Part shown: positions 1 through 64,000 of the stretch, in pieces
Numbering within the stretch: the stretch's first letter is position 1
How the letters are laid out: each line of letters starts with the position of its first letter
DNA from: Candidatus Eiseniibacteriota bacterium
Lineage (GTDB): Bacteria; Joyebacterota; Joyebacteria; Joyebacterales; Joyebacteraceae
Assembly (NCBI GenBank): GCA_030622115.1
Contig: JAUXGN010000003.1
Coordinates: 35,465-99,464 of the forward strand
Reading direction: 5' to 3'
Length of the DNA stretch: 64,000 bases
Program-made: the position numbers and the translations under genes
Notes under the pieces: model-generated
Databases searched by the model: none
What the model was told of the DNA's origin: nothing
What the model saw: the letters and a program-made list of their open reading frames with translations, nothing else

Positions 1-120
1 AATAGCGCGACTGGGAAGTATGTCAGCTTCAGACTGACCCTCACTGTTGTGAGTGCCGATGATCGCACGGACGTGTTTGATGCTCTCCGTCGCCACCATG
101 ACGTGAAGCTGGTACTCTGA
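1..120 (+). CDS. 3' end (C-terminal ~39 aa) of an upstream gene truncated by the window edge; product unknown
   Basis: Open frame from base 1 to TGA at 118-120 (…YVSFRLTLTVVSADDRTDVFDALRRHHDVKLVL*), 24 nt upstream of the next gene. Confidence 0.3.
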   Translation, partial: NSATGKYVSFRLTLTVVSADDRTDVFDALRRHHDVKLVL

Positions 121-144
121 GCCCGGATCTCCGAGGGGTGGCGT

Positions 145-651
145 GTGGGCGCGGTTTCATTCACACCGATAGGCACCATTAGGACACCTCACAAACGGGC
201 TCAGGATACGCCCGTTCAACCCGCGTACGCCGAGGGCATCGAGGGGCGTGTCGAGCTCCTCCCGGAGTACGCAAAGGGCTTGAGGGATCTCTCCGGATTC
301 TCGCACATCTATCTCATCTATCATCTTCATCAGGCCGGTCCGCCGAGTCTCAAGGTGATCCCGTTCATGCAGGACCGTCACAGAGGCGTTTTCGCGACGC
401 GGTCGCCAAGGCGTCCGAATCCGATCGGTATGAGTCTCGTCAGACTTATCCGTGTTGAGGGGAACATCCTCCACGTCGAGGATGTGGATATCCTCGACTG
501 CACCCCGCTTCTGGACATCAAGCCATACATCTTCCGATTCGATTCCCGTGAGAAGGCGCGCTCCGGGTGGCAGGACGATGTGGACGAGGAGGCCGCGCGG
601 AAACAAGGAGTGAGGGGCTATCACGCCGAACCGGCAGAGGATGAGACGTAG
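145..651 (+). CDS. trmO: tRNA (adenine37-N6)-methyltransferase TrmO/TsaA (YaeB family)
   Basis: 168-aa ORF with GTG start; N-terminal 'IGTIRTPH', 'RPNPIGMSLVRL' and 'DGTPLLDIKPY' motifs typical of the YaeB/TsaA fold. Confidence 0.75.
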   Translation: MGAVSFTPIGTIRTPHKRAQDTPVQPAYAEGIEGRVELLPEYAKGLRDLSGFSHIYLIYHLHQAGPPSLKVIPFMQDRHRGVFATRSPRRPNPIGMSLVRLIRVEGNILHVEDVDILDCTPLLDIKPYIFRFDSREKARSGWQDDVDEEAARKQGVRGYHAEPAEDET

Positions 652-688
652 CAGTCTGTGACGGGACGTGGAATCTGGGGGATATGGC

Positions 689-1267
689 ATGGCACGGCAT
701 CTTGGAATCATCTTGAGCGTGCTGACACTCGCGGGGAGAGGCGCCGCCACGTCTTGGGCCGTGGCCCCGGGCCTTACGTTCGTTACGTCGGAATCAGACG
801 ACGATGATGAGGGTTCCCTTGAGGATTTCATCGCCGAGGTGACGACGTTCGGGGTTGAGATTCCGGTCATTGTCACACATCGCTTCAACGACGTGTTCTC
901 CATCACCGGCGTTGTCAGGTACAGCCTTGACTCCGTGAGCATCACCTTTCCCTCCGGATCGCCCCTCGAGGACATTGGCGAGACAGCATTCCTTCACAGA
1001 TTAGGGGCCATCGGCGCGCCGTCGCTCGACCTGGGCGTCTTCTACCTGCGACCGGAGATAGGCGTGGAGCTGGCTGGCCGGATCCATGGGGACCTCGGCT
1101 ACGTTCCCATCATTGGGCTCGGGGCCGGATTCTGGAGAAAACTGAACCCGGATCCACCGTCCGTGCACGCTTGGTTGTCTCCCGGTTCCGGGCGTAGTAC
1201 CATTGTGGCGCCATTGATGAATACGGTGCCTGTGGCCTCCGATCAGGGGGCCACGCGAGCATCCTGA
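689..1267 (+). CDS. hypothetical secreted protein (signal peptide, acidic DDDDE linker, beta-rich; alternative start 668)
   Basis: ORF 668..1267; internal Met at 689 is followed by a hydrophobic signal-like segment LGIILSVLTLAGRGAA; no recognisable catalytic motif. Confidence 0.4.
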   Translation: MARHLGIILSVLTLAGRGAATSWAVAPGLTFVTSESDDDDEGSLEDFIAEVTTFGVEIPVIVTHRFNDVFSITGVVRYSLDSVSITFPSGSPLEDIGETAFLHRLGAIGAPSLDLGVFYLRPEIGVELAGRIHGDLGYVPIIGLGAGFWRKLNPDPPSVHAWLSPGSGRSTIVAPLMNTVPVASDQGATRAS

Positions 1268-1292
1268 AAATCCGACCAGAGAGGGACAGAGC

Positions 1293-3404
1293 ATGAGTGA
1301 AGCAAGAGCATCTTCAAACCCCGCCCTTGAGGGCAATCCGCTGCTCAGAACCGACGGCATCCCGCGATTCGATGAGATCACCGCGGAGCACGTGATTCCC
1401 GCTGTGACACATGTCCTCGATGCGTTGACAAAGGAACTCTCCGAGCTCGAGACGACGCTCGCTCCCTCGTGGGACGGTGTGATGCTACCGCTTGAGGCTC
1501 TTGAGATTCCGATGGAGTACGCGTGGGATCCCGTCAAGCACCTGATGAGTGTCCGGAACTCACCCGAGCTCCGGAAAGCTCACGACGCCGTGTTGTCGGA
1601 TGTCGTTCAGATCAGGCTTCGTATCAAGCAGAGCAGGCCGATCTACGATGCACTCCGCGCTCTCAAGGACAGTGATGAGTGGAAGTCGCTGGATGGCGCG
1701 CAGCGTCGGGCCGTCGAACTCCGATTGAGGGAGGCCGAACACGCAGGTGTTGGACTCGACGGTGACGAACGCGAACGCTTCAAGGCGATCGAGAGCGAAC
1801 TCTCGCAGTTGGGCACTGATTTCCAGAACCACGTCCTCGACGCAACCAGAGCTTTCGATCTCATCATCACGGATGCATCGGACGCCGAGGGATGGCCTGA
1901 GACATTGAAGCAGCTTGCATCGCAGTCGTGGAGTCAGGCTAATCCCAGCAGCGAGGCGGCCACCACGGACGGCGGCCCCTGGCGTATCACGCTTGACTTT
2001 CCAGCCTTCGGTCCGTTCATGCAACACAGCAGGAACCGCGCGCAGCGTGAGGTGCTCTATCGCGCCCATCTGACGCGCGCGTCCCAGGGAGAGTGGGACA
2101 ACAGCGAGATCATAGGCAAAATGCTCAAGCTCAAGCTTGAGAAGGCAAAACTCCTGGGGTTCGACACGTATGCCGATCTCAGCCTCTCGGAGAAGATGGC
2201 ATCGAACGTGGATGCGGTCGAGGCGATGTTCGACAAGCTCGTGGGTGCTTCGAAACCACATGCGCAGAAGGACCTCGATGATCTGAAGACGCTCGCCAAG
2301 GAGGGCGGTCATGACGGTGATCTCAAGCACTGGGACACCGCATTCTGGTCCGAGCGGCTGAGAGAGTCGCGTTTCGACTACACGGACGACCAACTGAGAC
2401 CGTATTTTCCGATGCCGCGAGTTCTGGACGGGCTCTTCTCACTATCGAAGCGGCTCCTTGGAATCGTCATCGAGCGGGCCGATGGTGAGGTTCCCATCTG
2501 GCACGAGGATGTGCACTGCTTCCGAGTCTTGAACGAAGACGGAACTCAGATAGCCTCCTTCTACCTTGACGCGTATTCGCGGCCGGCCGAGAAGCGCGGG
2601 GGCGCGTGGATGAGTGAGTGCCTTGGCAGGCGCTTCGTAGATGGGAAGCTCCGGCTTCCGGTCATCTACCTGACATGCAACGGTACACCACCGGTCGGCG
2701 ACAAACCGTCGCTCATGGGGTTCCGGGAGGTCGAAACGCTCTTCCATGAGTTCGGTCACGGTCTTCAGGCGATGCTCACTACCATCGACTATGCCGATGT
2801 GGCCGGGATCAACGGAGTGGAGTGGGATGCGGTCGAACTCGCGAGCCAGTTCATGGAGAACTGGTGCTACCACAAGCCGACGCTGATGGGGATGACGTCA
2901 CACTTCGAGACAGGCGAGCCGCTTCCCGATGACCTCTTCGAGAAGATCTCGGCTGCGCGCACGTTCAAAGCTGGATCGCTCATGATGCGGCAGCTCGAGC
3001 TTGGCATGACGGATATGGAACTCCACAGCTCTCATGATCCCAACGGGGAGCGATCACCGTTTGATGTTCATCACGATGTCAGTCTGAAGACGGGCGTTCT
3101 CCCGCCCTTCAAGGACGGGCGGCTGCTCTGCTCCTTCGCTCACATCTTCGGTGGTCCCTACGCTGCAGGTTACTACAGCTACAAGTGGGCGGAAGCGCTT
3201 TCAGCCGACGCCTTCGCGGCGTTCGAGGAGATCGGACTGGACAACGAGGAGGCCGTCCGGGATCTCGGCAGGCGTTACAGGGACACGGTCCTCTCGCTCG
3301 GCGGCAGCCGGCACCCGATGGATGTCTTCCGCGAGTTCCGTGGCCGAGAGCCGAACACAGAGGCGCTCCTCAGGCATAACGATCTGCTGGAGGAGAAGCT
3401 CTAA
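1293..3404 (+). CDS. M3-family zinc metallopeptidase (oligopeptidase A / peptidyl-dipeptidase Dcp-like)
   Basis: 703 aa; HEXXH zinc motif 'FHEFGHGLQ' and the downstream 'EN' region in the canonical position of thimet/oligopeptidase A enzymes. Confidence 0.85.
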   Translation: MSEARASSNPALEGNPLLRTDGIPRFDEITAEHVIPAVTHVLDALTKELSELETTLAPSWDGVMLPLEALEIPMEYAWDPVKHLMSVRNSPELRKAHDAVLSDVVQIRLRIKQSRPIYDALRALKDSDEWKSLDGAQRRAVELRLREAEHAGVGLDGDERERFKAIESELSQLGTDFQNHVLDATRAFDLIITDASDAEGWPETLKQLASQSWSQANPSSEAATTDGGPWRITLDFPAFGPFMQHSRNRAQREVLYRAHLTRASQGEWDNSEIIGKMLKLKLEKAKLLGFDTYADLSLSEKMASNVDAVEAMFDKLVGASKPHAQKDLDDLKTLAKEGGHDGDLKHWDTAFWSERLRESRFDYTDDQLRPYFPMPRVLDGLFSLSKRLLGIVIERADGEVPIWHEDVHCFRVLNEDGTQIASFYLDAYSRPAEKRGGAWMSECLGRRFVDGKLRLPVIYLTCNGTPPVGDKPSLMGFREVETLFHEFGHGLQAMLTTIDYADVAGINGVEWDAVELASQFMENWCYHKPTLMGMTSHFETGEPLPDDLFEKISAARTFKAGSLMMRQLELGMTDMELHSSHDPNGERSPFDVHHDVSLKTGVLPPFKDGRLLCSFAHIFGGPYAAGYYSYKWAEALSADAFAAFEEIGLDNEEAVRDLGRRYRDTVLSLGGSRHPMDVFREFRGREPNTEALLRHNDLLEEKL

Positions 3405-3408
3405 CGAG

Positions 3409-4707
3409 ATGGCCAGAGTACTTCATCTCCTGTCACAGCGTCCCGGGCACACGGGCAGCGGAACCACCCTGGGAGCCATAGTGCATCACGCCGGAGAGGC
3501 CGGCTGGGATCAGATGGTCTCAGTCGGCATCCCATCCCAGACGTCCTCTCCCGATCTTGGCGACCTTGACCAATCAAGAATCCGCCCCGTGACGTTTGGC
3601 GGCGAGGATCTCCCGTTCGACATTCCGGGCATGAGCGACGTCATGCCATACGCGAGCAGTCGTTTCTCCTGCATGAGCACAGGCGAGTTCAATGCCTATT
3701 GCGCGGTTTGGACCCGTCATCTGGCTCGGCTGGTTGCCGACTTCAGGCCCGACGTCATCCATTCGCACCACATCTGGATCCTGAGTTCGCTCGTGAAGAG
3801 CGTCGCCCCGGATGTTCCGGTCGTGACCCAGTGCCACGCGACCGGGCTCCGTCAGATGCAGCTCTGTCCGGAATTCGCTCCGGCTGTCAGAAAGGGATGC
3901 GCAAGAAGTGAGGTGTTCATCGTCCAGCACGAGAGCTTCGTTGCCGCGCTGGTCGATGAGCTGGGCATCGCGTCCGAGCAGGTACACGTGGTCGGAGTCG
4001 GCTACAGGGACGATATTTTCAACCGATCCGGGCCGGATGATGCGAGCGGCTTCGCGGTAGGTGATGACGTAGCGGCAAGTGGCGACGCGGCAATCGCCCC
4101 GGCCCAGCGCATTCTCTATGCGGGCAAGTACAGCGCTGCAAAGGGTGTGCCGTGGCTTCTTGACGCCATCCAGAGGTTGACCGCAGAATTCCCCGGTCTC
4201 GTCCTCGACGTGGCCGGAAGCGGGGCAGGTGATGAGGCGGAATCCTTGAAAGCGCGCATGGAGGGCATGGCGCCCTCAGTGGAACTCCACGGGATGTTGT
4301 CTCAGACCGAGCTGGCTGCTCTCATGCGCCGCGCGTGCGTCTTCGTGCTTCCATCGTTCTATGAAGGTGTGCCACTGGTGCTCGCGGAGGCGCTTGCCTG
4401 TGGTTGCCGCTTGGTCTCGACGGCGCTTCCAGGTGTGCAGAACTCGATCGCAGGCCCGGCCGGAAGTGCAATAGAGCTTGTGCCGCTACCACGACTCGAG
4501 CAGATCGATCGGCCGGTTCCGGAAGACACATCTCTGTTCACTGAGGGATTGACACAGGCCATCAGGCGATCACTCATACGGGGACCGGTGGGAGATCCCG
4601 AGGCTGGAGCGCCCGATGCGCTCCAGGAGTTCCGGTGGGGCAACGTATTCGGTAGGATCGAAGAGGCTTGGTGGAGTGCGATCTCTTCCAGGCAGAGAGG
4701 GGAGTAG
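3409..4707 (+). CDS. GT4-family (group 1) glycosyltransferase
   Basis: True start is the ATG at 3409, 4 nt after the M3 stop. The six-frame ORF 3151.. is an upstream extension overlapping the previous gene. C-terminal 'VLPSFYEGVPLVLAEALACGCRLVST' is the GT-B EX7E donor-binding motif. Confidence 0.75.
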   Translation: MARVLHLLSQRPGHTGSGTTLGAIVHHAGEAGWDQMVSVGIPSQTSSPDLGDLDQSRIRPVTFGGEDLPFDIPGMSDVMPYASSRFSCMSTGEFNAYCAVWTRHLARLVADFRPDVIHSHHIWILSSLVKSVAPDVPVVTQCHATGLRQMQLCPEFAPAVRKGCARSEVFIVQHESFVAALVDELGIASEQVHVVGVGYRDDIFNRSGPDDASGFAVGDDVAASGDAAIAPAQRILYAGKYSAAKGVPWLLDAIQRLTAEFPGLVLDVAGSGAGDEAESLKARMEGMAPSVELHGMLSQTELAALMRRACVFVLPSFYEGVPLVLAEALACGCRLVSTALPGVQNSIAGPAGSAIELVPLPRLEQIDRPVPEDTSLFTEGLTQAIRRSLIRGPVGDPEAGAPDALQEFRWGNVFGRIEEAWWSAISSRQRGE

Positions 4708-4709
4708 AA

Positions 4710-6356
4710 ATGTCGACCCAGCATGCAAGAGATAGACGGGTTTTCGTGGATCGCACCCGGCTTGTCCTGTCCGTTCTACTGATTTCGGCTGCCCTTCTTC
4801 TATCGTCGTGCTCAAGGGCGCCCAAGAGCTATGAACTGACGATCCTGGGTACCGCAGATCTCCAGGGGATGCTCGAACCCTCGCGGATGAGCATCGACCT
4901 CGATGGCGACGGCGAACGCGAAGAGCTGGAGATGGGTGGGATAGCGCGCATCGCGACCCTCATCGATGAGATACGAGACGAGAGGCGGGGACGAATCGTT
5001 GTCGTCTCGGTCGGCGACGATCTCATGAACCGCTACTTCCACATGTACAAGGGCGAGGCGATCTTCAGCCTTATGTCCATGGCCGGATACGACACGTACG
5101 CCTTTGGAAATCACGAATTCGACAAGGGACCGGAGGTGCTCGCGGCCGCAGTCACGCACGCCGACTTCGACTGCCTCTGCAGCGATCTCGCCGTCGAGGG
5201 AACCGCCCTCGCGGGCTCATGTGATCCATGGGTCATCCGCAGCTACGATGGTCTCAAGGTCGGGTTCTTCTCGATTATGACCGAGGGATTCCCATACGTC
5301 ACGAGCGGTAACGACGTCGAGCTCAGCGGCACGAACCTCGAAACTGCGCATCGCGCCATCCGGGAGCTTAGAGCCAACGGAGCCAATCTCGTCGTCGCAC
5401 TCACGCACGTGGGCTTGGCAAGAGACATGGAGATAGCGAGAGAGGTGCCCGGCATAGACATCATCTTCGGAGGGCATTCCCATGACTACACGGAGAAGCT
5501 CGTGCGAGTCGGCGGCACGTTGATAGTCAACGGTGGTGAGAAGGGTCCGTATCTTGTCAGGCTGGATGTGTCCACGGGGCCCGACAAGCGTCTCGATCTC
5601 AGTACACCGCGCTTCGAACTCATCCCTGTGACGGGCGACGTAATCGAGGACGGGGACGTTGCAGAAATCCTCGCGGGCTACACGGAGTCGTTTCCAGAAG
5701 CGATCGTGCTCGGCACGACGGACGTCGCGTGGGACATGACCAAAGACACCATACGCGGCGGTGAGTCTACGGTGGCGAACCTCGTTAATGATCATCTTCG
5801 GAGCAAGTTCGGAGTCGATATCGTGGTGAACAACGCGGGGGCTTTCAGGGGGAAGAGAATCTATCCGGCCGGTCATGTCACTGACTCGATGCTCCACGAG
5901 ATCGATGAGTTCAGCAACTACGCGTACTCGCTTGGTATCGAGGGACGCTACATTCTTGAGCTGCTCGAGCGAAGTGCCGCTCTCGTTGGAGGAGGCGGGT
6001 TTCTGCACGTGTCGGGGCTTCGCTACACGATCGATCTCAGTCGTGCAGCTCAGGTCATCGTGCAGGATGCGGAGGGGCAATGGCGTGTGGACACGCCCGG
6101 CGAACGCGTGACAGTGGCGGAAGTGGAGGACGATTCCGGAGGCTGGGCGCCTCTCTATCCCGACCGCGTCTATCGGATCATGAGTAATAGTTTCATGGTC
6201 AAGCATGAAGGGGACGGGTATTTCTGGTTGAAGAAGTACGGGTTCGATTTCGACAACACCTACTCAACGTTCTACTCGATACTCGCTGAGGTAGTGTCAA
6301 GCACGGGCGAGCTCAATCCCGGAGAGCCCGACGGCCGGGTGAGCATCATACGCTAG
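4710..6356 (+). CDS. 5'-nucleotidase / UDP-sugar hydrolase family metallophosphoesterase, lipoprotein
   Basis: Lipobox 'LLLSSCS' after a signal peptide; calcineurin-like motifs 'GDDL', 'GNHEFD' and 'GGHSH'; C-terminal 5'-nucleotidase substrate-binding-like region. Confidence 0.8.
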   Translation: MSTQHARDRRVFVDRTRLVLSVLLISAALLLSSCSRAPKSYELTILGTADLQGMLEPSRMSIDLDGDGEREELEMGGIARIATLIDEIRDERRGRIVVVSVGDDLMNRYFHMYKGEAIFSLMSMAGYDTYAFGNHEFDKGPEVLAAAVTHADFDCLCSDLAVEGTALAGSCDPWVIRSYDGLKVGFFSIMTEGFPYVTSGNDVELSGTNLETAHRAIRELRANGANLVVALTHVGLARDMEIAREVPGIDIIFGGHSHDYTEKLVRVGGTLIVNGGEKGPYLVRLDVSTGPDKRLDLSTPRFELIPVTGDVIEDGDVAEILAGYTESFPEAIVLGTTDVAWDMTKDTIRGGESTVANLVNDHLRSKFGVDIVVNNAGAFRGKRIYPAGHVTDSMLHEIDEFSNYAYSLGIEGRYILELLERSAALVGGGGFLHVSGLRYTIDLSRAAQVIVQDAEGQWRVDTPGERVTVAEVEDDSGGWAPLYPDRVYRIMSNSFMVKHEGDGYFWLKKYGFDFDNTYSTFYSILAEVVSSTGELNPGEPDGRVSIIR

Positions 6357-6406
6357 ACTGGGGTCCCAGGGCGAACAGGACTGCACAGAGAACGGGAGAC
6401 AGGTCC

Positions 6407-8911
6407 ATGAGAACACAATCACTCACGTTGGCGGCCGCCGTCGCCTTGCTTCTTTTCGTCGGAGCGATGTGTGCCGCGGGCTCGACCGGGGATGAGATTA
6501 CGGCGAACGAATGGCCGGACACGGCGAACGAATCGCCGGACACGGCGAACGGTTACCGGCTTCCCTCACAGAGTCTCGTCGATATCATCGACGCGCCGAA
6601 GACACCGTGGGTCAGGGTTTCGCCGGATCACGAGTGGGTGGTTCTTATGGGACGGCCCAGCTATCCGTCGATTGCCGAACTCGCCGAGCGGGAACTCAAG
6701 CTGGCCGGCCTCCGTATCAAGCCACAGATCAACGCGCCCAGCAGGGCATGGACGGCGAACGGTCTCGTGATAGTCCGCATGGACGGCGCCGGCGAACGTC
6801 GGGTCACGGGGCTGCCCGACAATCCGAGGATCCAGTATCTGCGATGGTCACCGGATGGGGAGCGCTTCCTGTTCACGAACACGACCGCCGATGGAGTTGA
6901 ACTCTGGACCGTCGATATGGAGTCGGCGGGGGCTGTTCGCCTGACCGGTCCTGTTGTGAGCCTGACGGCAGAGTGTGGTCCCAGCTGGCTCGCGGATAGC
7001 AGGACCATCGTTCTGCTCCTCGTTCCGAAGGACCGCGGAGCTGAACCGGTTCCGCCACGAGTCCCGGGCGGACCGATCATCCAGGAGAGCGTGGGGCGGA
7101 AGGCCCCGGTCCGCACATACGCCGATCTCCTGAAGAGCGAGTATGACGAGGAACTCTTCGAGTACTACCTTTCGTCTCAGATCGCCAGAGTGACGCTCAA
7201 GGGAGAGATTACAGCTATCGGGCAGCCTGGGATCGTGTGGGATCTTGATCCATCTCCCAATGGGAAGTACATCCTCGTTCACACACTGCATCGCCCGTAC
7301 TCGTACGTTGTTCCAGCCGGTCGCTTCCCGATGCGCATAGAGGTTCTTGATATGAAGGGGAGGACCGTCCACAAGGTGGCCGACCACCCGCTTCGTGACG
7401 AGATCCCCATTGCCAGAGGAAGCACCTACAAGGGTCCCAGGAGCGTCCGGTGGCGCTCCGACGCCGGCGCGATGCTCTCGTGGGCGGAGGCGCTCGATGG
7501 CGGGGATGCCGCAGCGGAGTCGGATGAGCGTGACAGGGTCTTCCTTCTCGATGAGCCGTTCACTGGTATTCCCGGCATTCTGACGACGCTTGAGCTTCGC
7601 TTCGATGCTGTCTCCTGGGGGACTGGAGACCTGGCCATCGTCACAGAGTGGTGGTGGGAGAAGAGGACCGCTCGGGCCTGGCGAACACATCCGGACACAC
7701 CCGGGATTGAACCACGCCTGCTGGTAGATCGCTCGTGGGAAGACCGGTACAACGATCCCGGCAGACCTGTCATGACGGTCAACGAGGCGGGGCGCGATGT
7801 TCTGTTGACAACGGGGGACAGCGCCGGCATCTACCTCATCGGTGATGGAGCATCGCCGGAGGGCGACCGTCCGTTCCTGGATACGTTCGATCTCGGCACA
7901 GGAGAGAGCGCAAGGCTCTTTCGTTCCGAAGCACCGTACTACGAACGTCCCGTTGCTCTGCTCGACGGCGGCCGGCGCATTCTCACGCGGCGCGAGTCGG
8001 TAGATGATGTTCCGAACTACTTCCTGAGGGATCTTGGAACCGGTGAACTCACGCCGGTCACCACGTTTCCCCATCCGACACCCCAGCTTCGGGGAATCGA
8101 GAAGGAGCTCATCACATACCAGCGCGAGGATGGTCTCCAACTATCGGGGACCCTCTACCTTCCGGTGGGCCATGACCCCGATCACGGCGATCCCCCGCCG
8201 ATGGTCATGTGGGCCTACCCGCGCGAATTCAAGAGCGCCGACGCGGCCGGTCAGATAGACGACTCGCCATACCGGTTCGATCGCGTTGGGTGGTGGTCGC
8301 CGCTCCTCTGGCTCACGCAGGGCTACTCGGTTCTGGACGGTCCTGCGATGGCTATCGTTGGTGAGGGAGATGAAGATCCGAACGACACGTATGTCTCACA
8401 GCTTGTATCGAGCGCTGCTGCCGCCGTCGACGAGGTTGTCGGAAGCGCTGCTGCGGATCGTGACAGGATCGCGATCGGCGGTCACTCGTACGGTGCGTTC
8501 ATGACCGCGAACCTGCTGGCGCACTCTGATCTCTTCGCTGCGGGCTTGGCCAGGACGGGCGCCTACAACAGGACGCTGACTCCGTTTGGATTTCAGTCGG
8601 AGGACCGCACGTTGTGGGAAGCCCCCGAGGTCTACTTCGCGATGTCGCCGTTCATGCATGCCGACAAGGTGAATGAGCCGCTTCTCATGGTGCACGGAGA
8701 GGCCGACAACAACTCTGGCACATTCCCGATGCAGAGTGAGCGCTTCTACGGTGCAATCAAGGGGTTGGGTGGAACCGTCCGGCTCGTGATGCTCCCTCAT
8801 GAGAGTCACAGCTACCGCGCGCGGGAGTCCATCCTCCATCTTCTGTGGGAGACGGAGGAGTGGCTGGACACGTATGTTAAGAACCGTGATCTATCCGATG
8901 CTGGGGAATGA
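6407..8911 (+). CDS. S9-family serine peptidase (prolyl oligopeptidase/dipeptidyl-peptidase-like) with N-terminal beta-propeller, secreted
   Basis: Signal peptide; nucleophile elbow 'GGHSYGAF'; alpha/beta-hydrolase C-terminus with catalytic Asp/His region 'VHGEADNN…HESH'. Confidence 0.8.
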   Translation: MRTQSLTLAAAVALLLFVGAMCAAGSTGDEITANEWPDTANESPDTANGYRLPSQSLVDIIDAPKTPWVRVSPDHEWVVLMGRPSYPSIAELAERELKLAGLRIKPQINAPSRAWTANGLVIVRMDGAGERRVTGLPDNPRIQYLRWSPDGERFLFTNTTADGVELWTVDMESAGAVRLTGPVVSLTAECGPSWLADSRTIVLLLVPKDRGAEPVPPRVPGGPIIQESVGRKAPVRTYADLLKSEYDEELFEYYLSSQIARVTLKGEITAIGQPGIVWDLDPSPNGKYILVHTLHRPYSYVVPAGRFPMRIEVLDMKGRTVHKVADHPLRDEIPIARGSTYKGPRSVRWRSDAGAMLSWAEALDGGDAAAESDERDRVFLLDEPFTGIPGILTTLELRFDAVSWGTGDLAIVTEWWWEKRTARAWRTHPDTPGIEPRLLVDRSWEDRYNDPGRPVMTVNEAGRDVLLTTGDSAGIYLIGDGASPEGDRPFLDTFDLGTGESARLFRSEAPYYERPVALLDGGRRILTRRESVDDVPNYFLRDLGTGELTPVTTFPHPTPQLRGIEKELITYQREDGLQLSGTLYLPVGHDPDHGDPPPMVMWAYPREFKSADAAGQIDDSPYRFDRVGWWSPLLWLTQGYSVLDGPAMAIVGEGDEDPNDTYVSQLVSSAAAAVDEVVGSAAADRDRIAIGGHSYGAFMTANLLAHSDLFAAGLARTGAYNRTLTPFGFQSEDRTLWEAPEVYFAMSPFMHADKVNEPLLMVHGEADNNSGTFPMQSERFYGAIKGLGGTVRLVMLPHESHSYRARESILHLLWETEEWLDTYVKNRDLSDAGE
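6500..6552. repeat. in-frame 21-bp tandem repeat (2.5 copies) inside the S9 peptidase N-terminus, encoding TANEWPD-TANESPD-TANG
   Basis: acggcgaacgaatggccggac / acggcgaacgaatcgccggac / acggcgaacgg read directly from the sequence. Confidence 0.8.
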
Positions 8912-9015
8912 TCTGGCTGTATCCCTCTCGTTGGGTTCCTGATAACATGACGGACTGACGGGCCATCAGTGAGAATCCACGACCGCTCAGGGATCTACAT
9001 GCAGGAGGCGCACCG

Positions 9016-9363
9016 ATGAGCAACGAAGTGATTGCGATCTGCGGTCTGCACTGTCATGAGTGTGGCGCGTACATCGCAACGCAGAATGATGATGATGCGA
9101 AGCGTACTGAGGTTGCAGCGATGTGGTCGAAGATGTTCGATGTCGAGATCGCCCCACAAGCGATCAACTGCGACGGTTGTTCCCCAGGAGGGGAGAGGGT
9201 CTTCCAGCACTGTACCGTTTGTGATATTCGGAAATGCGGGATCGAGCGAGGTCTCGCCAACTGCGCGCATTGCGGCGACTACGTCTGCGAAAAGCTGGAG
9301 TCGTTCTTCGAGATGGCTCCCGACAATCGCGCACGCCTCGACGCAATCAGAGAGGGACTCTAG
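9016..9363 (+). CDS. small Cys-rich protein, DUF3795-like
   Basis: 115 aa with paired CxxC motifs (CGLHCHECGAY…CDGCSPGG…CTVCDIRKCG…CAHCGDYVC) matching the DUF3795 pattern; SD 'caggagg' upstream. Confidence 0.55.
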   Translation: MSNEVIAICGLHCHECGAYIATQNDDDAKRTEVAAMWSKMFDVEIAPQAINCDGCSPGGERVFQHCTVCDIRKCGIERGLANCAHCGDYVCEKLESFFEMAPDNRARLDAIREGL

Positions 9364-10065
9364 TTGACGGACGGACGTCTCCCGCAGCGGAGTGCGGCGC
9401 GTCGTCTACGAAGGCGCATCACGCGCTCGGATCTGTTCATGCGTTTCCTCTCTCTTGTGGCGACGTGTTTCATACGGGCGGTTGTTGCTACGCTCAGGAT
9501 AGAGTTTTCGCTTGACGAGGGGTACTCCCGGCTTGTTGAGAAGGGCGAACCGATCCTTTTCGCTTTCTGGCACGGGCGTTTCTTTCTCTTCATCCACTCG
9601 TTTCGCGACAGGCGTATCGCGATCAATACGGATGTCAGCTGGGCGGGTCAGTTATCTGCCGGAGTCCTGACGAGATTCGGGTATTCCGCTGTGCCGGGCT
9701 CGAGCGCGAGACGGGGGGCAAGGGCGCTGATCGCGATGCGCAAGGAGATTGCATTGGGCCACTCAGTAGCCGTGGCCACTGACGGACCCCGGGGGCCGCG
9801 TGCGAAGTCGAAGCCCGGCGTTCTCACAGTGGCGCGGGCAACGGGCTGTCCGATCGTCCCGGCCGCGACAAGTGCGAGACCTGCATGGGTGATTCGCAAC
9901 ACTTGGGATAGATTCACGATTCCCGTCCTGTTCGCCCGCTGTGCGATCGTGTTTGGGAAGCCGATCTACCCGGGCGACGCCGGGGAAGGACTGTCGACCG
10001 AGCTGCTCGACCGCGCCCTGAATGAGACCACCGCGAAGGCGGATTCGCTAGTGGGATACGTGTAG
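9364..10065 (+). CDS. DUF374-family lysophospholipid-acyltransferase-like protein
   Basis: TTG start directly after the previous stop (an internal ATG lies at 9439); 'FAFWHGRFF…VAVATDGPRGPRAKSKPGVLTVARATGCPIVP' resembles DUF374 domains found next to Kdo/lipid A transferases. Confidence 0.6.
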   Translation: MTDGRLPQRSAARRLRRRITRSDLFMRFLSLVATCFIRAVVATLRIEFSLDEGYSRLVEKGEPILFAFWHGRFFLFIHSFRDRRIAINTDVSWAGQLSAGVLTRFGYSAVPGSSARRGARALIAMRKEIALGHSVAVATDGPRGPRAKSKPGVLTVARATGCPIVPAATSARPAWVIRNTWDRFTIPVLFARCAIVFGKPIYPGDAGEGLSTELLDRALNETTAKADSLVGYV

Positions 10066-10177
10066 GTGCGCCCGATCTGGCTGTGGGCGCAGGGACGTGC
10101 GCCCGATCTGGCTGTGGGCGCAGGGACGTGCGCCCGATCTGGCTGTGGGCGCATCGATGTGCGCCCGATCCGGCGCC
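10066..10177. repeat. tandem array of a 31-bp unit (3 full copies plus a 19-nt partial), each unit holding a 7-bp perfect palindrome (TGCGCCC-N11-GGGCGCA)
   Basis: gtgcgcccgatctggctgtgggcgcagggac at 10066-10096 and 10097-10127, a variant at 10128-10158 and a partial at 10159-10177; lies intergenic between the DUF374 gene stop (10065) and the GNAT gene start (10199). Confidence 0.85.
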
Positions 10178-10198
10178 TGAGACAGCGGAGGGTGTACT

Positions 10199-11188
10199 GT
10201 GAATTCGCTTGATTTCGCGATACGCCAGATGATCGATGAGGACCTCGCGATTGTAGCTGAGATCGAAGCCGGCGTTTTCACCGACTGGTATCGCATGTAC
10301 CGCAAGCCTCAGGACGCGCTCGCCGAGCGCACCATCAAGGAACTCAGATACTCAACATCTCTTGACCCAGGTGCGAACCTCGTTGCCATAGCCGCGGATG
10401 GAGCGATGATCGGATTCGTCCTGGCTCGCACGTGGGGCGAAGTAGGTTGGTTCGGAACGTTCGGTGTGGCTACGCAGTTCCACGGTCTGGGCATAGGACG
10501 GGCGCTGATCGAAGGCGTCACCACTCACTTGAGAAAGAACTGCCGGATCATCGGTCTTGAGACCATGCCGGAGAGCGGAAACAACATTGGTCTCTACACG
10601 AAGACGGGCTATGCGGTCACTTTTCCCACACTGATCCTCGAACTCTCTCTCATACAACAGGCAGATCATCTGAGCGGCATGGGCGCAGGCGATATCATTC
10701 TCTGGGGAGGGAGTGACGAAGCAGCGAAGCCCGGCATGCTCGATGGAATGCGCGCTATCTCCAATGCGATCGTGTCCGGACTCGACTACACGCGCGAGAT
10801 CGAGGCCGTGCACGAACATCGGCTGGGCGAAACCTTCGTGGCCATGGACGGTGGCTCAGTGGCGGGATTTGCGATCGTCAGAACGGTACCGTACCGGGGG
10901 CAGGACACAACGGGCAGGGGGTACATCCACATCCTGTGTGTGCATCCCGAAGCCGATACCGACGCGGTACTGCTGAATCTCCTCCAGCAGATCTGGAGCA
11001 GGTGCACTTCCACCGGCCTGACACTTCTTGTGACGGGCATCGGCGGTCGCTACCAGTCCGCTCTTGGACTTCTCATGCAACACGGTTTCAGGGGGGTCAG
11101 AGCCGCGGTCAGGATGGTCGACCGCTCATCGGCAACCGAGGCATTCGAACTGAGCGCGGACATGAACCTGTCGCGCTGGGCCGGATAG
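10199..11188 (+). CDS. GNAT-family N-acetyltransferase (two tandem GNAT folds, MshD-like architecture)
   Basis: 329 aa; acetyl-CoA binding motif A 'QFHGLGIGRALIEGV' in the first half and a second acyl-CoA-binding-like region in the second half. Confidence 0.65.
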   Translation: MNSLDFAIRQMIDEDLAIVAEIEAGVFTDWYRMYRKPQDALAERTIKELRYSTSLDPGANLVAIAADGAMIGFVLARTWGEVGWFGTFGVATQFHGLGIGRALIEGVTTHLRKNCRIIGLETMPESGNNIGLYTKTGYAVTFPTLILELSLIQQADHLSGMGAGDIILWGGSDEAAKPGMLDGMRAISNAIVSGLDYTREIEAVHEHRLGETFVAMDGGSVAGFAIVRTVPYRGQDTTGRGYIHILCVHPEADTDAVLLNLLQQIWSRCTSTGLTLLVTGIGGRYQSALGLLMQHGFRGVRAAVRMVDRSSATEAFELSADMNLSRWAG

Positions 11189-11207
11189 ATAGCCTCGAAC
11201 TCACCAG

Positions 11208-11290
11208 TCCAGCACTAGTCCAGGATGTGAAGTTCGCCCAGCACCAGCCCACCACGCGGATCTGATCCAGCACTAGTCCAGGATGTGAAG
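11208..11290. repeat. 25-bp direct repeat (TCCAGCACTAGTCCAGGATGTGAAG) at 11208-11232 and 11266-11290; the second copy is the last 5 codons plus stop of the minus-strand gene 11273..11908
   Basis: Exact duplicate read from the sequence; the reverse complement encodes …LHILD*. Confidence 0.8.
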
Positions 11291-11908
11291 AAGGTCGTGG
11301 AAGAGGAAGTGGAGCCGTCCGATCAGGAGGGATATCCGCGCCATCAGCGTGTAGCCGAACGACGCGCCGAATGAGATCATGATGAACACGATCCCGATCC
11401 TCGCTCCGGCGCCGAGCACTCCCTTGTGTGGTTTGGAGAAGTAGAAGTACATGAGCGTTGTCACGACGCCGATGACCAGAACGATATTGCTCAAATCCGT
11501 CACAGTGAACCCAGTTACGGGCAGGAGCGTGGCCGTGACCTGGGGGAGGACATAGCCCTGCAGGTTCGCGGTGATCCCAAGGCCCGCGCCGATTCCCACC
11601 GTGAAAGCGATAGGCCACCGGGATAGCCACGCGATCTTCGGGAACCACCGGGAGAGCATTATCAGACCGAGTGCCCCGGGGATGAGGATGATCCACTTCT
11701 CAAAGCCGGTCTCATTCATGAACGTGTCGATGAGCATCGGCTTGACATCGAAGAACACCACGTAGATGAGCCAGTACCCGGCGGACACGCCCACGTAGAG
11801 GTGCTCAGCCAGCTTGTAGAACGGGTTGTCCTTGTAGAGAAACGATAGAATGGCGAGCGTGAGAAAGCCCGCGAGCCACGTTCCTATGATTGTCCCCATC
11901 GAACCCAT
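11273..11908 (-). CDS. polytopic integral membrane protein (~6 TM), uncharacterised; last gene of the lat operon
   Basis: 211 aa, strongly hydrophobic with several predicted helices; 14-bp gap to the upstream gene. Confidence 0.55.
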   Translation of the reverse strand: MGSMGTIIGTWLAGFLTLAILSFLYKDNPFYKLAEHLYVGVSAGYWLIYVVFFDVKPMLIDTFMNETGFEKWIILIPGALGLIMLSRWFPKIAWLSRWPIAFTVGIGAGLGITANLQGYVLPQVTATLLPVTGFTVTDLSNIVLVIGVVTTLMYFYFSKPHKGVLGAGARIGIVFIMISFGASFGYTLMARISLLIGRLHFLFHDLLHILD

Positions 11909-11922
11909 TCGATGCCTCTACG

Positions 11923-12762
11923 CTAGTTCTTGCGTCTCGTGAAGAAGTATCCCAGATTCCCGAGCACGATGAATCCTATGACGAGCAGATGCGCCCATTG
12001 CTGAGCCGGCATACCTCTGGTGGCCAGCCCAAGATGGCCGATCAGATTCTCGTACTCCGCGGCCCCTTTGAGTCCTCCGACAAGTCCTTCGATCTGTCCT
12101 GCCTGGAGATACGGATATGCGTCCGGGGCCATCACGGCAGTTGTTCCGAAGGTCATTCTCTGGCTGAATCTGGCCTGTGTGTAGCGCACCCAGTAGTCGA
12201 TGACGGCGCCATGCTCGAACCCGAAAAGGAGTTCGATGTCGTCGTAGGAGCGCACCCCGGTCATGACGGGAAGCTCGGCGAGCGGCGTGCCTCGGTAGTC
12301 GCTCGCGAAAATGTCGCCGATGTCACGGCCCATGGCGATCATCACGGCGATGTAGCCGGGACGGTAGCCGAGGTCGACGTAGTCGATGCCGTACTCCTTG
12401 TCGTACTCTGCTGCGATCTCCTCGAGCGCCATGTGTCCCAGGGGAAGACCAATGGCAATGTGACCGAGCATAGCGACCTTCACGTCCTTTGAGAACGCGT
12501 GTCTCAAGGCCGAGCGCAGCATCGGCATGAGCTCCGGCGCCGATGTGGCGTCGAAGTCTATCGAGACCATCATAACGTCCCCGGCCTCTAGTGATTCTAC
12601 GGCATCGTAGGCGAGCTGCACTGGTCGTGTCGGTGGGATCGGGGCGCCCACATTCAGAAGCAGCGGAATCGCGACGCAGACAAGCAGGATCAGAAAGATG
12701 ATCCTCCGGTCGAGGTTATTCATTGCTTCCCAGAAGCCTCTCTTCGGGGCGCTCTCCAACAT
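11923..12762 (-). CDS. bitopic membrane protein (N- and C-terminal TM helices flanking a ~200-aa soluble domain), uncharacterised
   Basis: 279 aa; TM 'IIFLILLVCVAIPLLL' near the N-terminus and 'LLVIGFIVLGNLGYFF' near the C-terminus. Confidence 0.55.
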   Translation of the reverse strand: MLESAPKRGFWEAMNNLDRRIIFLILLVCVAIPLLLNVGAPIPPTRPVQLAYDAVESLEAGDVMMVSIDFDATSAPELMPMLRSALRHAFSKDVKVAMLGHIAIGLPLGHMALEEIAAEYDKEYGIDYVDLGYRPGYIAVMIAMGRDIGDIFASDYRGTPLAELPVMTGVRSYDDIELLFGFEHGAVIDYWVRYTQARFSQRMTFGTTAVMAPDAYPYLQAGQIEGLVGGLKGAAEYENLIGHLGLATRGMPAQQWAHLLVIGFIVLGNLGYFFTRRKN

Positions 12763-12814
12763 TCGCTCCTATGCTCTTCTGCGTACGTTCCAATCCACTG
12801 AGTGGCTGCCCTCG

Positions 12815-13447
12815 CTACGAGAGGTAGCTTCGCTCAATGCCGAGTATGATCCTGAGAGACATTGAGACGGCGCCAAGCGCCGCTCCTATCTGTATTCCAC
12901 GCTTCGCTGCGAGCTGTGGGACATCCATTATCCACTCCTGCGCCGCCGGGAAGAAATCCGAGATCGCTGCGCCTATCGGCACTCTGCCAAGCATGACGAT
13001 GATGGCGGAGACCAGAAGCAGCGTGGCGATGGTGTTTCTGGCCCTGAAGGCCCGGTACGACGCGGACGCGATGAAGAACGCGAGAAGTGCGAACATCGTG
13101 CCCTGCAGCGGCACGATGACGTATGTGTATACGAACATGAACGGGGACTGCATGTGAAACGGGCTCCCGAAGCGTGCGAAGCCGATCGCTCCAACCACCA
13201 CGGTAACGACAAGTCCCACCAGGAGCGCGATGCTGTGTCCCCACCCTGTGTCCGTTCTGGCGATTCGCTTGGCGTGGGATCTGATCAGGTTATCGACTCC
13301 GAGGAGCATCGTGAAGCCCGAAACGATCGCAAACCACACCAGCAGCCGCTGCTCAAGTTCACCGAACGGCTCGTGTGGGATGAAGAACGCCACAATCAGA
13401 AAGAACCCGGTCAGGAATGTGATGACAAGAGGTACGGTTCTCTTCAT
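12815..13447 (-). CDS. polytopic integral membrane protein (~6 TM), uncharacterised; same size and topology class as 11273..11908
   Basis: 210 aa, hydrophobic; 7-bp gap to the upstream gene. Confidence 0.55.
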   Translation of the reverse strand: MKRTVPLVITFLTGFFLIVAFFIPHEPFGELEQRLLVWFAIVSGFTMLLGVDNLIRSHAKRIARTDTGWGHSIALLVGLVVTVVVGAIGFARFGSPFHMQSPFMFVYTYVIVPLQGTMFALLAFFIASASYRAFRARNTIATLLLVSAIIVMLGRVPIGAAISDFFPAAQEWIMDVPQLAAKRGIQIGAALGAVSMSLRIILGIERSYLS

Positions 13448-13454
13448 TGTTCGG

Positions 13455-14657
13455 CTAGCTCCCTGCCATCCACTGTTTCACTGTCTCCAACGCTCCGGAC
13501 AGCGCCGATGTTCCATCGGGCGCGATCGCGTACCCGATCGAGGCCAAGATGACCAGACCGACTACCAGATAAACGATTCCGATCTTGATCAGATCCTGAC
13601 CCTTGAGACTGCCCAACATGACGGGTTCGTGCGACAGATAGCTCGAAGCAGCGAAGATTTCCTCACCGATCAGTGTGTAGTCGCAAGCCGCGACGAAGAA
13701 CGGCAGCTGTGATGTCTCCTTCGTACCCGATATCTGAATGGCCCCGATTTCGTGCGCCGTCTCCGCCAGAATGAGTGACTCTGCGGCGAAGTAGCCGAGA
13801 AGGAAAACGGCTTCGGGCCGCTCGCGGACCATGATGCCGTCCACGCCCGCCGTGTATCCAAACTGGTCGTATGTGAGGTAGAAGACGCTCGACGGATCGA
13901 ATCTGTCCGACTGTCCCACCTCGGCGTAGGCCTGTTTCACGATCTCCTGTGCCGTGGTCATGACGATCGGATCTGCCGTCGGGACCAGAAGCGGCGTGCC
14001 GTGCTGCGCTACCTTCTTGGCCACGTGGCCAAGGATCGTGAGCGCAGCAAGCGTCCCGACCTCGCTCACAGTCTCGATTCCCGGCACATACAGCACCGGC
14101 CGTCCCATCTCTGTGGCCCGTCCCACGGCGTCGTCAACGGCGTCGAGTCCCGGTATCTTCCGTATGAAAAGCTCAGTTCCCGCCTTGGCACGGACGATAA
14201 AGAAGATGATCGAACCGCAGACGAGGATGACGGCGATGAGAGAACTGACCCGTCCGTGAGCGAACCACTGGGCCGTCGCAATGGCGGCGTCGCTCGGGAC
14301 CGAATCAACGAATCCGTCTATCGTGTGTGTACGAACGATGTACTGGTAGGTTCTGCCGTGATCGGCGTCCGCATCGACGAAGCCGGAATCCCTGGGTGGC
14401 GCTTCGCCGATGGAGGCAGGCTCTTCACCGGCCGCGTAGCGGAGTACCTCGAACCGCGTCACGGCAGGAGAGATGGTTGTGGTCGCAAGTTCCCAGGAGA
14501 CCGCGATTGCTCCTCCGCCATCGTCAGGAACATCATAGGCGGAGACACTACAGACGCACGGTGCCGGAGCCGGCGCCGGGGGAGCGGCTGCGCTCCCCCC
14601 AGCGACGGCGAGGATACTAAGCAGTACGAGAGTTACTGTGAGGCTCAGGTGCCTCAA
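13455..14657 (-). CDS. membrane protein with signal peptide, Pro/Ala-rich linker, extracytoplasmic beta-sandwich (FN3-like) region, TM helix, ~200-aa cytoplasmic domain and a C-terminal TM helix; uncharacterised
   Basis: 400 aa; the start codon abuts the lat stop (translational coupling); 'PPAPAPAP' linker; TM 'LIAVILVCGSIIFFIV' and 'IGIVYLVVGLVILASIGY'. Confidence 0.55.
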   Translation of the reverse strand: MRHLSLTVTLVLLSILAVAGGSAAAPPAPAPAPCVCSVSAYDVPDDGGGAIAVSWELATTTISPAVTRFEVLRYAAGEEPASIGEAPPRDSGFVDADADHGRTYQYIVRTHTIDGFVDSVPSDAAIATAQWFAHGRVSSLIAVILVCGSIIFFIVRAKAGTELFIRKIPGLDAVDDAVGRATEMGRPVLYVPGIETVSEVGTLAALTILGHVAKKVAQHGTPLLVPTADPIVMTTAQEIVKQAYAEVGQSDRFDPSSVFYLTYDQFGYTAGVDGIMVRERPEAVFLLGYFAAESLILAETAHEIGAIQISGTKETSQLPFFVAACDYTLIGEEIFAASSYLSHEPVMLGSLKGQDLIKIGIVYLVVGLVILASIGYAIAPDGTSALSGALETVKQWMAGS

Positions 14658-16022
14658 CTATAACTCCTTTGCTGCTCTTGTTATTGCATCGAGGGCCGTG
14701 TCGACCTCTGTGGACAGAACGTTGAGAGGTGGCCTGAATCGTACCGCCAATGGACCGGCAGAGAGAGCCATGACTCCGTATCCGGCGAGCCGGCCAAGAA
14801 GCCCATCGCGCATCTCGGACGAAGGCAGGTCGAACGCGGACATCAGTCCACGACCGCGAACGTTGGTGATCTTGCCGCCGGAATCATTCGCGATGCCGGT
14901 TATGCCGTCCAGGAAGCGCTTGCCCATTGAAGCCGCGTTCTCGACGAGATTCTCTTCGACGATCACCTCGATGTAGCGCTGGCAGCGAACCATATCGACC
15001 AGGTTGCCGCCCCATGTCGAGTTGATCCTTGATGACACGGCGAAGACGTTGTCCTCTACCTCCATGATCCTGTCGGAGGCCATGATCCCGCAGATCTGGG
15101 CCTTCTTGCCGAAGCACGCGATGTCGGGAACGAACCCGAGCTGCTCGAAGGTCCACATCGTTCCGGTCATTCCCATACCCGTCTGGATCTCGTCGACGAT
15201 CAGAAGGATATCCTGCTCGTCGGCGATCCGGCGCAGCGCCTGGAAGAACTCAGGACGGAAATGGTTGTCTCCGCCTTCGCCCTGGATCGGCTCAATCAGT
15301 ATGGCTGCGATGTCATTGGGGTTGTCCGCGATCGCCTTGTCTATCTGCGAAATGGCCTCACGCTCGGCCTTCTCAGTGGCCGCCAGATTTTCGCCCTCGA
15401 GAGGGAACCTCGCCTTGGGATTGAGGATGCGGGGCCAGTCGAACTTGGGGAAGTACTGGGTCTTCCTTGGGTCGAAGGTGTTGGTCACGGACAGTGTGTA
15501 GCCGGACCGGCCGTGGAACGCCTGCTCGAAGTGGATGACCTTCGATCCCTTCACCTCGTTGTCCGGCATGTCGGACGTGTTCACACCTGCTGCGATGTTC
15601 TTGCGTACCTTCCAGTCGAACGCGGTCTTGAGAGCGTTCTCGACGGCCAGAGCTCCTCCACTGATGAAGAAGAGGTGCTTGAGCTTGGGATGCGCGGCGA
15701 ATCTGCCGAACGTGTCAACAAACTCGGCCATCTCCGTCGTGTAAAGATCTGAGTTTGAGGGCTTGTTGATGGCCACTCTGCCCAGCTTCGCCACGAACGC
15801 GGGGTCCGTGAGTCTGGGATGGTTGAGCCCGATGGGGGAGGACGCAAAGAACGTGAAGAAATCGAGGAAGTCCTTCCCTGTGCGGGAATCGTGAATATAG
15901 GCTCCCTTGCTCTTTTCGAGATCGAGAACCATGTCGAACCCGTCGGCAAGTATGTACTTGCCCAACGTCTCATGCACCTTGTCCGGTGCTACCGTGCTGA
16001 CGAGTTTCCTCTCCGCCATCAC
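14658..16022 (-). CDS. lat: L-lysine 6-(epsilon)-aminotransferase, class III PLP aminotransferase
   Basis: 454 aa; 'NKPSNSD', 'FFISGGALAVENALKTAFDWK' and 'LLIVDEIQTGMGMTG' blocks, and an overall length matching actinobacterial Lat. Confidence 0.75.
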   Translation of the reverse strand: MMAERKLVSTVAPDKVHETLGKYILADGFDMVLDLEKSKGAYIHDSRTGKDFLDFFTFFASSPIGLNHPRLTDPAFVAKLGRVAINKPSNSDLYTTEMAEFVDTFGRFAAHPKLKHLFFISGGALAVENALKTAFDWKVRKNIAAGVNTSDMPDNEVKGSKVIHFEQAFHGRSGYTLSVTNTFDPRKTQYFPKFDWPRILNPKARFPLEGENLAATEKAEREAISQIDKAIADNPNDIAAILIEPIQGEGGDNHFRPEFFQALRRIADEQDILLIVDEIQTGMGMTGTMWTFEQLGFVPDIACFGKKAQICGIMASDRIMEVEDNVFAVSSRINSTWGGNLVDMVRCQRYIEVIVEENLVENAASMGKRFLDGITGIANDSGGKITNVRGRGLMSAFDLPSSEMRDGLLGRLAGYGVMALSAGPLAVRFRPPLNVLSTEVDTALDAITRAAKEL

Positions 16023-16285
16023 TGCCTCCGTTGTAACTTGCGGTGTTCGTTGGGTGGTTTAGTCAGATCCCGCGCTCGTCCGGAATCGCACGGCCCGGGC
16101 CTTTGCGGTCTGCTCTCGGCCCGACCCGGGGAGCACCGGTACCCGGAATGCGCGGCCAAGTTACCAATTCTATCAGTCTGCCGGGAGCAGTGTCCACCCG
16201 AATCTTGCGGCCCCTAGGGAACGCATGGGTACATGGTGACCCACGCAGCTGGGTAAGGAAGCCGGCCCACTTCGGTATCGCGGGC

Positions 16286-17206
16286 CTACTTCCGAGGAAA
16301 GAGGATCTGCAGTAGGGCAGGGGCTACGGGACGTCTCCGGAGTTGCTCCTCGATCTCCGTGCGGTCAAGGATCCCCTTCTCTGTGATCACGGATCTCACG
16401 AGATCGAGCGGGACAGCCTCGAGGTAGCCGTTCTCGACGGTGAGGTGAGCCGGTGGGTCACTGAGGATCTGGCTCGGATCGGCGAGACGGTTCCTGTTCC
16501 CCGCGAGCGCTTCAGGGATGAACCTATCCATGGGAGCTGCCACAACCATGGGCACATCATGCTCCCTGGCGGCGAGCGCAAGAGGGTAGGCGCCCGTTTT
16601 GCACACGATCTCTTTTGAGGTCACGCTGTCAGCGCCAATGAGTACGAGCCCACATTCAGAGATGCGACGGGGAAGGGCGGCGTCCACGACGAGGACGACC
16701 TCGATTCCAAGTGCCGATATCCGACGGGCCTGGGTCACGCCTTCCAGGACCGGGCGCGACTCAGACATAAGGACACGGAAGTTCCTTCCCGTCTCGCGTG
16801 CCTGCCGCAAAACTGCAAGTACACACTCACTCGTGCTGAGCGTCACGATAGTGACGTCATTCGTCACAATCTCGCATCCCTTCCTCCCGATGCGTTCGGT
16901 CGCCATTTCCGAACGTTCGATGGCCCGCTCGCATGCCATCGCGACCATTCCTCTCAGTGCCTCTATGCTGAGCCCGGAGAGAACCACACGCTGGGTGGCT
17001 GAGAGGATCTCTCCGGCGAGGTTGATAACCGGTGCCATTTCCCGCTGGGCGTTGGCAAGCTCCGTGCAAGCGGTCGTCAGCTCTTCCCAGAACTCCCCAG
17101 GGTCGGCCGCTTTCGAGGCTTCCGCCATCCCGGCCATCTCGAGAGCAGCCGCCCGCATGATCGCGGAAGCGCCCGAAGTAGAATCCAGTGCCAGCTGTTC
17201 GAACAT
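16286..17206 (-). CDS. eIF-2B alpha/beta/delta-family protein (ribose-1,5-bisphosphate isomerase / MTR-1-P isomerase-like)
   Basis: Real start is 'MFEQLALDSTSGAS…' at 17206. The six-frame ORF extends to 17554 through Pro/Arg-rich intergenic translation. Conserved 'VLVVDAALP…GADSV…KTGAYPLALAAREHDVPMVVAAP' core. Confidence 0.65.
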   Translation of the reverse strand: MFEQLALDSTSGASAIMRAAALEMAGMAEASKAADPGEFWEELTTACTELANAQREMAPVINLAGEILSATQRVVLSGLSIEALRGMVAMACERAIERSEMATERIGRKGCEIVTNDVTIVTLSTSECVLAVLRQARETGRNFRVLMSESRPVLEGVTQARRISALGIEVVLVVDAALPRRISECGLVLIGADSVTSKEIVCKTGAYPLALAAREHDVPMVVAAPMDRFIPEALAGNRNRLADPSQILSDPPAHLTVENGYLEAVPLDLVRSVITEKGILDRTEIEEQLRRRPVAPALLQILFPRK

Positions 17207-17301
17207 GGAGGCCTCCGTATGTGGAAGGGCATGATGAGAGCCCAGATGCGACACCGGTCTACGATGCTGGAATGACCATATCACCGGCTGGACTGGATGC
17301 G

Positions 17302-17323
17302 CCACTGCCATTCGTAGTATACT
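17302..17323 (+). promoter_or_regulatory. possible -10 element (TATACT at 17318-17323) for the ABC-F gene; no convincing -35
   Basis: Seen in the sequence 41 nt upstream of the ATG at 17364. Confidence 0.25.
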
Positions 17324-17363
17324 CCTGAAGTTCACAGAGTTCCTCTTTAAGAGAAGGCAGCGC

Positions 17364-19364
17364 ATGGTACTTCTGAGTGAATTGAGCATTTCCTTTGGCG
17401 GAACGCCCCTGTTCCGAAATCTCAGCTGGCGTGTCGGGGACCGGGACCGCGTCGGTCTCGTCGGGCCGAACGGTTGTGGAAAGACCACGCTTCTCCGACT
17501 GATCATGCGGGATGTGGGGGTCGATGCCGGGACCATCTCTGCCTCAAAGGGCACGACGTACGGCTACCTGCCTCAGGAGGAACTCACCGTATCCGGACGG
17601 ACGCTGTTCGATGAGGTGATGACCGTCCACGGCGAACTCCTCGAGATGGAGGTGCGCATGCGCGACCTCGAGCATCTCATGGCCGATACCGACCCGGATG
17701 GAAGCGAGCACGCGCGCGTCATGCGGGAGTATGCGGATCTCCAGCACCGCTTCGATGTGATGGGAGGCTTCACGATCGAGACACGTGTCGCGGAGGTTCT
17801 GTCCGGTCTAGGATTTACCCAAGATGACCACAGGAGGATGACTGAGGAATTCAGCGGCGGGTGGCAGATGCGGATCGCACTTGCGAAGCTCCTGCTCGCG
17901 TGCCCGACAGTGCTTCTCCTGGATGAGCCCACGAACCACCTGGATCTGGAATCCATCATCTGGCTTGAGGAGTACCTGTCGACGTATCCCGGAGCTGTGG
18001 TGCTCGTTTCTCACGACCGCTCGTTTCTTGACAGAGTCGTCTCCCGCATCAGTGAGCTCAGTTCCACGGGGATCGCCGACTACACGGGTGGCTATACGTC
18101 CTTTCTTGAGCAGCGAGAGAAACAGCGCGACGTGCTGATGGCAACCAGGCGTCAGGAGGAGCGGAGGATCGCGCACCTCCAGCGATTCGTGGACAGGTGG
18201 AAAGGCGACAAGAAGAAGGCGCCGCTCGTTCACAGCCGCGAGAAGATGATCGCACGCATCGAGCTTACGGAGATTCCACGGAGTACCAAGGCGATACACT
18301 TCAAGTTCCCGCAGCCTGAGCGGGGCGGAGCGGTGACGGTTTCCCTGAAGGGAATCCGTCAATCATACGGTGACAATGTTGTCTTCGACGGTCTGGATCT
18401 TGAGATCATCCGCGGAGATCGCGCGGCACTGGTCGGCGTGAATGGGGCCGGCAAATCGACACTGATGAAGATCATCGCCGACAAAATCGCGATAGCACGT
18501 GGCGAGAGGAAACTCGGGCACAACGTCACGATGCAGTACTTCGGTCAGGATCCGACCAAAGAGCTCAACCTCAACAACACCGTGCTGGGTGAGCTCGAGA
18601 CTGTCTCTCCCAATGACATGCGACCGAGGCTCCGCGGCCTGGCCGGAGCATTCATGTTCACCGGCAGCGACATCGACAAGCGAGTCAGTGTGCTGTCGGG
18701 CGGAGAGAAGAGCCGTCTCGCGTTCGCCAAGATGCTGCTCAGATCGGCCAACCTGCTCCTCCTCGACGAACCCACAAACCATCTGGACGTCGCATCGCGA
18801 GAGGTCCTCGAAGGAGCGCTCTCTCGATACGAGGGCACGATCTGCTTCGTGTCGCATGACCGCTCGTTCATGGACGCGATAGCGACCAAGGTCATCGAGG
18901 TCGGTGGCGGAACGCTGCGGACGTACATCGGTACGTACAGTGACTATCTCTGGGCCAAGAAGCGCGAGGCAGAAGAGAAGAACGTCTCACGCGGAGGGGG
19001 GAGCTCGGGAGGCCCGCGCAGCGCTCTGGGAGGCTTGCGGCACTCCGGGCGTTCGGACGGGGAAGCTCCCGCAAAGACCGGTAAGAGAAGAAGCGGTGGA
19101 CCCAAGAGCAAGGAACAGAAACGTCGGGAGGCCGAGGAACGGCAGAACGCCTCGCCGGCGAAGAAGGCTCTTCGCAGGAAATTGCGAGAGGCACGAGAAC
19201 GAATAGAAGTTGGAGAGAGCAGGCTCGAGGAGATCCTGATCGCGCTGACGGATCCAGCGGTCTACGGCGACGGGATGAAGGTCAAGGCGCTCTCGAACGA
19301 GCAGGAGGCGATTCACCAACGGGTCGACGAGCTCTACGGGTTCCTGGCCGAGCATGACGACTGA
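17364..19364 (+). CDS. ABC-F family ATPase (two ABC domains plus a C-terminal Lys/Arg-rich coiled-coil extension, Uup-like)
   Basis: 666 aa; two Walker A motifs (GPNGCGKTT, GVNGAGKST), two LSGGE/LSGG signatures, no TM domain, basic C-terminal tail. Confidence 0.85.
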   Translation: MVLLSELSISFGGTPLFRNLSWRVGDRDRVGLVGPNGCGKTTLLRLIMRDVGVDAGTISASKGTTYGYLPQEELTVSGRTLFDEVMTVHGELLEMEVRMRDLEHLMADTDPDGSEHARVMREYADLQHRFDVMGGFTIETRVAEVLSGLGFTQDDHRRMTEEFSGGWQMRIALAKLLLACPTVLLLDEPTNHLDLESIIWLEEYLSTYPGAVVLVSHDRSFLDRVVSRISELSSTGIADYTGGYTSFLEQREKQRDVLMATRRQEERRIAHLQRFVDRWKGDKKKAPLVHSREKMIARIELTEIPRSTKAIHFKFPQPERGGAVTVSLKGIRQSYGDNVVFDGLDLEIIRGDRAALVGVNGAGKSTLMKIIADKIAIARGERKLGHNVTMQYFGQDPTKELNLNNTVLGELETVSPNDMRPRLRGLAGAFMFTGSDIDKRVSVLSGGEKSRLAFAKMLLRSANLLLLDEPTNHLDVASREVLEGALSRYEGTICFVSHDRSFMDAIATKVIEVGGGTLRTYIGTYSDYLWAKKREAEEKNVSRGGGSSGGPRSALGGLRHSGRSDGEAPAKTGKRRSGGPKSKEQKRREAEERQNASPAKKALRRKLREARERIEVGESRLEEILIALTDPAVYGDGMKVKALSNEQEAIHQRVDELYGFLAEHDD

Positions 19365-19391
19365 TCGTAGGCCGATCGTATGCAGATATGT

Positions 19392-19424
19392 GGAAGGGCC
19401 GGGCACATCGTGCCCGGCCCTTCC
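19392..19424. terminator. GC-rich perfect hairpin (15-bp stem, 3-nt loop) between the convergent ABC-F and C25 genes; candidate bidirectional terminator
   Basis: ggaagggccgggcac-atc-gtgcccggcccttcc; no strong U-tract on either side. Confidence 0.5.
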
Positions 19425-19470
19425 TGCTGTAGCGTCACGCCGTGGTCGTACCGACGGTAGGCCGCCCGGC

Positions 19471-22400
19471 CTACTTCAGCAAAACGACCTTCTTCGTCAG
19501 CTTCGTGGCATCGGAAGTGAGTCTCACGAAGTAGACTCCGGATGATGCACGTTCGCCGTGGTCGTCAAGCCCGTTCCATACTACCGTCTTCCGCCCGGCA
19601 GACATCTCCTCTGCGAGAAGCGTCCGCACATGCTCACCGGCGACGTTGAAGACGCCGAGTTCAACCGCAGCGCCCCCATCAGGCACGAGGAAAGCGATGG
19701 TAGTGGTCGGATTGAACGGGTTCGGGAAGTTCTGTTCCAGGACCATTCGGCCGTGCGTCGTAACCCCACCCTCGTGCACACCAACCGGCTCCTCATATCC
19801 GAAGAATCCATTCCGGAGGAAGTTGTGCCGGAACGTCGCCCACTGGACACCGCTGCCGTCGTCGTAGTCACCCTCGACGTCCCAGACATACACGTTGGCG
19901 TCCATACCCGAGACGATGACCTCTACGTCACCATCATCATCGAAGTCGACGAGGGTCGGCGTGCAATAGATCTCGGCATCAGTCTGGATCGGCCATCCGG
20001 CCAGGATGCTGCCGTCGTCATCGAAGGCGTAGACCTTGCCGCTGTTGCATCCGATGACGATTTCCCAGTCGCTGTCGCCATCTATGTCGCCGACGGCAGG
20101 ACTCGAGTGGGTTCCCTCATCCATCATCTGAGGCCACCCCGGCAGACTGGAGCCGTACCAGGTCCATATATAGATACTGCCATCGACTCCTGCCTGGATA
20201 ATCTCGAGTTGACCGTTGCCGGTGATGTCGGCGACGGTGGGAGAGGGAGGAAAGTCCCCGCCCATGTCGACGTTCTTCGGCCAGCCGGGAAGCACCATAC
20301 CTTCGTGGTCGAACACCCATAGCGAGTCGTCATCCGCCGCAGCCAATACCTCAAGATCTCCATCGCCGTCCAGATCTGCGACGCAGGGGGATCCGATCGA
20401 TTTCTCCGATATGCGAACGGGCCAGCCCGGGACCCGCGTCCCGTCGGGGTTGAAGCAGTAGATGCTCTCTGAGCGTGATGGAACCAGAATCTCCAGCTCG
20501 TGATCTCCATCCAGATCGACGATAACGGCCGATCCGTATGCCCACGAAGCCATCAGATCGGCGAAGACGCCGTCCGTCGCCGCGTTGTTGTCTCCATCGA
20601 TCAGCTCAGAGCCGTTCGCGCTCCAGGCGTAAACGAAGCCGTCCGCACAGGGGATCACGACATCGTCGAGTCCGTCATGATCGAGGTCACCGAGAGCGGG
20701 CGTCGCCCAGCAGAACTTGGTCGTTGTCTTCGGCCACCCGTCAAGCACGGTGGCGTCCTCTGCGTTCCAGGCGAAGATCTCGTATTCCGGCTGGGGATCG
20801 CCCACATTGGCCCACGCGGCGCAGACGATTTCCGGATAGGGGTCGCCGTCCATCTCACCCACGGCTATTGAGGACCTGTAGCCGCCCTGTCCGTCAACCT
20901 CATAGACGCCTTCGGTCCTCGGGTCGCCGTCCCCGTCCCGGTACTCGACGCCGTTGTGATGCCAGCAGTAGATGTGGCCTGCGCCCACGAGGAGTTCGAG
21001 GTCACCGTCGAGATCGATGTCAACAAGGGCAGGCGTCCCGTATATGGACTCGCCGCCTGGGAGTGGCCAGCCCGGCTGACTCGGGGGGTTCGTGCTTATT
21101 TCGATGATATCCGAGTGATCGCCCTCGTTGCCGGAGGAGTCGATCGCCGCGACCTCGTAGTAGTAGCGAGTATTCTCATCCAGGCCGGCATCTTCGAAGT
21201 AGGAGATGAGTTCAACTGTGCCGTTGTTGGCCTGTGAGTATGGTCCCGCGAGGTGTTCGGCGCGATAGATGTTGTATCCCCAGAGATCGACGTCGTCCGT
21301 GGGATCCCACGTGAGATAGATGGTCGTCGATTTGACGCGTCCGGCGAGATTGAGCGGTTCTGCTGGAGGCGTAAGGTCGAAGAGCAACGTCCAGATTTTG
21401 CCATCCTCGTCGGAGAGTTCGAGTTCAAACGGCTGTGTCACGGCTGACACGATGTCGAACTCAAAGCTGCCCGCGCTCGCCACCTCTTGTCCTGCTGCGA
21501 TGTCACCCCAGCTGTCGGTACTGTCGGTGATAGTAACCTCAGCGCCGGGGTAGCGGAGGGTCCCTGTGACCAGGTCGGCGTCGCCGTCACCCTCATTGAG
21601 GATATCGATCGTCAGAGTGAGGTGCTCACCGATGTCGGGGATGCCGTCGCCGTTTCCGTCATCGCTCGCGTGGTTCCTGAGCTGGACCGGGATCGGACGG
21701 AACACGCGGAGCGTGTACTCGCTTATCCATGAGAGACGAGTTCCCTCAGAGAACTCGACCTCAAGAACAGTCTCATACTCATTGGGGCACGTATCGGCAA
21801 TCGTGATGGCGAAAGGAGCCGAGAGCGGCATCTCACTCGTCGCAGCGATGTCGCCGATGTACTCCGTTCCGTCGATGATTGCGATCGCCGGGTCGGTGCT
21901 CGTGAGCGTAGCGGTTACGGCAGTCGCCTGAGTCTGCCCGGCATTTCCGATGAGCATGCTGATCTCGATGCTCTCACCGGCTTCGGGCAGACCGTTGGCG
22001 TTCCCGTCACTCGGTGCGACCGCGTCGTCGTCGAGTGTGACCGATCTCACGGTGACGTATGCCCCGGCCGATGAGGTGACGACGATCGTGTCCTCATACG
22101 GCAGCTGGTTGGCGGCCGTGACAGTGATCGTCATCGAGCCGGTTGTCAGAGGAGCAAAGGACAGGAGCGCCTGGCCGGACGCGTTCGTTAACCCCGTGGC
22201 ATAGACTTCGCCGTCCTTGACGACGCACACGAGCGCACTGTCGACCGCCGCAGGGTTCGAAACCGAAACCGCCAGAGCGACCTGGCCGAGTGGCACGGTG
22301 TTGTTGTGCACGACCGTCATGCCGGCCGGTCTCGCAGTCCAGAGCCGAGCTTCAGGGTCTCCGAGCAGGACGAAGCTCATCTGGGTCCAGCGGTCCGTGT

Positions 22401-24189
22401 TGTCATAGGCTGACTCGGCGACATACGGAACCTTGCACATCGCGCTGACCACCCCGGCGCGAGTTGTGTCGAACGCGTGGAGATACTCGAACCAGGAGTA
22501 GTAGTAGTCCTTTGCCGTGGTCGGGAAACAGAATCTCGTCGGGCCGTAGACAAACGCTGTACCCCCGCCAGGGTTGTTGAGCACGTGCTCCGCAATGCAG
22601 TCGTACTCGATGGCGGTCGAGGTGCAGTTGAGCATCCAGATGAGACCCGACTTGCTGATTCCGTTCGTGAGAGCGTCGACATCCTGTATCGTGACGTAGT
22701 TCTCGAATCCCGCCCGCATGATGTCCTTGTTCCCGTGGCCTACGTGCGAGATGATGTTGTAGCCGCGTTCGAGCGAATCAATCATCGATACCCTGTTCAG
22801 AGGGAAGGAACTCGGGAAAGGTGAGTAGTTCTGGTAGACGAGCGAGGTGTGAATGGCCGGCGGGATGAGATGCAGCATTGGCTCCACGACATGCTCGGCG
22901 CCGTCGGTGCTCACGTAGTCGCCCGGTTGCCAGTCGTATGGGAACAGGACCTCGGCGAGAAAGAGATCCCTCTCAGTGAAGAGGGGATCAGGCGTCGCGA
23001 CGTAGGAGATGGTCTTGTCCACGAACGTTTCGGCTTCGATGATATTCGTGACAGTGGCCCTTCCTACGAACACATCGGGGTAGAGATCCAGACTGTCACC
23101 CGGGGATGATACGCCTCCGTACCCTTCGCCGAAGTAGTTGTCACCGTCACCATTCCAGTTTCCATCGAGGTCGCTGTAATACAGGTCTGTTGAGATGTCC
23201 CATCCACCATAGTATGAAGAGCGAATGAAGCGAATGGGTACTATGTTCGTATCCCCGCCCAGAAGCACATATGTGGTTCCCCAGGAGGCGAAGGCATCCT
23301 GAATGAACAACCGAATCCGTTCCGCCGTGTCGCTGCCACCTGTGTAGTTGGCGTTGATCCACGAGACGGTCTTGACAACGGCCGGCACACCCTTCTTCGT
23401 CTTCCAGTCGGCGATATCCTGGAAGCAGGGCGCCAGGTTCTCATCGGTGATGATGACGTACTCGACAAGGCTCCCCTCGAGAGAAGGGCCGTACCGAGGG
23501 GCGAACGCGCCGGCGCCCGTTCCATCCACCACCTCAACCGACTGTTTCGCGAACGCGGCTACATCCTCGGGATTCTCGACGAGCCCACGGACGATGCTGC
23601 GATAGCGCTCGTCCGAGCTTGCCGTTATCCGGTGGCGAGGCGCCGACCGATCGACACTCGCCACGAGCTTGATCTGTGCGGAGAGGTCGGTTGTGAGAAC
23701 CAGTCTGCCCGACAGTGGGTGGTACCTGAGAGGGGAGAGGGCTATGCTGGCGATATGGTAGCCTCCGAGATATCCGTCACCCAGAAAGACCGCACGGTCC
23801 GAAGGGTAGATGGCGTCGCTCTCGTAGATCGAGGCGTCCGGATCGGCCCGGGGTGGCGTCTCGCCGATGGGAACCTCGGGCTGAACGGGACGAACCCTGT
23901 GGACGCCCGGCAGTTCCTCCTCGGCTGTGAACGAGATGATGATGTCTTCCACCGCCATGTCCGCCGGGATCACGAAGTGGATGACTCTTGCAGGGATAGC
24001 GGGCGCGCCGACCTCGGCGAGCGAGCGATGTCCCTCGAGAGCAAGCTTCGAGAAACCGTCTTCCTGCAGGATCTCAATCTGTGACACATCAACAGGGAGA
24101 TCCACAGATGGACCTGTTGCCGCTGCTGAGAGGGCGACCAACGCGATCAGACAGAGAGCCAAGGTGAGAGCTGCCAATCTGGGGGTCAT
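19471..24189 (-). CDS. giant secreted C25 (gingipain-like) cysteine peptidase with FN3 domain, FG-GAP/'GWP' beta-propeller repeats and a T9SS C-terminal sorting domain
   Basis: Start at 'MTPRLAALTLALCLIALVALSAAATG' with an AAGGAGG SD 5 nt upstream. The six-frame ORF extends to 24288. Catalytic His in 'SHVGHGN' and Cys in 'WMLNCTSTAIEYDCIAEH'. Repeated 'LDGDGDLE…PGWP' units. C-terminus 'FPNPFNPTTTIAF…GVYFVRL…KKVVLLK'. Confidence 0.75.
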   Translation of the reverse strand: MTPRLAALTLALCLIALVALSAAATGPSVDLPVDVSQIEILQEDGFSKLALEGHRSLAEVGAPAIPARVIHFVIPADMAVEDIIISFTAEEELPGVHRVRPVQPEVPIGETPPRADPDASIYESDAIYPSDRAVFLGDGYLGGYHIASIALSPLRYHPLSGRLVLTTDLSAQIKLVASVDRSAPRHRITASSDERYRSIVRGLVENPEDVAAFAKQSVEVVDGTGAGAFAPRYGPSLEGSLVEYVIITDENLAPCFQDIADWKTKKGVPAVVKTVSWINANYTGGSDTAERIRLFIQDAFASWGTTYVLLGGDTNIVPIRFIRSSYYGGWDISTDLYYSDLDGNWNGDGDNYFGEGYGGVSSPGDSLDLYPDVFVGRATVTNIIEAETFVDKTISYVATPDPLFTERDLFLAEVLFPYDWQPGDYVSTDGAEHVVEPMLHLIPPAIHTSLVYQNYSPFPSSFPLNRVSMIDSLERGYNIISHVGHGNKDIMRAGFENYVTIQDVDALTNGISKSGLIWMLNCTSTAIEYDCIAEHVLNNPGGGTAFVYGPTRFCFPTTAKDYYYSWFEYLHAFDTTRAGVVSAMCKVPYVAESAYDNTDRWTQMSFVLLGDPEARLWTARPAGMTVVHNNTVPLGQVALAVSVSNPAAVDSALVCVVKDGEVYATGLTNASGQALLSFAPLTTGSMTITVTAANQLPYEDTIVVTSSAGAYVTVRSVTLDDDAVAPSDGNANGLPEAGESIEISMLIGNAGQTQATAVTATLTSTDPAIAIIDGTEYIGDIAATSEMPLSAPFAITIADTCPNEYETVLEVEFSEGTRLSWISEYTLRVFRPIPVQLRNHASDDGNGDGIPDIGEHLTLTIDILNEGDGDADLVTGTLRYPGAEVTITDSTDSWGDIAAGQEVASAGSFEFDIVSAVTQPFELELSDEDGKIWTLLFDLTPPAEPLNLAGRVKSTTIYLTWDPTDDVDLWGYNIYRAEHLAGPYSQANNGTVELISYFEDAGLDENTRYYYEVAAIDSSGNEGDHSDIIEISTNPPSQPGWPLPGGESIYGTPALVDIDLDGDLELLVGAGHIYCWHHNGVEYRDGDGDPRTEGVYEVDGQGGYRSSIAVGEMDGDPYPEIVCAAWANVGDPQPEYEIFAWNAEDATVLDGWPKTTTKFCWATPALGDLDHDGLDDVVIPCADGFVYAWSANGSELIDGDNNAATDGVFADLMASWAYGSAVIVDLDGDHELEILVPSRSESIYCFNPDGTRVPGWPVRISEKSIGSPCVADLDGDGDLEVLAAADDDSLWVFDHEGMVLPGWPKNVDMGGDFPPSPTVADITGNGQLEIIQAGVDGSIYIWTWYGSSLPGWPQMMDEGTHSSPAVGDIDGDSDWEIVIGCNSGKVYAFDDDGSILAGWPIQTDAEIYCTPTLVDFDDDGDVEVIVSGMDANVYVWDVEGDYDDGSGVQWATFRHNFLRNGFFGYEEPVGVHEGGVTTHGRMVLEQNFPNPFNPTTTIAFLVPDGGAAVELGVFNVAGEHVRTLLAEEMSAGRKTVVWNGLDDHGERASSGVYFVRLTSDATKLTKKVVLLK

Positions 24190-24464
24190 CACTTCCTCCT
24201 TCACCGCTTGTGTTTTCGGTTCGAGCGCCTCAGGGACAAGAACGGGATCGAAGCGCATTGTCGTACGCCCGATCCCGGTGCAAGTCACGCGGATACAAAC
24301 AGAGAAACATTACCGCGCTCAGAGCTACCGTTGGGCATCGCTTTCACGATGCGTCAGATCATCAATGTCGGCTCTTTCAGGACGGTAGCAGTGTGGTGAG
24401 CGGTGTTTCTCCCCTGATGCAGCTGCCGGATGCGAATGCCAGCTTGATTGTTTCTATTGAAGAT

Positions 24465-24520
24465 ATTGTAGCATAATTTACCGAGCGCGTCAAGGAGCAT
24501 CCGCTCGATGACGCGCTCGG
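24465..24520 (-). promoter_or_regulatory. near-consensus sigma70-type promoter on the minus strand (-35 TTGACG, 17-bp spacer, -10 TACAAT) whose -35 is embedded in a 12-bp perfect palindrome (CCGAGCGCGTCA-N16-TGACGCGCTCGG); drives the C25 gene through a ~270-nt 5' UTR
   Basis: Hexamers and spacing read from the reverse complement of 24465-24493; palindrome arms at 24481-24492 and 24509-24520. Confidence 0.5.
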
Positions 24521-24603
24521 TTTACCATATGCTCTGCAAGTGATGCCTGCCCAACTCCTACACCCGCAGTGCGCATCACTGCAACCGCCACTCACACACA
24601 AGA

Positions 24604-24649
24604 AGGCGGACAGAACCTGATCCCGACATGGGACCGGTCCTGTCCGCCT
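24604..24649 (-). terminator. hairpin (10-bp stem AGGCGGACAG/CTGTCCGCCT with an inner GGACCGGTCC palindrome) followed on the minus strand by UCUUGUGUGUG; candidate terminator of the upstream C25 gene
   Basis: Inverted repeat read from the sequence 26 nt downstream of the stop at 24675. Confidence 0.45.
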
Positions 24650-24674
24650 CTCTCGAACCTCGATTGTGGTGATA

Positions 24675-27600
24675 CTACTTCAGGAGTACCATCTTGCGCG
24701 AGTCTTCCCAATCGCCGATGGCGGCACGGACGAAGTAGACTCCGGATGAGACCTGCCTGCCACGCGAGTCCTTCCCGTTCCAGACGACCAAGTGGTTCCC
24801 CGCGGTAGCTGGTCCATCAACCAGGACTGAGACAAGCCTGCCGGCGACATCGTAGACGGCGAGGCGTGCGTGCGCGCCCTCGAGACCTACCGCGTAGCTG
24901 ATCGTCGTGGTGGGGTTGAACGGGTTTGGTGCATTCTGGTGGAGCCGGTTCGGGAGCGCTGCAGAAGCGTCAGCCACTCCCGTGTTACCGATGAGATTGA
25001 GATCCGTGAGGATCCTGGTCACGTATTCGAGATGCGTCGATGGATATCCCGATCCCGTCATGCCGCCGAGGATCACCGGTATCATGTAGCGGTGTGATCC
25101 GGTTGCAGGATCGACATAGTGCGTTCCCCTGCACTCGAGACTCTGGTCGCTCCAGAGCAGAGCACTGCCGGGCTCGCCGTCGGGGCCGACCTTGCTGATG
25201 AACTGATCCGGATCGGCCTGGTAGTCATACGTGAAGTAGAGTCCATCCATGACAGTTCCGGTTGCGCCATCCAGTGACTGGACGTTCCCGATGCTCTTCC
25301 CGTTCCCCATCGCGTACGTGCAATGGAAGCGCTCCCACAGATCCAGCGTCGTTTCGGTTCCGTTGACCTTGTACTGGCCACCGAAGTTCGGTTCCTCAGT
25401 GTAGAGGCTTCCGCCGTCGTCCACGAACGCGATGAGCTGAGCAGCTTCATCGTCCGACATCGGTACGTTGAAGCCGCCGAAGTTGATGACCCCGCCCAGA
25501 TAGATGATGAGGTCGAAGGGACTGAGATCTTCCGGCAGCGTCTCGGAGTAGATGTAGAACTCGCCTATCGAGTCAAGCGTCTGAAGCCACGGCACTTCCG
25601 TGCCGTCTTCCTCAGAGAAGGTATCGTTCACTCCGTCGAACGGCATGTCGCCGTCGTCGGCGTCCCACAGGAGTACCTTGGCGTTCACGCTTGCTGCTAT
25701 CGGACCGACGCAGTCAACAAGACTGTCCTCGTTGCCCCAGAGATCTCCCGCCATCACCGCGTAGTAGTATGGCTCCGCATTCGACACGGTTGTGTCGTCG
25801 AGAGTCGTGCCGTCGGGCACGAGCAGCCCGGAAGCGATGGGCGTGAGTCCGGACACGTCCGCGAATGGCGTGGACTCGCGGTAGACCTTGTAGTACGCAA
25901 AGTCGCTGGGGGCGACATAGCCCGTCCAGTCGAGTTCCACGAGGCCGCCCAGATCGAACGGATCGGCAGCTATCAGCGTGCCGATGGGGTCGGGCGCGGT
26001 CGTGTCCAACGGCTGGTCGACGATTGTGAGTGTCTCTTCGTGAGGAAGCATGTCGGGTCCCGTCACCATCATGGAGAGAGCGCCCTCGACAGTCGGATCG
26101 ATGTCCACTTCAGCGATTCCATCGGCGCCCGTTGTGAAGACCGCATCGATCTCATCGTTGTGAAGGTAGATGGACACGCCTTCAATGGCTCCATCATCAT
26201 TCTGAATCGTTACAACGAACGGCTCACCGGATAGCGGGATACTCGTGGGGCAGTTAACGGTCGCGGTTGAAGGCTCGTGAGACCATATCCTCATCTCAGG
26301 ATCACCCAACAGATTCAGCTCGTAGAGCACGTAGCGCGTGTAGCCATCGGTACGGGCTTCGCTGACGAACACATCCTTGTGAGCAGCGTGGGCCACGCCG
26401 ATGATATCGTTGCCGTGGTTGTACAGCTGGCTGAAGAACTCGCGGTCGTACCGATCGGACGTTCCGTTGCCTGGTCCACCGGGCGAGCCCCATCCATAGC
26501 GGCTGTTGCCGACAAATGCCACGCCGCCGCCGGGAGAGTTCATCCAGTGCTCGGCGATACAGTCGTAGTCGATGGCGGCCGGATAGCATCCGATCGTCAC
26601 GAAGATGCCCTGCCTGTCTCCGTTGCTCATGCCATCGAAGTCGGAGCGGTAGAGTGACGAGCTGCCGATGCAGAGGACACTGTAGTGGGCGTGGCCGTTG
26701 TGATTCGTGATGTTCTGACCGGCGTTGAGATTGCTCATGGTTCGCGATTTCGTCAGGAGTCCGTTCGTTTCATAGAGCTTCGTGATCGGATCGAACTGTC
26801 CGGGAACCGATTCATCGTCGATGTAGTTCTTGCAGATGGCATGGTCGGTCCATGGATCGGTCCACAGCACTTCCGCGAGGAAGAGCATGTTCTCCTGGTA
26901 GTCGGTAGGGAGCGTGTTCCCGGCAGGAGAACCCTCGTACGTGAGAACCTTCGTGACGAAGCGCGATGCTTCCGTCGTCGAGTTCACTGGAGCGCGGCCG
27001 ACATAGACGTCCGCATAGAGATCGATGCTGTCCTGCGTGATCTCGCCCCATGTGCTGTCGCCATCGCCGTTCCACGTGCCATCGAGGTCGCTGTAGTAGA
27101 GATCGCAGATCGGCGAATTCTCGCTTCCGCTTCCGACGTTGTATGCGTAGGCTGCACGCGCCGGCACGATATTGGTGTCGCCTCCCAGGAGAACCCACAG
27201 AGTGCCGTGGTTCTCGTAGTAGTCGATGATACAGTTTCGGACCATCTCCGCGTTGTCGACACCGTCGTAGTTCGCATAGATCCAGGAGGTCGAAACAATC
27301 TCTGTTGTGAGGCCCTTCTGTTCCTTCCAGTCGGCAAGAGGCTGGAAGAGGGACTCGTATGTTGAGCTTGTCACGATGAGATAGTCGACTTGATCATCTC
27401 TTGTCGTGAGGGTGGAAGCCGCCTCAACATCATACGGATTGACCACGAAGTCCCTGACCCTCCCGACCACAACCGCATCCGCCCGTTCAGATCGTCTCGC
27501 GGGGACCCGAGATACTCTCGTGTCCCGCTCGAGTTCGAGAGTGACAGTGATGCTCTCATTCAGCGTAAGCCTGCCGTCGAGCGGACTGTACTGGAGTGGG

Positions 27601-28079
27601 TAGACCGCAACCGTCGCAACCCGATGTCCGGACATGTTGCCCGTGTCCATGAGGCGACAGGCCATCGAAGGATACGGCGCAGGCGACTCATATACGCTCG
27701 GTTCGGGGTCGATCCACTCCGGGATCCTCGGGAGCGAGAGCGGGATCTGCGGCTGGACCGGTCGGATTCTGAATCTTTCGGGAAGCACGCTCACTCGCGC
27801 GACCGTCGCTGATGCGCTCGAGGCCGTCATCCCGTCAGGGAGAGCGAATCGTATGAATGCGACCGGGAGTTCCGGGCGACCCAGTTCGAGCGTGGATCTC
27901 AGGCCTTTCATCTCTATGACATCGTACCCGGTCACGCGTGAGGTCACGAGTTCGTGAGACGAGAACTCCATCGAATATGCAAGTGAAGGGGCCGCGAGCG
28001 CGGCCGGAGCCCAGAGACACATGATCATGACGACCACGAGGGCTGAAGACAATACGATCCGACGCTCAGACAGCCGCAT
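24675..28079 (-). CDS. second secreted C25 (gingipain-like) cysteine peptidase with T9SS C-terminal sorting domain; paralog of 19471..24189
   Basis: Start 'MRLSERRIVLSSALVVVMIMCLWAPAALA' with the AAGGAGG SD at a 6-nt spacing. The ORF's first ATG at 28085 abuts the SD. Shared 'LLGGDTNIVP', 'GHAH…' and 'IDYDCIAEH' blocks. C-terminus 'APNPFNPTTTISY…GVYFVRA…RKMVLLK'. Confidence 0.75.
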   Translation of the reverse strand: MRLSERRIVLSSALVVVMIMCLWAPAALAAPSLAYSMEFSSHELVTSRVTGYDVIEMKGLRSTLELGRPELPVAFIRFALPDGMTASSASATVARVSVLPERFRIRPVQPQIPLSLPRIPEWIDPEPSVYESPAPYPSMACRLMDTGNMSGHRVATVAVYPLQYSPLDGRLTLNESITVTLELERDTRVSRVPARRSERADAVVVGRVRDFVVNPYDVEAASTLTTRDDQVDYLIVTSSTYESLFQPLADWKEQKGLTTEIVSTSWIYANYDGVDNAEMVRNCIIDYYENHGTLWVLLGGDTNIVPARAAYAYNVGSGSENSPICDLYYSDLDGTWNGDGDSTWGEITQDSIDLYADVYVGRAPVNSTTEASRFVTKVLTYEGSPAGNTLPTDYQENMLFLAEVLWTDPWTDHAICKNYIDDESVPGQFDPITKLYETNGLLTKSRTMSNLNAGQNITNHNGHAHYSVLCIGSSSLYRSDFDGMSNGDRQGIFVTIGCYPAAIDYDCIAEHWMNSPGGGVAFVGNSRYGWGSPGGPGNGTSDRYDREFFSQLYNHGNDIIGVAHAAHKDVFVSEARTDGYTRYVLYELNLLGDPEMRIWSHEPSTATVNCPTSIPLSGEPFVVTIQNDDGAIEGVSIYLHNDEIDAVFTTGADGIAEVDIDPTVEGALSMMVTGPDMLPHEETLTIVDQPLDTTAPDPIGTLIAADPFDLGGLVELDWTGYVAPSDFAYYKVYRESTPFADVSGLTPIASGLLVPDGTTLDDTTVSNAEPYYYAVMAGDLWGNEDSLVDCVGPIAASVNAKVLLWDADDGDMPFDGVNDTFSEEDGTEVPWLQTLDSIGEFYIYSETLPEDLSPFDLIIYLGGVINFGGFNVPMSDDEAAQLIAFVDDGGSLYTEEPNFGGQYKVNGTETTLDLWERFHCTYAMGNGKSIGNVQSLDGATGTVMDGLYFTYDYQADPDQFISKVGPDGEPGSALLWSDQSLECRGTHYVDPATGSHRYMIPVILGGMTGSGYPSTHLEYVTRILTDLNLIGNTGVADASAALPNRLHQNAPNPFNPTTTISYAVGLEGAHARLAVYDVAGRLVSVLVDGPATAGNHLVVWNGKDSRGRQVSSGVYFVRAAIGDWEDSRKMVLLK

Positions 28080-28130
28080 CTGCATCCTCCTTGAGCCGAC
28101 AATAACAACCATAACTACAACTATTACCAT

Positions 28131-28159
28131 ATTTTAACCTAATCCAACGGATTCGTCAA
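28131..28159 (-). promoter_or_regulatory. sigma70-type promoter on the minus strand (-35 TTGACG, 17 bp, -10 TAAAAT) ~45 nt upstream of the second C25 gene
   Basis: Reverse complement of 28154-28159 = TTGACG and of 28131-28136 = TAAAAT. Confidence 0.45.
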
Positions 28160-28276
28160 GGATTTATGAACCGCGCACCACATCATCGCGACTGGCCTGC
28201 GTTCCTTGATACTCTGACGCTGGCTTCATGCATACGTTGCGGCTTGTTCCGCTCCACCAGCATGGTTGCCGTGAGA

Positions 28277-28302
28277 ACGCCCCCGGCAGTCGCCGGGGGC
28301 GT
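28277..28302. terminator. GC-rich hairpin (11-bp stem ACGCCCCCGGC / GCCGGGGGCGT, loop AGTC) ~45 nt downstream of the paralog-A gene; candidate terminator or attenuator
   Basis: Inverted repeat read from the sequence; T-rich run on the plus side only. Confidence 0.35.
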
Positions 28303-28348
28303 TCTATTAGTGATCCGTACTCACGCCGTAAGCTCTCTCTATACTATG

Positions 28349-29584
28349 CTATCTATAGAAGGACTTGATCGTGCCCCAACTCGAGCGCTCGACCGGGATC
28401 TCAGTCTCCATGAGCCATGTGTCATCAAGCATGATGCCTGCGCCGCCCGCGGTCCCGGGCCCGCAGCCGTTGTCCGTGGTGTTGAAGGTCAACTTGAACT
28501 GGAAGAACGTCCCCGGCAGGAGATCCGTGATATCGATGCCGTCGAGACCGTGCGCGGACCACCCGTCACACTGCCCGAAATCGCCCCACCAGGCTCCGAC
28601 CTGGTTCCAGACTACCCCTCCGTCGACTGTCACCGACTCCGTGTAGTAGTCGTTGTCCACCTGCGGTACCTCGGCGTGGAGGGCAAAGAAGAGAGTACAG
28701 GCCGACGCGGGGGTGAGACCGGAGATATCCACCTGCGGTGAGATGAGGGAATTGGAGAGATCTGGTGGGATGAGACTGGTATCTGCGTCATCTCCACACC
28801 ACCAGCTGGTCGGGTCACTGTATGCCGGGCACGCACGTGTGATCTGGTGCCAGTAGTCGCCTGATGACGCGGGGACTGCTGGAGTGCAGAGCCCGCCCGA
28901 TTCCACGTCGTCCAGGAAGTAGACGGCGCCGCCGTAGAAATCGAAGATCGTCACGTTGTCTACCATATAGGCGCCTCCGACCGAGTCGTAGTCGCCATCC
29001 TCATCGGAATAGGCGCCGTCCGATACGAAGCGGAAGCGAGCTTCTACAGGATTGTCAGCCACATTGAGCACGAAGCCGTACGCACCTAAGTCGACCCAGG
29101 TGCCGCCGCTGATCAGGCCGCAGTACCCGGCGTTCTGCGCTGTGAAAACCCCGCCGATTTTCACATCGACATACGTGAAATCATAATCCTGCTCGCTGTC
29201 GTAGTAATGCACGAATGTGAGAATGGGATAGTAGGCGGTGCTCACATCCGTCGTCGGGATGATGAGAAGGTCGGTCCATGTGTTGCCGTAGCCGCCATTG
29301 GTGTCGTATGCGAAGTTACCACACCACCAGTGGTTCGTGTCGTAGGCCATGTACGTGTCAACATGGAAATGCGGAGTGGCGACAGCCGTCTCATCCACAG
29401 TCGTCCATCCGTTGGTTCCACTTTCCATGTCGTCGAACCAGAGCATGGCGGGCCGGGGGCCGAGGTCGGAATAGTCGGCGACCGACGCCTGCTGTCTGGC
29501 TGGGAGGATGGGGGAAAACAGTACGACTGCCGCGAGGGCTACGAGAACAGTCCTTGCAGTCATGATAGGACCTCCTTTGCGCAT
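28349..29584 (-). CDS. secreted Cys/Trp-rich protein of an unrecognised family with an internally duplicated module (paralog A)
   Basis: 411 aa; signal peptide; 'WWCG' appears twice (HWWCGNFAYD / SWWCGDDADT) with aromatic-rich beta-strand periodicity; no HEXXH; conserved C-terminus 'PVERSSWGTIKSFYR'; alternative start at 29563. Confidence 0.6.
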   Translation of the reverse strand: MRKGGPIMTARTVLVALAAVVLFSPILPARQQASVADYSDLGPRPAMLWFDDMESGTNGWTTVDETAVATPHFHVDTYMAYDTNHWWCGNFAYDTNGGYGNTWTDLLIIPTTDVSTAYYPILTFVHYYDSEQDYDFTYVDVKIGGVFTAQNAGYCGLISGGTWVDLGAYGFVLNVADNPVEARFRFVSDGAYSDEDGDYDSVGGAYMVDNVTIFDFYGGAVYFLDDVESGGLCTPAVPASSGDYWHQITRACPAYSDPTSWWCGDDADTSLIPPDLSNSLISPQVDISGLTPASACTLFFALHAEVPQVDNDYYTESVTVDGGVVWNQVGAWWGDFGQCDGWSAHGLDGIDITDLLPGTFFQFKLTFNTTDNGCGPGTAGGAGIMLDDTWLMETEIPVERSSWGTIKSFYR

Positions 29585-29692
29585 GAGATCGTCTCTCTCC
29601 GCTCGATCGGCGGCGGATAGGCCAGCTACGACTGATTCTTGGCCGCGGATCCCACATTGTCAACACAAAAAACCACATTCGCGGGTTGGGAT

Positions 29693-30952
29693 TCATCGAT
29701 ACAGCGCCTTGATCCTACCCCAGCTCTTGCGCTCAACCGGAACATCCGTTGTCTCAAGCCAGATGTCGTCGAGCGCAATCCCGGCTCCTCCCGCGACCCC
29801 CGGTCCGCATCCGTTCGATGTCGTGAAGAAGCGGATCATGAACTTGAATGATGTCCCAGGGAAGAGATGCGTAATGCCGTGTCCGGTAACGCCCGCGTTT
29901 CCCCAACCGTCGCACGACTCGAAGTCACCCCAGTACGCTCCCAACTGATACCACGATGCTCCATCATCTACCGATGCGTAGACGCTCCAGTAGTCGTTAT
30001 CCACGGTTGGCACTTCGGCGTGCAGCATGTAGCGCAGCGTGCAGGCGACCGAGCGATCGAGGCCGCTCAAGTCGACCGCCGGTGACTCCAGACGATTGTC
30101 CAGGTTGGGCGGGATGTGGCCGGTATCGGCGTCGTCTCCGCACCACCAGCTGCATGGATCGCTGTAGGCGGCGCACCGCCTGTCAGTGATGTGCCAGTAG
30201 TCTCCCACGGCCGGACGCACGCTGGGATTGCAGAGACCTCCGTTCTCGACATCGTCGAGAAAGTACGTCTCACCGCCGTAGTAGTCGAAGACCTTGATGT
30301 TATCAACGTGGTACGCGCCGCCGATCGAGTCGAAGCCACCGTCTTCATCTGAGATCGTGCCGTCCGAGAGAAAGCGGAAGCGAAGCTCCAGCGGGTGGTC
30401 GTATCCCTCGACAACGTATCCGTAGACACCGAAGTCCTGCCAGGAACCACCGGGTATCAGACCGCAGTAGCCCGGGTTCAGATCTGTGAATTCACCCCCG
30501 TCCTTCACTTGCACGTAGGTGAAATCGGAGCCCGGCTCGGAGTGGTAGTAGTGCGCGAATGTGAGTATCGGGTAGTCGGCGCCGGACACGTCGATGAGAG
30601 GTAGCTCAAGGCGATCGTCCCACTGGTCTCCGTATCCACCGTCCGAGTCGAAATCGAACGAACCGCACCACCATGAGCGTTCGCCCTCAAAGGCCATGTA
30701 GGTGTTCACATGAAAGTGCGGCGCTACGCCCCACGTGTTGTCTCGGTGATTCCAGCCGGCTTCGCCGCTCTCCATGTCGTCGTACCAGATAACGGTGCCC
30801 CGCGTCCTCGGGGATCGGAATGCGCGTGTGTCCATCTCGGGAGTTGCTCTGCCGTACGTGGGAAACACGAGAACCAGCGTGACGATCAGGAGAAGGCCGA
30901 CGAGATTTCTCATGTGAGTACGCCGCATCTGCGGGGATTTCGATCCGGACAT
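29693..30952 (-). CDS. secreted Cys/Trp-rich protein (paralog B, ~60% identical to 28349..29584)
   Basis: 419 aa; AAGGAGAG SD; same module order and Cys positions; C-terminus 'PVERKSWGRIKALYR'. Confidence 0.6.
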   Translation of the reverse strand: MSGSKSPQMRRTHMRNLVGLLLIVTLVLVFPTYGRATPEMDTRAFRSPRTRGTVIWYDDMESGEAGWNHRDNTWGVAPHFHVNTYMAFEGERSWWCGSFDFDSDGGYGDQWDDRLELPLIDVSGADYPILTFAHYYHSEPGSDFTYVQVKDGGEFTDLNPGYCGLIPGGSWQDFGVYGYVVEGYDHPLELRFRFLSDGTISDEDGGFDSIGGAYHVDNIKVFDYYGGETYFLDDVENGGLCNPSVRPAVGDYWHITDRRCAAYSDPCSWWCGDDADTGHIPPNLDNRLESPAVDLSGLDRSVACTLRYMLHAEVPTVDNDYWSVYASVDDGASWYQLGAYWGDFESCDGWGNAGVTGHGITHLFPGTSFKFMIRFFTTSNGCGPGVAGGAGIALDDIWLETTDVPVERKSWGRIKALYR

Positions 30953-31097
30953 GGTACTCTCCTTGGCGCAGATCGTAGGATCAGCGTGTCCGGTCTTGGG
31001 GAGGCTACGGGAAGTCTGGCAGCAGCTTCATTCTTCCTTCTGTGGGCAACCGTTGTCAATGAATATACTCCTCACGCATCCCGATACAAGCACAGGC

Positions 31098-31126
31098 TTG
31101 ACAGACACGTCTCTTAGACCTAAGAA
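31098..31126 (+). promoter_or_regulatory. possible promoter for the CsgG-like gene (consensus -35 TTGACA, 17 bp, weak -10 TAAGAA)
   Basis: Hexamers read from the sequence in the divergent intergenic region. Confidence 0.3.
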
Positions 31127-31211
31127 TACAGCTGTGGTTGATTCAATACTCTTGCGGACTCCGGACTGCTGAAGGGTGTCGGGGGGACGTGCCAATGTGG
31201 AGGGTGTGTTG

Positions 31212-32147
31212 ATGAAGACAAGAAGAACGGCTCTGTGGACCATTCTGGTCATGTTCCTGGTGGTGGCTGCTGTCTCACCGCCCGCGGGAGCGAAGAAGGA
31301 CGAGGCGCCGGCGGGTCTCAAGAAGATGATCGCGGTCGTCGAGTTCGAGGACAAGAGCGACCGCAGCCGCTGGAACTGGACCGGTCCCAATCCTGGTCGC
31401 GGGATGTCCGACATGCTTGTGACCGCGCTTGTTCAGTCCGGCGCGTTCAGTGTGATGGAGCGTGAGCAGCTGGATCATGTCCTTGCCGAGCAGAACCTCG
31501 GACAGTCGGGGATGGTCACGGCCCAGACCGCGCCTCAGTTGGGAAAACTCCTCGGTGTTGCAGCCATCGTCTACGGCTCGGTGTCCGAGTTTGGCTACAT
31601 GGCATCCGATACCGGCGGCAGCATTCCCGGGTTGGGCGGCGGCGGATTTTCGAAGACGACGGCGCGCGTCTCCATCGACGTCCGTCTGATAGACACGACG
31701 ACGGCGGAGATCATCCTGGCCGAGACCGCATCGGACGAGAAAACGCAGATGGGACTCAAGCTCAGAACGCAGGATTTCTCCTTCGGGCACGACGGCAAAT
31801 TCGATCAGACGCTTGTGGGCAAGGCCACGCGTGAGGCGATCGAGGATCTGGTCGAGAGCATAGTTGAGGCACTCGAAGATGTCCCCTGGACCGGGCGGAT
31901 CATCAAGGCCTCCGGTGGGAAGATCTACCTCAACGCCGGACAGAGTATCGGCATCACGTCAGGGATGAGATTCAACGTCTACAGGATGGGGGAGGCTCTG
32001 ATCGATCCGGTCACAGGATTGGATCTGGGAGCTGAGGAGGAGTTGCTCGGCGTCATTGAGGCGTCCGATATCAAGGAGAAGTACTCCATCTGTTCGCTCG
32101 TCAGTGGTTCGGGACTCGATGCCGGAGACATGGTTCGCTACGAGTAG
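31212..32147 (+). CDS. CsgG-family (curli production assembly/transport component-like) secreted or lipoprotein
   Basis: ATG at 31212 (the in-frame GTG at 31176 is also possible); 'KKMIAVVEFEDKS…GRGMSDMLVTALVQSGAFSVMEREQL' matches the CsgG N-terminal core. Confidence 0.65.
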   Translation: MKTRRTALWTILVMFLVVAAVSPPAGAKKDEAPAGLKKMIAVVEFEDKSDRSRWNWTGPNPGRGMSDMLVTALVQSGAFSVMEREQLDHVLAEQNLGQSGMVTAQTAPQLGKLLGVAAIVYGSVSEFGYMASDTGGSIPGLGGGGFSKTTARVSIDVRLIDTTTAEIILAETASDEKTQMGLKLRTQDFSFGHDGKFDQTLVGKATREAIEDLVESIVEALEDVPWTGRIIKASGGKIYLNAGQSIGITSGMRFNVYRMGEALIDPVTGLDLGAEEELLGVIEASDIKEKYSICSLVSGSGLDAGDMVRYE

Positions 32148-32166
32148 CATCCAGCGAGGAGATAGG

Positions 32167-33378
32167 ATGAACAGAGAGACAATCGTGATAGTGCTGGCCG
32201 GAGGCAAGGGGAAGCGACTCTGGCCGCTGACGCGAGACCGCGCCAAGCCTGCCGTGCCGTTTGGCGGCATCTATCGCATCATCGACTTCAGTCTCTCTAA
32301 CTGCATCAATTCGGGCCTCAAACGGATCTTCGTGCTGACGCAGTACAAGTCGCGGTCGCTCGCGCTGCACCTGAGACAGGGGTGGGGATTCCTCAGCCAC
32401 TGGGTGGGTGAGTTTATTGAGAGCGTGCCCGCGCAGCAGCGCCTCGGTGAGGATTGGTACCGAGGCACCGCCGATGCGATATGGCAGAATGTACATCTAC
32501 TCGATCGCGCCGGACCGCGGTTCACACTCATTCTATCGGGCGACCATATCTACGCGATGAACTACAACTCGATCCTCGCTTTCCACGCGGCGTCCGGAGG
32601 CGACGTGACAATCTGCGTGCAGGAGCGCAGCATCGATGACGCGTCCGGTCTCGGGATAGTCGAGGTAGATGAGCGGATGATCGTGCGCGGCTTTCAAGAG
32701 AAGCCCGATCATCCGACGACGATGCCGGGCGCTCCCGATCGCGTGTTGGCCTCGATGGGAATCTACGTGTTCAAGACCGACGCCATGGTAGAGATCCTCG
32801 AGTCAGTGATCGCAGACGGGAAATACGACTTCGGTCACGACGTGATCCCGAGGATGGTGGAGCAGGGAGCGGACGTGAGGGTGTTCGTGTTCAGGGATGG
32901 GGATGAACCCGGCTACTGGCGCGACATCGGGACAACGGACGCCTACTGGGCGGCCAACATGGATCTTGTGGAGATCATTCCTCAGCTGAATCTGTACGAC
33001 ACGAACTGGCCGATTCACACGTACCAGGGAGGACATCCTCCAGCGAAGTTTGTGTTCGCCGGAGGCGGAGGTGGGGGGAGGATGGGCGCTGCCGTGGACT
33101 CCATCGTTTCCACCGGCGCAATAATCTCTGGCGGCAGGATCCAGCGTTGCGTTCTCTCGCCCGGCGTGAGAACGAACAGCCACAGCTATGTGTTCGAGTC
33201 CATTCTCATGGAGGATGTCGACGTTGGGCGCTACGCGAAGCTCCGCCGCGTCATTGTCGACAAGGGCGTGCGGATTCCCCCCAAGACGCAGATCGGCTAT
33301 GATTCCGAAGAGGACGCGGAACGCTTCACAACAACCGAGAGCGGCATAGTTGTCATCCCGAAGGAGTTCCGATTCTGA
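32167..33378 (+). CDS. glgC: glucose-1-phosphate adenylyltransferase
   Basis: 'VLAGGKGKRLWPLTRDRAKPAVPFGGIYRIIDFSLSNCINSG…VLTQYKSRSL' is the canonical GlgC N-terminus; the six-frame ORF 32056.. carries a spurious upstream extension. Confidence 0.9.
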   Translation: MNRETIVIVLAGGKGKRLWPLTRDRAKPAVPFGGIYRIIDFSLSNCINSGLKRIFVLTQYKSRSLALHLRQGWGFLSHWVGEFIESVPAQQRLGEDWYRGTADAIWQNVHLLDRAGPRFTLILSGDHIYAMNYNSILAFHAASGGDVTICVQERSIDDASGLGIVEVDERMIVRGFQEKPDHPTTMPGAPDRVLASMGIYVFKTDAMVEILESVIADGKYDFGHDVIPRMVEQGADVRVFVFRDGDEPGYWRDIGTTDAYWAANMDLVEIIPQLNLYDTNWPIHTYQGGHPPAKFVFAGGGGGGRMGAAVDSIVSTGAIISGGRIQRCVLSPGVRTNSHSYVFESILMEDVDVGRYAKLRRVIVDKGVRIPPKTQIGYDSEEDAERFTTTESGIVVIPKEFRF

Positions 33379-33425
33379 AAGGATGAGGTCGCACCGGACG
33401 CCCCCCCCGAGAGGTTCGCTGCTCC

Positions 33426-34163
33426 GTGGACCGACAGCATCCGCAGAAGACGCAGGCGTGGAGTCGGCGGAACGCCGAGTACCGGCGCGGTGTACTGATT
33501 GCCGTGGGCCTGTCGGTTGCGGTGCACGTCCTTCTTTCGCTGGCGCTGGCGCCGTTCAGGGATAGGATACCGGTTGTTCGCCACATAGGTTACTACGGAC
33601 CGACGCGCATCCTTCCTGAGATATCGATAGAGCGAGCAACGGCTAATCTGGAGTCCAGGGTTCGTCCGACGATCGGACGCGGAGCGACCAACGCCTTTCA
33701 TATAGTCCCGATCACGATCACCGACTGGGCCGTGCCGAGTGACGAGGCCGATGAGGCCGAGTCGAACGATGTGGCCGATGACGCGAGTGCCGGCGATAAC
33801 CTGCTCGCAGAGCTTGAGATGTCGTTGCCGCAGCCCCAGAGCCGGGACATGGTCGTCCTGCACCTTGTGACTCCTGAGTATCCTGTTTCATCCACGACAG
33901 CGGGCGTCGAGGGAGTTGTCGTCTTCCGTCTGCATGTGACGAAGACGGGGGAGGTGGTGAACGCGTGGCTGCTGCGGTCGGAAGTCGACCGCGCCTGCGA
34001 GCGCGCTGCACTCAGAGCTCTTCGTCGCTGGCGCTATCGTCCCTGTATCGTGGACGGCGAACCTGTGAGCTTCCTCGGTGATCAGGCCGTCCGCTTCCGA
34101 CTCCTTGACCCCTTCGAAGATGGCGCTGCGGAGTCTCGCGCGGACGTGCCCGGCCGGAGGTAG
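33426..34163 (+). CDS. tonB: TonB-family energy transducer
   Basis: GTG start; N-terminal TM anchor; C-terminal TonB_C fold 'PEYPVSSTTAGVEGVVVFRLHVTKTGEVVNAWLLRS…ALRALRRWRYRP'. Confidence 0.7.
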   Translation: MDRQHPQKTQAWSRRNAEYRRGVLIAVGLSVAVHVLLSLALAPFRDRIPVVRHIGYYGPTRILPEISIERATANLESRVRPTIGRGATNAFHIVPITITDWAVPSDEADEAESNDVADDASAGDNLLAELEMSLPQPQSRDMVVLHLVTPEYPVSSTTAGVEGVVVFRLHVTKTGEVVNAWLLRSEVDRACERAALRALRRWRYRPCIVDGEPVSFLGDQAVRFRLLDPFEDGAAESRADVPGRR

Positions 34164-34268
34164 CACTGCACCTTGACATTGCAGTGTGTGGTGGCGGACA
34201 CTCGTGGGGCAATGCCGCGTGCTAGCGTGCGATGGTTCCAACTCAAGGCCAGGACGAAAGGATCTCCG

Positions 34269-36188
34269 ATGCACCGATCCGGGACGATGATTTTCATTGC
34301 TGTCCTAATGCCCGTCCTGCTTGCGGCGGCTCCCGTGTCCGGTGCGTCCGACGACGCCCCGCGTGGCGGGGACGCGGAGTTCGTGTTCGTGGAAGAGGTC
34401 GCAACCGGCGATCGGTGCGTCGGGCTGTCTGTCTTCCAGGGAACGGAGATCGAGGAATTCGAACTCGAGATCATCGGTGTGGTCCGAGGTGTGTCGCCGG
34501 GGAGCGATCTCATTCTTGCTCGGGCAGAAGGCGAGCTGCTTGAGAAGACCGGTATCATGCACGGTATGAGCGGCAGTCCCGTCTACAAGGACGGCCGCCT
34601 GATCGGAGCGATCGCCTCCGCGTGGTCATTCTGCAAGGATCCGATAGCTGGGATCACTCCCATCAAGGAGATGCTTCGCGCGTATGACATGCTGGACGAG
34701 ATGCCCACCTCGGCGGGCGCGCCCGGGGGCGCGGCCGGTCCCGCGTTCGATCAGATAACCGGCGGAGAGGTGTGGGGATCGCGCGTAGCATGGGTATCGA
34801 GGGCGGCGGGAATTGGAACCGGCGGCGCTTCTGAACAACTCCAGTGGTCGTCAACCGCTCGCATCCCCGAAGCCACACTGAGGGGGATCAGTGCTCCCGC
34901 CGATGGCTCGGAACTGACGCCACTCAGCGTGCCTCTCTTCGTGTCGGGCGCCGAACCTCGTTTCCTGGACGGTGCTCGCGGGGTTCTGTCGGGGCTGTCT
35001 CTGACTCCTGTTGCTGGAGGGATGTCGGCAAGCGGGTCTGCGTCAGGGGAAGCAGCGGCGCTTCTCCCCGGGGCTTCAGTCGGTGTCCAGTTTGTGCGCG
35101 GCGACGTCAACATGACGGCTGTCGGAACGGTGACGCATCGCGATGGCGATCGCATCCTCGCGTTCGGGCATCCAATGTTCCACGCCGGACCGGTCGAACT
35201 CCCAATGGTCGGAGCCTTCGTGCATACCACGATGCCCATGCTCTCGTCATCGCACAAGTTCGCCTCCGGGACCGAGCTTGTGGGCACGTTCTATCAGGAC
35301 CGAAGCAGGATGGTGGCCGGTCGACTGGGCCGTGCGCCCAAGATGCTGCCGCTCGCGGTCGCGGTTCACTCACCGACAGGCGGTGTGCGCGAATTCGGAT
35401 TCGAGGTGCTGCGTTCTCCCACCTACACATCACTCTTCTCAAGCCTGGCAGTGGCCGGCGCCATCTCCGAGGTTACGAAGTCGGCGGGTCCGGCGGATGT
35501 CGTGTTGCGAATACGCCTCGTTATGGATGAGGGTGAGATTAGCTATGGCAATCGTTTCTTCAGCGAGATGCCAACGTTTCGAAGTGCGGGCGAACTTGCT
35601 ACGCTCATGGATATCATGCTTCTGAACGAGTTCGAGAACCATGAAATCGAGCGCATCGAACTGGAAGTTGAACTCGACGAGACCCGGCGACGGGCCGCCA
35701 TCGTGCGGATCAGCACCGACAGAAGTACCTACGCTCCCGGGGACGTCGTCAGGGTCAACGTCGTCCTTCGCAACTGGCAATCAGGGCTCACGGAGCGAAC
35801 GATCGAGCTCCCCCTCCCGGAATCTGAACAAGAAGGTCAGATCTTCCTCTGGGTTGGCGGAGCGGAGGAGTATCACGAATTGGAATCGGGCAGGCTGGGC
35901 GATGGGCTTGTGCCGCGAAGCTACGGCCAGCTCATCGATCTGATAGCTCGATCTCGCTCCGAAGACACCGTCGTTGCCCAGCTTCTTTCCCTGAGACCAG
36001 GCCTCTCCCTTTCGGGAGACGAGCTTCGAAGCCTACCAGGAAGGGCGGCATTGGCCATGGCGTCCGTTGCATCGAGCGGGGCCGCGGTTCGCACCGAGAT
36101 GACAGTGCTCGCACAGGATGAGTTCACATATGACCGGTCTGTGATCGGATCGCACCAAATCCAGTTGACAGTCAGAACGGATCGATAA
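34269..36188 (+). CDS. secreted serine peptidase with an S55 (SpoIVB-like) / trypsin-fold catalytic motif and a large C-terminal extension
   Basis: Start at 'MHRSGTMIFIAVLMPVLLAAAPVSG' with an AAAGGA SD; 'GIMHGMSGSPVYKDGRLIGAI' resembles the SpoIVB catalytic-Ser block (GMSGSP). Confidence 0.5.
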   Translation: MHRSGTMIFIAVLMPVLLAAAPVSGASDDAPRGGDAEFVFVEEVATGDRCVGLSVFQGTEIEEFELEIIGVVRGVSPGSDLILARAEGELLEKTGIMHGMSGSPVYKDGRLIGAIASAWSFCKDPIAGITPIKEMLRAYDMLDEMPTSAGAPGGAAGPAFDQITGGEVWGSRVAWVSRAAGIGTGGASEQLQWSSTARIPEATLRGISAPADGSELTPLSVPLFVSGAEPRFLDGARGVLSGLSLTPVAGGMSASGSASGEAAALLPGASVGVQFVRGDVNMTAVGTVTHRDGDRILAFGHPMFHAGPVELPMVGAFVHTTMPMLSSSHKFASGTELVGTFYQDRSRMVAGRLGRAPKMLPLAVAVHSPTGGVREFGFEVLRSPTYTSLFSSLAVAGAISEVTKSAGPADVVLRIRLVMDEGEISYGNRFFSEMPTFRSAGELATLMDIMLLNEFENHEIERIELEVELDETRRRAAIVRISTDRSTYAPGDVVRVNVVLRNWQSGLTERTIELPLPESEQEGQIFLWVGGAEEYHELESGRLGDGLVPRSYGQLIDLIARSRSEDTVVAQLLSLRPGLSLSGDELRSLPGRAALAMASVASSGAAVRTEMTVLAQDEFTYDRSVIGSHQIQLTVRTDR

Positions 36189-36197
36189 GGAGGGATA

Positions 36198-38270
36198 ATG
36201 CCTCGATCGCCCAGAACGAGATTCCCGATAGTGCTGATCACGATCCTGTTCGTGACCCTCACGGGTTCAGCCGGAGCTGTTTCGACATCGTACTGGCTCA
36301 CGGACGAGTATCGGGAATTCCTTGACGGAGCGCCGACCGGCGTCTCCCTTCTGGAAGCCGGGCGTCTGGTTTTGGGACCGGCTCCTGAGAGAATCGAGAT
36401 TCCGGAAGTGCAGTATGTGTGGGGTGCGGTCGAGGGGCGCGACGGAGTGATGCACATAGTCACGGGAACACCAGGCAGGCTGTACCGGATCAAGCGGGGT
36501 GACTTCGAACTCCTTATCGAGATGGAAACGCAGGATCTGCCGGCGATCGCGGCCGGACCGGATGGAACCATCTACGTAGGGACATCGCCCGGTGGAGAGG
36601 TCTACCGGGTTCGTGTGGATGAGGATCCTGAGCTGCTCTGCGAGACGGGAGACGGGTATATCTGGAGCATGGTCTGGTCCGAAGCGCATGGTCTTCTCGT
36701 CGGTACAGGGGAGATGGCCAGGGTGGTGGCGGTCGATTCCAGGGGACGGATGGAGGTCATCTACGAGTCGAGCGATCTCAACATCGTTGTGCTCGCTACG
36801 ATCGGTGACAGAGTTCTCGCAGGAACCAGTGGGGACGGTCTCTTGCTCGACGTTACGCCGGGCCAAAGGGTCAGTGTTGTCTATGACTCGCCGTACGATG
36901 AGATCTCCGGTGTTGTGTCGTCAAGCGATGGCGCTCTCTACTTCTCTGCGACCAGCGTTGATCTGAATGGGATGCTTGATGAGTTCGCAGGTTCGGAGCT
37001 TCCGATCGGTAACGGTTCCGTCTACAGGGTGAGTGGTGGAGGGGCGATCGAAATATGGCATTCCGCGGACGCGCCAGTCGTCTCACTGGCGGCCGGGCCG
37101 GATGGGGCCATTTGGGCGGGGACCGGCGCCGGCGGCCGCGTGTTCTCTGTCAGGCCGAGCGAGGCAGGTTTGATGGTCGATCTCGATGAGGAGGAAATCC
37201 TGGCAATGGCCGCGACTCCTGATGGGATCGTCTTCACCACCGGTACTCCAGGATCCGTCTACAAGGTTCGCGAGGGGACGTTGGAGTCGGGAAGGTATGA
37301 ATCCGACGTGCTCGATGCGGCGACGTCGGCTTCCTGGGGGAGCTTGAGCATCAGAGCGGAGGAATGGGGTGGTCGTCTCACTGTCGGTACTCGCTCGGGC
37401 AATGTTATGGAACCCGACGACACATGGAGCGACTGGATCGATCTTGTCGACGGCTCGATTGTGAGCCCTGGGGCTCGCTTTCTTCAGTGGGCAGTCGAGT
37501 TCGATCGCGGTCGGGGTTCAGGGCCGATCGTGCACGCTGTTGAGATAGCTTTCCTTCGGGAGAACGTGGCGCCCGAGATCCTGCGTGTGAATGTCTATCC
37601 GGCCGGGCGTGGTTTCTCCGATCGTGAGAACTCCGCGGGTAGTGCGAGCCAGACTCTGTCTTCCGGGGTCGATGTCACATATTCCATCAACGCCTCAGAG
37701 CACTCCGCTCTGGGCGCGCCGCCGGTGGTGAGAGGACTCAGAACGGCGGAGTGGGATGTCATGGATATGAATGGAGACATCCTGTCATTCGACGTCTATG
37801 TGAAGAGCGAGAGCGATGAGGAATGGGGTCTGATGGAGGAAGGGCTTGAACGAACCCTCCATACGTGGGACTCCGTTTCGATGCCGGATGGGGATTATCG
37901 AATCCGGGTTCTGGCCACAGATGCACCGGACAACCGTGCGGATCTCGCTGCCACCGCAGAGGCCGTGAGTCCCATTTTCACCGTGGACAACAGTCCGCCG
38001 AGTGTGGATGGCATCGAGCTCAGGCGCAACGGGAGAGCGATTGTCATCGGCGCGAGCATCAGGGATGCTCTGAGTCCGGTAGTCGGAGTGGAGGTGTCGA
38101 TCGATTACGGGGAGTGGATGCCGGCGTTTCCTGTCGATGGGATGTTCGATTCGCGTGCCGAAGCGGCAACGTTCAGATTTGAGGATCTGGCGCAGGGGCG
38201 GCACGCTGTGGCGGTCAGGGCGGCCGACCGGGCGGGAAACATAGGTGTGGCGCGGATTGCCGTGAACTAG
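36198..38270 (+). CDS. secreted beta-propeller protein with C-terminal Ig-like domains, uncharacterised; 10 nt downstream of the S55-like gene
   Basis: Strong AAGGAGGG SD; signal peptide; repeated 'GPDGxIYVGT…GGxVYRV' blades. Confidence 0.5.
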   Translation: MPRSPRTRFPIVLITILFVTLTGSAGAVSTSYWLTDEYREFLDGAPTGVSLLEAGRLVLGPAPERIEIPEVQYVWGAVEGRDGVMHIVTGTPGRLYRIKRGDFELLIEMETQDLPAIAAGPDGTIYVGTSPGGEVYRVRVDEDPELLCETGDGYIWSMVWSEAHGLLVGTGEMARVVAVDSRGRMEVIYESSDLNIVVLATIGDRVLAGTSGDGLLLDVTPGQRVSVVYDSPYDEISGVVSSSDGALYFSATSVDLNGMLDEFAGSELPIGNGSVYRVSGGGAIEIWHSADAPVVSLAAGPDGAIWAGTGAGGRVFSVRPSEAGLMVDLDEEEILAMAATPDGIVFTTGTPGSVYKVREGTLESGRYESDVLDAATSASWGSLSIRAEEWGGRLTVGTRSGNVMEPDDTWSDWIDLVDGSIVSPGARFLQWAVEFDRGRGSGPIVHAVEIAFLRENVAPEILRVNVYPAGRGFSDRENSAGSASQTLSSGVDVTYSINASEHSALGAPPVVRGLRTAEWDVMDMNGDILSFDVYVKSESDEEWGLMEEGLERTLHTWDSVSMPDGDYRIRVLATDAPDNRADLAATAEAVSPIFTVDNSPPSVDGIELRRNGRAIVIGASIRDALSPVVGVEVSIDYGEWMPAFPVDGMFDSRAEAATFRFEDLAQGRHAVAVRAADRAGNIGVARIAVN

Positions 38271-38368
38271 ATTTCTCACACGAGACCGAAACCCTGGGAG
38301 TGGATCCGGTGTCGAAGTAGTGGGCGAGTTGTGCCCGCATCCGTCGTATTCGAATCAGGAGACCGTCA

Positions 38369-38959
38369 GTGGATTGCCGGAAAGCAGAAGCGCTCATTCA
38401 GATGGAACTCGATCGTGCTCTGGCGGGCGATGATGATCGCTTCAGCACGACTGTGGATTCCTCGGAGATGGCGCTTCTGGACGACCACATTGGTGGATGT
38501 CCCCGATGCGCAGCGCTCAGGCGTGGGTTCGTTGCGATCGATGCGGCCTTGAGAAGCGCTCCGATCGAGAAGGCCCCAGTGTGGCTGGCCGCCGCCGTCA
38601 TGTCCGAGATCGCAGAGACGTCAACTGCTCGACGGTTCACCGTCCCGCTCGGTCTCTACACAACGGTGGCCGTTGGAGTGGCGGGGGCCGTTCTCGTTCT
38701 CGTTCGATCCGGAACGGGGCAGGTGGCAGGGCGAGCGCTGGGTGTACTCTCCAACGCTCTGTCGTCGCTTCTTGGATCTGCTCAAGATGCCATCACGAGT
38801 TCGGCCGGCTTCCAGACTGCGCAGGCGTCCCAGATGGGTGATGTCGCTTTTGGGATTCTCTGTGGACTCGTCGCTGTTTCGGTTGCCTCCATTGCCATCT
38901 TGGGTCTCAGGACAGCGCGCGAACTGACCCACGAGCTGCAGCCGATCTCCCTTCACTAG
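38369..38959 (+). CDS. zf-HC2 anti-sigma factor (membrane-spanning)
   Basis: GTG start with an AGGAGA SD; N-terminal 'C…A…LDDHIGGCPRCAALRR' H-x3-C-x2-C zinc-finger pattern followed by TM segments. Confidence 0.55.
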   Translation: MDCRKAEALIQMELDRALAGDDDRFSTTVDSSEMALLDDHIGGCPRCAALRRGFVAIDAALRSAPIEKAPVWLAAAVMSEIAETSTARRFTVPLGLYTTVAVGVAGAVLVLVRSGTGQVAGRALGVLSNALSSLLGSAQDAITSSAGFQTAQASQMGDVAFGILCGLVAVSVASIAILGLRTARELTHELQPISLH

Positions 38960-39136
38960 CGCAAGCAACCTCAAGACAATGCTAACTACCCAGACGTCCA
39001 GGTCCGCGAGATCCGCACCCACGTGTCGAGCGGGATCGAATGCGAGCCTCGAGGCGTATGCGAGGACGCGTGTGGGCGAGCTGAAACTCGGATGGGTATC
39101 TTGTGTGGATGATGGGTTTCAGGTCGGACGGGGAGG

Positions 39137-39189
39137 CGTTGGCCGATCTCGTGCCGCGTCTCACTCTACGCAGACGGGATCGGCCAACG
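39137..39189. repeat. 12-bp perfect inverted repeat (CGTTGGCCGATC-N29-GATCGGCCAACG) in the convergent intergenic region
   Basis: Read directly from the sequence. Confidence 0.6.
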
Positions 39190-39200
39190 TCGGCGAAAAT

Positions 39201-39632
39201 CTACTGATCCTGATTCGTGTCGCCGTCCGTCCGTCCGGCGCCGGGCACGAGCTGGACGGGCTTGCCGTTCTTCTCGATATCGACGGCATTCCGCTTCACG
39301 ATCACGTGGAAGATGATGAGACCGATTCCGAGAAAGAGCGGGACGAGGGCGCCGATGGCGGCATCATTCCATATGCCGAGAGTAATGAAGCCGATGACCT
39401 GGGCGATGCCGATTGCGAGAAGAGCGATGCCCCATCCGAGCGCCGCGTTGCCGCCGGGTCTCTTCTCTGGACGAATAATCGTCGGATCGTAGATACCCTT
39501 CTGGAGAGCCAGTTCGAACGACTCCTTGCGTGTCCGGTCCCCGTTCATGAATCCTTTGACAATCAGCATTACTATGAGCACTGCGGACCCGATGCTGACC
39601 AGGGCGGTCATGAAGCCAAAGAACATACTCAT
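39201..39632 (-). CDS. small integral membrane protein (4 TM), uncharacterised
   Basis: Start 'MSMFFGFMTAL…' with an AAGGGAGAG SD; hydrophobic throughout. Confidence 0.45.
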   Translation of the reverse strand: MSMFFGFMTALVSIGSAVLIVMLIVKGFMNGDRTRKESFELALQKGIYDPTIIRPEKRPGGNAALGWGIALLAIGIAQVIGFITLGIWNDAAIGALVPLFLGIGLIIFHVIVKRNAVDIEKNGKPVQLVPGAGRTDGDTNQDQ

Positions 39633-39993
39633 TGTGGATCTCTCCCTTCTCTGCCCAGGCCGCACCGCCGATGTTTCCGATTCTCCAGATCCACTGGCAC
39701 GACGGCCGCTGAGCTGCCCGTTTTCACCTCTATTATCGTTCTGTTCATTTTCTTTGACATCGATCCGCCGGAGTATGTTTCAGCTGATACAGCCCTCCCG
39801 GGAGCAGGCACCGGTCATCATGGCCGATACGACAGTATGTCAGGAGAGACAGTCCGGTTCAGCGATGCTTGGAGTATGAAACAGTTTGGATCAGGAAGGG
39901 GTTCTGGTACCATTACACGCTGGTCCCGGGGGACGGGTTTTCGTCTGCCCGACCGCAGCACTGCAGAGCTGGGCGCGCAGACGCGGAGGGCCA

Positions 39994-40587
39994 ATGGCTA
40001 GATCGGATTCTCCGCGCACCCACATATCGACGGACGACCAGCTGGTGGCGAAGGTCCAGGCCGGCGACCAGAGCGCGTACGCTGTTCTGGTCGAGCGCTA
40101 CTCGGACTTCGTGTTCACGATCGCGGTGAGGATCATAGGTGATGAGGATGACGCGGCCGACATCGCTCAGGAGACGTTCGTTCGCGCCTACAAGGCGATA
40201 GGCCGATTCAGAGGCGACTCGAAATTCTCGAGTTGGCTCTATCGAATAGCGGCCAATCGGGCGCTCACGCACCTCAAGCGCAAGAAGCGACGCCCCCAGA
40301 CGGTGGACATCGATCTCGGGGCTCACATCGAGGCGGATGCGCTGACGAGCGGCAATCGCGATGACCCCGGTCAGCAAGTGCTTGACGATGAGTTCCGTCG
40401 GGCCATGCGCGACGCTGTGTCCAAGCTACCGGAGCAGTACCGAACAGTCATAGCGCTCTTCTATCTCGAAGAGAGGAGTTACAAGGAAGTCGCCGAGACG
40501 CTCGGCATTCCGATGGGAACACTCAAGACTCATCTTCATCGGGGCCGGGCGATGTTGAGAGAGGTTCTTAAGGAACGAGGATTCTGA
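39994..40587 (+). CDS. ECF-subfamily RNA polymerase sigma-70 factor
   Basis: Region 2 'DAADIAQETFVRAYKAIGRFRGDSKFSSWLYRIAANRAL' and region 4 'SYKEVAETLGIPMGTLKTHLHRGR'. Confidence 0.85.
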   Translation: MARSDSPRTHISTDDQLVAKVQAGDQSAYAVLVERYSDFVFTIAVRIIGDEDDAADIAQETFVRAYKAIGRFRGDSKFSSWLYRIAANRALTHLKRKKRRPQTVDIDLGAHIEADALTSGNRDDPGQQVLDDEFRRAMRDAVSKLPEQYRTVIALFYLEERSYKEVAETLGIPMGTLKTHLHRGRAMLREVLKERGF

Positions 40588-40602
40588 GAGCGGGAGGAAA
40601 GA

Positions 40603-41418
40603 GTGAGCGAGAGCAGTCTGGATTTCCTGTTCGACAGGAGGAGTATCCTTCATTTCAAGGATGAGGAGATTCCTCAGGATGTTCTGAACAAGGTGCTTGT
40701 GGCTGCACAGCGGGCATCGGCGCCGGGTGGGACTCTGACCGGCGGTTACCGCGGGGCACAGCCAATCTCCATCATCGTAGTTAAGAACAAGGCTCGCAGA
40801 GCTCAGTTGAACGAGATGCTGTGTGAAGGACGGAAGGTCTGCATTCAGGAGGCGCCGGTCTCTCTGATCTTCTGTGTCGACACGCATCGCCTGAACAGGT
40901 GGGCCGCCCTTGATGGTGGAGAGTCTCATTTTGGCGGCATGGGCGTTCTGTGGGTATCCCTGCGGGCGGTCTACACGGCTGCTCAGAACTCCGTCATCGC
41001 AGCTGAGGCCATGGGGCTTGGATCGCAGTACATCCAGGAGATCGTTTGGCAGCCGCATACGGCGCTGGACTTCTTCGAGCTTCCAAAGCAGGTGATGCCG
41101 GTCACGATGCTTGTTCTGGGCTATCCATCCGAGCGACCACCGCTTGCTCCAACGCTTCCTCTTGAGGCGATCGTGCATGAGGAGACCTATCACGATCCCC
41201 CTGACGAGGAGCTGCTCGCCCACTACGCCGACAAGGAAGCCTACTATCAGGATTGGATCAGCAACCTTCCGGAGGACTCGAAGCTCAGGAAGCACATCAA
41301 GAAGCAGGGCGTGGAGACACTGGCTCAGTTCGTCTCGCAAGTCACGTACACCGAGAGCTTCTACAGGTGGCGGGACGACATGATCAAGATCAACCTCGCT
41401 GTGTCCGAACTGGAGTAG
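40603..41418 (+). CDS. nitroreductase-family protein
   Basis: 271 aa; 'RRSILHFKDEEIPQDVLNKVLVAAQRASAPGG' FMN-binding N-terminal block and the overall nitroreductase fold pattern. Confidence 0.65.
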   Translation: MSESSLDFLFDRRSILHFKDEEIPQDVLNKVLVAAQRASAPGGTLTGGYRGAQPISIIVVKNKARRAQLNEMLCEGRKVCIQEAPVSLIFCVDTHRLNRWAALDGGESHFGGMGVLWVSLRAVYTAAQNSVIAAEAMGLGSQYIQEIVWQPHTALDFFELPKQVMPVTMLVLGYPSERPPLAPTLPLEAIVHEETYHDPPDEELLAHYADKEAYYQDWISNLPEDSKLRKHIKKQGVETLAQFVSQVTYTESFYRWRDDMIKINLAVSELE

Positions 41419-41480
41419 TTTGCGTGCTGACCAGGGTAGACCACGCGGGTTCGAGCACACCGGGGGAGAGAGATACACTC

Positions 41481-41516
41481 AAGGGGACGTGGCAGATCGG
41501 TCTGTAGCGTCCCCTT
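41481..41516 (+). terminator. weak candidate terminator hairpin (AAGGGGACG-N18-CGTCCCCTT) after the nitroreductase gene
   Basis: Inverted repeat read from the sequence; poor U-tract. Confidence 0.25.
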
Positions 41517-41562
41517 CTCATGCATGCACTTGCGATGGCCGCGCAGTCGCAGGAAGGTGAGT

Positions 41563-42774
41563 ATGGAACGGGACATCGTCGCCCTGACGGTTTCTATCGT
41601 TCTTATGATCATCCTCGTCCGGTTCCGGTTGGACCTTGGGATCGCGATGCTCCTCGGCGCGGTGAGCATGGCACTGGTCTCCGGCAGAGCCATTGGCTGG
41701 ACGGGGGTTGAAGTGTGGCGCGCCGTCATCGCGAAGGACTCGCTTCTGCTCTTTGGCCGCATCGCAACGATCCTGATGCTGAGCGCGCTCGCAGGAAGGC
41801 TCGGGTACCTGGATCATGTCGTGTCGGGACTCAAGCGCATGATCCGGGACAATCGAGTCGTCGTCGCGCTCGTTCCCGCCTTTGGAGGTCTTCTCCCCAT
41901 GCCGGGGGGGACCATGCTGACAGCGCCGATGGTGGAGAACGCGCTCAAGTCGACGGACGCCAAGCCGGAAGAACGCTTCTTCATTGCTTACTGGTTCCGC
42001 CACGTTTGGGAATATGTCTGGCCGCTCTACCCTGCCCTGGTTCTTGCCGCCGCCCTTATCGACCGCCCGGTGGCCGACATAGCCCGTGTCACCTACCCGC
42101 TTACGCTGGCGGCCATCGCAAGCGGCGTCCTGCTCGTGTTGAGGCGGACGCCCGCCGGCCGAAACGAGACTCCGGCCGAGGGGCGCAAGGGAGCGGGGTT
42201 GGCTCTCGCCAAGGGGGCTCTGCCCTTTGCCGTTGTCATCGTTGGCGCGCTCGTGTTCAAGTTCGAAGTCATGCTTGTCGTGCTCGCCGTAGTGTTCCTT
42301 CTGGCCGTGTTCGAGAAGGCGCACGTCCGTGACGTACTCGCCTCTCTGAGGAAGGGAACCGAGTTCCAGATAGTCACGCTCGTGTTCGGCGTCAGTGCGT
42401 ACAAGCACCTCCTCATTGCGACCGGGATCCGCGAGGCCGTTCCTGGGTTCTTGATGCAGATACAAGTGCCGGAACTCCTCGTCATCATAGCCGTGCCGAT
42501 GCTCATCGGGCTCGTGACAGGTGTCACCGCGGCGTTCGTTGCTGTGACGTTCCCCCTGCTAATGCCCATCATTGTGAGCGGCGGCAGCATCGACATGGAA
42601 CTCGTGATGCTGGCCTTCGGCTCCGGGTTCGTCGGATGTTTGCTTTCTCCGGTGCATCTCTGCCTCGTGTTGTCGCGCGAGTACTTCGGCGCCGGGTTTG
42701 GCGGGATATACCGACTCCTTATCCCCGCTACTCTTGCCATTATGGCCGTTGCGGTGGCCATAGTGCTCCTGTAG
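41563..42774 (+). CDS. polytopic membrane protein (10-12 TM), DUF401-like putative permease
   Basis: Start 'MERDIVALTVSIVLMII…' (the ORF also opens at 41524); 'PAFGGLLPMPGG' loop between hydrophobic halves. Confidence 0.45.
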   Translation: MERDIVALTVSIVLMIILVRFRLDLGIAMLLGAVSMALVSGRAIGWTGVEVWRAVIAKDSLLLFGRIATILMLSALAGRLGYLDHVVSGLKRMIRDNRVVVALVPAFGGLLPMPGGTMLTAPMVENALKSTDAKPEERFFIAYWFRHVWEYVWPLYPALVLAAALIDRPVADIARVTYPLTLAAIASGVLLVLRRTPAGRNETPAEGRKGAGLALAKGALPFAVVIVGALVFKFEVMLVVLAVVFLLAVFEKAHVRDVLASLRKGTEFQIVTLVFGVSAYKHLLIATGIREAVPGFLMQIQVPELLVIIAVPMLIGLVTGVTAAFVAVTFPLLMPIIVSGGSIDMELVMLAFGSGFVGCLLSPVHLCLVLSREYFGAGFGGIYRLLIPATLAIMAVAVAIVLL

Positions 42775-42864
42775 GATAAACGCTCGCCATATTCGTGTGG
42801 TACTCAAGACGATGCCGGAGGTGTCGGTGCAGTCATTGGGCTTGCTTCCGTTCGTGGAGGGTGT

Positions 42865-43812
42865 GTGAAGGAGCACCGAACAGCCGTGGCAGCAACGGTG
42901 CTCTCCGGTCTACTCTGGGGATCGTCCTTCGTAGTTGTGAAGCTCGGACTCAGAACGATAGATCCCTACTGGTTTGTTTTCATGCGATTCGCGACGGCTT
43001 CGGCAATCGCGATCGGTTATGTGGCGGCCTTGGGAAGACTCTCCGGGCTCCGCGCGGCGCTCAGGCATCCGCTGGTCATCTGGCTTGGCGTCACGAACGC
43101 CGTCGGTTTTGTGATGCAGTTCCAGGGGCAGACCCTGACCACTGCGAGCAAGGCGGCGCTCTTCGTAAACAGCAGCACCATTCTGGTTGCCATAGCGTCG
43201 TGGTTCGTGTTCAGAGAGCGCCTGACGCGTGTGAAGACTGCAGCCGTCGTGCTGGGAATGATCGGTGTTGTCATGGTGACAACCGGTGGACGTTTCAGAC
43301 TGATGCCGGGAGCCGAACTCACCGGGGATGCTCTCATCTTCGGCGCCGCCATCATCTGGACGGCTTTCATCCTTCTCAACAAGAGAATCGTGGCCGAGCA
43401 CATTGCCGATGTGCGCGTTCTGACCGCGGCGATGGTCACGGTGACGGCACTGACGGCACTTCCTCTCGCCGCGGTTTTTGGGAGAGGTGGTTTGCCGGAG
43501 CTCTCCGTAGATCTGTGGGTCGTCGCCTATACGGCGCTCTTCTGCACTGTCCTGCCTTTTCTGCTGTGGACGTGGGGGCTGAAGCGCATCTCAGCGACCG
43601 GTTCCTGCGTGATACTGCTCGTAGAAGTCGTTTTCGCTCTCACCCTGGCGACGGTCGTGCTCGGTGAGCGCTTGTCCACAGGCGTCATGTTGGGAGCAGT
43701 TCTCATTGTCTCCGCCGTCGCTCTGACATCGCTGGGAGGGGGGGATGAGACGGTCGCGGGTCCCGATGTTGTTCCGGACTACACGGTCGAGGAAGAGGAG
43801 GAACTTCCATGA
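42865..43812 (+). CDS. EamA/DMT-superfamily transporter (10 TM)
   Basis: Two EamA-like halves, e.g. 'LLWGSSFVVVKLG…' and 'LFCTVLPFLLWTWGLKRISATG'. Confidence 0.7.
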   Translation: MKEHRTAVAATVLSGLLWGSSFVVVKLGLRTIDPYWFVFMRFATASAIAIGYVAALGRLSGLRAALRHPLVIWLGVTNAVGFVMQFQGQTLTTASKAALFVNSSTILVAIASWFVFRERLTRVKTAAVVLGMIGVVMVTTGGRFRLMPGAELTGDALIFGAAIIWTAFILLNKRIVAEHIADVRVLTAAMVTVTALTALPLAAVFGRGGLPELSVDLWVVAYTALFCTVLPFLLWTWGLKRISATGSCVILLVEVVFALTLATVVLGERLSTGVMLGAVLIVSAVALTSLGGGDETVAGPDVVPDYTVEEEEELP

Positions 43813-44867
43813 AGAACCGAATCGCGTATCTCGCCGGCCGCGGCCGCGCAGCCGGCGCCGTTGGACTGCTTCTTCTGATGTTGGTGTGCTCGGGAGTGCC
43901 GTCATCGGCTGCCGACGCCTCAGGCTCAGATGGTGGCGAGAACGCACCGGATTCCCTTATCGCCCGCGCCGGGCGGGAAATCGACGCCGGCAGGTCGGGT
44001 GCAGCCGAGGCGCTCTACCTCAAGGTTCTCAAAATCGACGATGACGACCACCGCGCCGAGCATGGCTTGGCGATCGTCGGCCTGATGAGAGAAGACGCCG
44101 AGTTCGCTATCAAGCACGCCAGAAGAGCGATCAAGCGCGATCGTGGGAACTCGGAGTACCATCTGATGCTCGCGTACGGCTATGGGATGAAGGCGAGCGA
44201 AGGCGGGTTCAGAGCCATGTTCTACGGAGGGAAGTACAAGAGCGAGTGCGAGACGGCCGTCGAGTGCGATCCCAAGAACGTCGATGCGCATCTGGGGTTG
44301 CTCCAGTACTACGCGCACGCGCCGGGATTCGCCGGGGGAGGCATGGAGCGAGCGGAAGCGACCGTGCGCACGATCGAGGACCTGGACGAGTTCAGCGGGT
44401 TCCGGGCCCGCGCGATGGTGGCCATGTCGCAGGGGGACAAGGAGGCCGCTGAGACCGCCTATCTGGCCGGCGCCCAGGTCGACACGACCAACATCCACGG
44501 TTGGAGGAGTCTCAGCCGGTTCTACATGAGGGAGGAACGGTACGCCGACGCCATTCCGATCGGCCGACGCATCCTGCGGATCGACCCGGAGATGGAGCGA
44601 GCCACCTATATGCTGGCCACGGCAGAGTTCCTCCTCGGTGACGACATCCCGGCGGCCGAAGAAGGGTTCCTGGATCTCATCGCCCGCGGCGAGGAGATAG
44701 ACACGGGAACTCTCGCCTCGTCCCACTGGAGACTGGGTCTTGTCTACGCGGGACGAGGAGAGCACACGAAGGCTCGCGCCGAGTGGGAGACGGCTCTTGA
44801 GATAGAGCCCGGCCACGAGGGTGCGTCCGAGGAGCTGAACGATCTGCAACCGCACCGTCCAGAGTAA
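43809..44867 (+). CDS. secreted TPR-repeat protein
   Basis: ATGA overlap with the upstream gene; signal peptide; repeated 34-residue TPR-like helices (…AEALYLKVLKIDDDDHRAEHGLAIV…). Confidence 0.6.
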   Translation: MKNRIAYLAGRGRAAGAVGLLLLMLVCSGVPSSAADASGSDGGENAPDSLIARAGREIDAGRSGAAEALYLKVLKIDDDDHRAEHGLAIVGLMREDAEFAIKHARRAIKRDRGNSEYHLMLAYGYGMKASEGGFRAMFYGGKYKSECETAVECDPKNVDAHLGLLQYYAHAPGFAGGGMERAEATVRTIEDLDEFSGFRARAMVAMSQGDKEAAETAYLAGAQVDTTNIHGWRSLSRFYMREERYADAIPIGRRILRIDPEMERATYMLATAEFLLGDDIPAAEEGFLDLIARGEEIDTGTLASSHWRLGLVYAGRGEHTKARAEWETALEIEPGHEGASEELNDLQPHRPE

Positions 44868-44886
44868 CAGCAATAGCGCCGACTAC

Positions 44887-46833
44887 ATGGAGACAGATAT
44901 GAGCGACAAACGACGTCTGGGAGCAGATGCATACGGCGGCTGCAAGGGAGAGGACTACAAACCCTACACGGGGCACGCGGTCACCATCCCTGAGTTTACG
45001 CTCCGGTCCGTACTCACCGGCGCTCTGATCGGCATTGTGTTCGGCGCCGCCAACGCCTATCTCGGTCTCAAGGTCGGCATGACGGTGTCGGCGTCCATTC
45101 CGGCAGCCGTCATTGCCATTGCGCTGAGCCGGTTCTTCCGCTCACGGCCTACGGTGCTTGAGAACAACATGGTTCAGACCGTGGGTTCTGCCGGCGAGTC
45201 CCTGGCAGCAGGTATTATTTTCACGATCCCGGCGCTCATAGTACTCGGCTTCATGCCGGAGCTCTCGAAGATCTTCGCGCTGGCGGTCGTGGGAGGACTT
45301 CTGGGCGTGCTCTTCATGATCCCGCTTCGTCGTCACCTGATGATAGGTGAACATGGGAAGCTGCCGTTTCCCGAGGGCACAGCGTGTGCGGAGGTGCTCG
45401 TCGCCGGTGACGCGGGAGGTTCGCGTGTCTCCCGGATTCTGGCGGGATTGGGCGTCGGTGCGCTGTACAAGTTCCTGATGGAGGGCCTGCACCTTTGGCC
45501 TGATCGTCCCGTCTGGAATATTCGTGGAGTCGAGGGTGCTCAGGTGGGCGGTGAGGTGACGCCCGCGCTTCTGGGCGTTGGATACGTTATCGGCCCGCGC
45601 ATCTCAGGCATAATGCTCGCCGGTGGAGCCGTCGCGTGGCTCGTACTCATTCCGATCATCAAGATGGTGGGAAACGGTCTGGCCGAGCCGCTCTATCCCG
45701 CGAGTGTTCCCATAGCGGAGATGGGTCCGGGCGAGATCTGGGACAACTACATACGCTACATCGGGGCGGGAGCCGTCGCGTTCGGCGGGCTTGTCACGCT
45801 CATCAAAGCGATACCCACGATGGTCAGTTCGTTCGGCGCGGGTTTCAAGGAGCTGCTGGGGCGTTCGGGTGGAGTGACCGAGGCCGTGAGGACTGCGCGC
45901 GATCTTCCAACGAAGCTCGTGTTGTGGGGAGCCGTGCTCCTGGGGATCGTGGCTTGGCTTCTGCCCGCGATACCGGTCAATGCGATAGGTGCATTGCTCA
46001 TAGTGGTCTTCAGCTTCTTCTTTGTAACCGTATCCTCCCGGATCGTCGGTCTCGTCGGCTCCAGCTCAAACCCCGCGTCGGGTATGACCATAGCGACGCT
46101 CCTGGCCACCAGCCTCATCTTCCTCGGCATGGGGTGGACGGGGAAGGCGGGCATGATCGGGGCCATTTCCATAGGGGCCGTCGTATGTATCGCGATCTGC
46201 ATCGCCTCAGACACGTCGCAGGATCTGAAGACCGGTTTCCTGATTGGAGCGACGCCTCGACGGCAGCAGATTGGGGAGGTCATCGGTGTGCTGAGTTCGG
46301 CGCTCGCGATCGGCTGGGTTGTCTTCTTCCTGCACCGCGCATACGGGATCGGATCGGAGAGGCTCCCGGCCCCGCAGGCCGTACTCATGTCCATGGTCGT
46401 CAAGGGCGTGCTCACTCAATCACTTCCTTGGACGCTCGTTTTCATAGGAGCGTTCATGGCCGCGTGCGTTGAGCTTCTCGGCATTCCATCTCTACCTTTC
46501 GCTGTGGGGCTCTATCTTCCGCTCAGGCTCTCAACGCCCATCATGACAGGGGGACTCGTGAGACATATCGTGGAGCGTACGCGTGACCCCGAGAGGCGGC
46601 ATGCCCGACGCGAGCACGGTGTCCTCTTCAGCTCGGGGCTCATTGCGGGCGGCGCCCTGATGGGTATCGGTGTGGCTGCACTGGTCAATGCGGGGCTTGA
46701 TAAGCACATCAGGATCGGGTACGGCTGGGCCGGGGGCGCCTCCGGACTCGTTGCCGCACTTCTCTTTGGTCTCCTGACGCTGTCACTCCATCTGTCCGCA
46801 AATGGACGGGCGAGCGAGACATCTGACGACTAG
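44887..46833 (+). CDS. OPT-family oligopeptide transporter
   Basis: 648 aa, ~16 TM; N-terminal 'IPEFTLRSVLTGALIGIVFGAANAYLGLKVGMTVSASIPAAVI' is the OPT signature; alternative start at 44899 carrying a GGAGA SD. Confidence 0.8.
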   Translation: METDMSDKRRLGADAYGGCKGEDYKPYTGHAVTIPEFTLRSVLTGALIGIVFGAANAYLGLKVGMTVSASIPAAVIAIALSRFFRSRPTVLENNMVQTVGSAGESLAAGIIFTIPALIVLGFMPELSKIFALAVVGGLLGVLFMIPLRRHLMIGEHGKLPFPEGTACAEVLVAGDAGGSRVSRILAGLGVGALYKFLMEGLHLWPDRPVWNIRGVEGAQVGGEVTPALLGVGYVIGPRISGIMLAGGAVAWLVLIPIIKMVGNGLAEPLYPASVPIAEMGPGEIWDNYIRYIGAGAVAFGGLVTLIKAIPTMVSSFGAGFKELLGRSGGVTEAVRTARDLPTKLVLWGAVLLGIVAWLLPAIPVNAIGALLIVVFSFFFVTVSSRIVGLVGSSSNPASGMTIATLLATSLIFLGMGWTGKAGMIGAISIGAVVCIAICIASDTSQDLKTGFLIGATPRRQQIGEVIGVLSSALAIGWVVFFLHRAYGIGSERLPAPQAVLMSMVVKGVLTQSLPWTLVFIGAFMAACVELLGIPSLPFAVGLYLPLRLSTPIMTGGLVRHIVERTRDPERRHARREHGVLFSSGLIAGGALMGIGVAALVNAGLDKHIRIGYGWAGGASGLVAALLFGLLTLSLHLSANGRASETSDD

Positions 46834-46937
46834 GTCCACGGGCTTGTGGTATCGTGCCGACAGCATCGTCTATCCGGCCGATGATGGGAGAGAATGCCTT
46901 TCCTCCGCAATACGCAAACTATCCGGGAGGAAAAGTC

Positions 46938-46966
46938 TTGACGGGAGGCGGCAGGACTCATACGTT
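46938..46966 (+). promoter_or_regulatory. candidate sigma70 promoter (-35 TTGACG, 17 bp, -10 TACGTT) for the PhaR-like/MFS-acyltransferase/GT4 genes
   Basis: Hexamers read from the sequence ~55 nt upstream of the TTG start at 47021. Confidence 0.35.
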
Positions 46967-47020
46967 AATGGTGCGTTGCACAAAAGTGACGGAGTGGACT
47001 CGGAGTGAGTAGGAGTCACA

Positions 47021-47338
47021 TTGAGACTCATCCTCAAGTACTCGAACAGGCGTCTCTACGACACGCATCAGGGAAAGGTCATCACCCTTCTTGAACTGTC
47101 CGAGCTGGTGCTCGCCGGCGAGGACATCCACGTTGAGCGGAAGGGTACGGGCGAGGATATCTCGGCCGTCACGATGATCCACGCGATCCTGGAATACGTG
47201 AGACGCAATCCGGATGATGAAGCCAGGGCAGATCTGGCCGAGCGAGTGCTTCACGCGCTTCGTGGATCGTTCGAGGACGATGATAGGGCCACCCGCGGCG
47301 CGACTGAGAGCGAGAAGACGAGAGTCGGGGCGATATGA
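47021..47338 (+). CDS. PhaR-like DNA-binding protein (PHA/PHB accumulation-regulator DNA-binding domain)
   Basis: TTG start with an AGGAG SD 5 nt upstream; 'ILKYSNRRLYDTHQGKVITLLELSELV' matches the PhaR N-terminal 'KKYPNRRLYDT' signature. Confidence 0.6.
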   Translation: MRLILKYSNRRLYDTHQGKVITLLELSELVLAGEDIHVERKGTGEDISAVTMIHAILEYVRRNPDDEARADLAERVLHALRGSFEDDDRATRGATESEKTRVGAI

Positions 47339-49620
47339 CGGGCACAGCCGACAATCGGGGCCATATGACGGGCACAGGCAACAAGAGAAAGGGCTTCGCG
47401 GAGCTCGTCCGCAATAGGGACTTCACGCTGCTCTGGATGGGGTCATTTGCGTCTCAGATGGGTGACCATCTGAATCTGATGGCCTTGACCGCGCTCATCT
47501 TCGCGATCTCAGGTGGTGAGAAAACGAGCGGTCTCGAGTTCTCAAAGATCCTGCTTCTGTCCAGCGCGCCCGTTCTGTTCATCGGTCCGATCTCAGGGGT
47601 CTATGCAGACCGGATCAGCCGTCGCACCCTGATGATAGCGTCCGACTTCATACGGGCGCTGCTCGTCGCCGCAATTGCGCTGGTCTCGAGTTCCATGGTC
47701 ATCGTGTACATCCTGATATTCCTCGTGTTCACCATCAACCGCTTCTACCTGTCGGCCAAGTCGGCCGCACTCCCGCAGATCGTGAAGCACGACAATCTCA
47801 TGTCCGCGAATTCGCTTCTGAACATCGCGGGTGTGGCAGCGATCATAGTCGGTCCCGCGGGCGGAGGACTTCTCGTCGAGCGATTCGGCTTCACAGTCGG
47901 GTTCTTCGCGGACTCCGCGACCTATGTTGTTTCGGGGACCCTCGTTGCCTTCATGACCTTGAGAGGCATTACGGGAGTGGCCGCGGCGCGCGAGGAAGAT
48001 CTGGCCGTCAGAAGAAAGAAGGTCGGGGAGGCGGCGCGCCATGCGCTTCACGCGCACAGCCGCGTGGAATTTGCGGAAGATGCGGTTCGCATCGGCCACG
48101 AGATCGCGGCGCCGATAGGAGAGGAAGTCGAGGTGATCAGCTCGGCCTACCAGAGGCTGATCGCAGATCTCAAGGACGGCATAGCTCAGATGAGGGGGCA
48201 TGCGATAGTCATCTACTCGACAGTCTCCGTGTCGAGCCTGATGTTCGTCATCGGATTCACCATGGTTGCACTGCCCGTCCTTGTCAGGAACGAGTTCGCG
48301 ATGGGGCCCGCGCAACTCGGCATACTGTTCTCGCTTGCCGGCGTGGGAATGCTCGTAGGATCCGTTCTCGTTGGGCACTTTTTCTCACACACACCGCGTC
48401 GAGCCATCATCGGCGTGAGCTTCTTCCTATACGGAGCCATTGTCATCGGGATTGCGCAGTCATCGACGATCGTTCTTGCGTCGGTCGGTGTTCTCTTCAT
48501 GGGTGTTTTCATAGCGCCGGCTATGATCACCTGTGACACAGTCGTGCACGAGACGATGCCGAAGGACAGTGTCGGCAAGGCGTTTGGTTTTCGCGACATG
48601 GTGTCCAAGGCGGCGTTCGGACTCGCCGGGATCATGTCCGGTGTTATAGTGGACATCATCGGCCCACGGAATCTCCTGGTTTCGGTGGGTCTCGTTGCGA
48701 TGGCCTACGCCGGCATCTCGGTCTTTCTATTCGCCGACACATCGAGGCTCAATCTCCTCAATGCATATCCGCTTCTTCGCGTAACCGCGAGGCTGGCGGC
48801 GGCGCTGCCCCGGCGCATCAGCTACTGGATCGTTGTCCCCCTCGCCGATCTGGCCGCGTTCGTCCTCAAGACCAAGCGGAGGCATGCAGAGGAGAATGCC
48901 GGGCACGTGCTCGGGAAACCGTCGAACAGCAGGGAGGCGAAGGTCCTGGCCAGGAGAATGTTCAGGAGCTACGGGCGTTACTATGCGGATTTCCTCGGTT
49001 TGGGTGGCCGGCACGTGAACAGTGTGGGTGACAGGGTGAAATTCCGAGGGATCGAGCATCTTCAGGGGGCGCTCAGCATTGGGAAGGGAGTCATCTTCGT
49101 CTCGGCTCATCTCGGCAGCTGGGATATGGGTGGAGCGGCCATGGCGGCCGCAGAGGGTCTACCCGATCTCTCGGCCGTCGTCGAGCCGGTCTCCGAGGAT
49201 GCATCAGAGAACGCCGTCTCTGCCTTGCGGGAGCGCGGTGGCGTCAACGTCATTCCGTTGGGCCAAACGCTCAAGGTGTGGCGGGCGCTGCGGAGAAACG
49301 AGATCGTCTTCCTTCTGGGAGAGCGACTTGTTGGCGCCGATGGTGTCGATGTGGAGTTCTTCGGGAAACGGACAGTGCTGCCGAGAGGGGCGGCCTACCT
49401 CGCTCTGAGGAGCGGGGCGCCCATCGTTCCAGGCTTCTGTATACGTAGGTCTGATGGAAGCTACGAGGTGCTCATTGAGCAACCAATAGAGACTGATGTC
49501 GGTGACAATTTCGACGCAGCCGTGAGAATATACACGCAGAGACTCGCCGGTGTTATCGAGCGCTACATCGCGCGCTACCCGGATCAGTGGTGCATGTTGC
49601 AGCCTGTCTGGACGCCGTGA
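47335..49620 (+). CDS. fusion protein: N-terminal MFS transporter (~12 TM) plus C-terminal lipid-A-biosynthesis-type (LpxL/HtrB/PatA-like) acyltransferase domain
   Basis: ATGA overlap with the PhaR-like gene; MFS motif 'GPISGVYADRISRR'; C-terminal 'FVSAHLGSWD' HX4D acyltransferase motif and 'YPDQWCMLQPVW' ending typical of PF03279 enzymes. Confidence 0.7.
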   Translation: MTGTADNRGHMTGTGNKRKGFAELVRNRDFTLLWMGSFASQMGDHLNLMALTALIFAISGGEKTSGLEFSKILLLSSAPVLFIGPISGVYADRISRRTLMIASDFIRALLVAAIALVSSSMVIVYILIFLVFTINRFYLSAKSAALPQIVKHDNLMSANSLLNIAGVAAIIVGPAGGGLLVERFGFTVGFFADSATYVVSGTLVAFMTLRGITGVAAAREEDLAVRRKKVGEAARHALHAHSRVEFAEDAVRIGHEIAAPIGEEVEVISSAYQRLIADLKDGIAQMRGHAIVIYSTVSVSSLMFVIGFTMVALPVLVRNEFAMGPAQLGILFSLAGVGMLVGSVLVGHFFSHTPRRAIIGVSFFLYGAIVIGIAQSSTIVLASVGVLFMGVFIAPAMITCDTVVHETMPKDSVGKAFGFRDMVSKAAFGLAGIMSGVIVDIIGPRNLLVSVGLVAMAYAGISVFLFADTSRLNLLNAYPLLRVTARLAAALPRRISYWIVVPLADLAAFVLKTKRRHAEENAGHVLGKPSNSREAKVLARRMFRSYGRYYADFLGLGGRHVNSVGDRVKFRGIEHLQGALSIGKGVIFVSAHLGSWDMGGAAMAAAEGLPDLSAVVEPVSEDASENAVSALRERGGVNVIPLGQTLKVWRALRRNEIVFLLGERLVGADGVDVEFFGKRTVLPRGAAYLALRSGAPIVPGFCIRRSDGSYEVLIEQPIETDVGDNFDAAVRIYTQRLAGVIERYIARYPDQWCMLQPVWTP

Positions 49621-49681
49621 CAACGCGGCGTCAAGCAGCATCCTGCGCTTGGGATCCAGAGCACGGTCAGAGGTTGAGACA

Positions 49682-50872
49682 TTGAAGATAGGCATCGTCA
49701 CACCCGCGTTCCATCCCTATCCCGGAGGCGTGACCGAACACGTCTACCACACCTACCGGGAGCTCTGCCGTCTTGGGCACGATGTCCGCATCGTGACGAC
49801 GAACTTCGGAGATGGTGGTTCTCCCTGCGAGGATCATGTCATCCGGATAGGTCGGGCTATCTCAGTGCCGGCCAACGGTTCCATCTGTCCGGTCGCCGTG
49901 GATCTGAAGATGGCCCGCCAGCTGAAGGGTGTGTTCGACGCGGAGCGATTCGACATCCTGCACCTGCATGAACCGCTCATGCCTACGCTGTGTCTAACAG
50001 CACTGGGGCAGGCCGATGTTCCCGTTGTCGGGACGTTCCACGCCAGCAACGACCGCTCACTGGGATACCGGGTGTTCAGGCCGCTGCCCGATCACTACGT
50101 GCGGCGGCTCAGCAGGCGCATCGCCGTCTCGAGCGCGGCGCGGCAGACGGCGTCGCGCTACTTCCCCGGCGAATACAGCATTGTCCCCAACGGCGTCGAC
50201 GTCGAGCGATTCAGGTCTGCCGTGCCCTTGTCCGAACTCGAGGATGGAGGATTCAACATCCTCTTTGTCGGAAGGATGGAGCCGCGCAAGGGAGCGAAGT
50301 TTCTTCTGAAGGCGATGCCCGCGATTCTGGACGCGGTGCCGAACGCGAGACTTGTCGTTGTCGGCGGCGGGCCGCTCGCGAGCTACTACGGATCACACGT
50401 ATCGGACCTGTGCCGTGACCACATCGTGTTCACCGGGTTCATCTCCGGTGATCTGCTCGCACGCCACTACGCGACCGCAGACGTATTCTGTTCTCCTGCA
50501 ACCGGGGGAGAAAGCTTTGGGATCGTGCTTCTTGAGGCTATGGCGGCGGGGGCGGCCATCGTCGCGTCCAGCATATCCGGTTATCGCGATGTGGTGAAGG
50601 ATGGACAAACCGGGGTTCTCGTTGCGCCCGGATCGCCGGAATCGATCGCGAACGCCGTGATCAGATTGGCGCGTAGGCCCGATCTCAGAGACGGACTTGT
50701 CGCAAGAGCGAGTGAGACTGTGAAACGCTATGCGTGGCCAAGAGTGACGCAGGAGATCCTGTCGGAGTACTACGCGGCATTGGGGATGCATCACCCGGAC
50801 GAGACCCGCGAGCGTGTCTGCAACGGTGAACAGACCCGCGCCGTTCGCGTCCAACAGAAGACGCACAGCTGA
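49682..50872 (+). CDS. GT4 glycosyltransferase, PimA-like (phosphatidylinositol mannosyltransferase-type)
   Basis: TTG start after the upstream stop (the six-frame ATG at 49550 overlaps the previous gene); 'KIGIVTPAFHPYPGGVTEHV' N-terminus and 'GGESFGIVLLEAMAAGAAIVAS' EX7E block. Confidence 0.7.
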   Translation: MKIGIVTPAFHPYPGGVTEHVYHTYRELCRLGHDVRIVTTNFGDGGSPCEDHVIRIGRAISVPANGSICPVAVDLKMARQLKGVFDAERFDILHLHEPLMPTLCLTALGQADVPVVGTFHASNDRSLGYRVFRPLPDHYVRRLSRRIAVSSAARQTASRYFPGEYSIVPNGVDVERFRSAVPLSELEDGGFNILFVGRMEPRKGAKFLLKAMPAILDAVPNARLVVVGGGPLASYYGSHVSDLCRDHIVFTGFISGDLLARHYATADVFCSPATGGESFGIVLLEAMAAGAAIVASSISGYRDVVKDGQTGVLVAPGSPESIANAVIRLARRPDLRDGLVARASETVKRYAWPRVTQEILSEYYAALGMHHPDETRERVCNGEQTRAVRVQQKTHS

Positions 50873-51101
50873 TGATCCGATGTTCGCGGCGGCAGTTGGT
50901 CGTTGCTGTCTTTCCGGAGAAGGAGGTGGATGCGTATGCGAATTCGTACGGTGCCGCCGCGGGGTGGAGAGGTGTGAGCGAAGCGTGAGATCCGCGATGA
51001 GCACTTGATTATGCAGGTCCTCACCGGGGCCCCGAAGCTGTATCTTCTACCCAAAGAGCGGGTGAGGCCAGAGCAGGATCCGAGATAGGGAGGGGTGAAC
51101 C

Positions 51102-51671
51102 ATGCTTGACAAGGCAGAACTGGGGCGGCGGGTGAAGCTCGAGAGGCTGGCCAAGGGTATGACCCTGAAGCAGGTCGCAGACGGCTCCAACATGTCTCCT
51201 ACACACATATCAGAGATTGAACGTGGAAGGACGTCACCGACGGTCGGAGCGCTGCTGCGCATTGCGCACGCTCTGGGCAAGCCGGCGACCTACTTCGTTG
51301 AAGAGGAACAGCTGCCGAGCGTTTCAGTAGTGCGTAAGCACGAGCGCCCCCATCATGTTGTCACGGACGGCGACAGGACCGTGGCTCAGGTCGACTTCCT
51401 GACCACCGGGATACCGGCTGGACGACTGCGTGTGGTGGAGTTGCAGGACTTTGAGTCAGGCCCACTGCAGACTCGTCCACACGATGGCGAGGAGATCCTT
51501 ATCGTTGAGTCGGGGAACATCAAGGTGACAATCGACGGCGATGAGCACGAACTGGCGGCGGGTGACTGCATTCAGTTCAAGGGCAGCATGTCTCACCGGA
51601 TCGAGAAGCAGGGTTCGGGCGGCGCACGGGTATTCTGGGTAACGACGTCGGAAGGTGTGCTGTCGCACTAG
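51102..51671 (+). CDS. XRE-family HTH transcriptional regulator with C-terminal cupin domain
   Basis: 'MTLKQVADGSNMSPTHISEIERGRTSPTVGALLRIAHALG' HTH_3 pattern; cupin-like 'EEILIVESGNIKVTIDGDEHELAAGDCIQF'. Confidence 0.8.
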   Translation: MLDKAELGRRVKLERLAKGMTLKQVADGSNMSPTHISEIERGRTSPTVGALLRIAHALGKPATYFVEEEQLPSVSVVRKHERPHHVVTDGDRTVAQVDFLTTGIPAGRLRVVELQDFESGPLQTRPHDGEEILIVESGNIKVTIDGDEHELAAGDCIQFKGSMSHRIEKQGSGGARVFWVTTSEGVLSH

Positions 51672-51720
51672 GCAGTTCGAAGTCCTTTCTCTTCGCCGAT
51701 TGGGTGAAAGGAGCAGATAC

Positions 51721-53670
51721 GTGCGTCCGTCGCGCATGGCTGCGTTTGCCATCACAGTCGTATGCTTGTTCGCACTCGTGGTTGGCGGCGCAGCAATAGG
51801 CCACGCCGGGATCGCCGATATCCCCGGCCTGTCTGATTCAAGTCTTGAGGCTCTCTCCGGACGCGGGTTTGTTGCCGTCTCAGGAGGTGCATCGAATCCC
51901 GCACAGGGCTATTCGATACTCCGCAAGCAGGGCGTCGATCCATTCATCACTGCCGACATCGTGCTGCGAGCGACGCGTCTCTTCCTCGACGAGATCCTTC
52001 TTACATTGGAGGAAGAGGAGCTCTACGAGCGTCTCGAGGAGCTGTCTCGTGAGATGGTGCGGCTGAGCGGGGACCAGTATCTGCGCGCAACCGACTCGAC
52101 TGTCAGAGAGGCGGCGCGTCTCAACCTGGCTTTCTTTTCGGTCGGTCTGAGCCTGCTGGACCCGGAGTTCTTCCCATCCGAGACGGCGCTGGGACTGGTC
52201 GAGAGGGAACTCGCGCTTATCGAAGAGGGAACGGTTGTGGGGTTCTCGCCCATCATGGGCGCTACGCCGCTTGACGGCGTAGCTGGGCCGGGCGAAGATT
52301 ACTCACACTACATCTCTCAAGGCCACTACGCTTCGAGTGAGCGCCTCAGGAGATTTCATAGAGCGGTCACGTGGTACAGCAGAATGGCATTCGCTCTGCC
52401 CGAGGGCCGAGTCGAGGACTACCGTCTCACCATTCAGGCTCTGCTCGTCGTGCGCGCTCTGGAGGAAGAGGCCGGTGATTGGTTGGAGCTCTGGAGCCTT
52501 GTTTATGATCCGTTGCTCTTCTTCCATGGTGGAGCGGGTGATCCGACCGTCCTTGATTACATGGAGATCGCGGGTGACGTCTTCGGTGAGGAGTTCGGCA
52601 TCGAGCTTCTCTCCGATCAGGAACTCGTCATGCGTTTCGCGGAGCGAGTGGGGGAGATTGCCCCTCCCCATTTCGAGACACATGAGCTGAGAGGTCTTCG
52701 CTTCCTGTGTCCGAGGGACTTCCACTACAAGCAGGGCTTCCGACGATTGGGGAGTGCGTCCGACGACGCGCCTTCGGTCGCCTTGAGTCTGATGGCGCTC
52801 CTCGGTTCCAGGGCCGCAAGATCTGTGCTCGACGAGCAGGACGCGTTTGACCGTGAGATCTACCGGTTGGGATACCGCGAACTCGAACTCGAGCTGGAGA
52901 AGGCCACCTACGGGGACTGGACGAGGGATCTGTACTGGAGTTGGCTCCACGCCATCTCTGCGCTCTTCGAACCGTCGGGGAATCAACTTCCCGACTTCGC
53001 AAGGACGCGTGCGTGGGAGACGCGGATGCTATCGACCGCAGCGGCCGCGTGGGCCGATATGCGGCGAGCGCCTGCCGGGCATCTGGATCCGGCATTCAGT
53101 CTCAGGGGCGCACTGCCGGAGGTGGAGGGGCACTGTCTTACGGTCGAGCCCTACCCGGAGCTTTATGTCCGGCTCAGAGACCTTCTGGACAATCTCAGGG
53201 ACAAGCTATGGAAGAGCTACCTGCTTGACGACTCCATCGCGGCCAGGATGGACACATATCGCGACTTCCTCGTTTCTCTGGAAGGGGCATGCACCACTCC
53301 TATCGGATATGCGGGGCAGCTGGGCGCTGAATCGGACGCCCCACTGAAGCAGGCATCCGGCTCGGGTTTCATTGGAGGAGTCGAATCCGGCAGACAGCGG
53401 AGATCGCCCACTGAGAGCGCGGCCTTCATCGCGTTGGTATACCGGGACTTCGGAACCGGGACGGTCATCGAGGTCGCTGTGGGGGATCCCGATCTGATCT
53501 ACATCAGAGTCGGGCAGGGAGAAGACGAACTGATCTTCGGAGGTGTGATCTCCTCGTTCTACGAGTTCAAGACGACGGGGGAAGAAGCCCTCACGACCGA
53601 CGAATGGCTGAGAGAGCTCGACGGCTCTCCGCCAAGGCCCGAGTGGGTGATGGTTTTTCTTGAGGAGTAG
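51721..53670 (+). CDS. large secreted/membrane-anchored hypothetical protein
   Basis: GTG start 7 nt after an AGGAG SD (internal ATG at 51736); hydrophobic N-terminal anchor 'MAAFAITVVCLFALVVGGAAIGHA'; helical, acidic, no recognised catalytic motif. Confidence 0.5.
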   Translation: MRPSRMAAFAITVVCLFALVVGGAAIGHAGIADIPGLSDSSLEALSGRGFVAVSGGASNPAQGYSILRKQGVDPFITADIVLRATRLFLDEILLTLEEEELYERLEELSREMVRLSGDQYLRATDSTVREAARLNLAFFSVGLSLLDPEFFPSETALGLVERELALIEEGTVVGFSPIMGATPLDGVAGPGEDYSHYISQGHYASSERLRRFHRAVTWYSRMAFALPEGRVEDYRLTIQALLVVRALEEEAGDWLELWSLVYDPLLFFHGGAGDPTVLDYMEIAGDVFGEEFGIELLSDQELVMRFAERVGEIAPPHFETHELRGLRFLCPRDFHYKQGFRRLGSASDDAPSVALSLMALLGSRAARSVLDEQDAFDREIYRLGYRELELELEKATYGDWTRDLYWSWLHAISALFEPSGNQLPDFARTRAWETRMLSTAAAAWADMRRAPAGHLDPAFSLRGALPEVEGHCLTVEPYPELYVRLRDLLDNLRDKLWKSYLLDDSIAARMDTYRDFLVSLEGACTTPIGYAGQLGAESDAPLKQASGSGFIGGVESGRQRRSPTESAAFIALVYRDFGTGTVIEVAVGDPDLIYIRVGQGEDELIFGGVISSFYEFKTTGEEALTTDEWLRELDGSPPRPEWVMVFLEE

Positions 53671-53685
53671 TAGACTCTTCGCAGA

Positions 53686-54846
53686 TCAGACCACCGAGTG
53701 ATCCAGATCGACATCGCCTTCCGAGAACCGCCTCGCGTTCAACCTGTCGATATCCAGATCCGGCTTCTGTCCGAGGATGAGCTGCGAGAGAAGGGATGAC
53801 ACCTTCGGCGCGATCATGAACCCATGACCGCTGAAGCCGTTCGCCTGGAAGAACCCGTCGACTCCATCAGTCTCACCGATGATAGGCTGCGCATCCGGCG
53901 TTACATCGTAGAGGCCCGCCCACTGACGCACCACCTTCACGTGCTTGAGAGCCGGCATGAGGAAACTCAGCTTGCGCGACATCATCGTCAGGAAATCGAT
54001 ACTCGATTCCTCGTTGAAACCAGGAGCCTCGTCCGCGTAGGCGAACCCGCCTATCACTGACCCATGCTTCACTTGGCGAAAGTAGATGCCGAAACTGAAC
54101 GAGATTATCATCGGGTCGAAGAAACGTTCCAGTGGTTCCGTCACGAGAATCTCCCGGCGATAGGGAGTGATAGGGATTTCCACGTCCACAGTCCGAGCCA
54201 GCGGAACGCTGTGGCTTCCTGCTGCGTTCACAACACGAGGTGTGTTGATGATCCCTCGCTCGGTCTCGACGCCCACGATTCGATTCCCCTCACGGAGGAT
54301 ACGAGTCACCGGCGTGAAGAGCTCGATCTCGACGCCAAGTCTCACTGCAGCTTGAGCGTACGCCTTCGTTGCGAGAAAGGGGTTCGCGCTTGCGTCCGTT
54401 GGGCAGTAGGTGGCCATGCGAACACCGTCGGTGTTCACTTGTTTGACCACACGAGACGCGATTTCCTCAGGCTGGAGGATCTCCACATCGAGTCCGAGTC
54501 TGCGCTGGAGTTCGAAGTTCTTGTGGAACTGCTCTACGTCCTCGTCCGTGTAGGCAAGAACGAGATAGCCTCCCTGCAGAAATTCGATGTCGGCATCCAG
54601 CTCTTCCTCGATCGTCTTGAAGATGCGTACGCTGTCCATGGCAAGCTGCGCGTTCGGTTCCGTGCTCCACTGCTGCCGGATCCCGCCTCCACATCTGCCC
54701 GTGGCTCCGCTCGACAGATACTCCGACTCGAGTAGAACGCAATTCGTCATCCCGCCCTTGGCGAGGTAGTACGCGACAGCAGCGCCAATGATGCCGCCAC
54801 CTATGATCACGCAGTCAGCGTTGGTTCTCATGACGCCTCTTGTCAA
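53686..54846 (-). CDS. FAD-dependent oxidoreductase, sarcosine oxidase beta / PDH1-beta-like amino-acid dehydrogenase subunit
   Basis: 'DCVIIGGGIIGAAVAYYLAKGG' dinucleotide fold; DAO family; last of four overlapping minus-strand genes. Confidence 0.8.
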   Translation of the reverse strand: MTRGVMRTNADCVIIGGGIIGAAVAYYLAKGGMTNCVLLESEYLSSGATGRCGGGIRQQWSTEPNAQLAMDSVRIFKTIEEELDADIEFLQGGYLVLAYTDEDVEQFHKNFELQRRLGLDVEILQPEEIASRVVKQVNTDGVRMATYCPTDASANPFLATKAYAQAAVRLGVEIELFTPVTRILREGNRIVGVETERGIINTPRVVNAAGSHSVPLARTVDVEIPITPYRREILVTEPLERFFDPMIISFSFGIYFRQVKHGSVIGGFAYADEAPGFNEESSIDFLTMMSRKLSFLMPALKHVKVVRQWAGLYDVTPDAQPIIGETDGVDGFFQANGFSGHGFMIAPKVSSLLSQLILGQKPDLDIDRLNARRFSEGDVDLDHSVV

Positions 54847-55118
54847 TCCTCGTCACTTGCACCGGCGAGGATTCCTATCTCCACCGGCATAGTTGGCGGT
54901 CGGTCCAGAAGGGGTTTCATGTCGGCGACTTCTCCGCCGATCCTCTCTGTGATGATCCGAGCGATGAGACGCGAGCATGTCCTGCCCTGGCAGGGCCCCA
55001 TTCCTGTTCGGAGGACCCGCTTCAGTTCCTCCAGCGTGGTCAGACCCGAGTCGATAGCCTCGACTATCTCACCGTAGGAAACATCCTCACACCTGCATAT
55101 GATCACGTCGTCTTTCAA
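54843..55118 (-). CDS. BFD-like [2Fe-2S]-binding small subunit
   Basis: 91 aa; '[12 protein letters not shown]…GPCQGRTC' CxC…CxxxxC pattern; ATGA overlaps on both sides. Confidence 0.7.
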
Positions 55119-55615
55119 CTCCGGTCACCTCTGCGTCTGAAGTGCCTCACTGCCATCACGTGCTCTACCGGGACCTCGATCGATACGAGGGGTGTTCTGT
55201 CGAGCGCCTTGGTGTTGATCACACGAACGACGAGCGCGTCGCAGACAGCCTCGCCCTCTCTGTTGAGGGCCGACACGATCTCGCCCTTTTCGGGGAGCGG
55301 CGCGTACTCGTACGGGAGCACAACAACTCCCACACCGTCGGATCGACTCGCGTCGACGACGAATATGGCGAGGCCCGGACACGCGCTGATGCATAGCCCG
55401 CACCCGTTGCACTTGTCGTAGTCGACCGTCGGGGTGTTGTTGATGTCGCCCTCTATGATAATGGCGCCTTTCGGGCACGCCTGCACGCAGGGATTGCACG
55501 GGATGGATTCCACGCATTCGATGACGACAACGGGCCCCGCCTTCAACCTCGCGGGTGGCGGTGACAGCCGCCTCAATCCCTCGCCCCTCAGTATGCCGTC
55601 CCGTCTGTGGTTCAT
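55115..55615 (-). CDS. 4Fe-4S dicluster ferredoxin-domain subunit
   Basis: Two 'CxxCxxCxxxCP' motifs ([21 protein letters not shown]). Confidence 0.75.
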
Positions 55616-57075
55616 TAGGAACCAACCTTGAACATCTTCCTCTTTCCTTCTCGCGCCGTAGCGCCGAACGGGCCCGCCCGGAGTGTCTTGAGACTGCTTG
55701 TCGCCTCAGATCTCAGTCGCTTGAGCTCTTCTCTATCGACCTCTCTGCACAGTAGCTCAGCAGCCGCGAGCCCGGCAAGTCGCCCCTCTATCATAGCAGT
55801 TGACGCCTCTTCGATCCCCGATGCGTCGCCTGCTATGAAGACGCCGGAGATACTGGTCTCAAGATCCGGGTCGTGTGCCGCTACCGGCCCTCCAAGCTCG
55901 GCCACGTAGGTCTCTCGACATCCCATCTGGAAGGCCAGCTCGCAGTTCGGTGTCAGCCCGACAGCGAGACACACGGTATCCACCGAAAGGGTGCGCTCGG
56001 ATCCCGGCACAGGCTGCCAGTGATCATCCACGCGGCATATCTCAGCGGACTCCACGCGGTCGGGCCCCGTGACCCTCTGAACAGTATGCGATGTCAGGAT
56101 CGGTACGCCCGCCCTTCGTATCTTCGCGGCGTGTACGTGGTAGCCTCCCACCTCCGGCGCGGCATCGATGACGGCCGCAACGTCAACGCCGGCCTGCAGC
56201 AGTTGATATGCGACGATCAGACCGATGTTTCCCGCTCCCACCATGAGCACGCGTTTCCCGGGAACGACACCATGCACGTTCATCAGAGTCTGAACGGCTC
56301 CAGCGCCGTAGACGCCCGGGAGGTCGCAATTCTCGAACGCCAGCATGTTCTCGGAGGCGCCCGTCGCAAGGATCACGGCGTCCGCTCTGAGTTCGATATG
56401 ACGTCTGTTTGCCAGAAGCGAGAGTGTCCGGTCTGGATAGAGTCCGAGAACTGTCGTTCCCAGCATGAGCTTGACAGGAAGACCGCTGAGGTTCGCGATC
56501 AACTCGTCCCCAATGTCGATTCCGCGGATCTGCGCGTAGTGCTCGCGCGAGCCGAAGAACATGTGGGTCTGCTTGATCAGCTGCCCGCCGGGGACATCGT
56601 TCTCATCAATGACGATCGTTTCTACTCCCATGCGTCCGGCGTATGCTGCTGCCGACAGTCCCGCCGGTCCCGCGCCCACGATAGCGAGCGATACTGTCGC
56701 GACATCCTTGGCGCCTCGTCTCGCTTCGGTCGGCCGAGAACCCGGGGAGAAGGATTCGGTGAGCAGGATGGCTCCCTTTCCTCGCTGGGTTTCGACCTTC
56801 ATGTCTTCCTTGAGTGGGGTCACGCAGGTCATGATGTTCGGGATTCCGTCGACCGTCATCAGACATGACGAGCATCGTCCTATGGCGCAGAAGAAGCCTC
56901 TCGGACGCTTTCTCTTGATGCTCTCCCGAAACACTCGAATGCCGTTCGCGTGAAGCGCGGCTGCGATACTCTCGCCCTCGAATCCGAGTAGCTTCCTGCC
57001 ATCGAATTCGAATTCGATCTCTCGACCGCGGTCAAACTCGAGTATCGGGTGTTGGGTCAGTCGCACGACCGGCAT
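55615..57075 (-). CDS. sarcosine oxidase alpha / PDH1-alpha-like NAD(P)/FAD-dependent oxidoreductase subunit with N-terminal 2Fe-2S region
   Basis: N-terminal '[19 protein letters not shown]'; '[16 protein letters not shown]' and a second GxGxxG '[15 protein letters not shown]' pyridine-nucleotide-disulfide oxidoreductase fold. Confidence 0.8.
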
Positions 57076-57278
57076 CTCCGAAGCTGGAGTCTTTTACTCA
57101 GACAGTAACGTTTTGACGCTCGCACCGTCTGGGAGTAAGATGGGGTTCAAGAGAACGCTCCCACCTTGCGGGAGCGTCTCTCCGAACACCTTCGATGACG
57201 ATAGCACTCCCGGAGGCCGGGGGCAATACGAATGTCCCAGCAAGAGCGCCGTTGTTCCTGAGGTGGGTGGGAGATGAC

Positions 57279-58097
57279 ATGAGAGTGGCCACAGCTATGA
57301 CGATAGCCGGTTCGGATTCATGCGGTGGGGCCGGAATCCAGGCTGATCTGAAGACGATGATCGCCTTTGGTGTGCACGGGACGAGCGCACTTACGTCGAT
57401 CACGGCACAGAACACCCTCGGTGTGGGGAAGACCCTTCACCTTCCGGCCGAGCTCGTCGGAGAGCAGATCGACGCGATCATGGATGACATGGGGGCGGAT
57501 GCCGCGAAGACCGGAATGCTGGCTACCGAGGAGATCATGGAGGTCGTCGCTGATCGTATCCGAACACGCAGGATTCCCAACGTTGTCGTGGACCCGGTCA
57601 TGGTGGCGACGTCCGGCGTGAGACTGATGGATGAGAAGGCGACTGACGTATTCGTGAGGGAGATTCTCCCTTTGGCGCTTGTGATCACTCCCAATGTAGA
57701 CGAGGCTCGAGTTCTGGCCGGATTCACTGTGGACACACTGGCAGCGATGAGAGATGCGGCGCGCGCGATCTACGATGTGACCGGAGCATCTGTCCTGGTC
57801 AAGGGTGGACACATGGGCGGAGACGCGACTGATGTCCTCTACGATGGAGTGGAATTCCGCGACCTCACGGGCAGGAGGATAGAGGGAGGAAGAATCCACG
57901 GGACCGGTTGCACGCTTGCGGCCGCGATCGCGTCCGGGCTCGCGTGCGGCGACGCTCTCACGCGAGCCGTCGAGAACGCGAAAGACTTCGTGACCCGCGG
58001 CATCGAGGAATCGTTCGACATCGGGAGAGGCAGTGCGCTCTTCAACCACACGGTTCATGCCGTGTCTGCCGGGGGTGACGGCAGGATGGAGGAGTAA
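57279..58097 (+). CDS. thiD: hydroxymethylpyrimidine/phosphomethylpyrimidine kinase
   Basis: '[20 protein letters not shown]' N-terminus and '[11 protein letters not shown]', 'VKGGH' blocks; the six-frame ORF has a spurious N-terminal extension. Confidence 0.85.
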
Positions 58098-58098
58098 A

Positions 58099-59037
58099 TT
58101 GAAGCACGTGTTTGGACCAGTACCATCACGAAGACTCGGTCTATCTCTCGGTATCGACCTCCTGACACCAAAGATCTGCACGATGGACTGTACATACTGC
58201 GAGCTGGGCCCGACGACCGACAGGAGAATCGAACGAGGTCGTTTCGTCAACCTGGATGAGGTCCTGGACGAGCTCAGGACGCGTCTTGCCGAGGAGCCGG
58301 ATGTGGATTTCGTCACGTTCTCGGGTTCCGGTGAGCCGACGCTGAGCCTTGATCTAGGGCCTGCGATCGACGGTGTCCGGGTGGTGACGGATACGAGGAT
58401 AGCGGTTCTCACGAACGGGAGCCTGATGACGGATCCCGATGTCCGGAAGGCTCTGATGAGAGCCGATGTCGTGATCCCCTCCGTGGATGCCGTTTCCATG
58501 CAGGCGTTTCAGCGTATCAACAGGCCCCATCCCGGCCTGGATCCTGAGGCCATTGTCGAGGCCATAGCCACTTTTACGGCGGAGTTTGACGGTGAGGTCT
58601 GGCTCGAGACCGTAATCGTGAGGGGCGTGAACGACGATCTTCAAGAGGTGTCGCGACTTGCGCACGCGGCCGGTTTGATCTCTCCGGCAAGAATTCACGT
58701 GAACACCGTCGTGCGACCACCGGCCGTGGCCGGAACTGAGGCGGTAGGTGACGGTCGCCTGCACGAGATTGCGGAGGCTCTCGGTTCCCTTGCGGAGGTG
58801 GTGGCGCCGCCGAGCGTTCAGTCGCACCAGTTCGCAGCCGACTCGGTGGAGGTGATCATTGACATGGTGGCCCGGAGACCTGTCACGATCGGAGACATAG
58901 CATCAGCGCTGGGCTTCAGCCTCGCCGAAGCCGCGAAGATTGTTGGATCACTCCTCGATGGCAAGCGGTTAGAGGTTGTACGGCATGGGGATCTGCTGTA
59001 CTATGTACCCATTGCTCGCAAAGGGGAGGGGTCGTGA
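58099..59037 (+). CDS. radical SAM protein (CX3CX2C) with a C-terminal winged-helix-like region; specific function unknown
   Basis: TTG start 5 nt after a GGAGG SD (GTG at 58108 is also possible); 'FGPVPSRRLGLSLGIDL…CTMDCTYCELG' cluster motif. Confidence 0.65.
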   Translation: MKHVFGPVPSRRLGLSLGIDLLTPKICTMDCTYCELGPTTDRRIERGRFVNLDEVLDELRTRLAEEPDVDFVTFSGSGEPTLSLDLGPAIDGVRVVTDTRIAVLTNGSLMTDPDVRKALMRADVVIPSVDAVSMQAFQRINRPHPGLDPEAIVEAIATFTAEFDGEVWLETVIVRGVNDDLQEVSRLAHAAGLISPARIHVNTVVRPPAVAGTEAVGDGRLHEIAEALGSLAEVVAPPSVQSHQFAADSVEVIIDMVARRPVTIGDIASALGFSLAEAAKIVGSLLDGKRLEVVRHGDLLYYVPIARKGEGS

Positions 59038-59756
59038 AGCTTGCTATAAAGGGATTCGACCATATGTCCCTTGTTGACTGGGATGGAATGGTCGCTGCGA
59101 CGCTGTATCTGCCTAGCTGCAATTTCCGATGTCCCTATTGTCACAACGCCGGGCTTGTTCTCTTGCCCGACCAGTACGAAACCATCTCGCTGGATGATGT
59201 GATCTCTTACGTCACCGAGCACAATGATTTCCTCGACGGTGTGTGCATCACCGGCGGTGAGCCGTGTATGCACAAGGGTCTTCCCAATCTGATCCGGACT
59301 CTCAGAGACTCCGGCATGCGCGTCAAGCTGGACACCAACGGCTCGTTTCCCGACATGCTCGACCGACTCATTGCAGATGAGTTGGTGGATTATGTGGCGA
59401 TGGACGTCAAGGCTCCATTGGACTTCGAGTCATACGCGAGGAGCGCTGGCATCACTGATCGTCGTATTTTCAACAAGGTTCGTGAGAGCATCGATATCCT
59501 GTTGGATGGTCGGGTCGACTATGAGTTCCGAACGACCGTCGTGCCCACACTGCACCGAGCCAGCGATATGAAGCTGATCGCGGAACAGATTCGGGGAGCG
59601 CGACGCTACGTCATCCAGAACTACATCGCTCGTGACACGCTGGATCCCGCCTTCATGGATGAGTCTCCCTACAACTCAGAGCGTCTGAACGAATTCAAGG
59701 AGATGGTGGGGCGCAAGGTTGAGGAGTGTGTCATCAGAGGGAAGGTTGATGTGTAG
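59034..59756 (+). CDS. NrdG/PflA-like glycyl-radical-enzyme activating protein family radical SAM protein
   Basis: ATGA overlap with the upstream gene; 'DWDGMVAATLYLPSCNFRCPYCHNAGL' and 'GVCITGGEP' match class III RNR activase family proteins. Confidence 0.7.
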   Translation: MKLAIKGFDHMSLVDWDGMVAATLYLPSCNFRCPYCHNAGLVLLPDQYETISLDDVISYVTEHNDFLDGVCITGGEPCMHKGLPNLIRTLRDSGMRVKLDTNGSFPDMLDRLIADELVDYVAMDVKAPLDFESYARSAGITDRRIFNKVRESIDILLDGRVDYEFRTTVVPTLHRASDMKLIAEQIRGARRYVIQNYIARDTLDPAFMDESPYNSERLNEFKEMVGRKVEECVIRGKVDV

Positions 59757-59840
59757 GGACATCGACGGTGTTGCTACTCCCTGATCATCGCTGCGGTGTT
59801 GGCCGACACGCGAGACGAAGTGGAGAGATGAACGAAGATG

Positions 59841-59862
59841 CGCCGGCTGCCGCCGGCGTTTT
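59841..59862 (+). terminator. short intrinsic-terminator-like hairpin (CGCCGGC-tgcc-GCCGGCG) followed by TTTT
   Basis: Read directly from the sequence ~85 nt after the stop at 59756. Confidence 0.4.
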
Positions 59863-59916
59863 CATGTTTGGCAGCGCCATTCTGCGAGGAAATGCCTGCG
59901 CCCACGGGCAGGGAAC

Positions 59917-60645
59917 CTAGCGTCGGCGTCTCGGCTTGCGGGACGGCGGTCTCGGGTCGCGTGGCCCGGGAAGGAGTGTGTGTCGCCGATACATGCGCGC
60001 CCGTAGCTGCTTGACACTGGTTGCACCCCGGGCGTCGTTCGGGTCGATCTCGTGTGTTCCCACGATCAAGAGCACGAAGGTGTAGCAGGAGGCCAGCACC
60101 AAGACAAGCGACGCCACGATCGTTGTCGGTCCAAGTGAGAGAGCGCTTACCACTCCGGCGACGCCGTAGCAGGTTCCAGCGATCGCGTGGATCCAGCGGA
60201 GGTTACGGTTGGCGATCGGCGTGACCGAATTCAGGAATGCGAGCGCAAGGAGCAGCGTTGGTTGAACAGTGACTCCGAGCGGGGAGAAGACGAACGCCGG
60301 CAGGTCTCCCGAGTGGCCGGGGTAGGCGACCGCGAAGCCGGCCGCCACCAGCATGAGACCGAGTCGAAGCCGGGGCGTGTGCTCGAACGACGTGTGGAAG
60401 CTGGGGCGGATCGCCTCGCGGAACCATGCAACTGCGAGCGCTCCACTCACAAGCCCTCCCGCCAACCACCAGGCGGGATGTGAACGAAGTGCTACGGTAG
60501 TCGTCGCGAAGGCGAGTGCCATGTAGGCGCTCAAGACCCTCCCGACCTTCTCGCGCCGGATCCACCATACGACGGCGACCGTGAAAATGAGCAGATGATG
60601 AAACCCCGCCAGCGGTAGATGGCGAAGCGCGATCTCGACATCCAT
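59917..60645 (-). CDS. integral membrane protein (6-7 TM) with a basic Pro/Arg-rich C-terminal tail, uncharacterised
   Basis: 242 aa, hydrophobic; 3-nt gap to the upstream HypE-like gene. Confidence 0.45.
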   Translation of the reverse strand: MDVEIALRHLPLAGFHHLLIFTVAVVWWIRREKVGRVLSAYMALAFATTTVALRSHPAWWLAGGLVSGALAVAWFREAIRPSFHTSFEHTPRLRLGLMLVAAGFAVAYPGHSGDLPAFVFSPLGVTVQPTLLLALAFLNSVTPIANRNLRWIHAIAGTCYGVAGVVSALSLGPTTIVASLVLVLASCYTFVLLIVGTHEIDPNDARGATSVKQLRARMYRRHTLLPGPRDPRPPSRKPRRRR

Positions 60646-60648
60646 TCT

Positions 60649-61716
60649 CTACGTCATGCCTTTCCTCAAAGCTTGCTTATCGAGATACTCCTCGAAGCGA
60701 ATCCAGAATGGATCGACCTTCGGGTGCTCGAGGTCGTGCTCTCCGTGTTCATCACGGACGATGATGCCCCGCTCTGCAGGCAGCAGTTCTCCCACGGCCG
60801 ATGCGGGAATGCCCTCGGCTTCGAGGGCCGCGAGTACGGCATCGACGCTCTCCGGCGCCACGGTTGCCACGAGTGTGCCTTCGCTGATGGCCTTGTATGG
60901 ATCTATGTCGAAGACCTCACAGACTCTCATGACCACATCCTGGGTTACGATGCTGCTCTTGTCGACCAGGAGTCCATGGCCGGATGCGCTCGCGATTTCG
61001 AACAACGCTCCCCATATTCCACACTCGGTCGCATCGTGCATGGCCGTCGCGCGGCCGGCCTTCGTGACGATGGCCGCATCACGCACGACCGACATCTGGT
61101 AGAAGACTTCCTGAGCTCGCCGCGTTGTATCCTCTCCGAGCGCTTCCGTGATGAACTCAGGGAACTGCATCGACATGAGCCCGGTCGTTTCGATCGCCGG
61201 CCCCTTCGTGATGATGATGACGTCACCCTCGGATGCCTTCCTCGGATCGACCAGGTCCTCTGGGCGTCCCACGCCGATCACCGTGGCTCCACCGACCATC
61301 GGGTAGTTGCAGCCGGCGTACCTGGCTGTGTGTCCCGTTACGATGGCCACGCCGAGGCGTTTGGCCTCCTGGTGTATTGTGTCCCATATCGTGGTGAGCG
61401 TCTCCTCGTCCATTTCGGGAGGCAGGTTCAGATCGACGGTGAAGTAGCGCGCCGGGATCCCACTCACCGCGACGTCGCTGAGCAGTATGTGGAATGCAAA
61501 CCACGCGGCGCGTTCCCAGCCGAGCGCCGGTGCGATGAAGAACGGATCGCACGACATGACCATGATCTGGTCTCCGATCTCCACGGCGCCGAAATCGACA
61601 CCGTGTGTCGGTCCGACTCGCACGGAGGGATCGGCCGCGCCGAGTCGAGGGAAGATGACCTCATCGAAAAACTCTGGTGTCGCCTTGCCGAGCGGCGGGA
61701 GCTTGGTTGTTGACAT
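60649..61716 (-). CDS. AIR-synthase-related (PurM superfamily) protein, HypE-like
   Basis: 'SDVAVSGIPARYF…LGVAIVTGHTARYAG' parallels the HypE 'NDVAVSGAIPRYL…GIAIVTGDTKV' block; PurM N- and C-domain arrangement. Confidence 0.6.
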   Translation of the reverse strand: MSTTKLPPLGKATPEFFDEVIFPRLGAADPSVRVGPTHGVDFGAVEIGDQIMVMSCDPFFIAPALGWERAAWFAFHILLSDVAVSGIPARYFTVDLNLPPEMDEETLTTIWDTIHQEAKRLGVAIVTGHTARYAGCNYPMVGGATVIGVGRPEDLVDPRKASEGDVIIITKGPAIETTGLMSMQFPEFITEALGEDTTRRAQEVFYQMSVVRDAAIVTKAGRATAMHDATECGIWGALFEIASASGHGLLVDKSSIVTQDVVMRVCEVFDIDPYKAISEGTLVATVAPESVDAVLAALEAEGIPASAVGELLPAERGIIVRDEHGEHDLEHPKVDPFWIRFEEYLDKQALRKGMT

Positions 61717-61802
61717 TGTCTGCCAGTCCTTCCTGTTCGTGCTGTCGCGTCTGAGTTCTGATCCCGCGGCCCTCGTTGCTTCCGTTGGCGATTGCCGCGG
61801 CG

Positions 61803-62261
61803 CTACTTCAACTTCAAGTACTTCGCCAGTGTGGCGCGATGACTTGCGAACGCTATGTCGTGAGGCAGATCTGCAGATGTGAAGAAGTGAGCGTCCGCTG
61901 CATCATCACCTGGAGTAAGCGTTCCCCCGAGAATGCGCGCGGTGAAAGCGAAACAGACGATGGGAGTCCTCGGGTCTTCTCCACTCGACCAGGAATCGAA
62001 TAGACAATCGATTCCGATCCGAAGTCCGGTCTCCTCCTCGACTTCACGCACCGCGCTCTCCTCCGGCGTCTCGTTCTGCTCGATGAACCCCGTGGGGAGG
62101 CACCAGAGTCCCTCGCCCGGTGGGTACTTGCGTCTGACAAGCAAGATGGCGCCATCGCGCTCGGCTATCACGGCGGTGACCGGAGCGGGATTCAAGTAGA
62201 GAATGTAGTTGCAGTCGGGGCACATGGGTCTTGAGTGACCACGCACATTCCTCATAGCCAA
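61803..62261 (-). CDS. NUDIX hydrolase with N-terminal zinc-ribbon
   Basis: 'CPDCNY' ribbon; Nudix box 'GFIEQNETPEESAVREVEEETGL'. Confidence 0.8.
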   Translation of the reverse strand: MAMRNVRGHSRPMCPDCNYILYLNPAPVTAVIAERDGAILLVRRKYPPGEGLWCLPTGFIEQNETPEESAVREVEEETGLRIGIDCLFDSWSSGEDPRTPIVCFAFTARILGGTLTPGDDAADAHFFTSADLPHDIAFASHRATLAKYLKLK

Positions 62262-62366
62262 GTGTGCTCCGCAGCGCGGACAGTACTCAAGGCTTCGGTA
62301 GTTGTTCTGTCCATCGATATCGTAGCTGATACGCGTGTCCTCCAGCGCGAGGCGGTTGTGGTGGCG

Positions 62367-63047
62367 TCACCGAGCGTCTTCCCCTCGCCCCGAATGCTCG
62401 CGACTCGCGGCAAGGGCGTTCTGGAGAGTGTCGATTGCGGCAATGGGGTCGTCTGCGAAACAGACGGCGGACACGACGGCCGCGAATCTCGCTCCGGCCG
62501 CCACTACCATTGCCGCATTCCGGACTCCCAGTCCACCGATAGCAACTATCGGGACATTGGGCATTGCCTTCGTGATGTCGACTATCCTGTCAATCCCGAC
62601 CGGGTCATCGGCATCGGGCTTCGTATCGGTCGCAAACACCGGTCCCACTCCGAAGTAGTCCACGTCCGCATCCACGGCCACAGCGTCCGCAACCGTATTG
62701 ACAGAGAGCCCGACTATGGCGCCCGGTCCGACGATTCTCCGAGCGATCACAGCGTCGGCATCCTGCTTCCCGACGTGGACGCCGTCAGCATGAACTGCCG
62801 CGGCGATGTCGGGGCGATCATTGATGATGAGCCTGGTCCCGGTCCCGTTGGTCACATCCCTGAGCGCACGCGCCAGTGTCAACAGCTCGGGGTCGGGAAG
62901 CTCCTTCTCCCTGAGTTGTATGATCGGGACACCGCATCGAACGGCCGCGCGCGCGAGCTCGACGTGCGGGATATTCGGGGCTGTGATAACGAGGTAGAGC
63001 CCGCTTCCTACGAGCCTGCTGCAGATGCCGCCGTCATCTGAACTCAT
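62367..63047 (-). CDS. thiE: thiamine-phosphate synthase
   Basis: 'VPIIQLREKE', 'INDRPDIAAAVHADGVHVGQDD', 'VGLS' and 'DYFGVGPVFATDTK' blocks. Confidence 0.85.
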   Translation of the reverse strand: MSSDDGGICSRLVGSGLYLVITAPNIPHVELARAAVRCGVPIIQLREKELPDPELLTLARALRDVTNGTGTRLIINDRPDIAAAVHADGVHVGKQDADAVIARRIVGPGAIVGLSVNTVADAVAVDADVDYFGVGPVFATDTKPDADDPVGIDRIVDITKAMPNVPIVAIGGLGVRNAAMVVAAGARFAAVVSAVCFADDPIAAIDTLQNALAASREHSGRGEDAR

Positions 63048-63087
63048 GGCTGGCTCCCTTGGTGCTGCGTGTCGGTGTGCCGAGACA

Positions 63088-63876
63088 TCAAGGTGTACTG
63101 CTGTCGCCTAGCTCGGCGAGGATTTGCTTCGCTACCTTTCGGCCCGAGAGAAGCATGCCTCCGAAGATTGGGCCCATTCTGTAACCGCCGTGGACCGCTG
63201 CTGCAGCCATGCCGGCCACGTAGAGTCCGGGGAAAACCTCGCCGGTCTTCTCGACGACCGTCTTCTCACCGTTTTCGGCCCACATACTCTTCTCGCCCAC
63301 AATGCCTCCGGTCTCCGTCGCGAGTCTGACGCCCATCTTCCGAACGGTGACATGAACGATGTCCGAATCATGGCCGGTGGCATCCAGTACGATCTGCGCG
63401 GAAATCGACAGCGGGTCAACGTGAAGCCCGGCTGCGGTAACGGGGCTCCAGAGGATGACCACGCCTGAGATGCGGTCGCGTGAGAAGAGGACGTCTTCGA
63501 CCTTGCACGTGTTGAAGATCTTGAGGCCTGCCTTGCTTGCACCGTACGCAAGAGCCGCGGCAGTTTGCACTGCGTCCGCCGTATAGTATCCCTCGTCGTG
63601 AGGACGGTAGTCTATTCCGAAGTCGTCCATGATCGGCAGGGCGTCCTTCCGGACAACGATCTCGTTGAAGAGCATTCCTCCGCCCCAGATGCCACCGCCG
63701 GTTGACAGCTTGCTTTCGAAGAGAGCGACATTCCTCCCGGTCTCAGCCAAGTATCTGCCGGCGACCAGTCCGGCCGGTCCGGCTCCCACGATGGCCACAT
63801 CCAATTCCAATGACTCCGAGAACTTCTCGAAGAACCGCTGTGATATGGCTCTCGTAACGGCAACATCACTGATCAT
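63088..63876 (-). CDS. thi4: Thi4-family thiazole synthase (archaeal/sulfide-dependent type)
   Basis: '[20 protein letters not shown]…GGGIWGGGMLFNEIVV' and 'VLDATGHD' blocks; GGAGAG SD. Confidence 0.8.
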   Translation of the reverse strand: MISDVAVTRAISQRFFEKFSESLELDVAIVGAGPAGLVAGRYLAETGRNVALFESKLSTGGGIWGGGMLFNEIVVRKDALPIMDDFGIDYRPHDEGYYTADAVQTAAALAYGASKAGLKIFNTCKVEDVLFSRDRISGVVILWSPVTAAGLHVDPLSISAQIVLDATGHDSDIVHVTVRKMGVRLATETGGIVGEKSMWAENGEKTVVEKTGEVFPGLYVAGMAAAAVHGGYRMGPIFGGMLLSGRKVAKQILAELGDSSTP

Positions 63877-63931
63877 GGTTCTCTCCTCTGCTCTTCCGGA
63901 ATCGCCGCGGCCGACCGAGCGTCAAAAAGCA

Positions 63932-63980
63932 CGGGACCCTTGTCCCGGACAGAGAAATGCGGGACCCTTGTCCCAGACAG
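63932..63980 (-). promoter_or_regulatory. two 21-nt near-identical hairpin-forming elements (CGGGACCCTTGTCCC[G/A]GACAG, period 28) in the 5' region of thi4; truncated by the window end; function unknown
   Basis: GGGAC-ccuu-GUCCC stem-loops read from the sequence 56-104 nt upstream of the thi4 start. Confidence 0.35.
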
Positions 63981-64000
63981 GGGAGCCCCGCGTCATTCGC

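Follow-up and report, generated by a model that had tools for sequence, protein, structure and literature searches.

The S55 family of serine proteases has so far been treated as specific to sporulation, in which its member SpoIVB cleaves SpoIVFA at the sigma-K checkpoint. In PA-clan serine proteases, a six-stranded barrel with His and Asp meets a second one with Ser at the active site. Genes for such proteases are known to lie beside those for envelope-stress sigma factors, and precedents for site-1 cleavage include DegS, which acts on RseA, and PrsW, which acts on RsiW. A site-1 protease can be encoded away from its sigma gene, as in Escherichia coli, where degS is unlinked to rpoE. In other serine proteases (the cell-envelope pairs Prc-NlpI and CtpA-LbcA and the propeller-gated tricorn and prolyl oligopeptidase), substrates are delivered or gated by a dedicated partner built of repeat domains. 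SpoIVB, an S55 enzyme, acts as a signalling protease in regulated intramembrane proteolysis (PMC6581720, PMC12502668). The Bacillus subtilis protein carries a PDZ domain ahead of its protease domain, in which the catalytic H236 precedes S378. We analyzed a window of 64,000 nucleotides, the whole stretch of DNA under study, that encodes a protein with the GMSGSP block typical of this family. Whereas the hosts of SpoIVB are endospore-forming Firmicutes, the host here is a diderm bacterium outside them, and the ORFs scanned in the window showed no sporulation genes.

An S55-like protease outside the endospore-forming Firmicutes

The original prediction described a secreted GMSGSP protein, a secreted propeller, a membrane-anchored anti-sigma factor, and an ECF sigma factor. 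All of the listed genes are present in the window at the coordinates given below (forward strand unless noted otherwise). The first gene (34269 to 36188) encodes 639 residues and opens with a signal peptide (about residues 1 to 26; 34269 to 34346) that is hydrophobic over residues 5 to 23 and is probably cleaved after VSGA; pLDDT in the structure model was below 50 for residues 1 to 33. The GMSGSP block occupies residues 99 to 104 (34563 to 34580), with the putative nucleophile Ser101 at 34569 to 34571. This block lies within a Ser-bearing beta-barrel (residues 40 to 136; 34386 to 34676) delimited by Pfam, hhalign, and the strands that DSSP assigned in the model (49 to 55, 61 to 76, 79 to 87, 104 to 107, 110 to 118, and 126 to 131).

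The claim that this protease is related to S55/SpoIVB, and is not a member of a generic trypsin or DegP family, held up. S55 was the sole significant Pfam match (PF05580; E = 6.6e-12, 46.3 bits against a cutoff of 25), spanning only positions 114 to 202 of the 210-position profile, which correspond to the Ser-bearing barrel. Precomputed Pfam matches placed PF05580 in nearly all homologs of the protease. In a PDB sequence search, SpoIVB (9lnf) was recovered with E = 2.9e-6 by a single-sequence query and 8.9e-10 by a profile query, and the Ser barrel matched the SpoIVB family profile in hhalign with 98.9% probability (E = 1.8e-17). Foldseek also supported S55 homology of this barrel (probability, 1.00). 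The solved SpoIVB structure was the top structural match and the closest in fold, with MucD, AlgW, DegS, and DegP also among the matches. The GMSGSP block aligned with the GMSGAP block of SpoIVB, which contains S378, and all 194 family members examined share residues G99, M100, S101, G102, and P104. The protein scored 41.3 bits against the SpoIVB equivalog model (TIGR02860), below the cutoff of 305.25. Judged from these comparisons of sequence, the S55 assignment of the Ser barrel is far beyond chance, and the barrel is a homolog of the C-terminal one in SpoIVB. Half of the S55 catalytic domain recurs in a far larger family, which is conserved across many poorly studied phyla and for which we detected no connection to sporulation.

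The other half of the catalytic machinery appears to lie in a second beta-barrel (residues 266 to 356; 35064 to 35336), which contains His301 (35169 to 35171), Asp344 (35298 to 35300), and Asp279. His301 and Asp344 were found in all 194 members and Asp279 in 193; His301 is the only invariant histidine in the protein. The GMSGSP block and the AFGHP block, which contains His301, are wholly invariant across these members, which span about 30% identity. According to DSSP of the model (pTM, 0.81), residues 270 to 353 run b1-b2-b3-His-b4-b5-Asp-b6, which is the order in the N-terminal barrel of chymotrypsin. In profile alignments, His301 fell on H236 of SpoIVB, but weakly (p about 0.005; hhalign E = 0.015). 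The hhalign value was obtained with the His barrel against the N-terminal barrel of SpoIVB only, where the alignment was collinear and placed His on His; against the whole SpoIVB domain, the alignment was spurious and was discarded. A PDB profile search with the His-barrel alignment returned only noise (e.g., papillomavirus L1), and a Pfam scan at E ≤ 10 of residues 266 to 367 and of the last 285 residues returned no protease family. The remainder of the protein (residues 357 to 639; 35337 to 36185) is modeled as a beta-sandwich followed by helical domains, mostly with pLDDT above 85, and the sole matches in the C-terminal part were sub-threshold hits to Arrestin_C and MG2 (residues 478 to 515).

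Because the only invariant histidine and Asp344 sit about 200 residues after the serine, in the second barrel, the order of the barrels in the model appears to be swapped relative to SpoIVB: S101 and then H301, as opposed to H236 and then S378. No barrel can precede the Ser barrel, since only about 13 residues separate it from the signal peptide and the ORF can be extended upstream by at most 32 residues. Compared to SpoIVB, the protein has an insertion of about 125 residues between the barrels and about 280 additional residues at the C terminus. If the swapped order is confirmed, the protein would be a naturally occurring circular permutant of the chymotrypsin fold, as far as our searches show, and would be useful for understanding how that fold assembles and evolves. 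Asp344 is invariant in the family, whereas SpoIVB has an asparagine at this position in the weak hhalign alignment; the residue may also bear on the question about the SpoIVB triad that was raised by the 2025 crystal structure.

PDZ families were found in all of the long SpoIVB homologs that we retrieved. In contrast, the window protease lacks the PDZ domain, with no match to PDZ-family Pfam models at E ≤ 0.1. Both the apparently swapped barrel order and the absence of PDZ had been missed by the original prediction. A literature search on PDZ-less or nonsporulating S55 proteins and on permuted chymotrypsin folds yielded nothing relevant.

The propeller partner and conservation of the pair

The second gene (36198 to 38270) encodes a beta-propeller with C-terminal Ig-like domains, assigned from profile matches. 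As predicted, the product is secreted (690 residues, with its own signal segment) and directly follows the protease, starting 9 nt past its stop codon. An AGGAGGG ribosome-binding site overlaps that stop, and the propeller gene is apparently translationally coupled to the protease gene. A profile of 22 homologs matched PQQ/WD40-type and designed propellers over residues about 70 to 345, with E values down to 3e-55. Reg_prop, a family that takes its name from periplasmic sensors, was detected in 16 of these 22 proteins and Big_13 in 7. A Y_Y_Y domain, of the kind found in hybrid two-component sensors, had been seen by eye after the propeller and was rejected, with Pfam support in 0 of the 22 members. 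Neither the protease nor the propeller carries a Por_Secre_tail or FlgD_ig sorting domain.

When loci were grouped into lineages at ≥45% identity, the propeller gene lay directly downstream of the protease gene in 18 of 21 lineage groups drawn from many phyla. The two genes were on the same strand in 47 of 47 loci (median gap, 12 nt), and the distant loci L001 to L004 retained the pair without a sigma factor. Furthermore, the two proteins occur in the same order as fusions within one polypeptide (1,366 to 1,457 residues) on several independent contigs, including Armatimonadota/Capsulimonadaceae. Two of these fusions, P0492 and P0495, were aligned to the window propeller; P0496 and P0503 (1,450 and 1,378 residues) are candidate fusions by their matching length. 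In Pyrinomonadaceae, the protease has no adjacent propeller, which speaks against a protease-partner module. A diverged propeller downstream of it was ruled out, as that place is taken by gidB, a PPDK-like gene, and TPR genes. We also rejected the upstream TonB_C gene as a member of the unit, since it is directly upstream in the window clade only; outside this clade, TonB_C matches were distant and on the opposite strand (L010 and L011).

The protease family comprises 1,966 representatives at 50% identity. Its carriers include Acidobacteriota, Gemmatimonadota, Eisenbacteria, Latescibacterota, Zixibacteria, Planctomycetota, Armatimonadota, and others, as well as the anammox bacterium Kuenenia. 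The conserved unit is the protease-propeller pair, which is widespread among uncultured bacteria of soil and sediment. The pair offers a target for experiments on envelope proteolysis or envelope-stress signalling in Acidobacteriota and Gemmatimonadota, in which such pathways have hardly been described.

The adjacent sigma factor module

Downstream of the propeller gene is a gene for a 196-residue anti-sigma factor (38369 to 38959). The earlier call of a membrane-anchored protein was upheld, and we assigned it to the ZAS type (zf-HC2) by its H40-x3-C44-x2-C47 motif, invariant in four orthologs, and its two transmembrane segments (residues 94 to 112 and 159 to 177). The window protein itself scored 18.9 bits against Pfam zf-HC2, below the cutoff of 22.2; the orthologs in loci L005 and L006 pass. 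The extracytoplasmic part is a poorly conserved loop of about 46 residues between the transmembrane segments (residues 113 to 158). Next is a gene on the reverse strand for a DUF6249 membrane protein (39201 to 39665; PF19762, 37 bits), which holds the same position in L005, L006, L007, and L009. The claimed ECF sigma factor (39994 to 40587; 197 residues) has the expected domains (Sigma70_r2, 75.5 bits; r4_2, 63.4 bits) and is RpoE/SigW-like; its best NCBIfam models were SigW, PRK11922, and RpoE, all with scores under the equivalog cutoffs.

Promoter-like elements divide the locus. Upstream of the protease operon, a conserved non-ECF element (TTGACA, 17 nt, GGACACT; 34173 to 34202) is kept in place in the window, L005, L006, and L007, while the remaining intergenic sequence has diverged. 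The protease operon of Vicinamibacteria has a sigma-70-type element (TTGACC-N17-TATAAt). An ECF-type motif, GAAAC-N17-TGTC, precedes the anti-sigma gene (38288 to 38313) in six of six loci (the window and L005 to L009) and recurs on the reverse strand before the DUF6249 gene (39756 to 39781), where it is conserved in four of four loci examined. The DUF6249 gene is a probable member of the ECF regulon. A conserved sigma-70-type-like element (TTGGAT, 16 nt, TG-n-TACCAT; 39886 to 39913) lies before the ECF sigma gene, and the pattern TTGGAT ... TGnTAnnAT is shared by the window, L005, L006, and L007. From this conservation, we infer that the elements before the protease operon and before the ECF sigma gene function as promoters. 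No ECF-type motif was found upstream of the protease operon in the window clade or in Vicinamibacteria, and in the latter such motifs precede the sigma operon itself. A generic promoter and terminator scan was uninformative, and an Rfam scan of positions 31000 to 41500 gave no matches.

Because the anti-sigma gene has a promoter motif of its own, we treat its transcription unit as separate from the protease operon. The ECF-type motif before the anti-sigma gene in all six clade loci favors the prediction that the nearby ECF sigma factor is its partner, and the two are probably cognate.

Only the window clade and Vicinamibacteria, together 3 of 21 lineage groups, have a sigma/anti-sigma pair adjoining the protease-propeller pair. 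Gene arrangement differs between them: the anti-sigma gene is co-directional in the window clade and convergent in Vicinamibacteria (12 of 14 loci). The anti-sigma factors of the two clades have nothing detectable in common beyond HxxxCxxC. Because no other ECF sigma factor was found in 1.41 Mb of related loci, adjacency in two clades exceeds the background expectation, and this hints that the protease-propeller module may not be fully independent of sigma signalling.

Possible roles of the protease-propeller pair

We consider it fairly probable that the two-gene operon encodes a periplasmic (or otherwise secreted) protease-partner module. The first gene product would be a PA-clan serine protease that shares ancestry with SpoIVB (MEROPS S55), Ser barrel first. 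The propeller would bind the protease and recruit, sense, or gate its substrates, taking over the role of the PDZ domain in SpoIVB and DegS. Gene order and the fusions point to a physical complex of the two proteins, presumably in the periplasm. Transcription of the operon would start from its own non-ECF promoter, and the anti-sigma factor, DUF6249 protein, and RpoE-like ECF sigma factor would form a separate envelope-stress module. Unlike SpoIVB, the window protease would have an obligate propeller partner. It may be compared by functional analogy to Prc-NlpI, CtpA-LbcA, tricorn, and prolyl oligopeptidase, in that a repeat-domain partner is present and, in some lineages, forms one polypeptide with the protease. 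However, the protease folds of those systems are S41 or S9, as opposed to PA clan/S55, and adaptors of the NlpI/LbcA type are TPR lipoproteins, while the window partner lacks a lipobox and is a soluble propeller with Ig-like domains.

A cascade of regulated proteolysis had been proposed from the locus alone. The genes on which it was based are indeed present, and the adjacency to sigma genes recurs in two clades, but the unit conserved across phyla is only the protease and propeller, and the anti-sigma gene has its own promoter. In this cascade, the protease, with the propeller as sensor, would cut at site 1 in the extracytoplasmic part of the neighboring ZAS anti-sigma factor, set off regulated intramembrane proteolysis, and so free the RpoE-like ECF sigma factor, a reading that we regard as possible but doubtful. 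SpoIVB itself serves in signalling by regulated intramembrane proteolysis (PMC6581720, PMC12502668), the propeller bears Reg_prop repeats, and the immediate neighbor of the propeller gene is an anti-sigma gene in both clades. Two such juxtapositions would be unlikely given the lack of any other ECF sigma factor in 1.41 Mb. The sigma factors of both clades are RpoE-like with similar promoter motifs, G(G/A)AAC ... GTC(t/a)a, and the non-ECF element of the protease operon in both suggests constitutive expression, as expected of a DegS-like sensor protease. Against this, neither a sigma nor an anti-sigma gene lies nearby in at least 17 other lineage groups or at the fusion locus L088. A common recognition site is not evident between anti-sigma factors that share only HxxxCxxC, the window anti-sigma factor exposes just the weakly conserved loop of about 46 residues, and no gene for a site-2 protease (M50) was seen among the window ORFs scanned. 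Synteny in the Eisenbacteria-like clade extends over the entire 20-kb block and takes in housekeeping genes, so that adjacency there is little informative.

The window protease can be likened to the DegS/RseA/RseP, AlgW/MucA, and PrsW/RsiW systems as a PA-clan protease that would act at the outer face of the inner membrane. It also resembles DegS and AlgW in its apparently constitutive expression and, in two clades, an adjoining RpoE-like ECF sigma factor with a membrane anti-sigma factor. However, the relation to DegS and AlgW is at the level of the clan only, the sensor PDZ domain is missing and possibly replaced by the propeller, and sigma linkage is absent in most lineages of the protease family. 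Where its counterparts in DegS/AlgW systems have a periplasmic domain, the window anti-sigma factor has a short loop between two transmembrane segments. The broader idea that circularly permuted, PDZ-less relatives of SpoIVB with a propeller sensor are the missing site-1 proteases for RpoE-like envelope-stress anti-sigma factors in nonproteobacterial diderms is, in our estimate, unlikely. If this broader reading were true, the role of SpoIVB in sporulation signalling would descend from an ancient envelope-signalling protease.

Alternatively, the pair could be a nutritional protease, one more secreted peptidase in an organism that degrades proteins. The window is rich in secreted peptidases, among them two giant gingipain-like enzymes (C25) that carry T9SS-type domains at the C terminus, and it also encodes proteins of the M3, S9, and DUF3160 families as well as an OPT oligopeptide transporter. 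In such a neighborhood, two proteins with signal peptides might form an extracellular or surface protease whose propeller and Ig domains bind substrates or surfaces. We consider this improbable: both proteins are without the Por_Secre_tail and FlgD_ig sorting domains, and conservation of a fixed partner across phyla and lifestyles, including Kuenenia, is more typical of cell-envelope housekeeping or signalling.

It is quite improbable that the pair is an envelope quality-control protease inside an ECF (sigma-E-like) regulon, as neither clade has an ECF-type motif before the protease operon, where a TTGACA-type element is conserved instead, and the PDZ domain is absent. This reading draws on the structural matches to MucD, AlgW, DegS, and DegP, on the RpoE-like sigma genes adjoining the pair in two clades, and on the likeness to mucD (algU-mucABCD in Pseudomonas) and htrA (sigE-rseA in Mycobacterium), which also encode PA-clan periplasmic proteases beside an ECF sigma/anti-sigma pair. 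The products of mucD and htrA, however, are HtrA-family proteins with PDZ domains whose genes are in, or co-regulated with, the sigma operon, whereas the window operon has its own non-ECF promoter.

Finally, a catalytically dead protease in a purely structural or binding pair is most improbable, since Ser101, His301, Asp344, GMSGSP, and AFGHP are invariant in all 194 members. At about 30% identity, such invariance is the pattern of purifying selection on catalysis, and we infer that the protease is active.

Relationship of the protease to SpoIVB

The four genes named in the original prediction were all confirmed on the plus strand: an S55-like protease gene (34269-36188, 639 aa), a gene for a secreted beta-propeller/Ig-like protein, referred to here as the propeller (36198-38270, 690 aa), a zf-HC2 anti-sigma gene (38369-38959, 196 aa), and an ECF sigma gene (39994-40587, 197 aa). 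The sole gene between the last two encodes a DUF6249 protein on the minus strand (39201-39665). The TAA stop codon of the protease gene (36186-36188) is overlapped by an AGGAGGG ribosome-binding site, and the ATG of the propeller gene lies 9 nt past that stop. At the N terminus, the protease and the propeller protein each have a hydrophobic signal-type segment.

The protease had been assigned to S55, the MEROPS family of the Bacillus subtilis sporulation protease SpoIVB, and this was borne out for half of the catalytic domain by Pfam, PDB, profile-profile, and Foldseek comparisons. PF05580 was the only significant family in the Pfam scan (46.3 bits against a cutoff of 25, E = 6.6e-12), and no generic trypsin or DegP family matched better. 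SpoIVB itself (PDB 9lnf) was the only meaningful sequence match in the PDB, and Foldseek concurred with a probability of 1.00. When the family profile was compared with a SpoIVB profile built from 90 homologs, the two aligned over 84 columns, including GMSGSP, with a probability of 98.9% (E = 1.8e-17). The PF05580 match was limited to profile positions 114 to 202 of 210, which make up the C-terminal, Ser-bearing barrel. This Ser barrel belongs to S55, and the protein is predicted to work as an active serine protease of the PA clan. The domain match was already known, as NCBI titles some members of the family "SpoIVB peptidase S55 domain-containing protein."

The protease differs from SpoIVB in three defining features: its His does not precede the Ser, it has no PDZ domain, and it scores 41 bits where the equivalog cutoff is 305. 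Nearly all of the full-length SpoIVB homologs that we retrieved carry PDZ families, whereas the Pfam scan found no PDZ domain in the protease. Also unlike SpoIVB, the protease continues after its second barrel with approximately 280 residues of beta-sandwich and helical domains, for which there were only subthreshold matches to MG2 and Arrestin_C.

Order of the catalytic barrels

The N-terminal barrel of chymotrypsin follows the order b1-b2-b3-His-b4-b5-Asp-b6. Using DSSP on a full-length model of the protease, we found the same order of strands, His, and Asp in the second barrel (270-278, 282-292, 295-298, His301, 309-322, 329-343, Asp344, and 349-353), while residues 49-131 had the order of a C-terminal barrel, the Ser falling between b9 and b10. 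Across 194 aligned family members, which span approximately 30% identity, G99-M-S101-G-S-P was invariant save for one S103T (193/194). Also invariant were G286-T-x-T289, G300, D344, and H301, the last being the sole invariant histidine of the protease; F299 (190/194), P302 (189/194), and D279 (193/194) were nearly so. Because the Ser barrel begins approximately 13 residues past the signal peptide and the ORF can be extended upstream by at most 32 codons, up to the stop of the TonB_C gene, no His-bearing barrel can precede it. From the fixed residues, the strand order of the model, and this lack of room, we infer that the barrels are swapped with respect to SpoIVB, where the catalytic order is H236 followed by S378 (PMC12502668), so that the PA-clan fold would be circularly permuted.

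A region HMM paired the family's GTvThrd..gdrvlAFGHP with a 21-letter stretch of SpoIVB, placing the family His on H236, and the score of this His register was equaled by only 16 of 3,000 shuffled sequences. Using hhalign against the N-terminal SpoIVB barrel only, we recovered the same register over 72 collinear columns (E = 0.015). These alignments hint, if weakly, that the second barrel may be the S55 N-terminal barrel. In a similarly weak hhalign alignment of 9lnf with family residues 339-354, Asp344 falls on SpoIVB Asn290, a position likewise occupied by Asn in the Bacillaceae homolog consensus. This placement fits the report that the presumed Asp363 of SpoIVB is 24 Å from His236 (PMC12502668), and SpoIVB may thus lack the Asp that is retained in this family.

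Pairing of the protease and the propeller

To judge from a library clustered at 50% identity, the protease family is large, with 6,327 representatives at an E value of ≤1e-3 and 1,966 at ≤1e-30; there were at least 587 matching stretches in a set of species-representative genomes. Carriers, as named in their records, include Eisenbacteria, many classes of Acidobacteriota, Gemmatimonadota (including a Gemmatimonas phototrophica MAG), Latescibacterota, Zixibacteria, WOR-3, Dormiibacterota, Planctomycetota (Kuenenia), and Poribacteria; close homologs bear the names of Candidatus Eisenbacteria-like MAGs. Among candidate groups with culturable members, the carriers were MAGs assigned to G. phototrophica (L061) and Luteitalea sp. 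(P0113). We compared gene neighborhoods across 87 loci and the window. Wherever both ORFs were called (47/47 loci), the propeller gene was on the same strand and directly downstream, with a median gap of 12 nt. The pairing occurred in 18 of the 21 lineage groups, defined by at least 45% protease identity, and identity steps in the propeller family mirrored those in the protease family. On three distant contigs (31 to 35% identity), one of them from Abyssubacteria, the pair was kept together with nothing else of the window neighborhood. The lone exception was a subgroup of Pyrinomonadaceae (L013, L025, and L070, among other loci) with no propeller gene adjacent to the protease gene, whose neighbors are instead PPDK-like or TPR genes and gidB, the last lying on the opposite strand (confirmed in L070).

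The two parts were also found as single polypeptides of 1,366 to 1,457 aa, in which an S55-like part is followed by a propeller part. Residues 719-1327 of one such protein (P0492) aligned to residues 33-681 of the window propeller (E = 5e-53), and a second (P0495) aligned similarly. The fusions came from several independent contigs, some as long as 202 kb and some belonging to Armatimonadota/Capsulimonadaceae. Together, gene fusion and operon conservation constitute strong evidence that the protease and the propeller would act together. A search of the literature revealed no description of this PDZ-less family, the swapped architecture, the propeller partner, or the fusions, and the architecture and breadth of the protease should interest protease and cell-envelope specialists.

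We consider it probable that the pair is a periplasmic module of a protease and its partner. An S55-derived Ser/His/Asp protease, its PDZ domain lost or never present, would be cotranslated with a beta-propeller/Ig protein that binds, senses, or gates substrates for it. The logic would be similar to that of established systems, including Prc-NlpI, CtpA-LbcA, and the propellers of the tricorn protease. At the Abyssubacteria locus, a different signaling gene is attached to the pair: a Response_reg/HisKA gene (L001, 12040-12756, plus strand) shares 4 nt with the 3' terminus of the propeller ORF.

Sigma neighbors and the surrounding window

The original prediction suggested a regulated-proteolysis cascade in which the protease, as a site-1 protease, acts on the neighboring anti-sigma factor. 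The window and loci L005 to L009, which form one clade, share a syntenic block of approximately 20 kb (C25, CsgG, GlgC, TonB_C, protease, propeller, zf-HC2, DUF6249 on the minus strand, ECF, nitroreductase, DUF401, and EamA) with protease identities of 38 to 50%, so that sigma adjacency within the clade is hardly informative. Beyond this clade, an ECF sigma gene stood beside the pair only in Vicinamibacteria (12/14 loci of that group, with the same arrangement in L020 and L081, which did not fall within the clustering). There, a canonical sigma-to-anti-sigma operon is convergent with the propeller gene, and in L063 the two overlap by 4 nt at the 3' end of the latter. We detected no other ECF sigma gene across the loci, 1.41 Mb in total, even with Escherichia coli RpoE as a probe, and the two juxtapositions therefore exceed background expectation (P of ~0.005 to 0.02 if the events are independent, a rough estimate rather than a formal test).

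This recurrent adjacency, the signaling precedent of SpoIVB, and a constitutive-type promoter on the protease operon all favor cleavage of the anti-sigma factor by the protease. We nevertheless find such cleavage unlikely. The window anti-sigma factor has two transmembrane segments (residues 94-112 and 159-177) and an outside loop of only 46 aa (residues 113-158) that is poorly conserved, unlike the Vicinamibacterial factor (274 aa), which has one transmembrane region and approximately 145 residues on the far side. The sigma factors of the two clades are 35% identical and both RpoE/SigW-like; their anti-sigma factors are nonhomologous, with only HxxxCxxC in common. Moreover, most lineages have no sigma factor beside the pair, none was found near the P0492 fusion locus, and no M50 gene was found among the window ORFs scanned. 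A nutritional role for the pair, as a secreted protease, seems less likely still.

Conserved promoter footprints bear on the regulation of these genes. In the window clade, GAAAC-N17-(T)GTC, by its sequence an ECF-type motif, precedes the anti-sigma gene (38288-38313, plus strand; 6/6 loci) and the DUF6249 gene (39781-39756, minus strand; 4/4 loci), which lends support to the zf-HC2 protein and its neighboring sigma factor being cognate partners and to DUF6249 belonging to the regulon. The protease operon is instead preceded by TTGACA-N17-GACACT (34173-34202, plus strand), conserved in the window clade, and in Vicinamibacteria by TTGACC-N17-TATAAt. Judging from these elements, the operon is not driven by an ECF-type promoter in either clade, which argues against a MucD/HtrA-like quality-control protease of the ECF regulon, an option to which we give little credence; it would fit either a module that stands on its own or a sensor protease that is expressed constitutively. 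Least plausible of all would be a dead protease fold.

The footprints delimit a small ECF regulon in the window clade, consisting of the anti-sigma and DUF6249 genes, and locally the sigma factor may act mainly through the DUF6249 protein. A sigma-70-type element (TTGGAT, 16 nt, TG-n-TAnnAT; 39886-39913, plus strand), conserved in the clade, precedes the sigma gene, and there was no indication that this gene is autoregulated. In Vicinamibacteria, the sigma operon (L063, 14126-15579, minus strand; similarly in L078, L081, and L024) has GGAACTT-N16-GTCTAA, a classic autoregulated promoter of the sigma-E type.

The description of the organism as T9SS type was reasonable, since the window encodes two giant C25 (gingipain-like) peptidases on the minus strand, one of 1,605 aa with a propeptide and FG-GAP/fn3 repeats (19471-24288) and one of 1,151 aa without these repeats (24675-28130). 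Both end in FlgD_ig/Por_Secre_tail domains, the mark of T9SS-type cargo, and homologs hold the same position in L005 to L007. Two proteins without a Pfam family follow on the same strand (28349-29584, 411 aa; 29693-30952, 419 aa). ORFs of 404 to 420 aa, also lacking Pfam families, occupy the same place between the C25 peptidases and CsgG in L005 to L007, a likeness of length and position only. Genes for peptide metabolism are abundant around the pair (1293-3404, 6407-8911, 44887-46833, and 51655-53670) and include an M3 oligopeptidase, an S9 prolyl-oligopeptidase-family protein, an OPT oligopeptide transporter, and a DUF3160 protein. Finally, a single 761-aa ORF (47335-49620, plus strand) fuses an MFS transporter (MFS_1/MFS_3) to Lip_A_acyltrans, an acyltransferase of the lipid A biosynthesis type.

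Follow-up and report, generated by a model that had tools for sequence, protein, structure and literature searches.

A bacterial four-gene cluster resembling the PdhAFXB-type proline dehydrogenases of Thermococcales in an uncultured, strictly anaerobic lineage

The closest described systems are the L-proline dehydrogenases of the Thermococcales; for the four-gene type, Kawakami et al. reportedly found NADH dehydrogenase activity in the alpha subunit in 2004. The PDH1/PDH2 naming and the mutagenesis of His225 and Tyr251 have the backing of secondary citations (PMC4364671, PMC8704557, PMC4141209, PMC4575208). PDH1 (PH1363/PH1364; PDB 1Y56) is an alpha4beta4 enzyme, and the four-gene type is represented by T. 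profundus pdhAFXB (PMC4364671, PMC8704557). The genes pdhA, pdhF, pdhX and pdhB encode alpha, gamma, delta and beta, and those of T. litoralis are consecutive in that order (PMC4364671). The T. profundus enzyme is cytosolic and oxidises L-proline with DCIP or ferricyanide, but not NAD(P)+, as acceptor, and the alpha subunit of PDH1 binds ATP in place of FAD (PMC4575208 Table S2). An Arg-X-Trp motif in beta has been described for the enzyme family, and the opine dehydrogenases of the superfamily are known to exchange their beta subunits while the scaffold stays the same (PMC4575208), from which it follows that a conserved alpha-gamma-delta module does not fix the substrate.

The window analysed here, a 64-kb stretch of DNA, carries at 53686-57075 on the minus strand four tightly coupled genes in the order alpha-gamma-delta-beta. 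The ORF listing gave exactly the sizes of 486, 166, 91 and 386 aa named in an earlier note on this DNA, and a Pfam search agreed with the domains described there for all four subunits. The genes and the adjoining region are as follows.

55615 to 57075, minus strand: alpha, PdhA-like, 486 aa, ATG start; N-terminal Fer2_4 [2Fe-2S] domain plus two-dinucleotide-fold flavoprotein (Pfam, homology)
55115 to 55615, minus strand: gamma, PdhF-like, 166 aa, ATG start; 2x[4Fe-4S] ferredoxin-like domain plus C-terminal region of about 80 aa (Pfam)
54843 to 55118, minus strand: delta, PdhX-like, 91 aa, TTG start; BFD-like / SO_alpha_A3 four-cysteine metal domain (Pfam)
53686 to 54846, minus strand: beta, maximal ORF, 386 aa, TTG start
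53686 to 54831, minus strand: beta, PdhB-like, 381 aa (maximal ORF to 54846), predicted FAD amine dehydrogenase/catalytic subunit (Pfam DAO, 1.7e-73)
57076 to 57194, no strand assigned: 119-nt gap that separates the operon from the divergently transcribed thiD, presumed promoter by position only

Together the four genes form one operon for a flavin/iron-sulfur enzyme complex. Alpha and gamma overlap by 1 nt (TGATG), gamma and delta by 4 nt (TTGA), and delta and beta by 4 nt only if beta starts at its TTG. The ATG at 54831 is the more likely start of beta because it is preceded by AAGAGG, and the 381-aa protein that it gives is identical to the database protein P0001. By homology, the four ORFs are to be regarded as real genes and not chance ORFs, since full-length homologues of all four subunits were found across the 34 loci fetched and database relatives number in the thousands. 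All 16 predicted Fe-S ligand cysteines (four in alpha, eight in gamma, four in delta) were invariant across orthologues. Scans for sigma-70-type promoters and for terminators around the operon returned no more sites than shuffled sequence did.

Gene order, subunit sizes, Pfam architecture and homology of all four subunits bore out the proposed match to the alpha/gamma/delta/beta L-proline dehydrogenase of Thermococcales. The label "PDH1-type" that the earlier note had attached to it was wrong, as PDH1 is an alpha4beta4 enzyme that lacks a ferredoxin and the cluster here is of the T. profundus pdhAFXB type. It is quite probable, judged from sequence comparison, that the operon encodes a soluble alpha-beta-gamma-delta amine dehydrogenase, the bacterial counterpart of T. 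profundus PdhAFXB and of the second P. horikoshii enzyme, with L-proline as its likeliest substrate. As the host lineage is strictly anaerobic and peptide-fermenting, the enzyme should be a dehydrogenase rather than an oxidase.

The predicted cofactor sites of alpha, gamma and delta are listed below.

56824 to 56889, minus strand: alpha Cys63/68/71/84, predicted [2Fe-2S] ligands, invariant in 12 of 12 orthologues
56659 to 56676, minus strand: alpha GAGPAG, residues 134-139, presumed FAD site, aligning with the GxGxxG of SoxA and PH1363
56221 to 56238, minus strand: alpha GAGNIG, residues 280-285, presumed NAD(P)H site (motif scan)
55379 to 55516, minus strand: gamma Cys34/40/43/47 and Cys69/72/75/79, two [4Fe-4S] motifs, 8 of 8 Cys invariant in 17 of 17 orthologues
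54975 to 55097, minus strand: delta Cys8/10/43/48 (CxC...Cx4C), invariant in 20 of 20 orthologues

Pfam placed Fer2_4 at residues 18-98 of alpha (4.8e-30) and Pyr_redox_2 at residues 129-431 (1.4e-36), and this flavoprotein body is presumed to hold FAD and NAD(P)H sites. Over its full length, alpha is 47% identical to the four-gene alpha of P. horikoshii and 50% to that of T. celer. Unlike Cys63/68/71/84, the other cysteines of alpha vary among the 12 orthologues. The four ligands are missing from SoxA and PH1363 (1y56_A) in alignments, and the second dinucleotide motif, which reads GAGNVG in the P. horikoshii four-gene alpha, is lost in the same two proteins. Gamma matched 4Fe-4S dicluster models in Pfam (Fer4 and related models) and, in the PDB, only polyferredoxin and RnfB-type dicluster domains; its identity to the Thermococcales gamma is 42% (P. 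horikoshii) and 44% (T. celer). Delta matched Fer2_BFD (5e-15) and SO_alpha_A3 (5e-13) and is 45% identical to both the P. horikoshii and the T. celer delta. Its sole PDB match was to residues 410-491 of PH1363 (1y56_A; 2.7e-9), with the four cysteines conserved, and PMC4575208 Table S2 equates delta with this C-terminal domain of PH1363 and names the site Fe-4Cys.

The best NCBIfam matches of alpha and beta are the soxA and soxB subfamilies, the SO_alpha_A3 match of delta also supports a Sox-like identity, and the sarcosine oxidase, opine dehydrogenase and HcnABC families are homologous (PMC4575208). The complex might on these grounds be a heterotetrameric sarcosine oxidase SoxABDG, or an HcnABC/opine/D-hydroxyproline dehydrogenase of the alpha4beta4gamma4 type, but either is very unlikely. 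The sox scores fall far under the cutoffs (alpha 204 bits against 1164 for TIGR01372, beta 191 against 529 for TIGR01373), alpha measures 486 aa against about 960 aa for SoxA and is missing the folate-binding C-terminal (GCV_T) half, and neither SoxD nor SoxG was among the operon genes by ORF list and Pfam. SoxA in turn has neither the Cys ligands nor the second Rossmann motif of alpha, and the strictly anaerobic host argues against an oxidase. The three-gene type (loci L035 and L036) keeps its [2Fe-2S] domain on a small subunit of its own and lacks a dicluster ferredoxin, and its betas are just 23-26% identical to the beta of the window. The relation to HcnABC and opine oxidases that had been suggested holds as distant homology.

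The features of beta that bear on its assignment are the following.

54784 to 54801, minus strand: GGGIIG at beta residues 16-21 (numbered on the 386-aa ORF), FAD-binding motif (motif scan)
54154 to 54156, minus strand: beta Arg231, aligned to PDH1 beta His225 (homologue alignment)
53920 to 53928, minus strand: beta R307-Q-W309, Arg-X-Trp motif, proposed FMN site at the alpha/beta interface (motif scan)

The best PDB match of beta was 1y56_B (9.5e-80), compared with 8e-43 for SoxB and 5e-32 for glycine oxidase. The motifs GRCGGGIRQQ, the Tyr251 equivalent, RxW and GFSGHGFM are common to this beta and PDH beta, unlike SoxB and ThiO, and Arg-X-Trp is conserved in approximately 355 of 358 homologues. 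Identity reaches 53% with the Theionarchaeal four-gene beta, and 35% and 36% with the four-gene betas of P. horikoshii and T. celer. A simple NJ tree, with bootstrap support computed on bipartitions, groups the window's beta with those of Theionarchaea, Bipolaricaulota and Thermotogaceae (77% support), away from the two Thermococcales beta types, which form a clade of their own (100%); the node joining these two clades has just 16-20% support in this tree. A locus labelled "uncultured Thermococci" (L018) was rejected as a proxy for Thermococcales, its relatives being Theionarchaea and Methanofastidiosia. The position of PDH1 His225 is occupied by Arg in all 106 beta homologues with 68% identity or more to the window's, and by His in the other 252 examined (13 with 59-61% identity, 119 of the Theionarchaea/Bipolaricaulota-like group and 120 of the Thermococcales-like group). 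By this alignment, the His-to-Arg change is fixed in the window's beta clade.

The gene opposite the operon raised a further reading. On the other strand, 119 nt upstream, lies thiD (HMP-P kinase; TIGR00097, 298 bits, above cutoff), the adjacency is conserved in all Eisenbacteria-like loci, and beta has a sub-threshold ThiO match of 129.7 bits. Beta could accordingly be a ThiO-type glycine oxidase giving dehydroglycine for thiazole synthesis and linked in function to thiD, which is the least credible of the readings weighed here. Its score lies well below the cutoff of TIGR02352 (250.8), and beta does better with the soxB model; annotated ThiO shares 24-28% identity with it, compared with the 53% of the Theionarchaeal beta; and the ThiO H-x-R-N-G motif is missing. 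Two annotated plasmid sequences served as the ThiO references, a B. subtilis ThiO sequence being used as bait only, and both fell outside a clade with 95% support in which the window's beta stands together with all other references except DadA. ThiO also acts alone, without alpha, gamma and delta partners, and thi genes adjoin the cluster in the Eisenbacteria-like lineage only. The window also codes for a sulfide-dependent Thi4-type thiazole synthase (63088-63876), which removes the need for ThiO. ThiO was thus ruled out by HMM cutoff, identity, tree, motifs and Thi4. The earlier note had itself named clustering with ThiO as the outcome that would speak against its reading; beta branches away from ThiO and carries PDH-type motifs. 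Neither a TPP riboswitch nor any other Rfam element was found in the 64-kb window. For annotation, genes of this kind should be named neither "sarcosine oxidase" nor ThiO.

For substrate, order of redox centres and physiological acceptor of the proposed amine dehydrogenase, we infer the following course. Beta, with bound FAD, would take a secondary (N-substituted) alpha-amino acid as substrate and oxidise it at the C-N bond, most likely L-proline to delta1-pyrroline-5-carboxylate, with L-pipecolate and sarcosine as plausible alternatives. A flavin where alpha and beta meet (Arg-X-Trp motif) would hand the electrons on to a chain made up of the delta four-Cys metal centre, both [4Fe-4S] clusters of gamma and the N-terminal [2Fe-2S] cluster of alpha, with the alpha flavoprotein body (FAD/NAD(H)), or else an external acceptor, as its end point. 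The tests run support the core of the earlier suggestion that "proline or another secondary amine" is oxidised; the substrate itself is inferred rather than shown, because beta shares just 35-36% identity with its Thermococcales counterparts and falls in another clade. For a beta of a separate clade with a His-to-Arg change, proline is no more than the best guess, and the lack of an obvious acceptor for proline oxidation in a strict fermenter counts against it.

It is possible, though clearly less probable, that the same PdhAFX scaffold carries in the Eisenbacteria-like clade a beta that now acts on a different N-substituted or cyclic amino acid. Candidates are L-pipecolate, hydroxyproline, D-proline, an opine-like compound, and sarcosine or another N-methyl amino acid. 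Such a shift would fit the lower identity of beta to betas of the characterised type (35-36%, against 42-50% for the other three subunits), the clade-fixed change at the His225 position and the subunit exchange documented in the superfamily (PMC4575208). The alpha4beta4 enzyme already takes L-pipecolate (PMC4141209), the six-ring analogue P6C is the product of an L-lysine 6-transaminase that is encoded in the window, and an Asp/Glu-racemase-family gene and ABC transporters lie beside the Bipolaricaulota J31 cluster. However, beta has the candidate carboxylate-binding Arg (GIRQQ), the counterpart of Tyr251, RxW and GFSGHGFM in common with PDH beta, the lysine transaminase is 38 kb distant, and the context genes point to no single alternative substrate.

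The proline couple lies at roughly -120 mV and cannot alone reduce NAD+ in a strict anaerobe, which agrees with the failure of the T. profundus enzyme to reduce NAD(P)+ with proline. An improbable extension would make the complex a flavin-based electron-confurcating amine dehydrogenase, in which reduced ferredoxin and proline jointly reduce two NAD+ and the His-to-Arg change marks an Eisenbacteria-like substrate shift. Confurcation would rest on the 2x[4Fe-4S] gamma, the extra [2Fe-2S] and four-Cys centres and the FAD and NAD(H) sites of alpha, and may be likened to the lactate dehydrogenase/Etf complex of acetogens. No proposal of electron bifurcation for this enzyme was found in the literature searched.

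Complexes of this kind had been described as best known from hyperthermophilic archaea; they are not confined there and are common in MAGs of anaerobic bacteria and archaea. The cluster was found in Eisenbacteria-like lineages, Bipolaricaulota, Thermotogaceae, Zixibacteria, Marinimicrobia and Theionarchaea MAGs. Of the 17 Eisenbacteria-like loci fetched, some were cut short by contig ends; every complete one keeps the alpha-gamma-delta-beta order, as do loci of Theionarchaea, Thermotogaceae and Bipolaricaulota. Marinimicrobia carry alpha, gamma and delta as a single fused polypeptide, which argues that they form one physical module. No P5C dehydrogenase, proline racemase or proline transporter adjoins the cluster, which counts against proline, and contexts in other phyla are heterogeneous, none of the three being a conserved neighbour; in Bipolaricaulota J31 the cluster is flanked by the Asp/Glu-racemase-family gene and by ABC transporters for amino acids and peptides. 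The host lineage consists of strict anaerobes rich in peptidases (PMC11323493); it is uncultured and abundant in cold seeps and sediments. The peptidases that the earlier note took as the source of the substrate were present in the window (M3, S9, two copies of C25, S55-like), together with an OPT transporter, but even the nearest gene of a peptidase family has its end some 17 kb from the operon, and none is co-transcribed with it.

The finding is well supported but fairly ordinary, as the enzyme type is already characterised in heat-loving archaea. It extends this type to an uncultured, strictly anaerobic bacterial lineage, and the four-gene module proves to be broadly spread among anaerobic bacteria and archaea. 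This spread sharpens an old gap, in that the physiological acceptor of the proline dehydrogenase class has never been identified, a question that is acute in strict fermenters. Leads for enzymology are the natural alpha-gamma-delta fusion of Marinimicrobia, the intact predicted NAD(H) site and Fe-S ligands that are missing from the crystallised alpha4beta4 enzyme, and the clade-fixed His-to-Arg change in beta.

Among known systems, the four-gene clusters of P. horikoshii OT3 (482/168/88/377 aa, beta being P0330, against 486/166/91/381 aa here) and T. celer (478/167/90/388 aa, with the same order and Pfam architecture) are most alike. They share with the window overlapping stops and starts between genes, the four clustered cysteines at the N-terminus of alpha and its pair of GxGxxG motifs, the eight cysteines of gamma and the four of delta, and all four subunits are similar over their full length. 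They differ in host, a hyperthermophilic archaeon as opposed to a bacterium of anoxic, largely non-thermal sediments, and in beta, which here belongs to a separate clade at 35-36% identity with Arg in place of His at the PDH1 His225 position. PDH1, which has an orthologue in P. furiosus, provides the closest solved structure of beta (1y56_B, approximately 38-39% identity); the N-terminal half of alpha is homologous to PDH1 alpha, and delta corresponds to the C-terminal 90 or so residues of PH1363 with the four cysteines kept. PDH1 nevertheless has two subunits, with the four-Cys domain inside the alpha C-terminus instead of in a separate delta gene, no ferredoxin subunit where the window has a dicluster ferredoxin gene between alpha and delta, and neither the N-terminal Cys cluster nor the second dinucleotide motif in PH1363. 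In SoxABDG (PDB 2GAG, 1VRQ), the N-terminal half of SoxA resembles alpha plus delta, and SoxB is about 30% identical to beta with FAD and the RxW region in common, but GGFK stands in SoxB where the window has GHGFM, and SoxABDG is an oxidase of aerobes whereas the complex here would be a dehydrogenase of anaerobes. OdhABC, LhpBEF and HcnABC share the superfamily, FAD in beta and alpha, the four-Cys centre and a [2Fe-2S] cluster (PMC4575208), and differ in carrying that cluster on a separate small subunit, in being membrane-associated and in having no 2x[4Fe-4S] subunit.

The four open reading frames that an earlier note had read as a sarcosine-oxidase-like operon were recovered in an ORF listing on the minus strand with identical boundaries, and the domains assigned to all four subunits were upheld by Pfam:

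55615-57075, minus strand: alpha, 486 aa, Pfam Fer2_4 and Pyr_redox_2
55115-55615, minus strand: gamma, 166 aa, Pfam 4Fe-4S dicluster domain
54843-55118, minus strand: delta, 91 aa, Pfam Fer2_BFD overlapping SO_alpha_A3
53686-54846, minus strand: beta (maximal ORF), 386 aa, Pfam DAO (1.7e-73)

The alpha and gamma genes have one base in common (TGATG), gamma and delta overlap in TTGA, and the maximal beta ORF opens with a TTG that overlaps the delta stop codon. An alternative ATG is located at 54831, five codons downstream of the TTG. As this ATG is preceded by AAGAGG and its 381-aa product is 100% identical to a database protein (P0001), the beta gene is taken as 53686-54831.

The cluster very likely encodes a four-subunit amine dehydrogenase of the PdhAFXB type. 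Hyperthermophilic archaea, the source of the enzymes compared (CHARACTERISED), possess two dye-linked L-proline dehydrogenases, one a heterotetramer (alpha-beta-gamma-delta) and the other a hetero-octamer (alpha4beta4) (PMC8704557). In T. profundus, pdhA codes for alpha of the heterotetramer, pdhF for gamma, pdhX for delta and pdhB for beta, and the T. litoralis orthologues of these genes are consecutive; the alpha4beta4 enzyme is PH1363/PH1364 (PMC4364671). The latter pair is the one in crystal structure 1Y56, and the sequence of its beta chain (1y56_B) was used to retrieve Thermococcales loci; locus L018, with Theionarchaea-like relatives, was not usable as a Thermococcales proxy. P. horikoshii OT3 and T. 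celer carry four-gene clusters of 482/168/88/377 and 478/167/90/388 aa, respectively, with order, 4-nt overlaps and Pfam architecture all as in the window. The proposed match to the four-subunit Thermococcales complex thus holds for sizes, order and domains. The accompanying title 'PDH1-type' is a mislabel if PDH1 denotes the alpha4beta4 PH1363/PH1364 enzyme and PDH2 the four-subunit enzyme, the naming reportedly used in Tsuge et al. 2005 and by Kawakami et al. 2005.

Amino acid identity of the window subunits to those of P. horikoshii and T. celer
alpha: 47% and 50%
gamma: 42% and 44%
delta: 45% and 45%
beta: 35% and 36%

A synteny map was obtained by tblastn over all fetched loci, including 17 Eisenbacteria-like loci, several of which are cut short at contig ends. 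The order alpha-gamma-delta-beta was found in every complete Eisenbacteria-like locus and also in Theionarchaea-like loci (L018, L020), an unclassified bacterium (L019), Thermotogaceae (L022) and Bipolaricaulota (L026, L028, L029). Zixibacteria-like loci contain only delta and beta, and WOR-3 contains beta alone. In Marinimicrobia, the matches to alpha, gamma and delta share a single frame of 686 or 659 aa (L032:2375-4435 and L034:51-2030) with the Pfam series Fer2_4, Pyr_redox_2, Fer4 dicluster and Fer2_BFD, and this natural fusion argues that alpha, gamma and delta work as one physical module. A metagenomic relative with 61% beta identity (L045:4666-6705) carries a NAD-dependent DNA ligase gene between gamma and delta, a break in the otherwise invariant four-gene block. 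Downstream of the cluster in L018 (9551-14146) there is an apparent tandem duplication of ~2.8 kb, in which ORFs of 206/118/121/131/216 aa are repeated.

The homologue search identified the closest loci (91-94% beta identity) in metagenome-assembled genomes labelled Candidatus Eisenbacteria or just 'bacterium', and one locus with 71% beta identity is labelled Candidatus Effluviviaceae. Ca. Effluviviacota is a seep-associated neighbour of Eisenbacteria, whose members are fermentative heterotrophs, strictly anaerobic and rich in peptidases, with a G+C content of 59-70% (PMC11323493); that of the window is ~60%. The operon is a member of an already known enzyme kind in an uncultured bacterial lineage. 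Peptidases, which the earlier note had named as the source of the amine, are indeed encoded in the window (M3 oligopeptidase, S9-family, two large gingipain-like C25 and S55-like), together with an OPT oligopeptide transporter, but these genes are not close to the operon: the S55-like gene, which is the nearest of the peptidase family, ends ~17 kb from it, and the OPT transporter is ~7 kb away. The two C25 cysteine peptidases are in tandem (19471-28130, minus strand; 1605 and 1151 aa) and carry FlgD_ig-like domains at the C-terminus; FG-GAP/beta-propeller repeats are additionally present in the larger one. The flanks of the operon are conserved in Eisenbacteria-like loci, with AIRS-like, membrane protein, NrdG2 activase, radical SAM and thiD genes on one side and DUF3160, XRE-cupin and GT4 genes on the other, and an ABC-2 transporter is sometimes inserted past beta. 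None of these flanking genes was found beside the cluster in the neighbourhoods of the loci fetched from other phyla. A PuuR-like XRE-cupin regulator gene (51102-51671, plus strand) overlaps the start of the 671-aa DUF3160 gene (51655-53670, plus strand), which ends 15 nt from the convergent beta stop codon; this pair is next to the operon in all Eisenbacteria-like loci. Elsewhere in the window, MFS transporter domains are joined to an acyltransferase domain of the lipid A biosynthesis type in a single 761-aa ORF (47335-49620, plus strand), which resembles a lysophospholipid transporter/acyltransferase fusion.

Against solved structures, beta scored best with PDH1 beta (9.5e-80), followed by SoxB (~1e-42), dimethylglycine dehydrogenase (1e-37) and glycine oxidase (5e-32). 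NCBIfam scores were below cutoff for both soxB (190.9 bits, cutoff 529) and ThiO (129.7 bits, cutoff 250.8). Neighbour-joining (NJ) trees with 300 bootstraps, a simple method whose deep nodes should not be over-read, included as references two annotated ThiO genes adjoining thiS and a thiazole synthase gene, annotated SoxB, DadA, Ti-plasmid B1-C-A-B2 opine-dehydrogenase-type betas, a three-gene beta, PDB chains and Thermococcales betas. The Eisenbacteria-like betas form a clade with 100% support, which groups with L019, Theionarchaea, Bipolaricaulota, Thermotogaceae and Zixibacteria (77%) and then with WOR-3 and Marinimicrobia (66%). SoxB and the two Thermococcales beta types form separate clades, each with 100% support, and the nodes linking these two with the window's clade and a haloarchaeal lone beta have only 16-43% support in this simple NJ analysis. 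T. celer (L044) carries the four-gene type (3794-7167) and the alpha4beta4 type (11613-13167) within ~6 kb, and its two betas are mutually closest relatives (100% bootstrap), which suggests duplication or gene conversion within Thermococcales.

According to the earlier note, clustering of beta with the glycine oxidase ThiO would have refuted its reading and tied the operon to the adjacent thiamine genes. Both ThiO sequences fell outside a 95%-supported NJ clade that contains the window beta and every other reference except DadA. In agreement with the tree, the window beta shares GRCGGGIRQQ, the Tyr251 equivalent and GFSGHGFM with the PDH betas, the last site being GGFK in SoxB and RNGIL in ThiO. 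Furthermore, ThiO and ThiG are unnecessary because a thiazole synthase of another type is encoded in the window:

63088-63876, minus strand: sulfide-dependent Thi4-type ADP-thiazole synthase (TIGR00292, 309 bits, cutoff 148)

This type represents an archaeal/eukaryote-like thiazole route, here in a bacterium. The stretch from thiD (HMP-P kinase) onward (57195-59756, plus strand) is a mixed gene string and not a thiamine operon: an unassigned radical SAM gene (58033-59037, plus strand) overlaps the thiD end by ~65 nt and is followed by an NrdG2-type anaerobic RNR activase gene (59034-59756, plus strand). No TPP riboswitch was found before thiD or elsewhere in the window. On these grounds, together with the sub-cutoff score, the assignment of beta as ThiO was rejected.

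The reading as a four-subunit amine dehydrogenase is thus supported by order, domains and homology, with its name corrected and a caveat on 'probably proline'. The chances that L-proline would be the physiological substrate appear roughly even, because of the divergence and Arg231 of beta, beta exchange in the superfamily, pipecolate acceptance and weak hints from context. Compared with the other three subunits, beta has diverged markedly further from the characterised enzymes. Its Arg231 (54154-54156, minus strand) occupies the position of PDH1 His225, which was reportedly mutated as an active-site residue by Monaghan et al. 2007. This His-to-Arg replacement is fixed in the clade, Arg being present in 106 of 106 database homologues that share 68% or more identity with the window and His in all 252 others (13 next-closest, 119 Theionarchaea/Bipolaricaulota-like and 120 Thermococcales-like). 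Sarcosine, too, is accepted by the alpha4beta4 enzyme. The same enzyme already accepts L-pipecolate (PMC4141209), and members of the superfamily exchange beta subunits while sharing a scaffold (PMC4575208). The genomic context hints weakly at the substrate. In Bipolaricaulota sp. J31 (L046:95-13518), a branched-chain-amino-acid-type ABC transporter, an Asp/Glu/hydantoin-racemase-family gene, a peptide ABC transporter and an S-Me-THD (DUF917-like) gene surround the cluster and suggest a larger amino-acid or cyclic-amide catabolic island. In Marinimicrobia, an SSF sodium:solute symporter gene lies ahead of the fusion (L032, 907-2358), and beta and a C26 peptidase/amidotransferase-like gene are downstream. 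The window itself contains:

14658-16022, minus strand: L-lysine 6-transaminase (equivalog-level TIGR03251, 653 bits, cutoff 521)

Its product, piperideine-6-carboxylate, is the six-ring analogue of P5C, and the gene may be relevant if the dehydrogenase handles pipecolate too.

Cofactor residues were checked in orthologue alignments covering all phyla. Invariant cysteines are 63, 68, 71 and 84 in the alpha N-terminus, eight in gamma (34/40/43/47 and 69/72/75/79) and 8/10/43/48 in delta, while all remaining cysteines of these subunits are variable. Beta has the FAD GxGxxG and an Arg-X-Trp motif, the latter of which has been proposed to bind FMN where alpha and beta meet (PMC4575208). Delta aligns with PH1363 residues 410-491 with its four Cys kept; this C-terminal equivalence is listed in PMC4575208 Table S2, and as the site is named 'Fe-4Cys' there, the '[2Fe-2S]' label of Pfam should be treated with caution. 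From subunit anatomy and published relatives, we infer that the substrate would be oxidised at the beta FAD and that electrons would then travel via the interface flavin, the metal centre in delta, the paired [4Fe-4S] clusters in gamma and the [2Fe-2S] cluster in alpha, ending at the alpha FAD/NAD(H) site or an external acceptor. With proline as donor, DCIP and ferricyanide serve as acceptors for the T. profundus enzyme, and NAD(P)+ and cytochrome c do not (PMC4575208 Table S2). Electron confurcation, in which proline and reduced ferredoxin would together reduce NAD+, seems improbable, and the literature searched contains no discussion of such a scheme for this enzyme. Alpha has two dinucleotide-binding motifs (GAGPAG at 134 and GAGNIG at 280), and two are likewise present in the four-gene alpha of P. 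horikoshii. The solved relatives SoxA and PH1363 possess neither the N-terminal cysteines nor, any longer, the second motif; the window alpha has both. Judged from these residues, the scaffold is fully redox-equipped in the four-subunit type and reduced in both the crystallised alpha4beta4 enzyme and sarcosine oxidase.

Follow-up and report, generated by a model that had tools for sequence, protein, structure and literature searches.

Organization of the locus

We analyzed a 64-kb stretch of DNA from an uncultivated Candidatus Eisenbacteria bacterium, referred to here as the window. Positions 57279-63876 are a thiamine locus arranged as two convergent operons. Operon B, on the plus strand (57279-59756), contains thiD followed by two radical SAM genes, rSAM1 and an NrdG2-like gene. 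Operon A, on the minus strand (63876 down to 59917), contains thi4, thiE, a zinc-ribbon NUDIX gene, a PurM-like gene and a membrane protein gene. Every gene listed in a preliminary description of this DNA was recovered at its coordinates, with strong domain matches. The features are as follows.

57113..57278, plus strand: promoter-like site TTGACG-17-TAAGAT (57113-57141) and structured leader of ~140 nt
57279..58097, plus strand: thiD, HMP/HMP-P kinase (TIGR00097, 298.5 bits, cut-off 205; PF08543, E 2e-86)
58099..59037, plus strand: rSAM1, radical SAM protein, 312 aa
59034..59756, plus strand: NrdG2-family activase-like radical SAM protein, 240 aa (TIGR02495, 187.7 bits, cut-off 131.15)
59840..59859, intergenic, where the operons converge: GC-rich hairpin, T-runs present on each strand
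59917..60645, minus strand: membrane protein, ~6-7 transmembrane segments and a basic C-terminal tail (hydropathy)
60649..61716, minus strand: member of an unnamed PurM-superfamily clade, with motifs GHTARYAGC and MHDATECG
61803..62330, minus strand: zinc-ribbon NUDIX hydrolase (PF00293, 75.4 bits; best solved relative 3cng)
62367..63047, minus strand: thiE, thiamine-phosphate synthase (TIGR00693, 173 bits, cut-off 145)
63088..63876, minus strand: thi4, sulfide-dependent ADP-thiazole synthase (TIGR00292, 309.2 bits, cut-off 148.3)
63932..64000, minus strand: leader of thi4, containing a tandem pair of terminator-like hairpins (63975-63960 and 63947-63932)

The hairpin at 59840..59859 is likely a bidirectional terminator. 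The same layout was kept in 20 Eisenbacteria-type loci, and relatives within Candidatus Eisenbacteria retained the arrangement at 55-90% identity. A Pfam scan of the surrounding DNA covered all 38 nonoverlapping ORFs that lie outside the cluster and are at least 189 aa long, every ORF of at least 210 aa being included. Among the ORFs of at least 210 aa in the 64 kb, no ThiC, ThiL, ThiG, NrdD/PFL, HypD, or HypF was detected. We consider the account given below, for both operons and the neighboring FAD oxidase together, to be the best explanation of the region and a reasonably probable one.

A dehydrogenase operon next to thiD

Divergent from thiD lies a four-gene flavoprotein dehydrogenase operon, recognized with Pfam and NCBIfam.

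53686..57075, minus strand: whole operon
53686-54846, minus strand: DAO-type beta subunit
54843-55118, minus strand: BFD-like 2Fe-2S subunit
55115-55615, minus strand: 4Fe-4S subunit
55615-57075, minus strand: alpha subunit (Fer2_4 and Pyr_redox_2)

It had been suggested in the preliminary description that the FAD oxidase might be ThiO-like. The beta subunit scored 129.7 bits against the ThiO model (TIGR02352), below the cut-off of 250.8, and matched the PDH1 beta subunit (1y56_B) with 271 bits, compared to 110-114 bits for glycine oxidases. The best solved relatives of the alpha subunit were 1y56_A and SoxA. With its Fe-S subunits encoded between beta and alpha, the operon resembles the Pyrococcus horikoshii L-proline dehydrogenase complex PDH1 (1Y56) and heterotetrameric sarcosine oxidase. 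The assignment as ThiO was rejected because of the subthreshold score, the far better match to PDH1 and the absence of ThiG from the window. The Thi4 route is not known to need ThiO. Judged by its sequence, the FAD oxidase belongs to a PDH1-type dehydrogenase complex as its beta subunit, lies outside the thiamine system, and would act as part of an unrelated four-subunit amino acid dehydrogenase.

The thiD operon and the radical SAM pair

The -35 and -10 boxes preceding thiD were conserved in four Eisenbacteria loci. The thiD leader is predicted to fold with -55.7 kcal/mol (z -2.35), which leaves the Shine-Dalgarno sequence paired. No known riboswitch was detected before thiD (Rfam, no match at an E value of ≤1), and a TPP riboswitch was never seen upstream of thiD, in the window or in relatives. 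The true start of rSAM1 is the TTG at 58099, behind GGAGGAG and one base past the thiD stop; the two genes are translationally coupled. The start of the NrdG2-like gene overlaps the rSAM1 stop, and both junctions are of the same kind in every Eisenbacteria locus.

rSAM1 possesses an N-terminal FGPVPSRRLG motif (KHVFGPVPSRRLG), a single CX3CX2C, and a C-terminal winged helix. Its core is that of a generic radical SAM protein, nearest to NifB and PflA and not ThiC-like. We rejected its identification as ThiC, since the ThiC domain and the C-terminal CX2CX4C cluster motif are both absent. The NrdG2-like protein resembles NrdG2 in that it passes the TIGR02495 equivalog cut-off and has an activase-type N terminus, where the CX3CX2C reads CNFRCPYC; its best solved relative is PflA. 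It differs from NrdG2 in being coupled to rSAM1 and thiD with no nrdD within the 64-kb window; no nrdD was found near the NrdG2-like genes of L093, L094, or L107 either.

The pair had been proposed as an alternative route to the pyrimidine moiety. This proposal is unsupported because operon B has no TPP riboswitch, none of the 77 rSAM1 loci from other phyla has ThiD, ThiE, Thi4, or a close NrdG2-like gene as a neighbor, the rSAM1 core is generic, and the NrdG2-like protein passes the NrdG2 cut-off. The genomic context of rSAM1 thus supplies half of what the preliminary description had named as speaking against its own proposal. Both radical SAM genes are probably passengers in the thiamine locus. 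rSAM1 would belong to a protein family widespread in anaerobes that is not specific to thiamine, and its partner would likewise not be thiamine specific.

The tight coupling of thiD, rSAM1, and the NrdG2-like gene in all Eisenbacteria loci does make a lineage-specific role of the pair in thiamine synthesis possible. In its strongest form, Eisenbacteria would lack thiC, and the two proteins, expressed with ThiD, would make HMP-P by a ThiC-independent radical route. The lack of thiC in the 64-kb window and the spacing of the three genes fit this idea, as does L094, a locus of another lineage in which 1.5 kb separate a Thi4 gene from the NrdG2-like gene; given the evidence above, we regard it as very improbable. 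It is conceivable, though unlikely, that the two proteins are functional partners in a thiol-redox-linked process that has nothing to do with thiamine, in which case the NrdG2-like protein would be more than a ribonucleotide reductase (RNR) activase. The NrdG2-like subfamily was sampled outside Eisenbacteria in two lineages, L093/L107 and L094. Each of these has an rSAM1 homologue (231 and 145 bits, respectively) at 4-5 kb from the NrdG2-like gene, with genes for thioredoxin, thioredoxin reductase, AhpC/TSA-like proteins, and DsbD as neighbors. However, these are just two independent lineages, and an NrdG2-like gene is missing from most rSAM1 loci. Moreover, thioredoxin systems are known reductants of some class III RNRs, a role that fits a true NrdG.

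thi4, thiE, and a probable TPP riboswitch

The Thi4 protein carries the motif DATGHD, whose His we take to stand where suicide THI4s have Cys, a placement based on the published description cited next and on the yeast motif. The His/Cys distinction among THI4s has been described (PMC4215014). By family membership, Thi4 would convert NAD, glycine, and sulfide to ADP-thiazole, and ThiE would combine thiazole phosphate with HMP-PP to give thiamine phosphate. With a His-type Thi4 and with ThiE and ThiD also present, the locus resembles the sulfide-dependent Thi4 route of the Methanocaldococcus jannaschii type (EC 2.4.2.59). Unlike the archaeal/yeast-type route, that of the window is bacterial and probably under TPP riboswitch control, with the NUDIX gene included in the operon, either on its own or as a fusion.

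Using the TPP riboswitch model RF00059 (gathering score, 54.3 bits), we detected riboswitches of 59.7-65.4 bits in L002, L003, L005, L007, L096, and L103, which represent five distinct relatives. They precede thi4 or, in operons lacking it, thiE. RF00059 gave no match in the window, which ends at base 64000, before the expected position of the aptamer. The thi4 leader of the window aligns with the expression platform of L002, just 3' of the L002 aptamer, and only this terminator part fits before base 64000. Thiamine diphosphate would shut operon A down through a TPP riboswitch, as the riboswitches of relatives and the terminator part in the window suggest.

The zinc-ribbon NUDIX protein

thiE and the NUDIX gene share one frame, with a single TGA between them; in L003 and L005, the two are fused. 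The first canonical start codon of the NUDIX gene is the TTG at 62261 (ORF 61803-62261), and the first CxxC of the four-Cys ribbon (CPRC...CPDC) lies upstream of it. Translation therefore likely starts at the ATC at 62330, 7 nt after GGAGGA, or proceeds by read-through of the thiE TGA. The protein contains a Nudix box of the form GX5EX7REUXEEXGU (GFIEQNETPEESAVREVEEETGL). It scored 34.4 bits against NudC (NF001299), below the cut-off of 158, although the zinc ribbon is common to both. Its closest named relatives are the ADP-ribose pyrophosphatase-type Nudix domains of NadM-Nudix proteins. Like the thiamin-associated Nudix proteins of Goyer et al. (2013) and MutT-ThiE (PRK08999), the domain is physically tied to genes for thiamin synthesis. 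It differs from MutT-ThiE in the order ThiE-NUDIX and in its N-terminal four-Cys zinc ribbon, and PRK08999 gave only 35 bits, below the cut-off of 245.

The archaeal/yeast-type Thi4 route needs a NUDIX-type ADT hydrolase (PMC4215014, PMC10127261). The zinc-ribbon protein is a candidate for this ADP-thiazole hydrolase (diphosphatase) and may cleave ADP-thiazole to thiazole phosphate and AMP. Another possibility, to which we give a lower but appreciable weight, is that it hydrolyzes not ADP-thiazole but oxidized thiamin diphosphates, as a thiamin damage-control enzyme. Damage control is already a known function of Nudix genes that are fused to thiamin genes or clustered with them (Goyer et al., 2013; PMC4120688), and the ThiE-NUDIX fusion is kept in L005, whose operon has no thi4. 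On the other hand, relatives of the ADP-ribose pyrophosphatase type suit an ADP-linked substrate, and most loci have the gene immediately after thi4-thiE.

The PurM-like protein, a candidate thiamine-phosphate kinase

The PurM-like protein has the two-domain fold of the PurM superfamily and was compared to two members of it. Against HypE (TIGR02124), it scored 89.6 bits, below the cut-off of 251.6, and against ThiL (TIGR01379), 74.4 bits, below the cut-off of 184.15; all 22 members of its family were subthreshold for ThiL. A phmmer search of the PDB found HypE and not ThiL. The protein ends in ...LRKGMT, without Cys, and a Cys anywhere in the last six residues occurs in just 6 of the 165 clade sequences. 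It was rejected as HypE on the basis of the score, the lack of the C-terminal Cys for the cyanide precursor, and TECG/TEGG in place of the TRGG of HypE (2Z1E, 3VTI). No hyp genes accompany it in the window, where HypD and HypF domains were absent from ORFs of at least 210 aa; a genuine hypFCDE cluster, which includes a HypE of its own, occurs in L107. Canonical ThiL was rejected by the NCBIfam cut-off. Unlike ThiL (solved structures 3C9R, 2YXZ, and 5DD7), the clade is marked by motifs of its own, GHT(A/G)xY and HDxTE(C/G)G.

This clade comprises 747 clusters of 50% identity at an E value of ≤1e-30, and none of 116 representatives reached an E value of 1e-45 for any NCBIfam model. Its members are repeatedly fused to thiamine-phosphate (TMP) synthases. 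PurM-like::ThiN fusions were found in P0361 and P0511 (Micrarchaeota) and in P0399, the reverse order, ThiN::PurM-like, in P0380 (8 members), and a PurM-like::ThiE fusion in P0523. The PRK08573 model matches the ThiN part of the fusions. ThiN is a synthase unrelated to ThiE.

The suggestion that the HypE-like protein serves as a ThiL-type kinase gained support from the riboswitch operon of relatives, the ThiE and ThiN fusions of the clade, and the lack of HypE hallmarks. Because it is neither HypE nor canonical ThiL, and because its clade is large and fused to both ThiE and ThiN, we rate this large unnamed family as a candidate new TMP kinase, and the protein of the window as probably an analogue of ThiL. 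It would carry out the ATP-dependent phosphorylation that turns thiamine phosphate into the cofactor, the job of ThiL, as the fusions and its place in the riboswitch operon suggest. Against this, the operons of L003, L004, L007, L096, and L098 lack the gene, and the Calditrichota-like, Omnitrophota, and Aenigmarchaeota genes lie amid unrelated genes with no riboswitch. Canonical thiL is likewise usually dispersed.

The protein could instead perform another ATP-dependent step near TMP synthase, such as phosphorylation of HMP-P or a thiazole intermediate, or sulfur activation for the sulfide-dependent Thi4, which we think rather unlikely. The ThiE and ThiN fusions tell only that its step is adjacent; they would fit equally an enzyme one step earlier, for example, an HMP-P kinase, and the known ThiD-ThiN fusions, with a kinase upstream of the synthase, are a precedent. 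Cys136, Cys232, and Cys266 are invariant in the subfamily of the window, Cys136 being placed in a low-confidence loop, and production of a thiophosphate has been proposed for a SelD-like family (PMC4210487). However, the locus already has ThiD, and the sole step without a gene is TMP kinase. Furthermore, the ThiN-fused sister groups lack those Cys residues and carry TEGG, and the clade also occurs in sampled lineages with no nearby Thi4.

The membrane protein

The membrane protein, encoded by the last gene of the riboswitch operon, gave no Pfam or PDB match. It was seen only in Eisenbacteria-type thiamine clusters, invariably at the operon end, and may, speculatively, bring in thiamine or one of its precursors, such as HMP.

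A thiamine operon on the Thi4 route, probably riboswitch-controlled

All of the genes named in the preliminary description were recovered by an ORF listing with Pfam and NCBIfam scans. They form two operons, laid out as follows.

Features of the locus (window positions)
57279-58097, plus strand: thiD, first gene of the plus-strand operon
58099 (TTG start, 1 base past the thiD stop, with GGAGGAG in front), plus strand: rSAM1, radical SAM protein of 312 aa
59034-59756, plus strand: NrdG2-like activase-type radical SAM protein of 240 aa, its start overlapping the rSAM1 stop
59840-59859, between the two operons: GC-rich hairpin with T-runs on both strands
59917-60645, minus strand: membrane-protein gene
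60649-61716, minus strand: PurM-like gene
61803-62261 (by canonical start), minus strand: NUDIX gene
62367-63047, minus strand: thiE
63088-63876, minus strand: thi4

The minus-strand genes converge on the plus-strand genes. Pfam scans of all other ORFs of at least 210 aa in the 64 kb revealed no ThiC, ThiL, ThiG, NrdD/PFL, HypD or HypF. Base composition is even throughout the window and thus gives no hint of a foreign island. Elsewhere in the window, two very long minus-strand ORFs (19471-24288, 1605 aa; 24675-28130, 1151 aa) carry no annotation here, and ORFs of 340 to 690 aa at 28349-29584, 29693-30952, 36198-38270, 38979-40001 and 40426-41478 had no Pfam match at E ≤ 1e-5. In kind, the locus is familiar: a thiamine operon on the Thi4 route, probably under riboswitch control. 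It encodes an unclassified membrane protein, a member of an unnamed clade of the PurM superfamily and a candidate for the missing ADP-thiazole hydrolase.

The nearest relatives of the rSAM1, PurM-like and NrdG2-like proteins were found in MAGs named Candidatus Eisenbacteria. The two-operon architecture was shared by every one of the 20 Eisenbacteria-type loci recovered (L002 to L009 and L095 to L106), over which rSAM1 identity fell to about 55%. The flanking genes, namely, DUF3160, the flavoprotein operon, the beta-CASP nuclease and gltX, are kept in these loci as well; therefore, adjacency inside this lineage, alone, says little on function.

Among the relatives' loci, a thiamine diphosphate (TPP) riboswitch scored above the Rfam gathering score in L002, L003, L005, L007, L096 and L103. 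It lies upstream of thi4 or, where thi4 is missing, of the ThiE-NUDIX gene. The corresponding aptamer of the window is expected about 97 to 193 nt upstream of thi4, past base 64000. Within the window, 124 nt of the thi4 leader align with the L002 expression platform, which directly follows the aptamer on its 3' side. This leader contains two near-identical tandem terminator-like hairpins (GGGACAAGGGTCCCG followed by a T-run; 63932-63975, minus strand), while L002 has one, and the tandem arrangement resembles a locally duplicated expression platform. Together, the riboswitches of the relatives, the leader alignment and the hairpins suggest that the minus-strand operon of the window is also under TPP control. 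ThiE, NUDIX and the membrane protein are the constant members of the riboswitch operon. In L005/L105 (contig Ga0194112_10000036), the riboswitch is followed by ThiE-NUDIX, PurM-like and membrane-protein genes, without thi4, and the L003-type operon is missing the PurM-like gene.

The plus-strand operon is preceded by a conserved sigma-70-like promoter and a structured leader of about 140 nt (57145-57285, plus strand; fold of -55.7 kcal/mol, z of -2.35), in which the Shine-Dalgarno sequence is sequestered. Conservation of this leader is partial in L002 and L103, and the L008 version is short; no Rfam family, the TPP riboswitch included, matched it at E ≤ 1. A home-built covariance model, made from four Eisenbacteria sequences and possibly blind to divergent aptamers, detected no TPP aptamer upstream of thiD in 1.3 Mb of loci, the only matches being the positive control and one spurious intra-coding site. 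The thiD leader may be a regulatory element of some other kind, or nothing.

A PurM-like clade fused to thiamine phosphate synthases

The PurM-like protein had been described as HypE-like and proposed to act as a ThiL-type kinase. Neither family accommodates it. The protein scored 89.6 bits against a HypE cut-off of 251.6, lacks the C-terminal cysteine and has no hyp genes nearby; it scored 74.4 bits against a cut-off of 184 for canonical ThiL, and a phmmer search of PDB sequences yielded HypE and no ThiL. Its own family is tightly conserved, with 59 to 65% identity among Eisenbacteria, Calditrichota-like bacteria, Omnitrophota, Patescibacteria, Aenigmarchaeota and Hydrothermarchaeota. Around this family lies a larger clade of 747 50%-identity clusters (E ≤ 1e-30), ranging over Eisenbacteria, Omnitrophota, Calditrichota-like bacteria, Patescibacteria and DPANN archaea. 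The clade carries the motif HDxTE(G/C)G, whereas HypE has TRGG at this place. None of 116 near-full-length representatives matched an NCBIfam model at E ≤ 1e-45, and members are currently labeled "AIR synthase family protein" or "hydrogenase maturation factor." Catalytic cysteines in the PurM-like protein were considered and set aside; they are absent from the ThiN-fused sister groups.

Domain fusions are the decisive observation for placing this clade. P0361, the best representative, is a PurM-like::ThiN fusion whose 90% cluster includes P0511 (PIT85303.1, from a Micrarchaeota MAG), and P0399 has the same order. The reverse order, ThiN::PurM-like, occurs in P0380, with eight members on separate contigs, and P0523 joins the PurM-like domain to ThiE with a complete TMP-TENI domain. 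A further protein, P0467 (PurM-like plus PfkB), was set aside because its ORF is probably frameshifted. ThiE and ThiN catalyze one and the same reaction without being related. The fusions to both enzymes and the place of the gene in a TPP-riboswitch operon put the clade beside thiamine phosphate (TMP) synthesis.

The conversion of TMP to TPP is performed by another member of the PurM superfamily. Since ThiD is already encoded in the locus and TMP to TPP is the sole step without a gene, this precedent makes a ThiL-like kinase the most economical reading, and we regard the PurM-like protein as a fairly probable candidate for that activity. Several caveats apply: the gene is missing from the operon in some relatives, it has unrelated neighbors and no riboswitch in four other lineages, and fusion alone fits a kinase acting upstream as well as one acting downstream. 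Of the proposals made for the locus, the ThiL-type kinase gained real evidence, from the fusions and the riboswitch operon; neither the ThiO role nor the pyrimidine route of the radical SAM pair did. In both bacteria and archaea, the final step of B1 cofactor synthesis is, to our knowledge, always attributed to ThiL. If a second large clade of the superfamily were a TMP kinase, pathway reconstructions and auxotrophy predictions would change. Literature searches on ThiN/ThiL fusions, on Eisenbacteria and thiamine, and on COG0731 found nothing relevant.

In an Omnitrophota MAG (L090, 6226-9323), the PurM-like gene starts 1 nt after genes for BioY and an MFS transporter, and an acylphosphatase gene comes next. 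With genes for riboflavin synthesis upstream, this is a vitamin-flavored neighborhood, without a riboswitch.

The NUDIX and membrane proteins

The NUDIX protein combines a canonical Nudix box with a four-Cys ribbon, and among named domains those of ADP-ribose-pyrophosphatase type are closest to it. In L003 and L005 it is joined to the C terminus of ThiE, and in L002 the two genes are separate and in different frames. In the window, they share one frame with a single TGA between them (62369-62367, minus strand). Within 62240-62385 (minus strand), none of the codons ATG, GTG and TTG occurs ahead of the first zinc-ribbon CxxC; an ATC at 62330 stands 7 nt after GGAGGA. A rare start codon, stop-codon read-through and a sequencing error are all possible at this junction.

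The product of Thi4 is ADP-thiazole, which makes the NUDIX protein a natural candidate for the ADP-thiazole hydrolase of the route. In the literature consulted, this enzyme still had no gene assigned to it; it is relevant to moving catalytic THI4 pathways into crops, and the operon offers a concrete candidate gene. Alternatively, the protein could be a thiamin-damage Nudix as in Goyer et al. (cited in PMC4120688); this would better explain why NUDIX is kept in L005, whose operon is without thi4.

The membrane protein has about 6 or 7 hydrophobic segments and a conserved basic tail, and neither Pfam at E ≤ 10 nor a profile search of PDB sequences assigned it to a family. A metagenome scan recovered it in 12 loci only, all of the same cluster, and always as the last gene of the riboswitch operon. 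Our guess is that it imports thiamine or the pyrimidine precursor (HMP). If so, HMP salvage via ThiD would be an ordinary explanation for a missing thiC.

The FAD oxidase and the radical SAM pair

The neighboring FAD oxidase, for which a ThiO-like role had been raised, is the beta subunit of a four-gene operon that also encodes an alpha subunit (2Fe-2S and flavin domains), a 4Fe-4S subunit and a BFD-like subunit. It fell well under the ThiO cut-off and matched chain B of 1Y56, the Pyrococcus horikoshii L-proline dehydrogenase complex, with 271 bits, compared to 110 to 114 bits for glycine oxidases. ThiO feeds ThiG, and Thi4 takes glycine directly. ThiG is absent from this locus (64-kb window, ORFs of at least 210 aa).

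The radical SAM pair had been suggested to provide an alternative pyrimidine route. rSAM1, with its N-terminal KHVFGPVPSRRLG motif and one CX3CX2C, belongs to a very large family (>7500 matches). Outside Eisenbacteria, 77 loci with 38 to 48% identity turned up in a scan of species-representative genomes (Desulfobacterota, Aminicenantes, Planctomycetota, Methanocellales, Methanoculleus, Moorella and others). Not one of the 77 had ThiD, ThiE, Thi4, PurM-like (>42 bits) or a close NrdG2-like gene in its flanks, nor a TPP riboswitch by the home-built model. The recurrent neighbors were MBL-fold hydrolases, DUF89 phosphatases, MinD/CbiA-ferredoxin ATPases, NifX-like proteins, DUF5320 and DUF6485. 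The predicted rSAM1 model (pLDDT 86) shows a minimal radical SAM core with an ArsR/SmtB-like winged helix. It is closest to NifB, PflA, viperin and MoaA, with ThiH at rank 34 and ThiC not among the matches; searches for solved or named relatives gave generic radical SAM matches only. The NrdG2-like protein scored above the NrdG2 equivalog cut-off. Given this genomic context, the lack of a TPP riboswitch at thiD, a model unlike ThiC and the NrdG2 assignment, a pyrimidine route through this pair is very improbable, a negative result that prevents a false "new pathway" annotation.

In two other lineages, 50%-identical homologues of the NrdG2-like protein are encoded beside thioredoxin, thioredoxin reductase, AhpC/TSA-like and DsbD genes. 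Both lineages have an rSAM1 homologue 4 to 5 kb from the NrdG2-like gene (L093, 3396-8714; L107, 5375-10714; L094, 3459-9314), so the two proteins may be partners in something, nothing of it thiamine-tied. In L094, a Thi4 gene without a TPP riboswitch lies 1.5 kb upstream. A DUF89 gene adjoins rSAM1 in that locus and in at least 7 loci of different phyla. In an Aminicenantes MAG (L075, 2298-4603), a gene for a zinc-ribbon NUDIX with the architecture of the window's protein (97 bits) is co-directional with genes for an rSAM1 homologue and a DUF89 phosphatase, at tight spacing, and upstream of this group are a DUF6485 gene and two MinD-ferredoxin genes.
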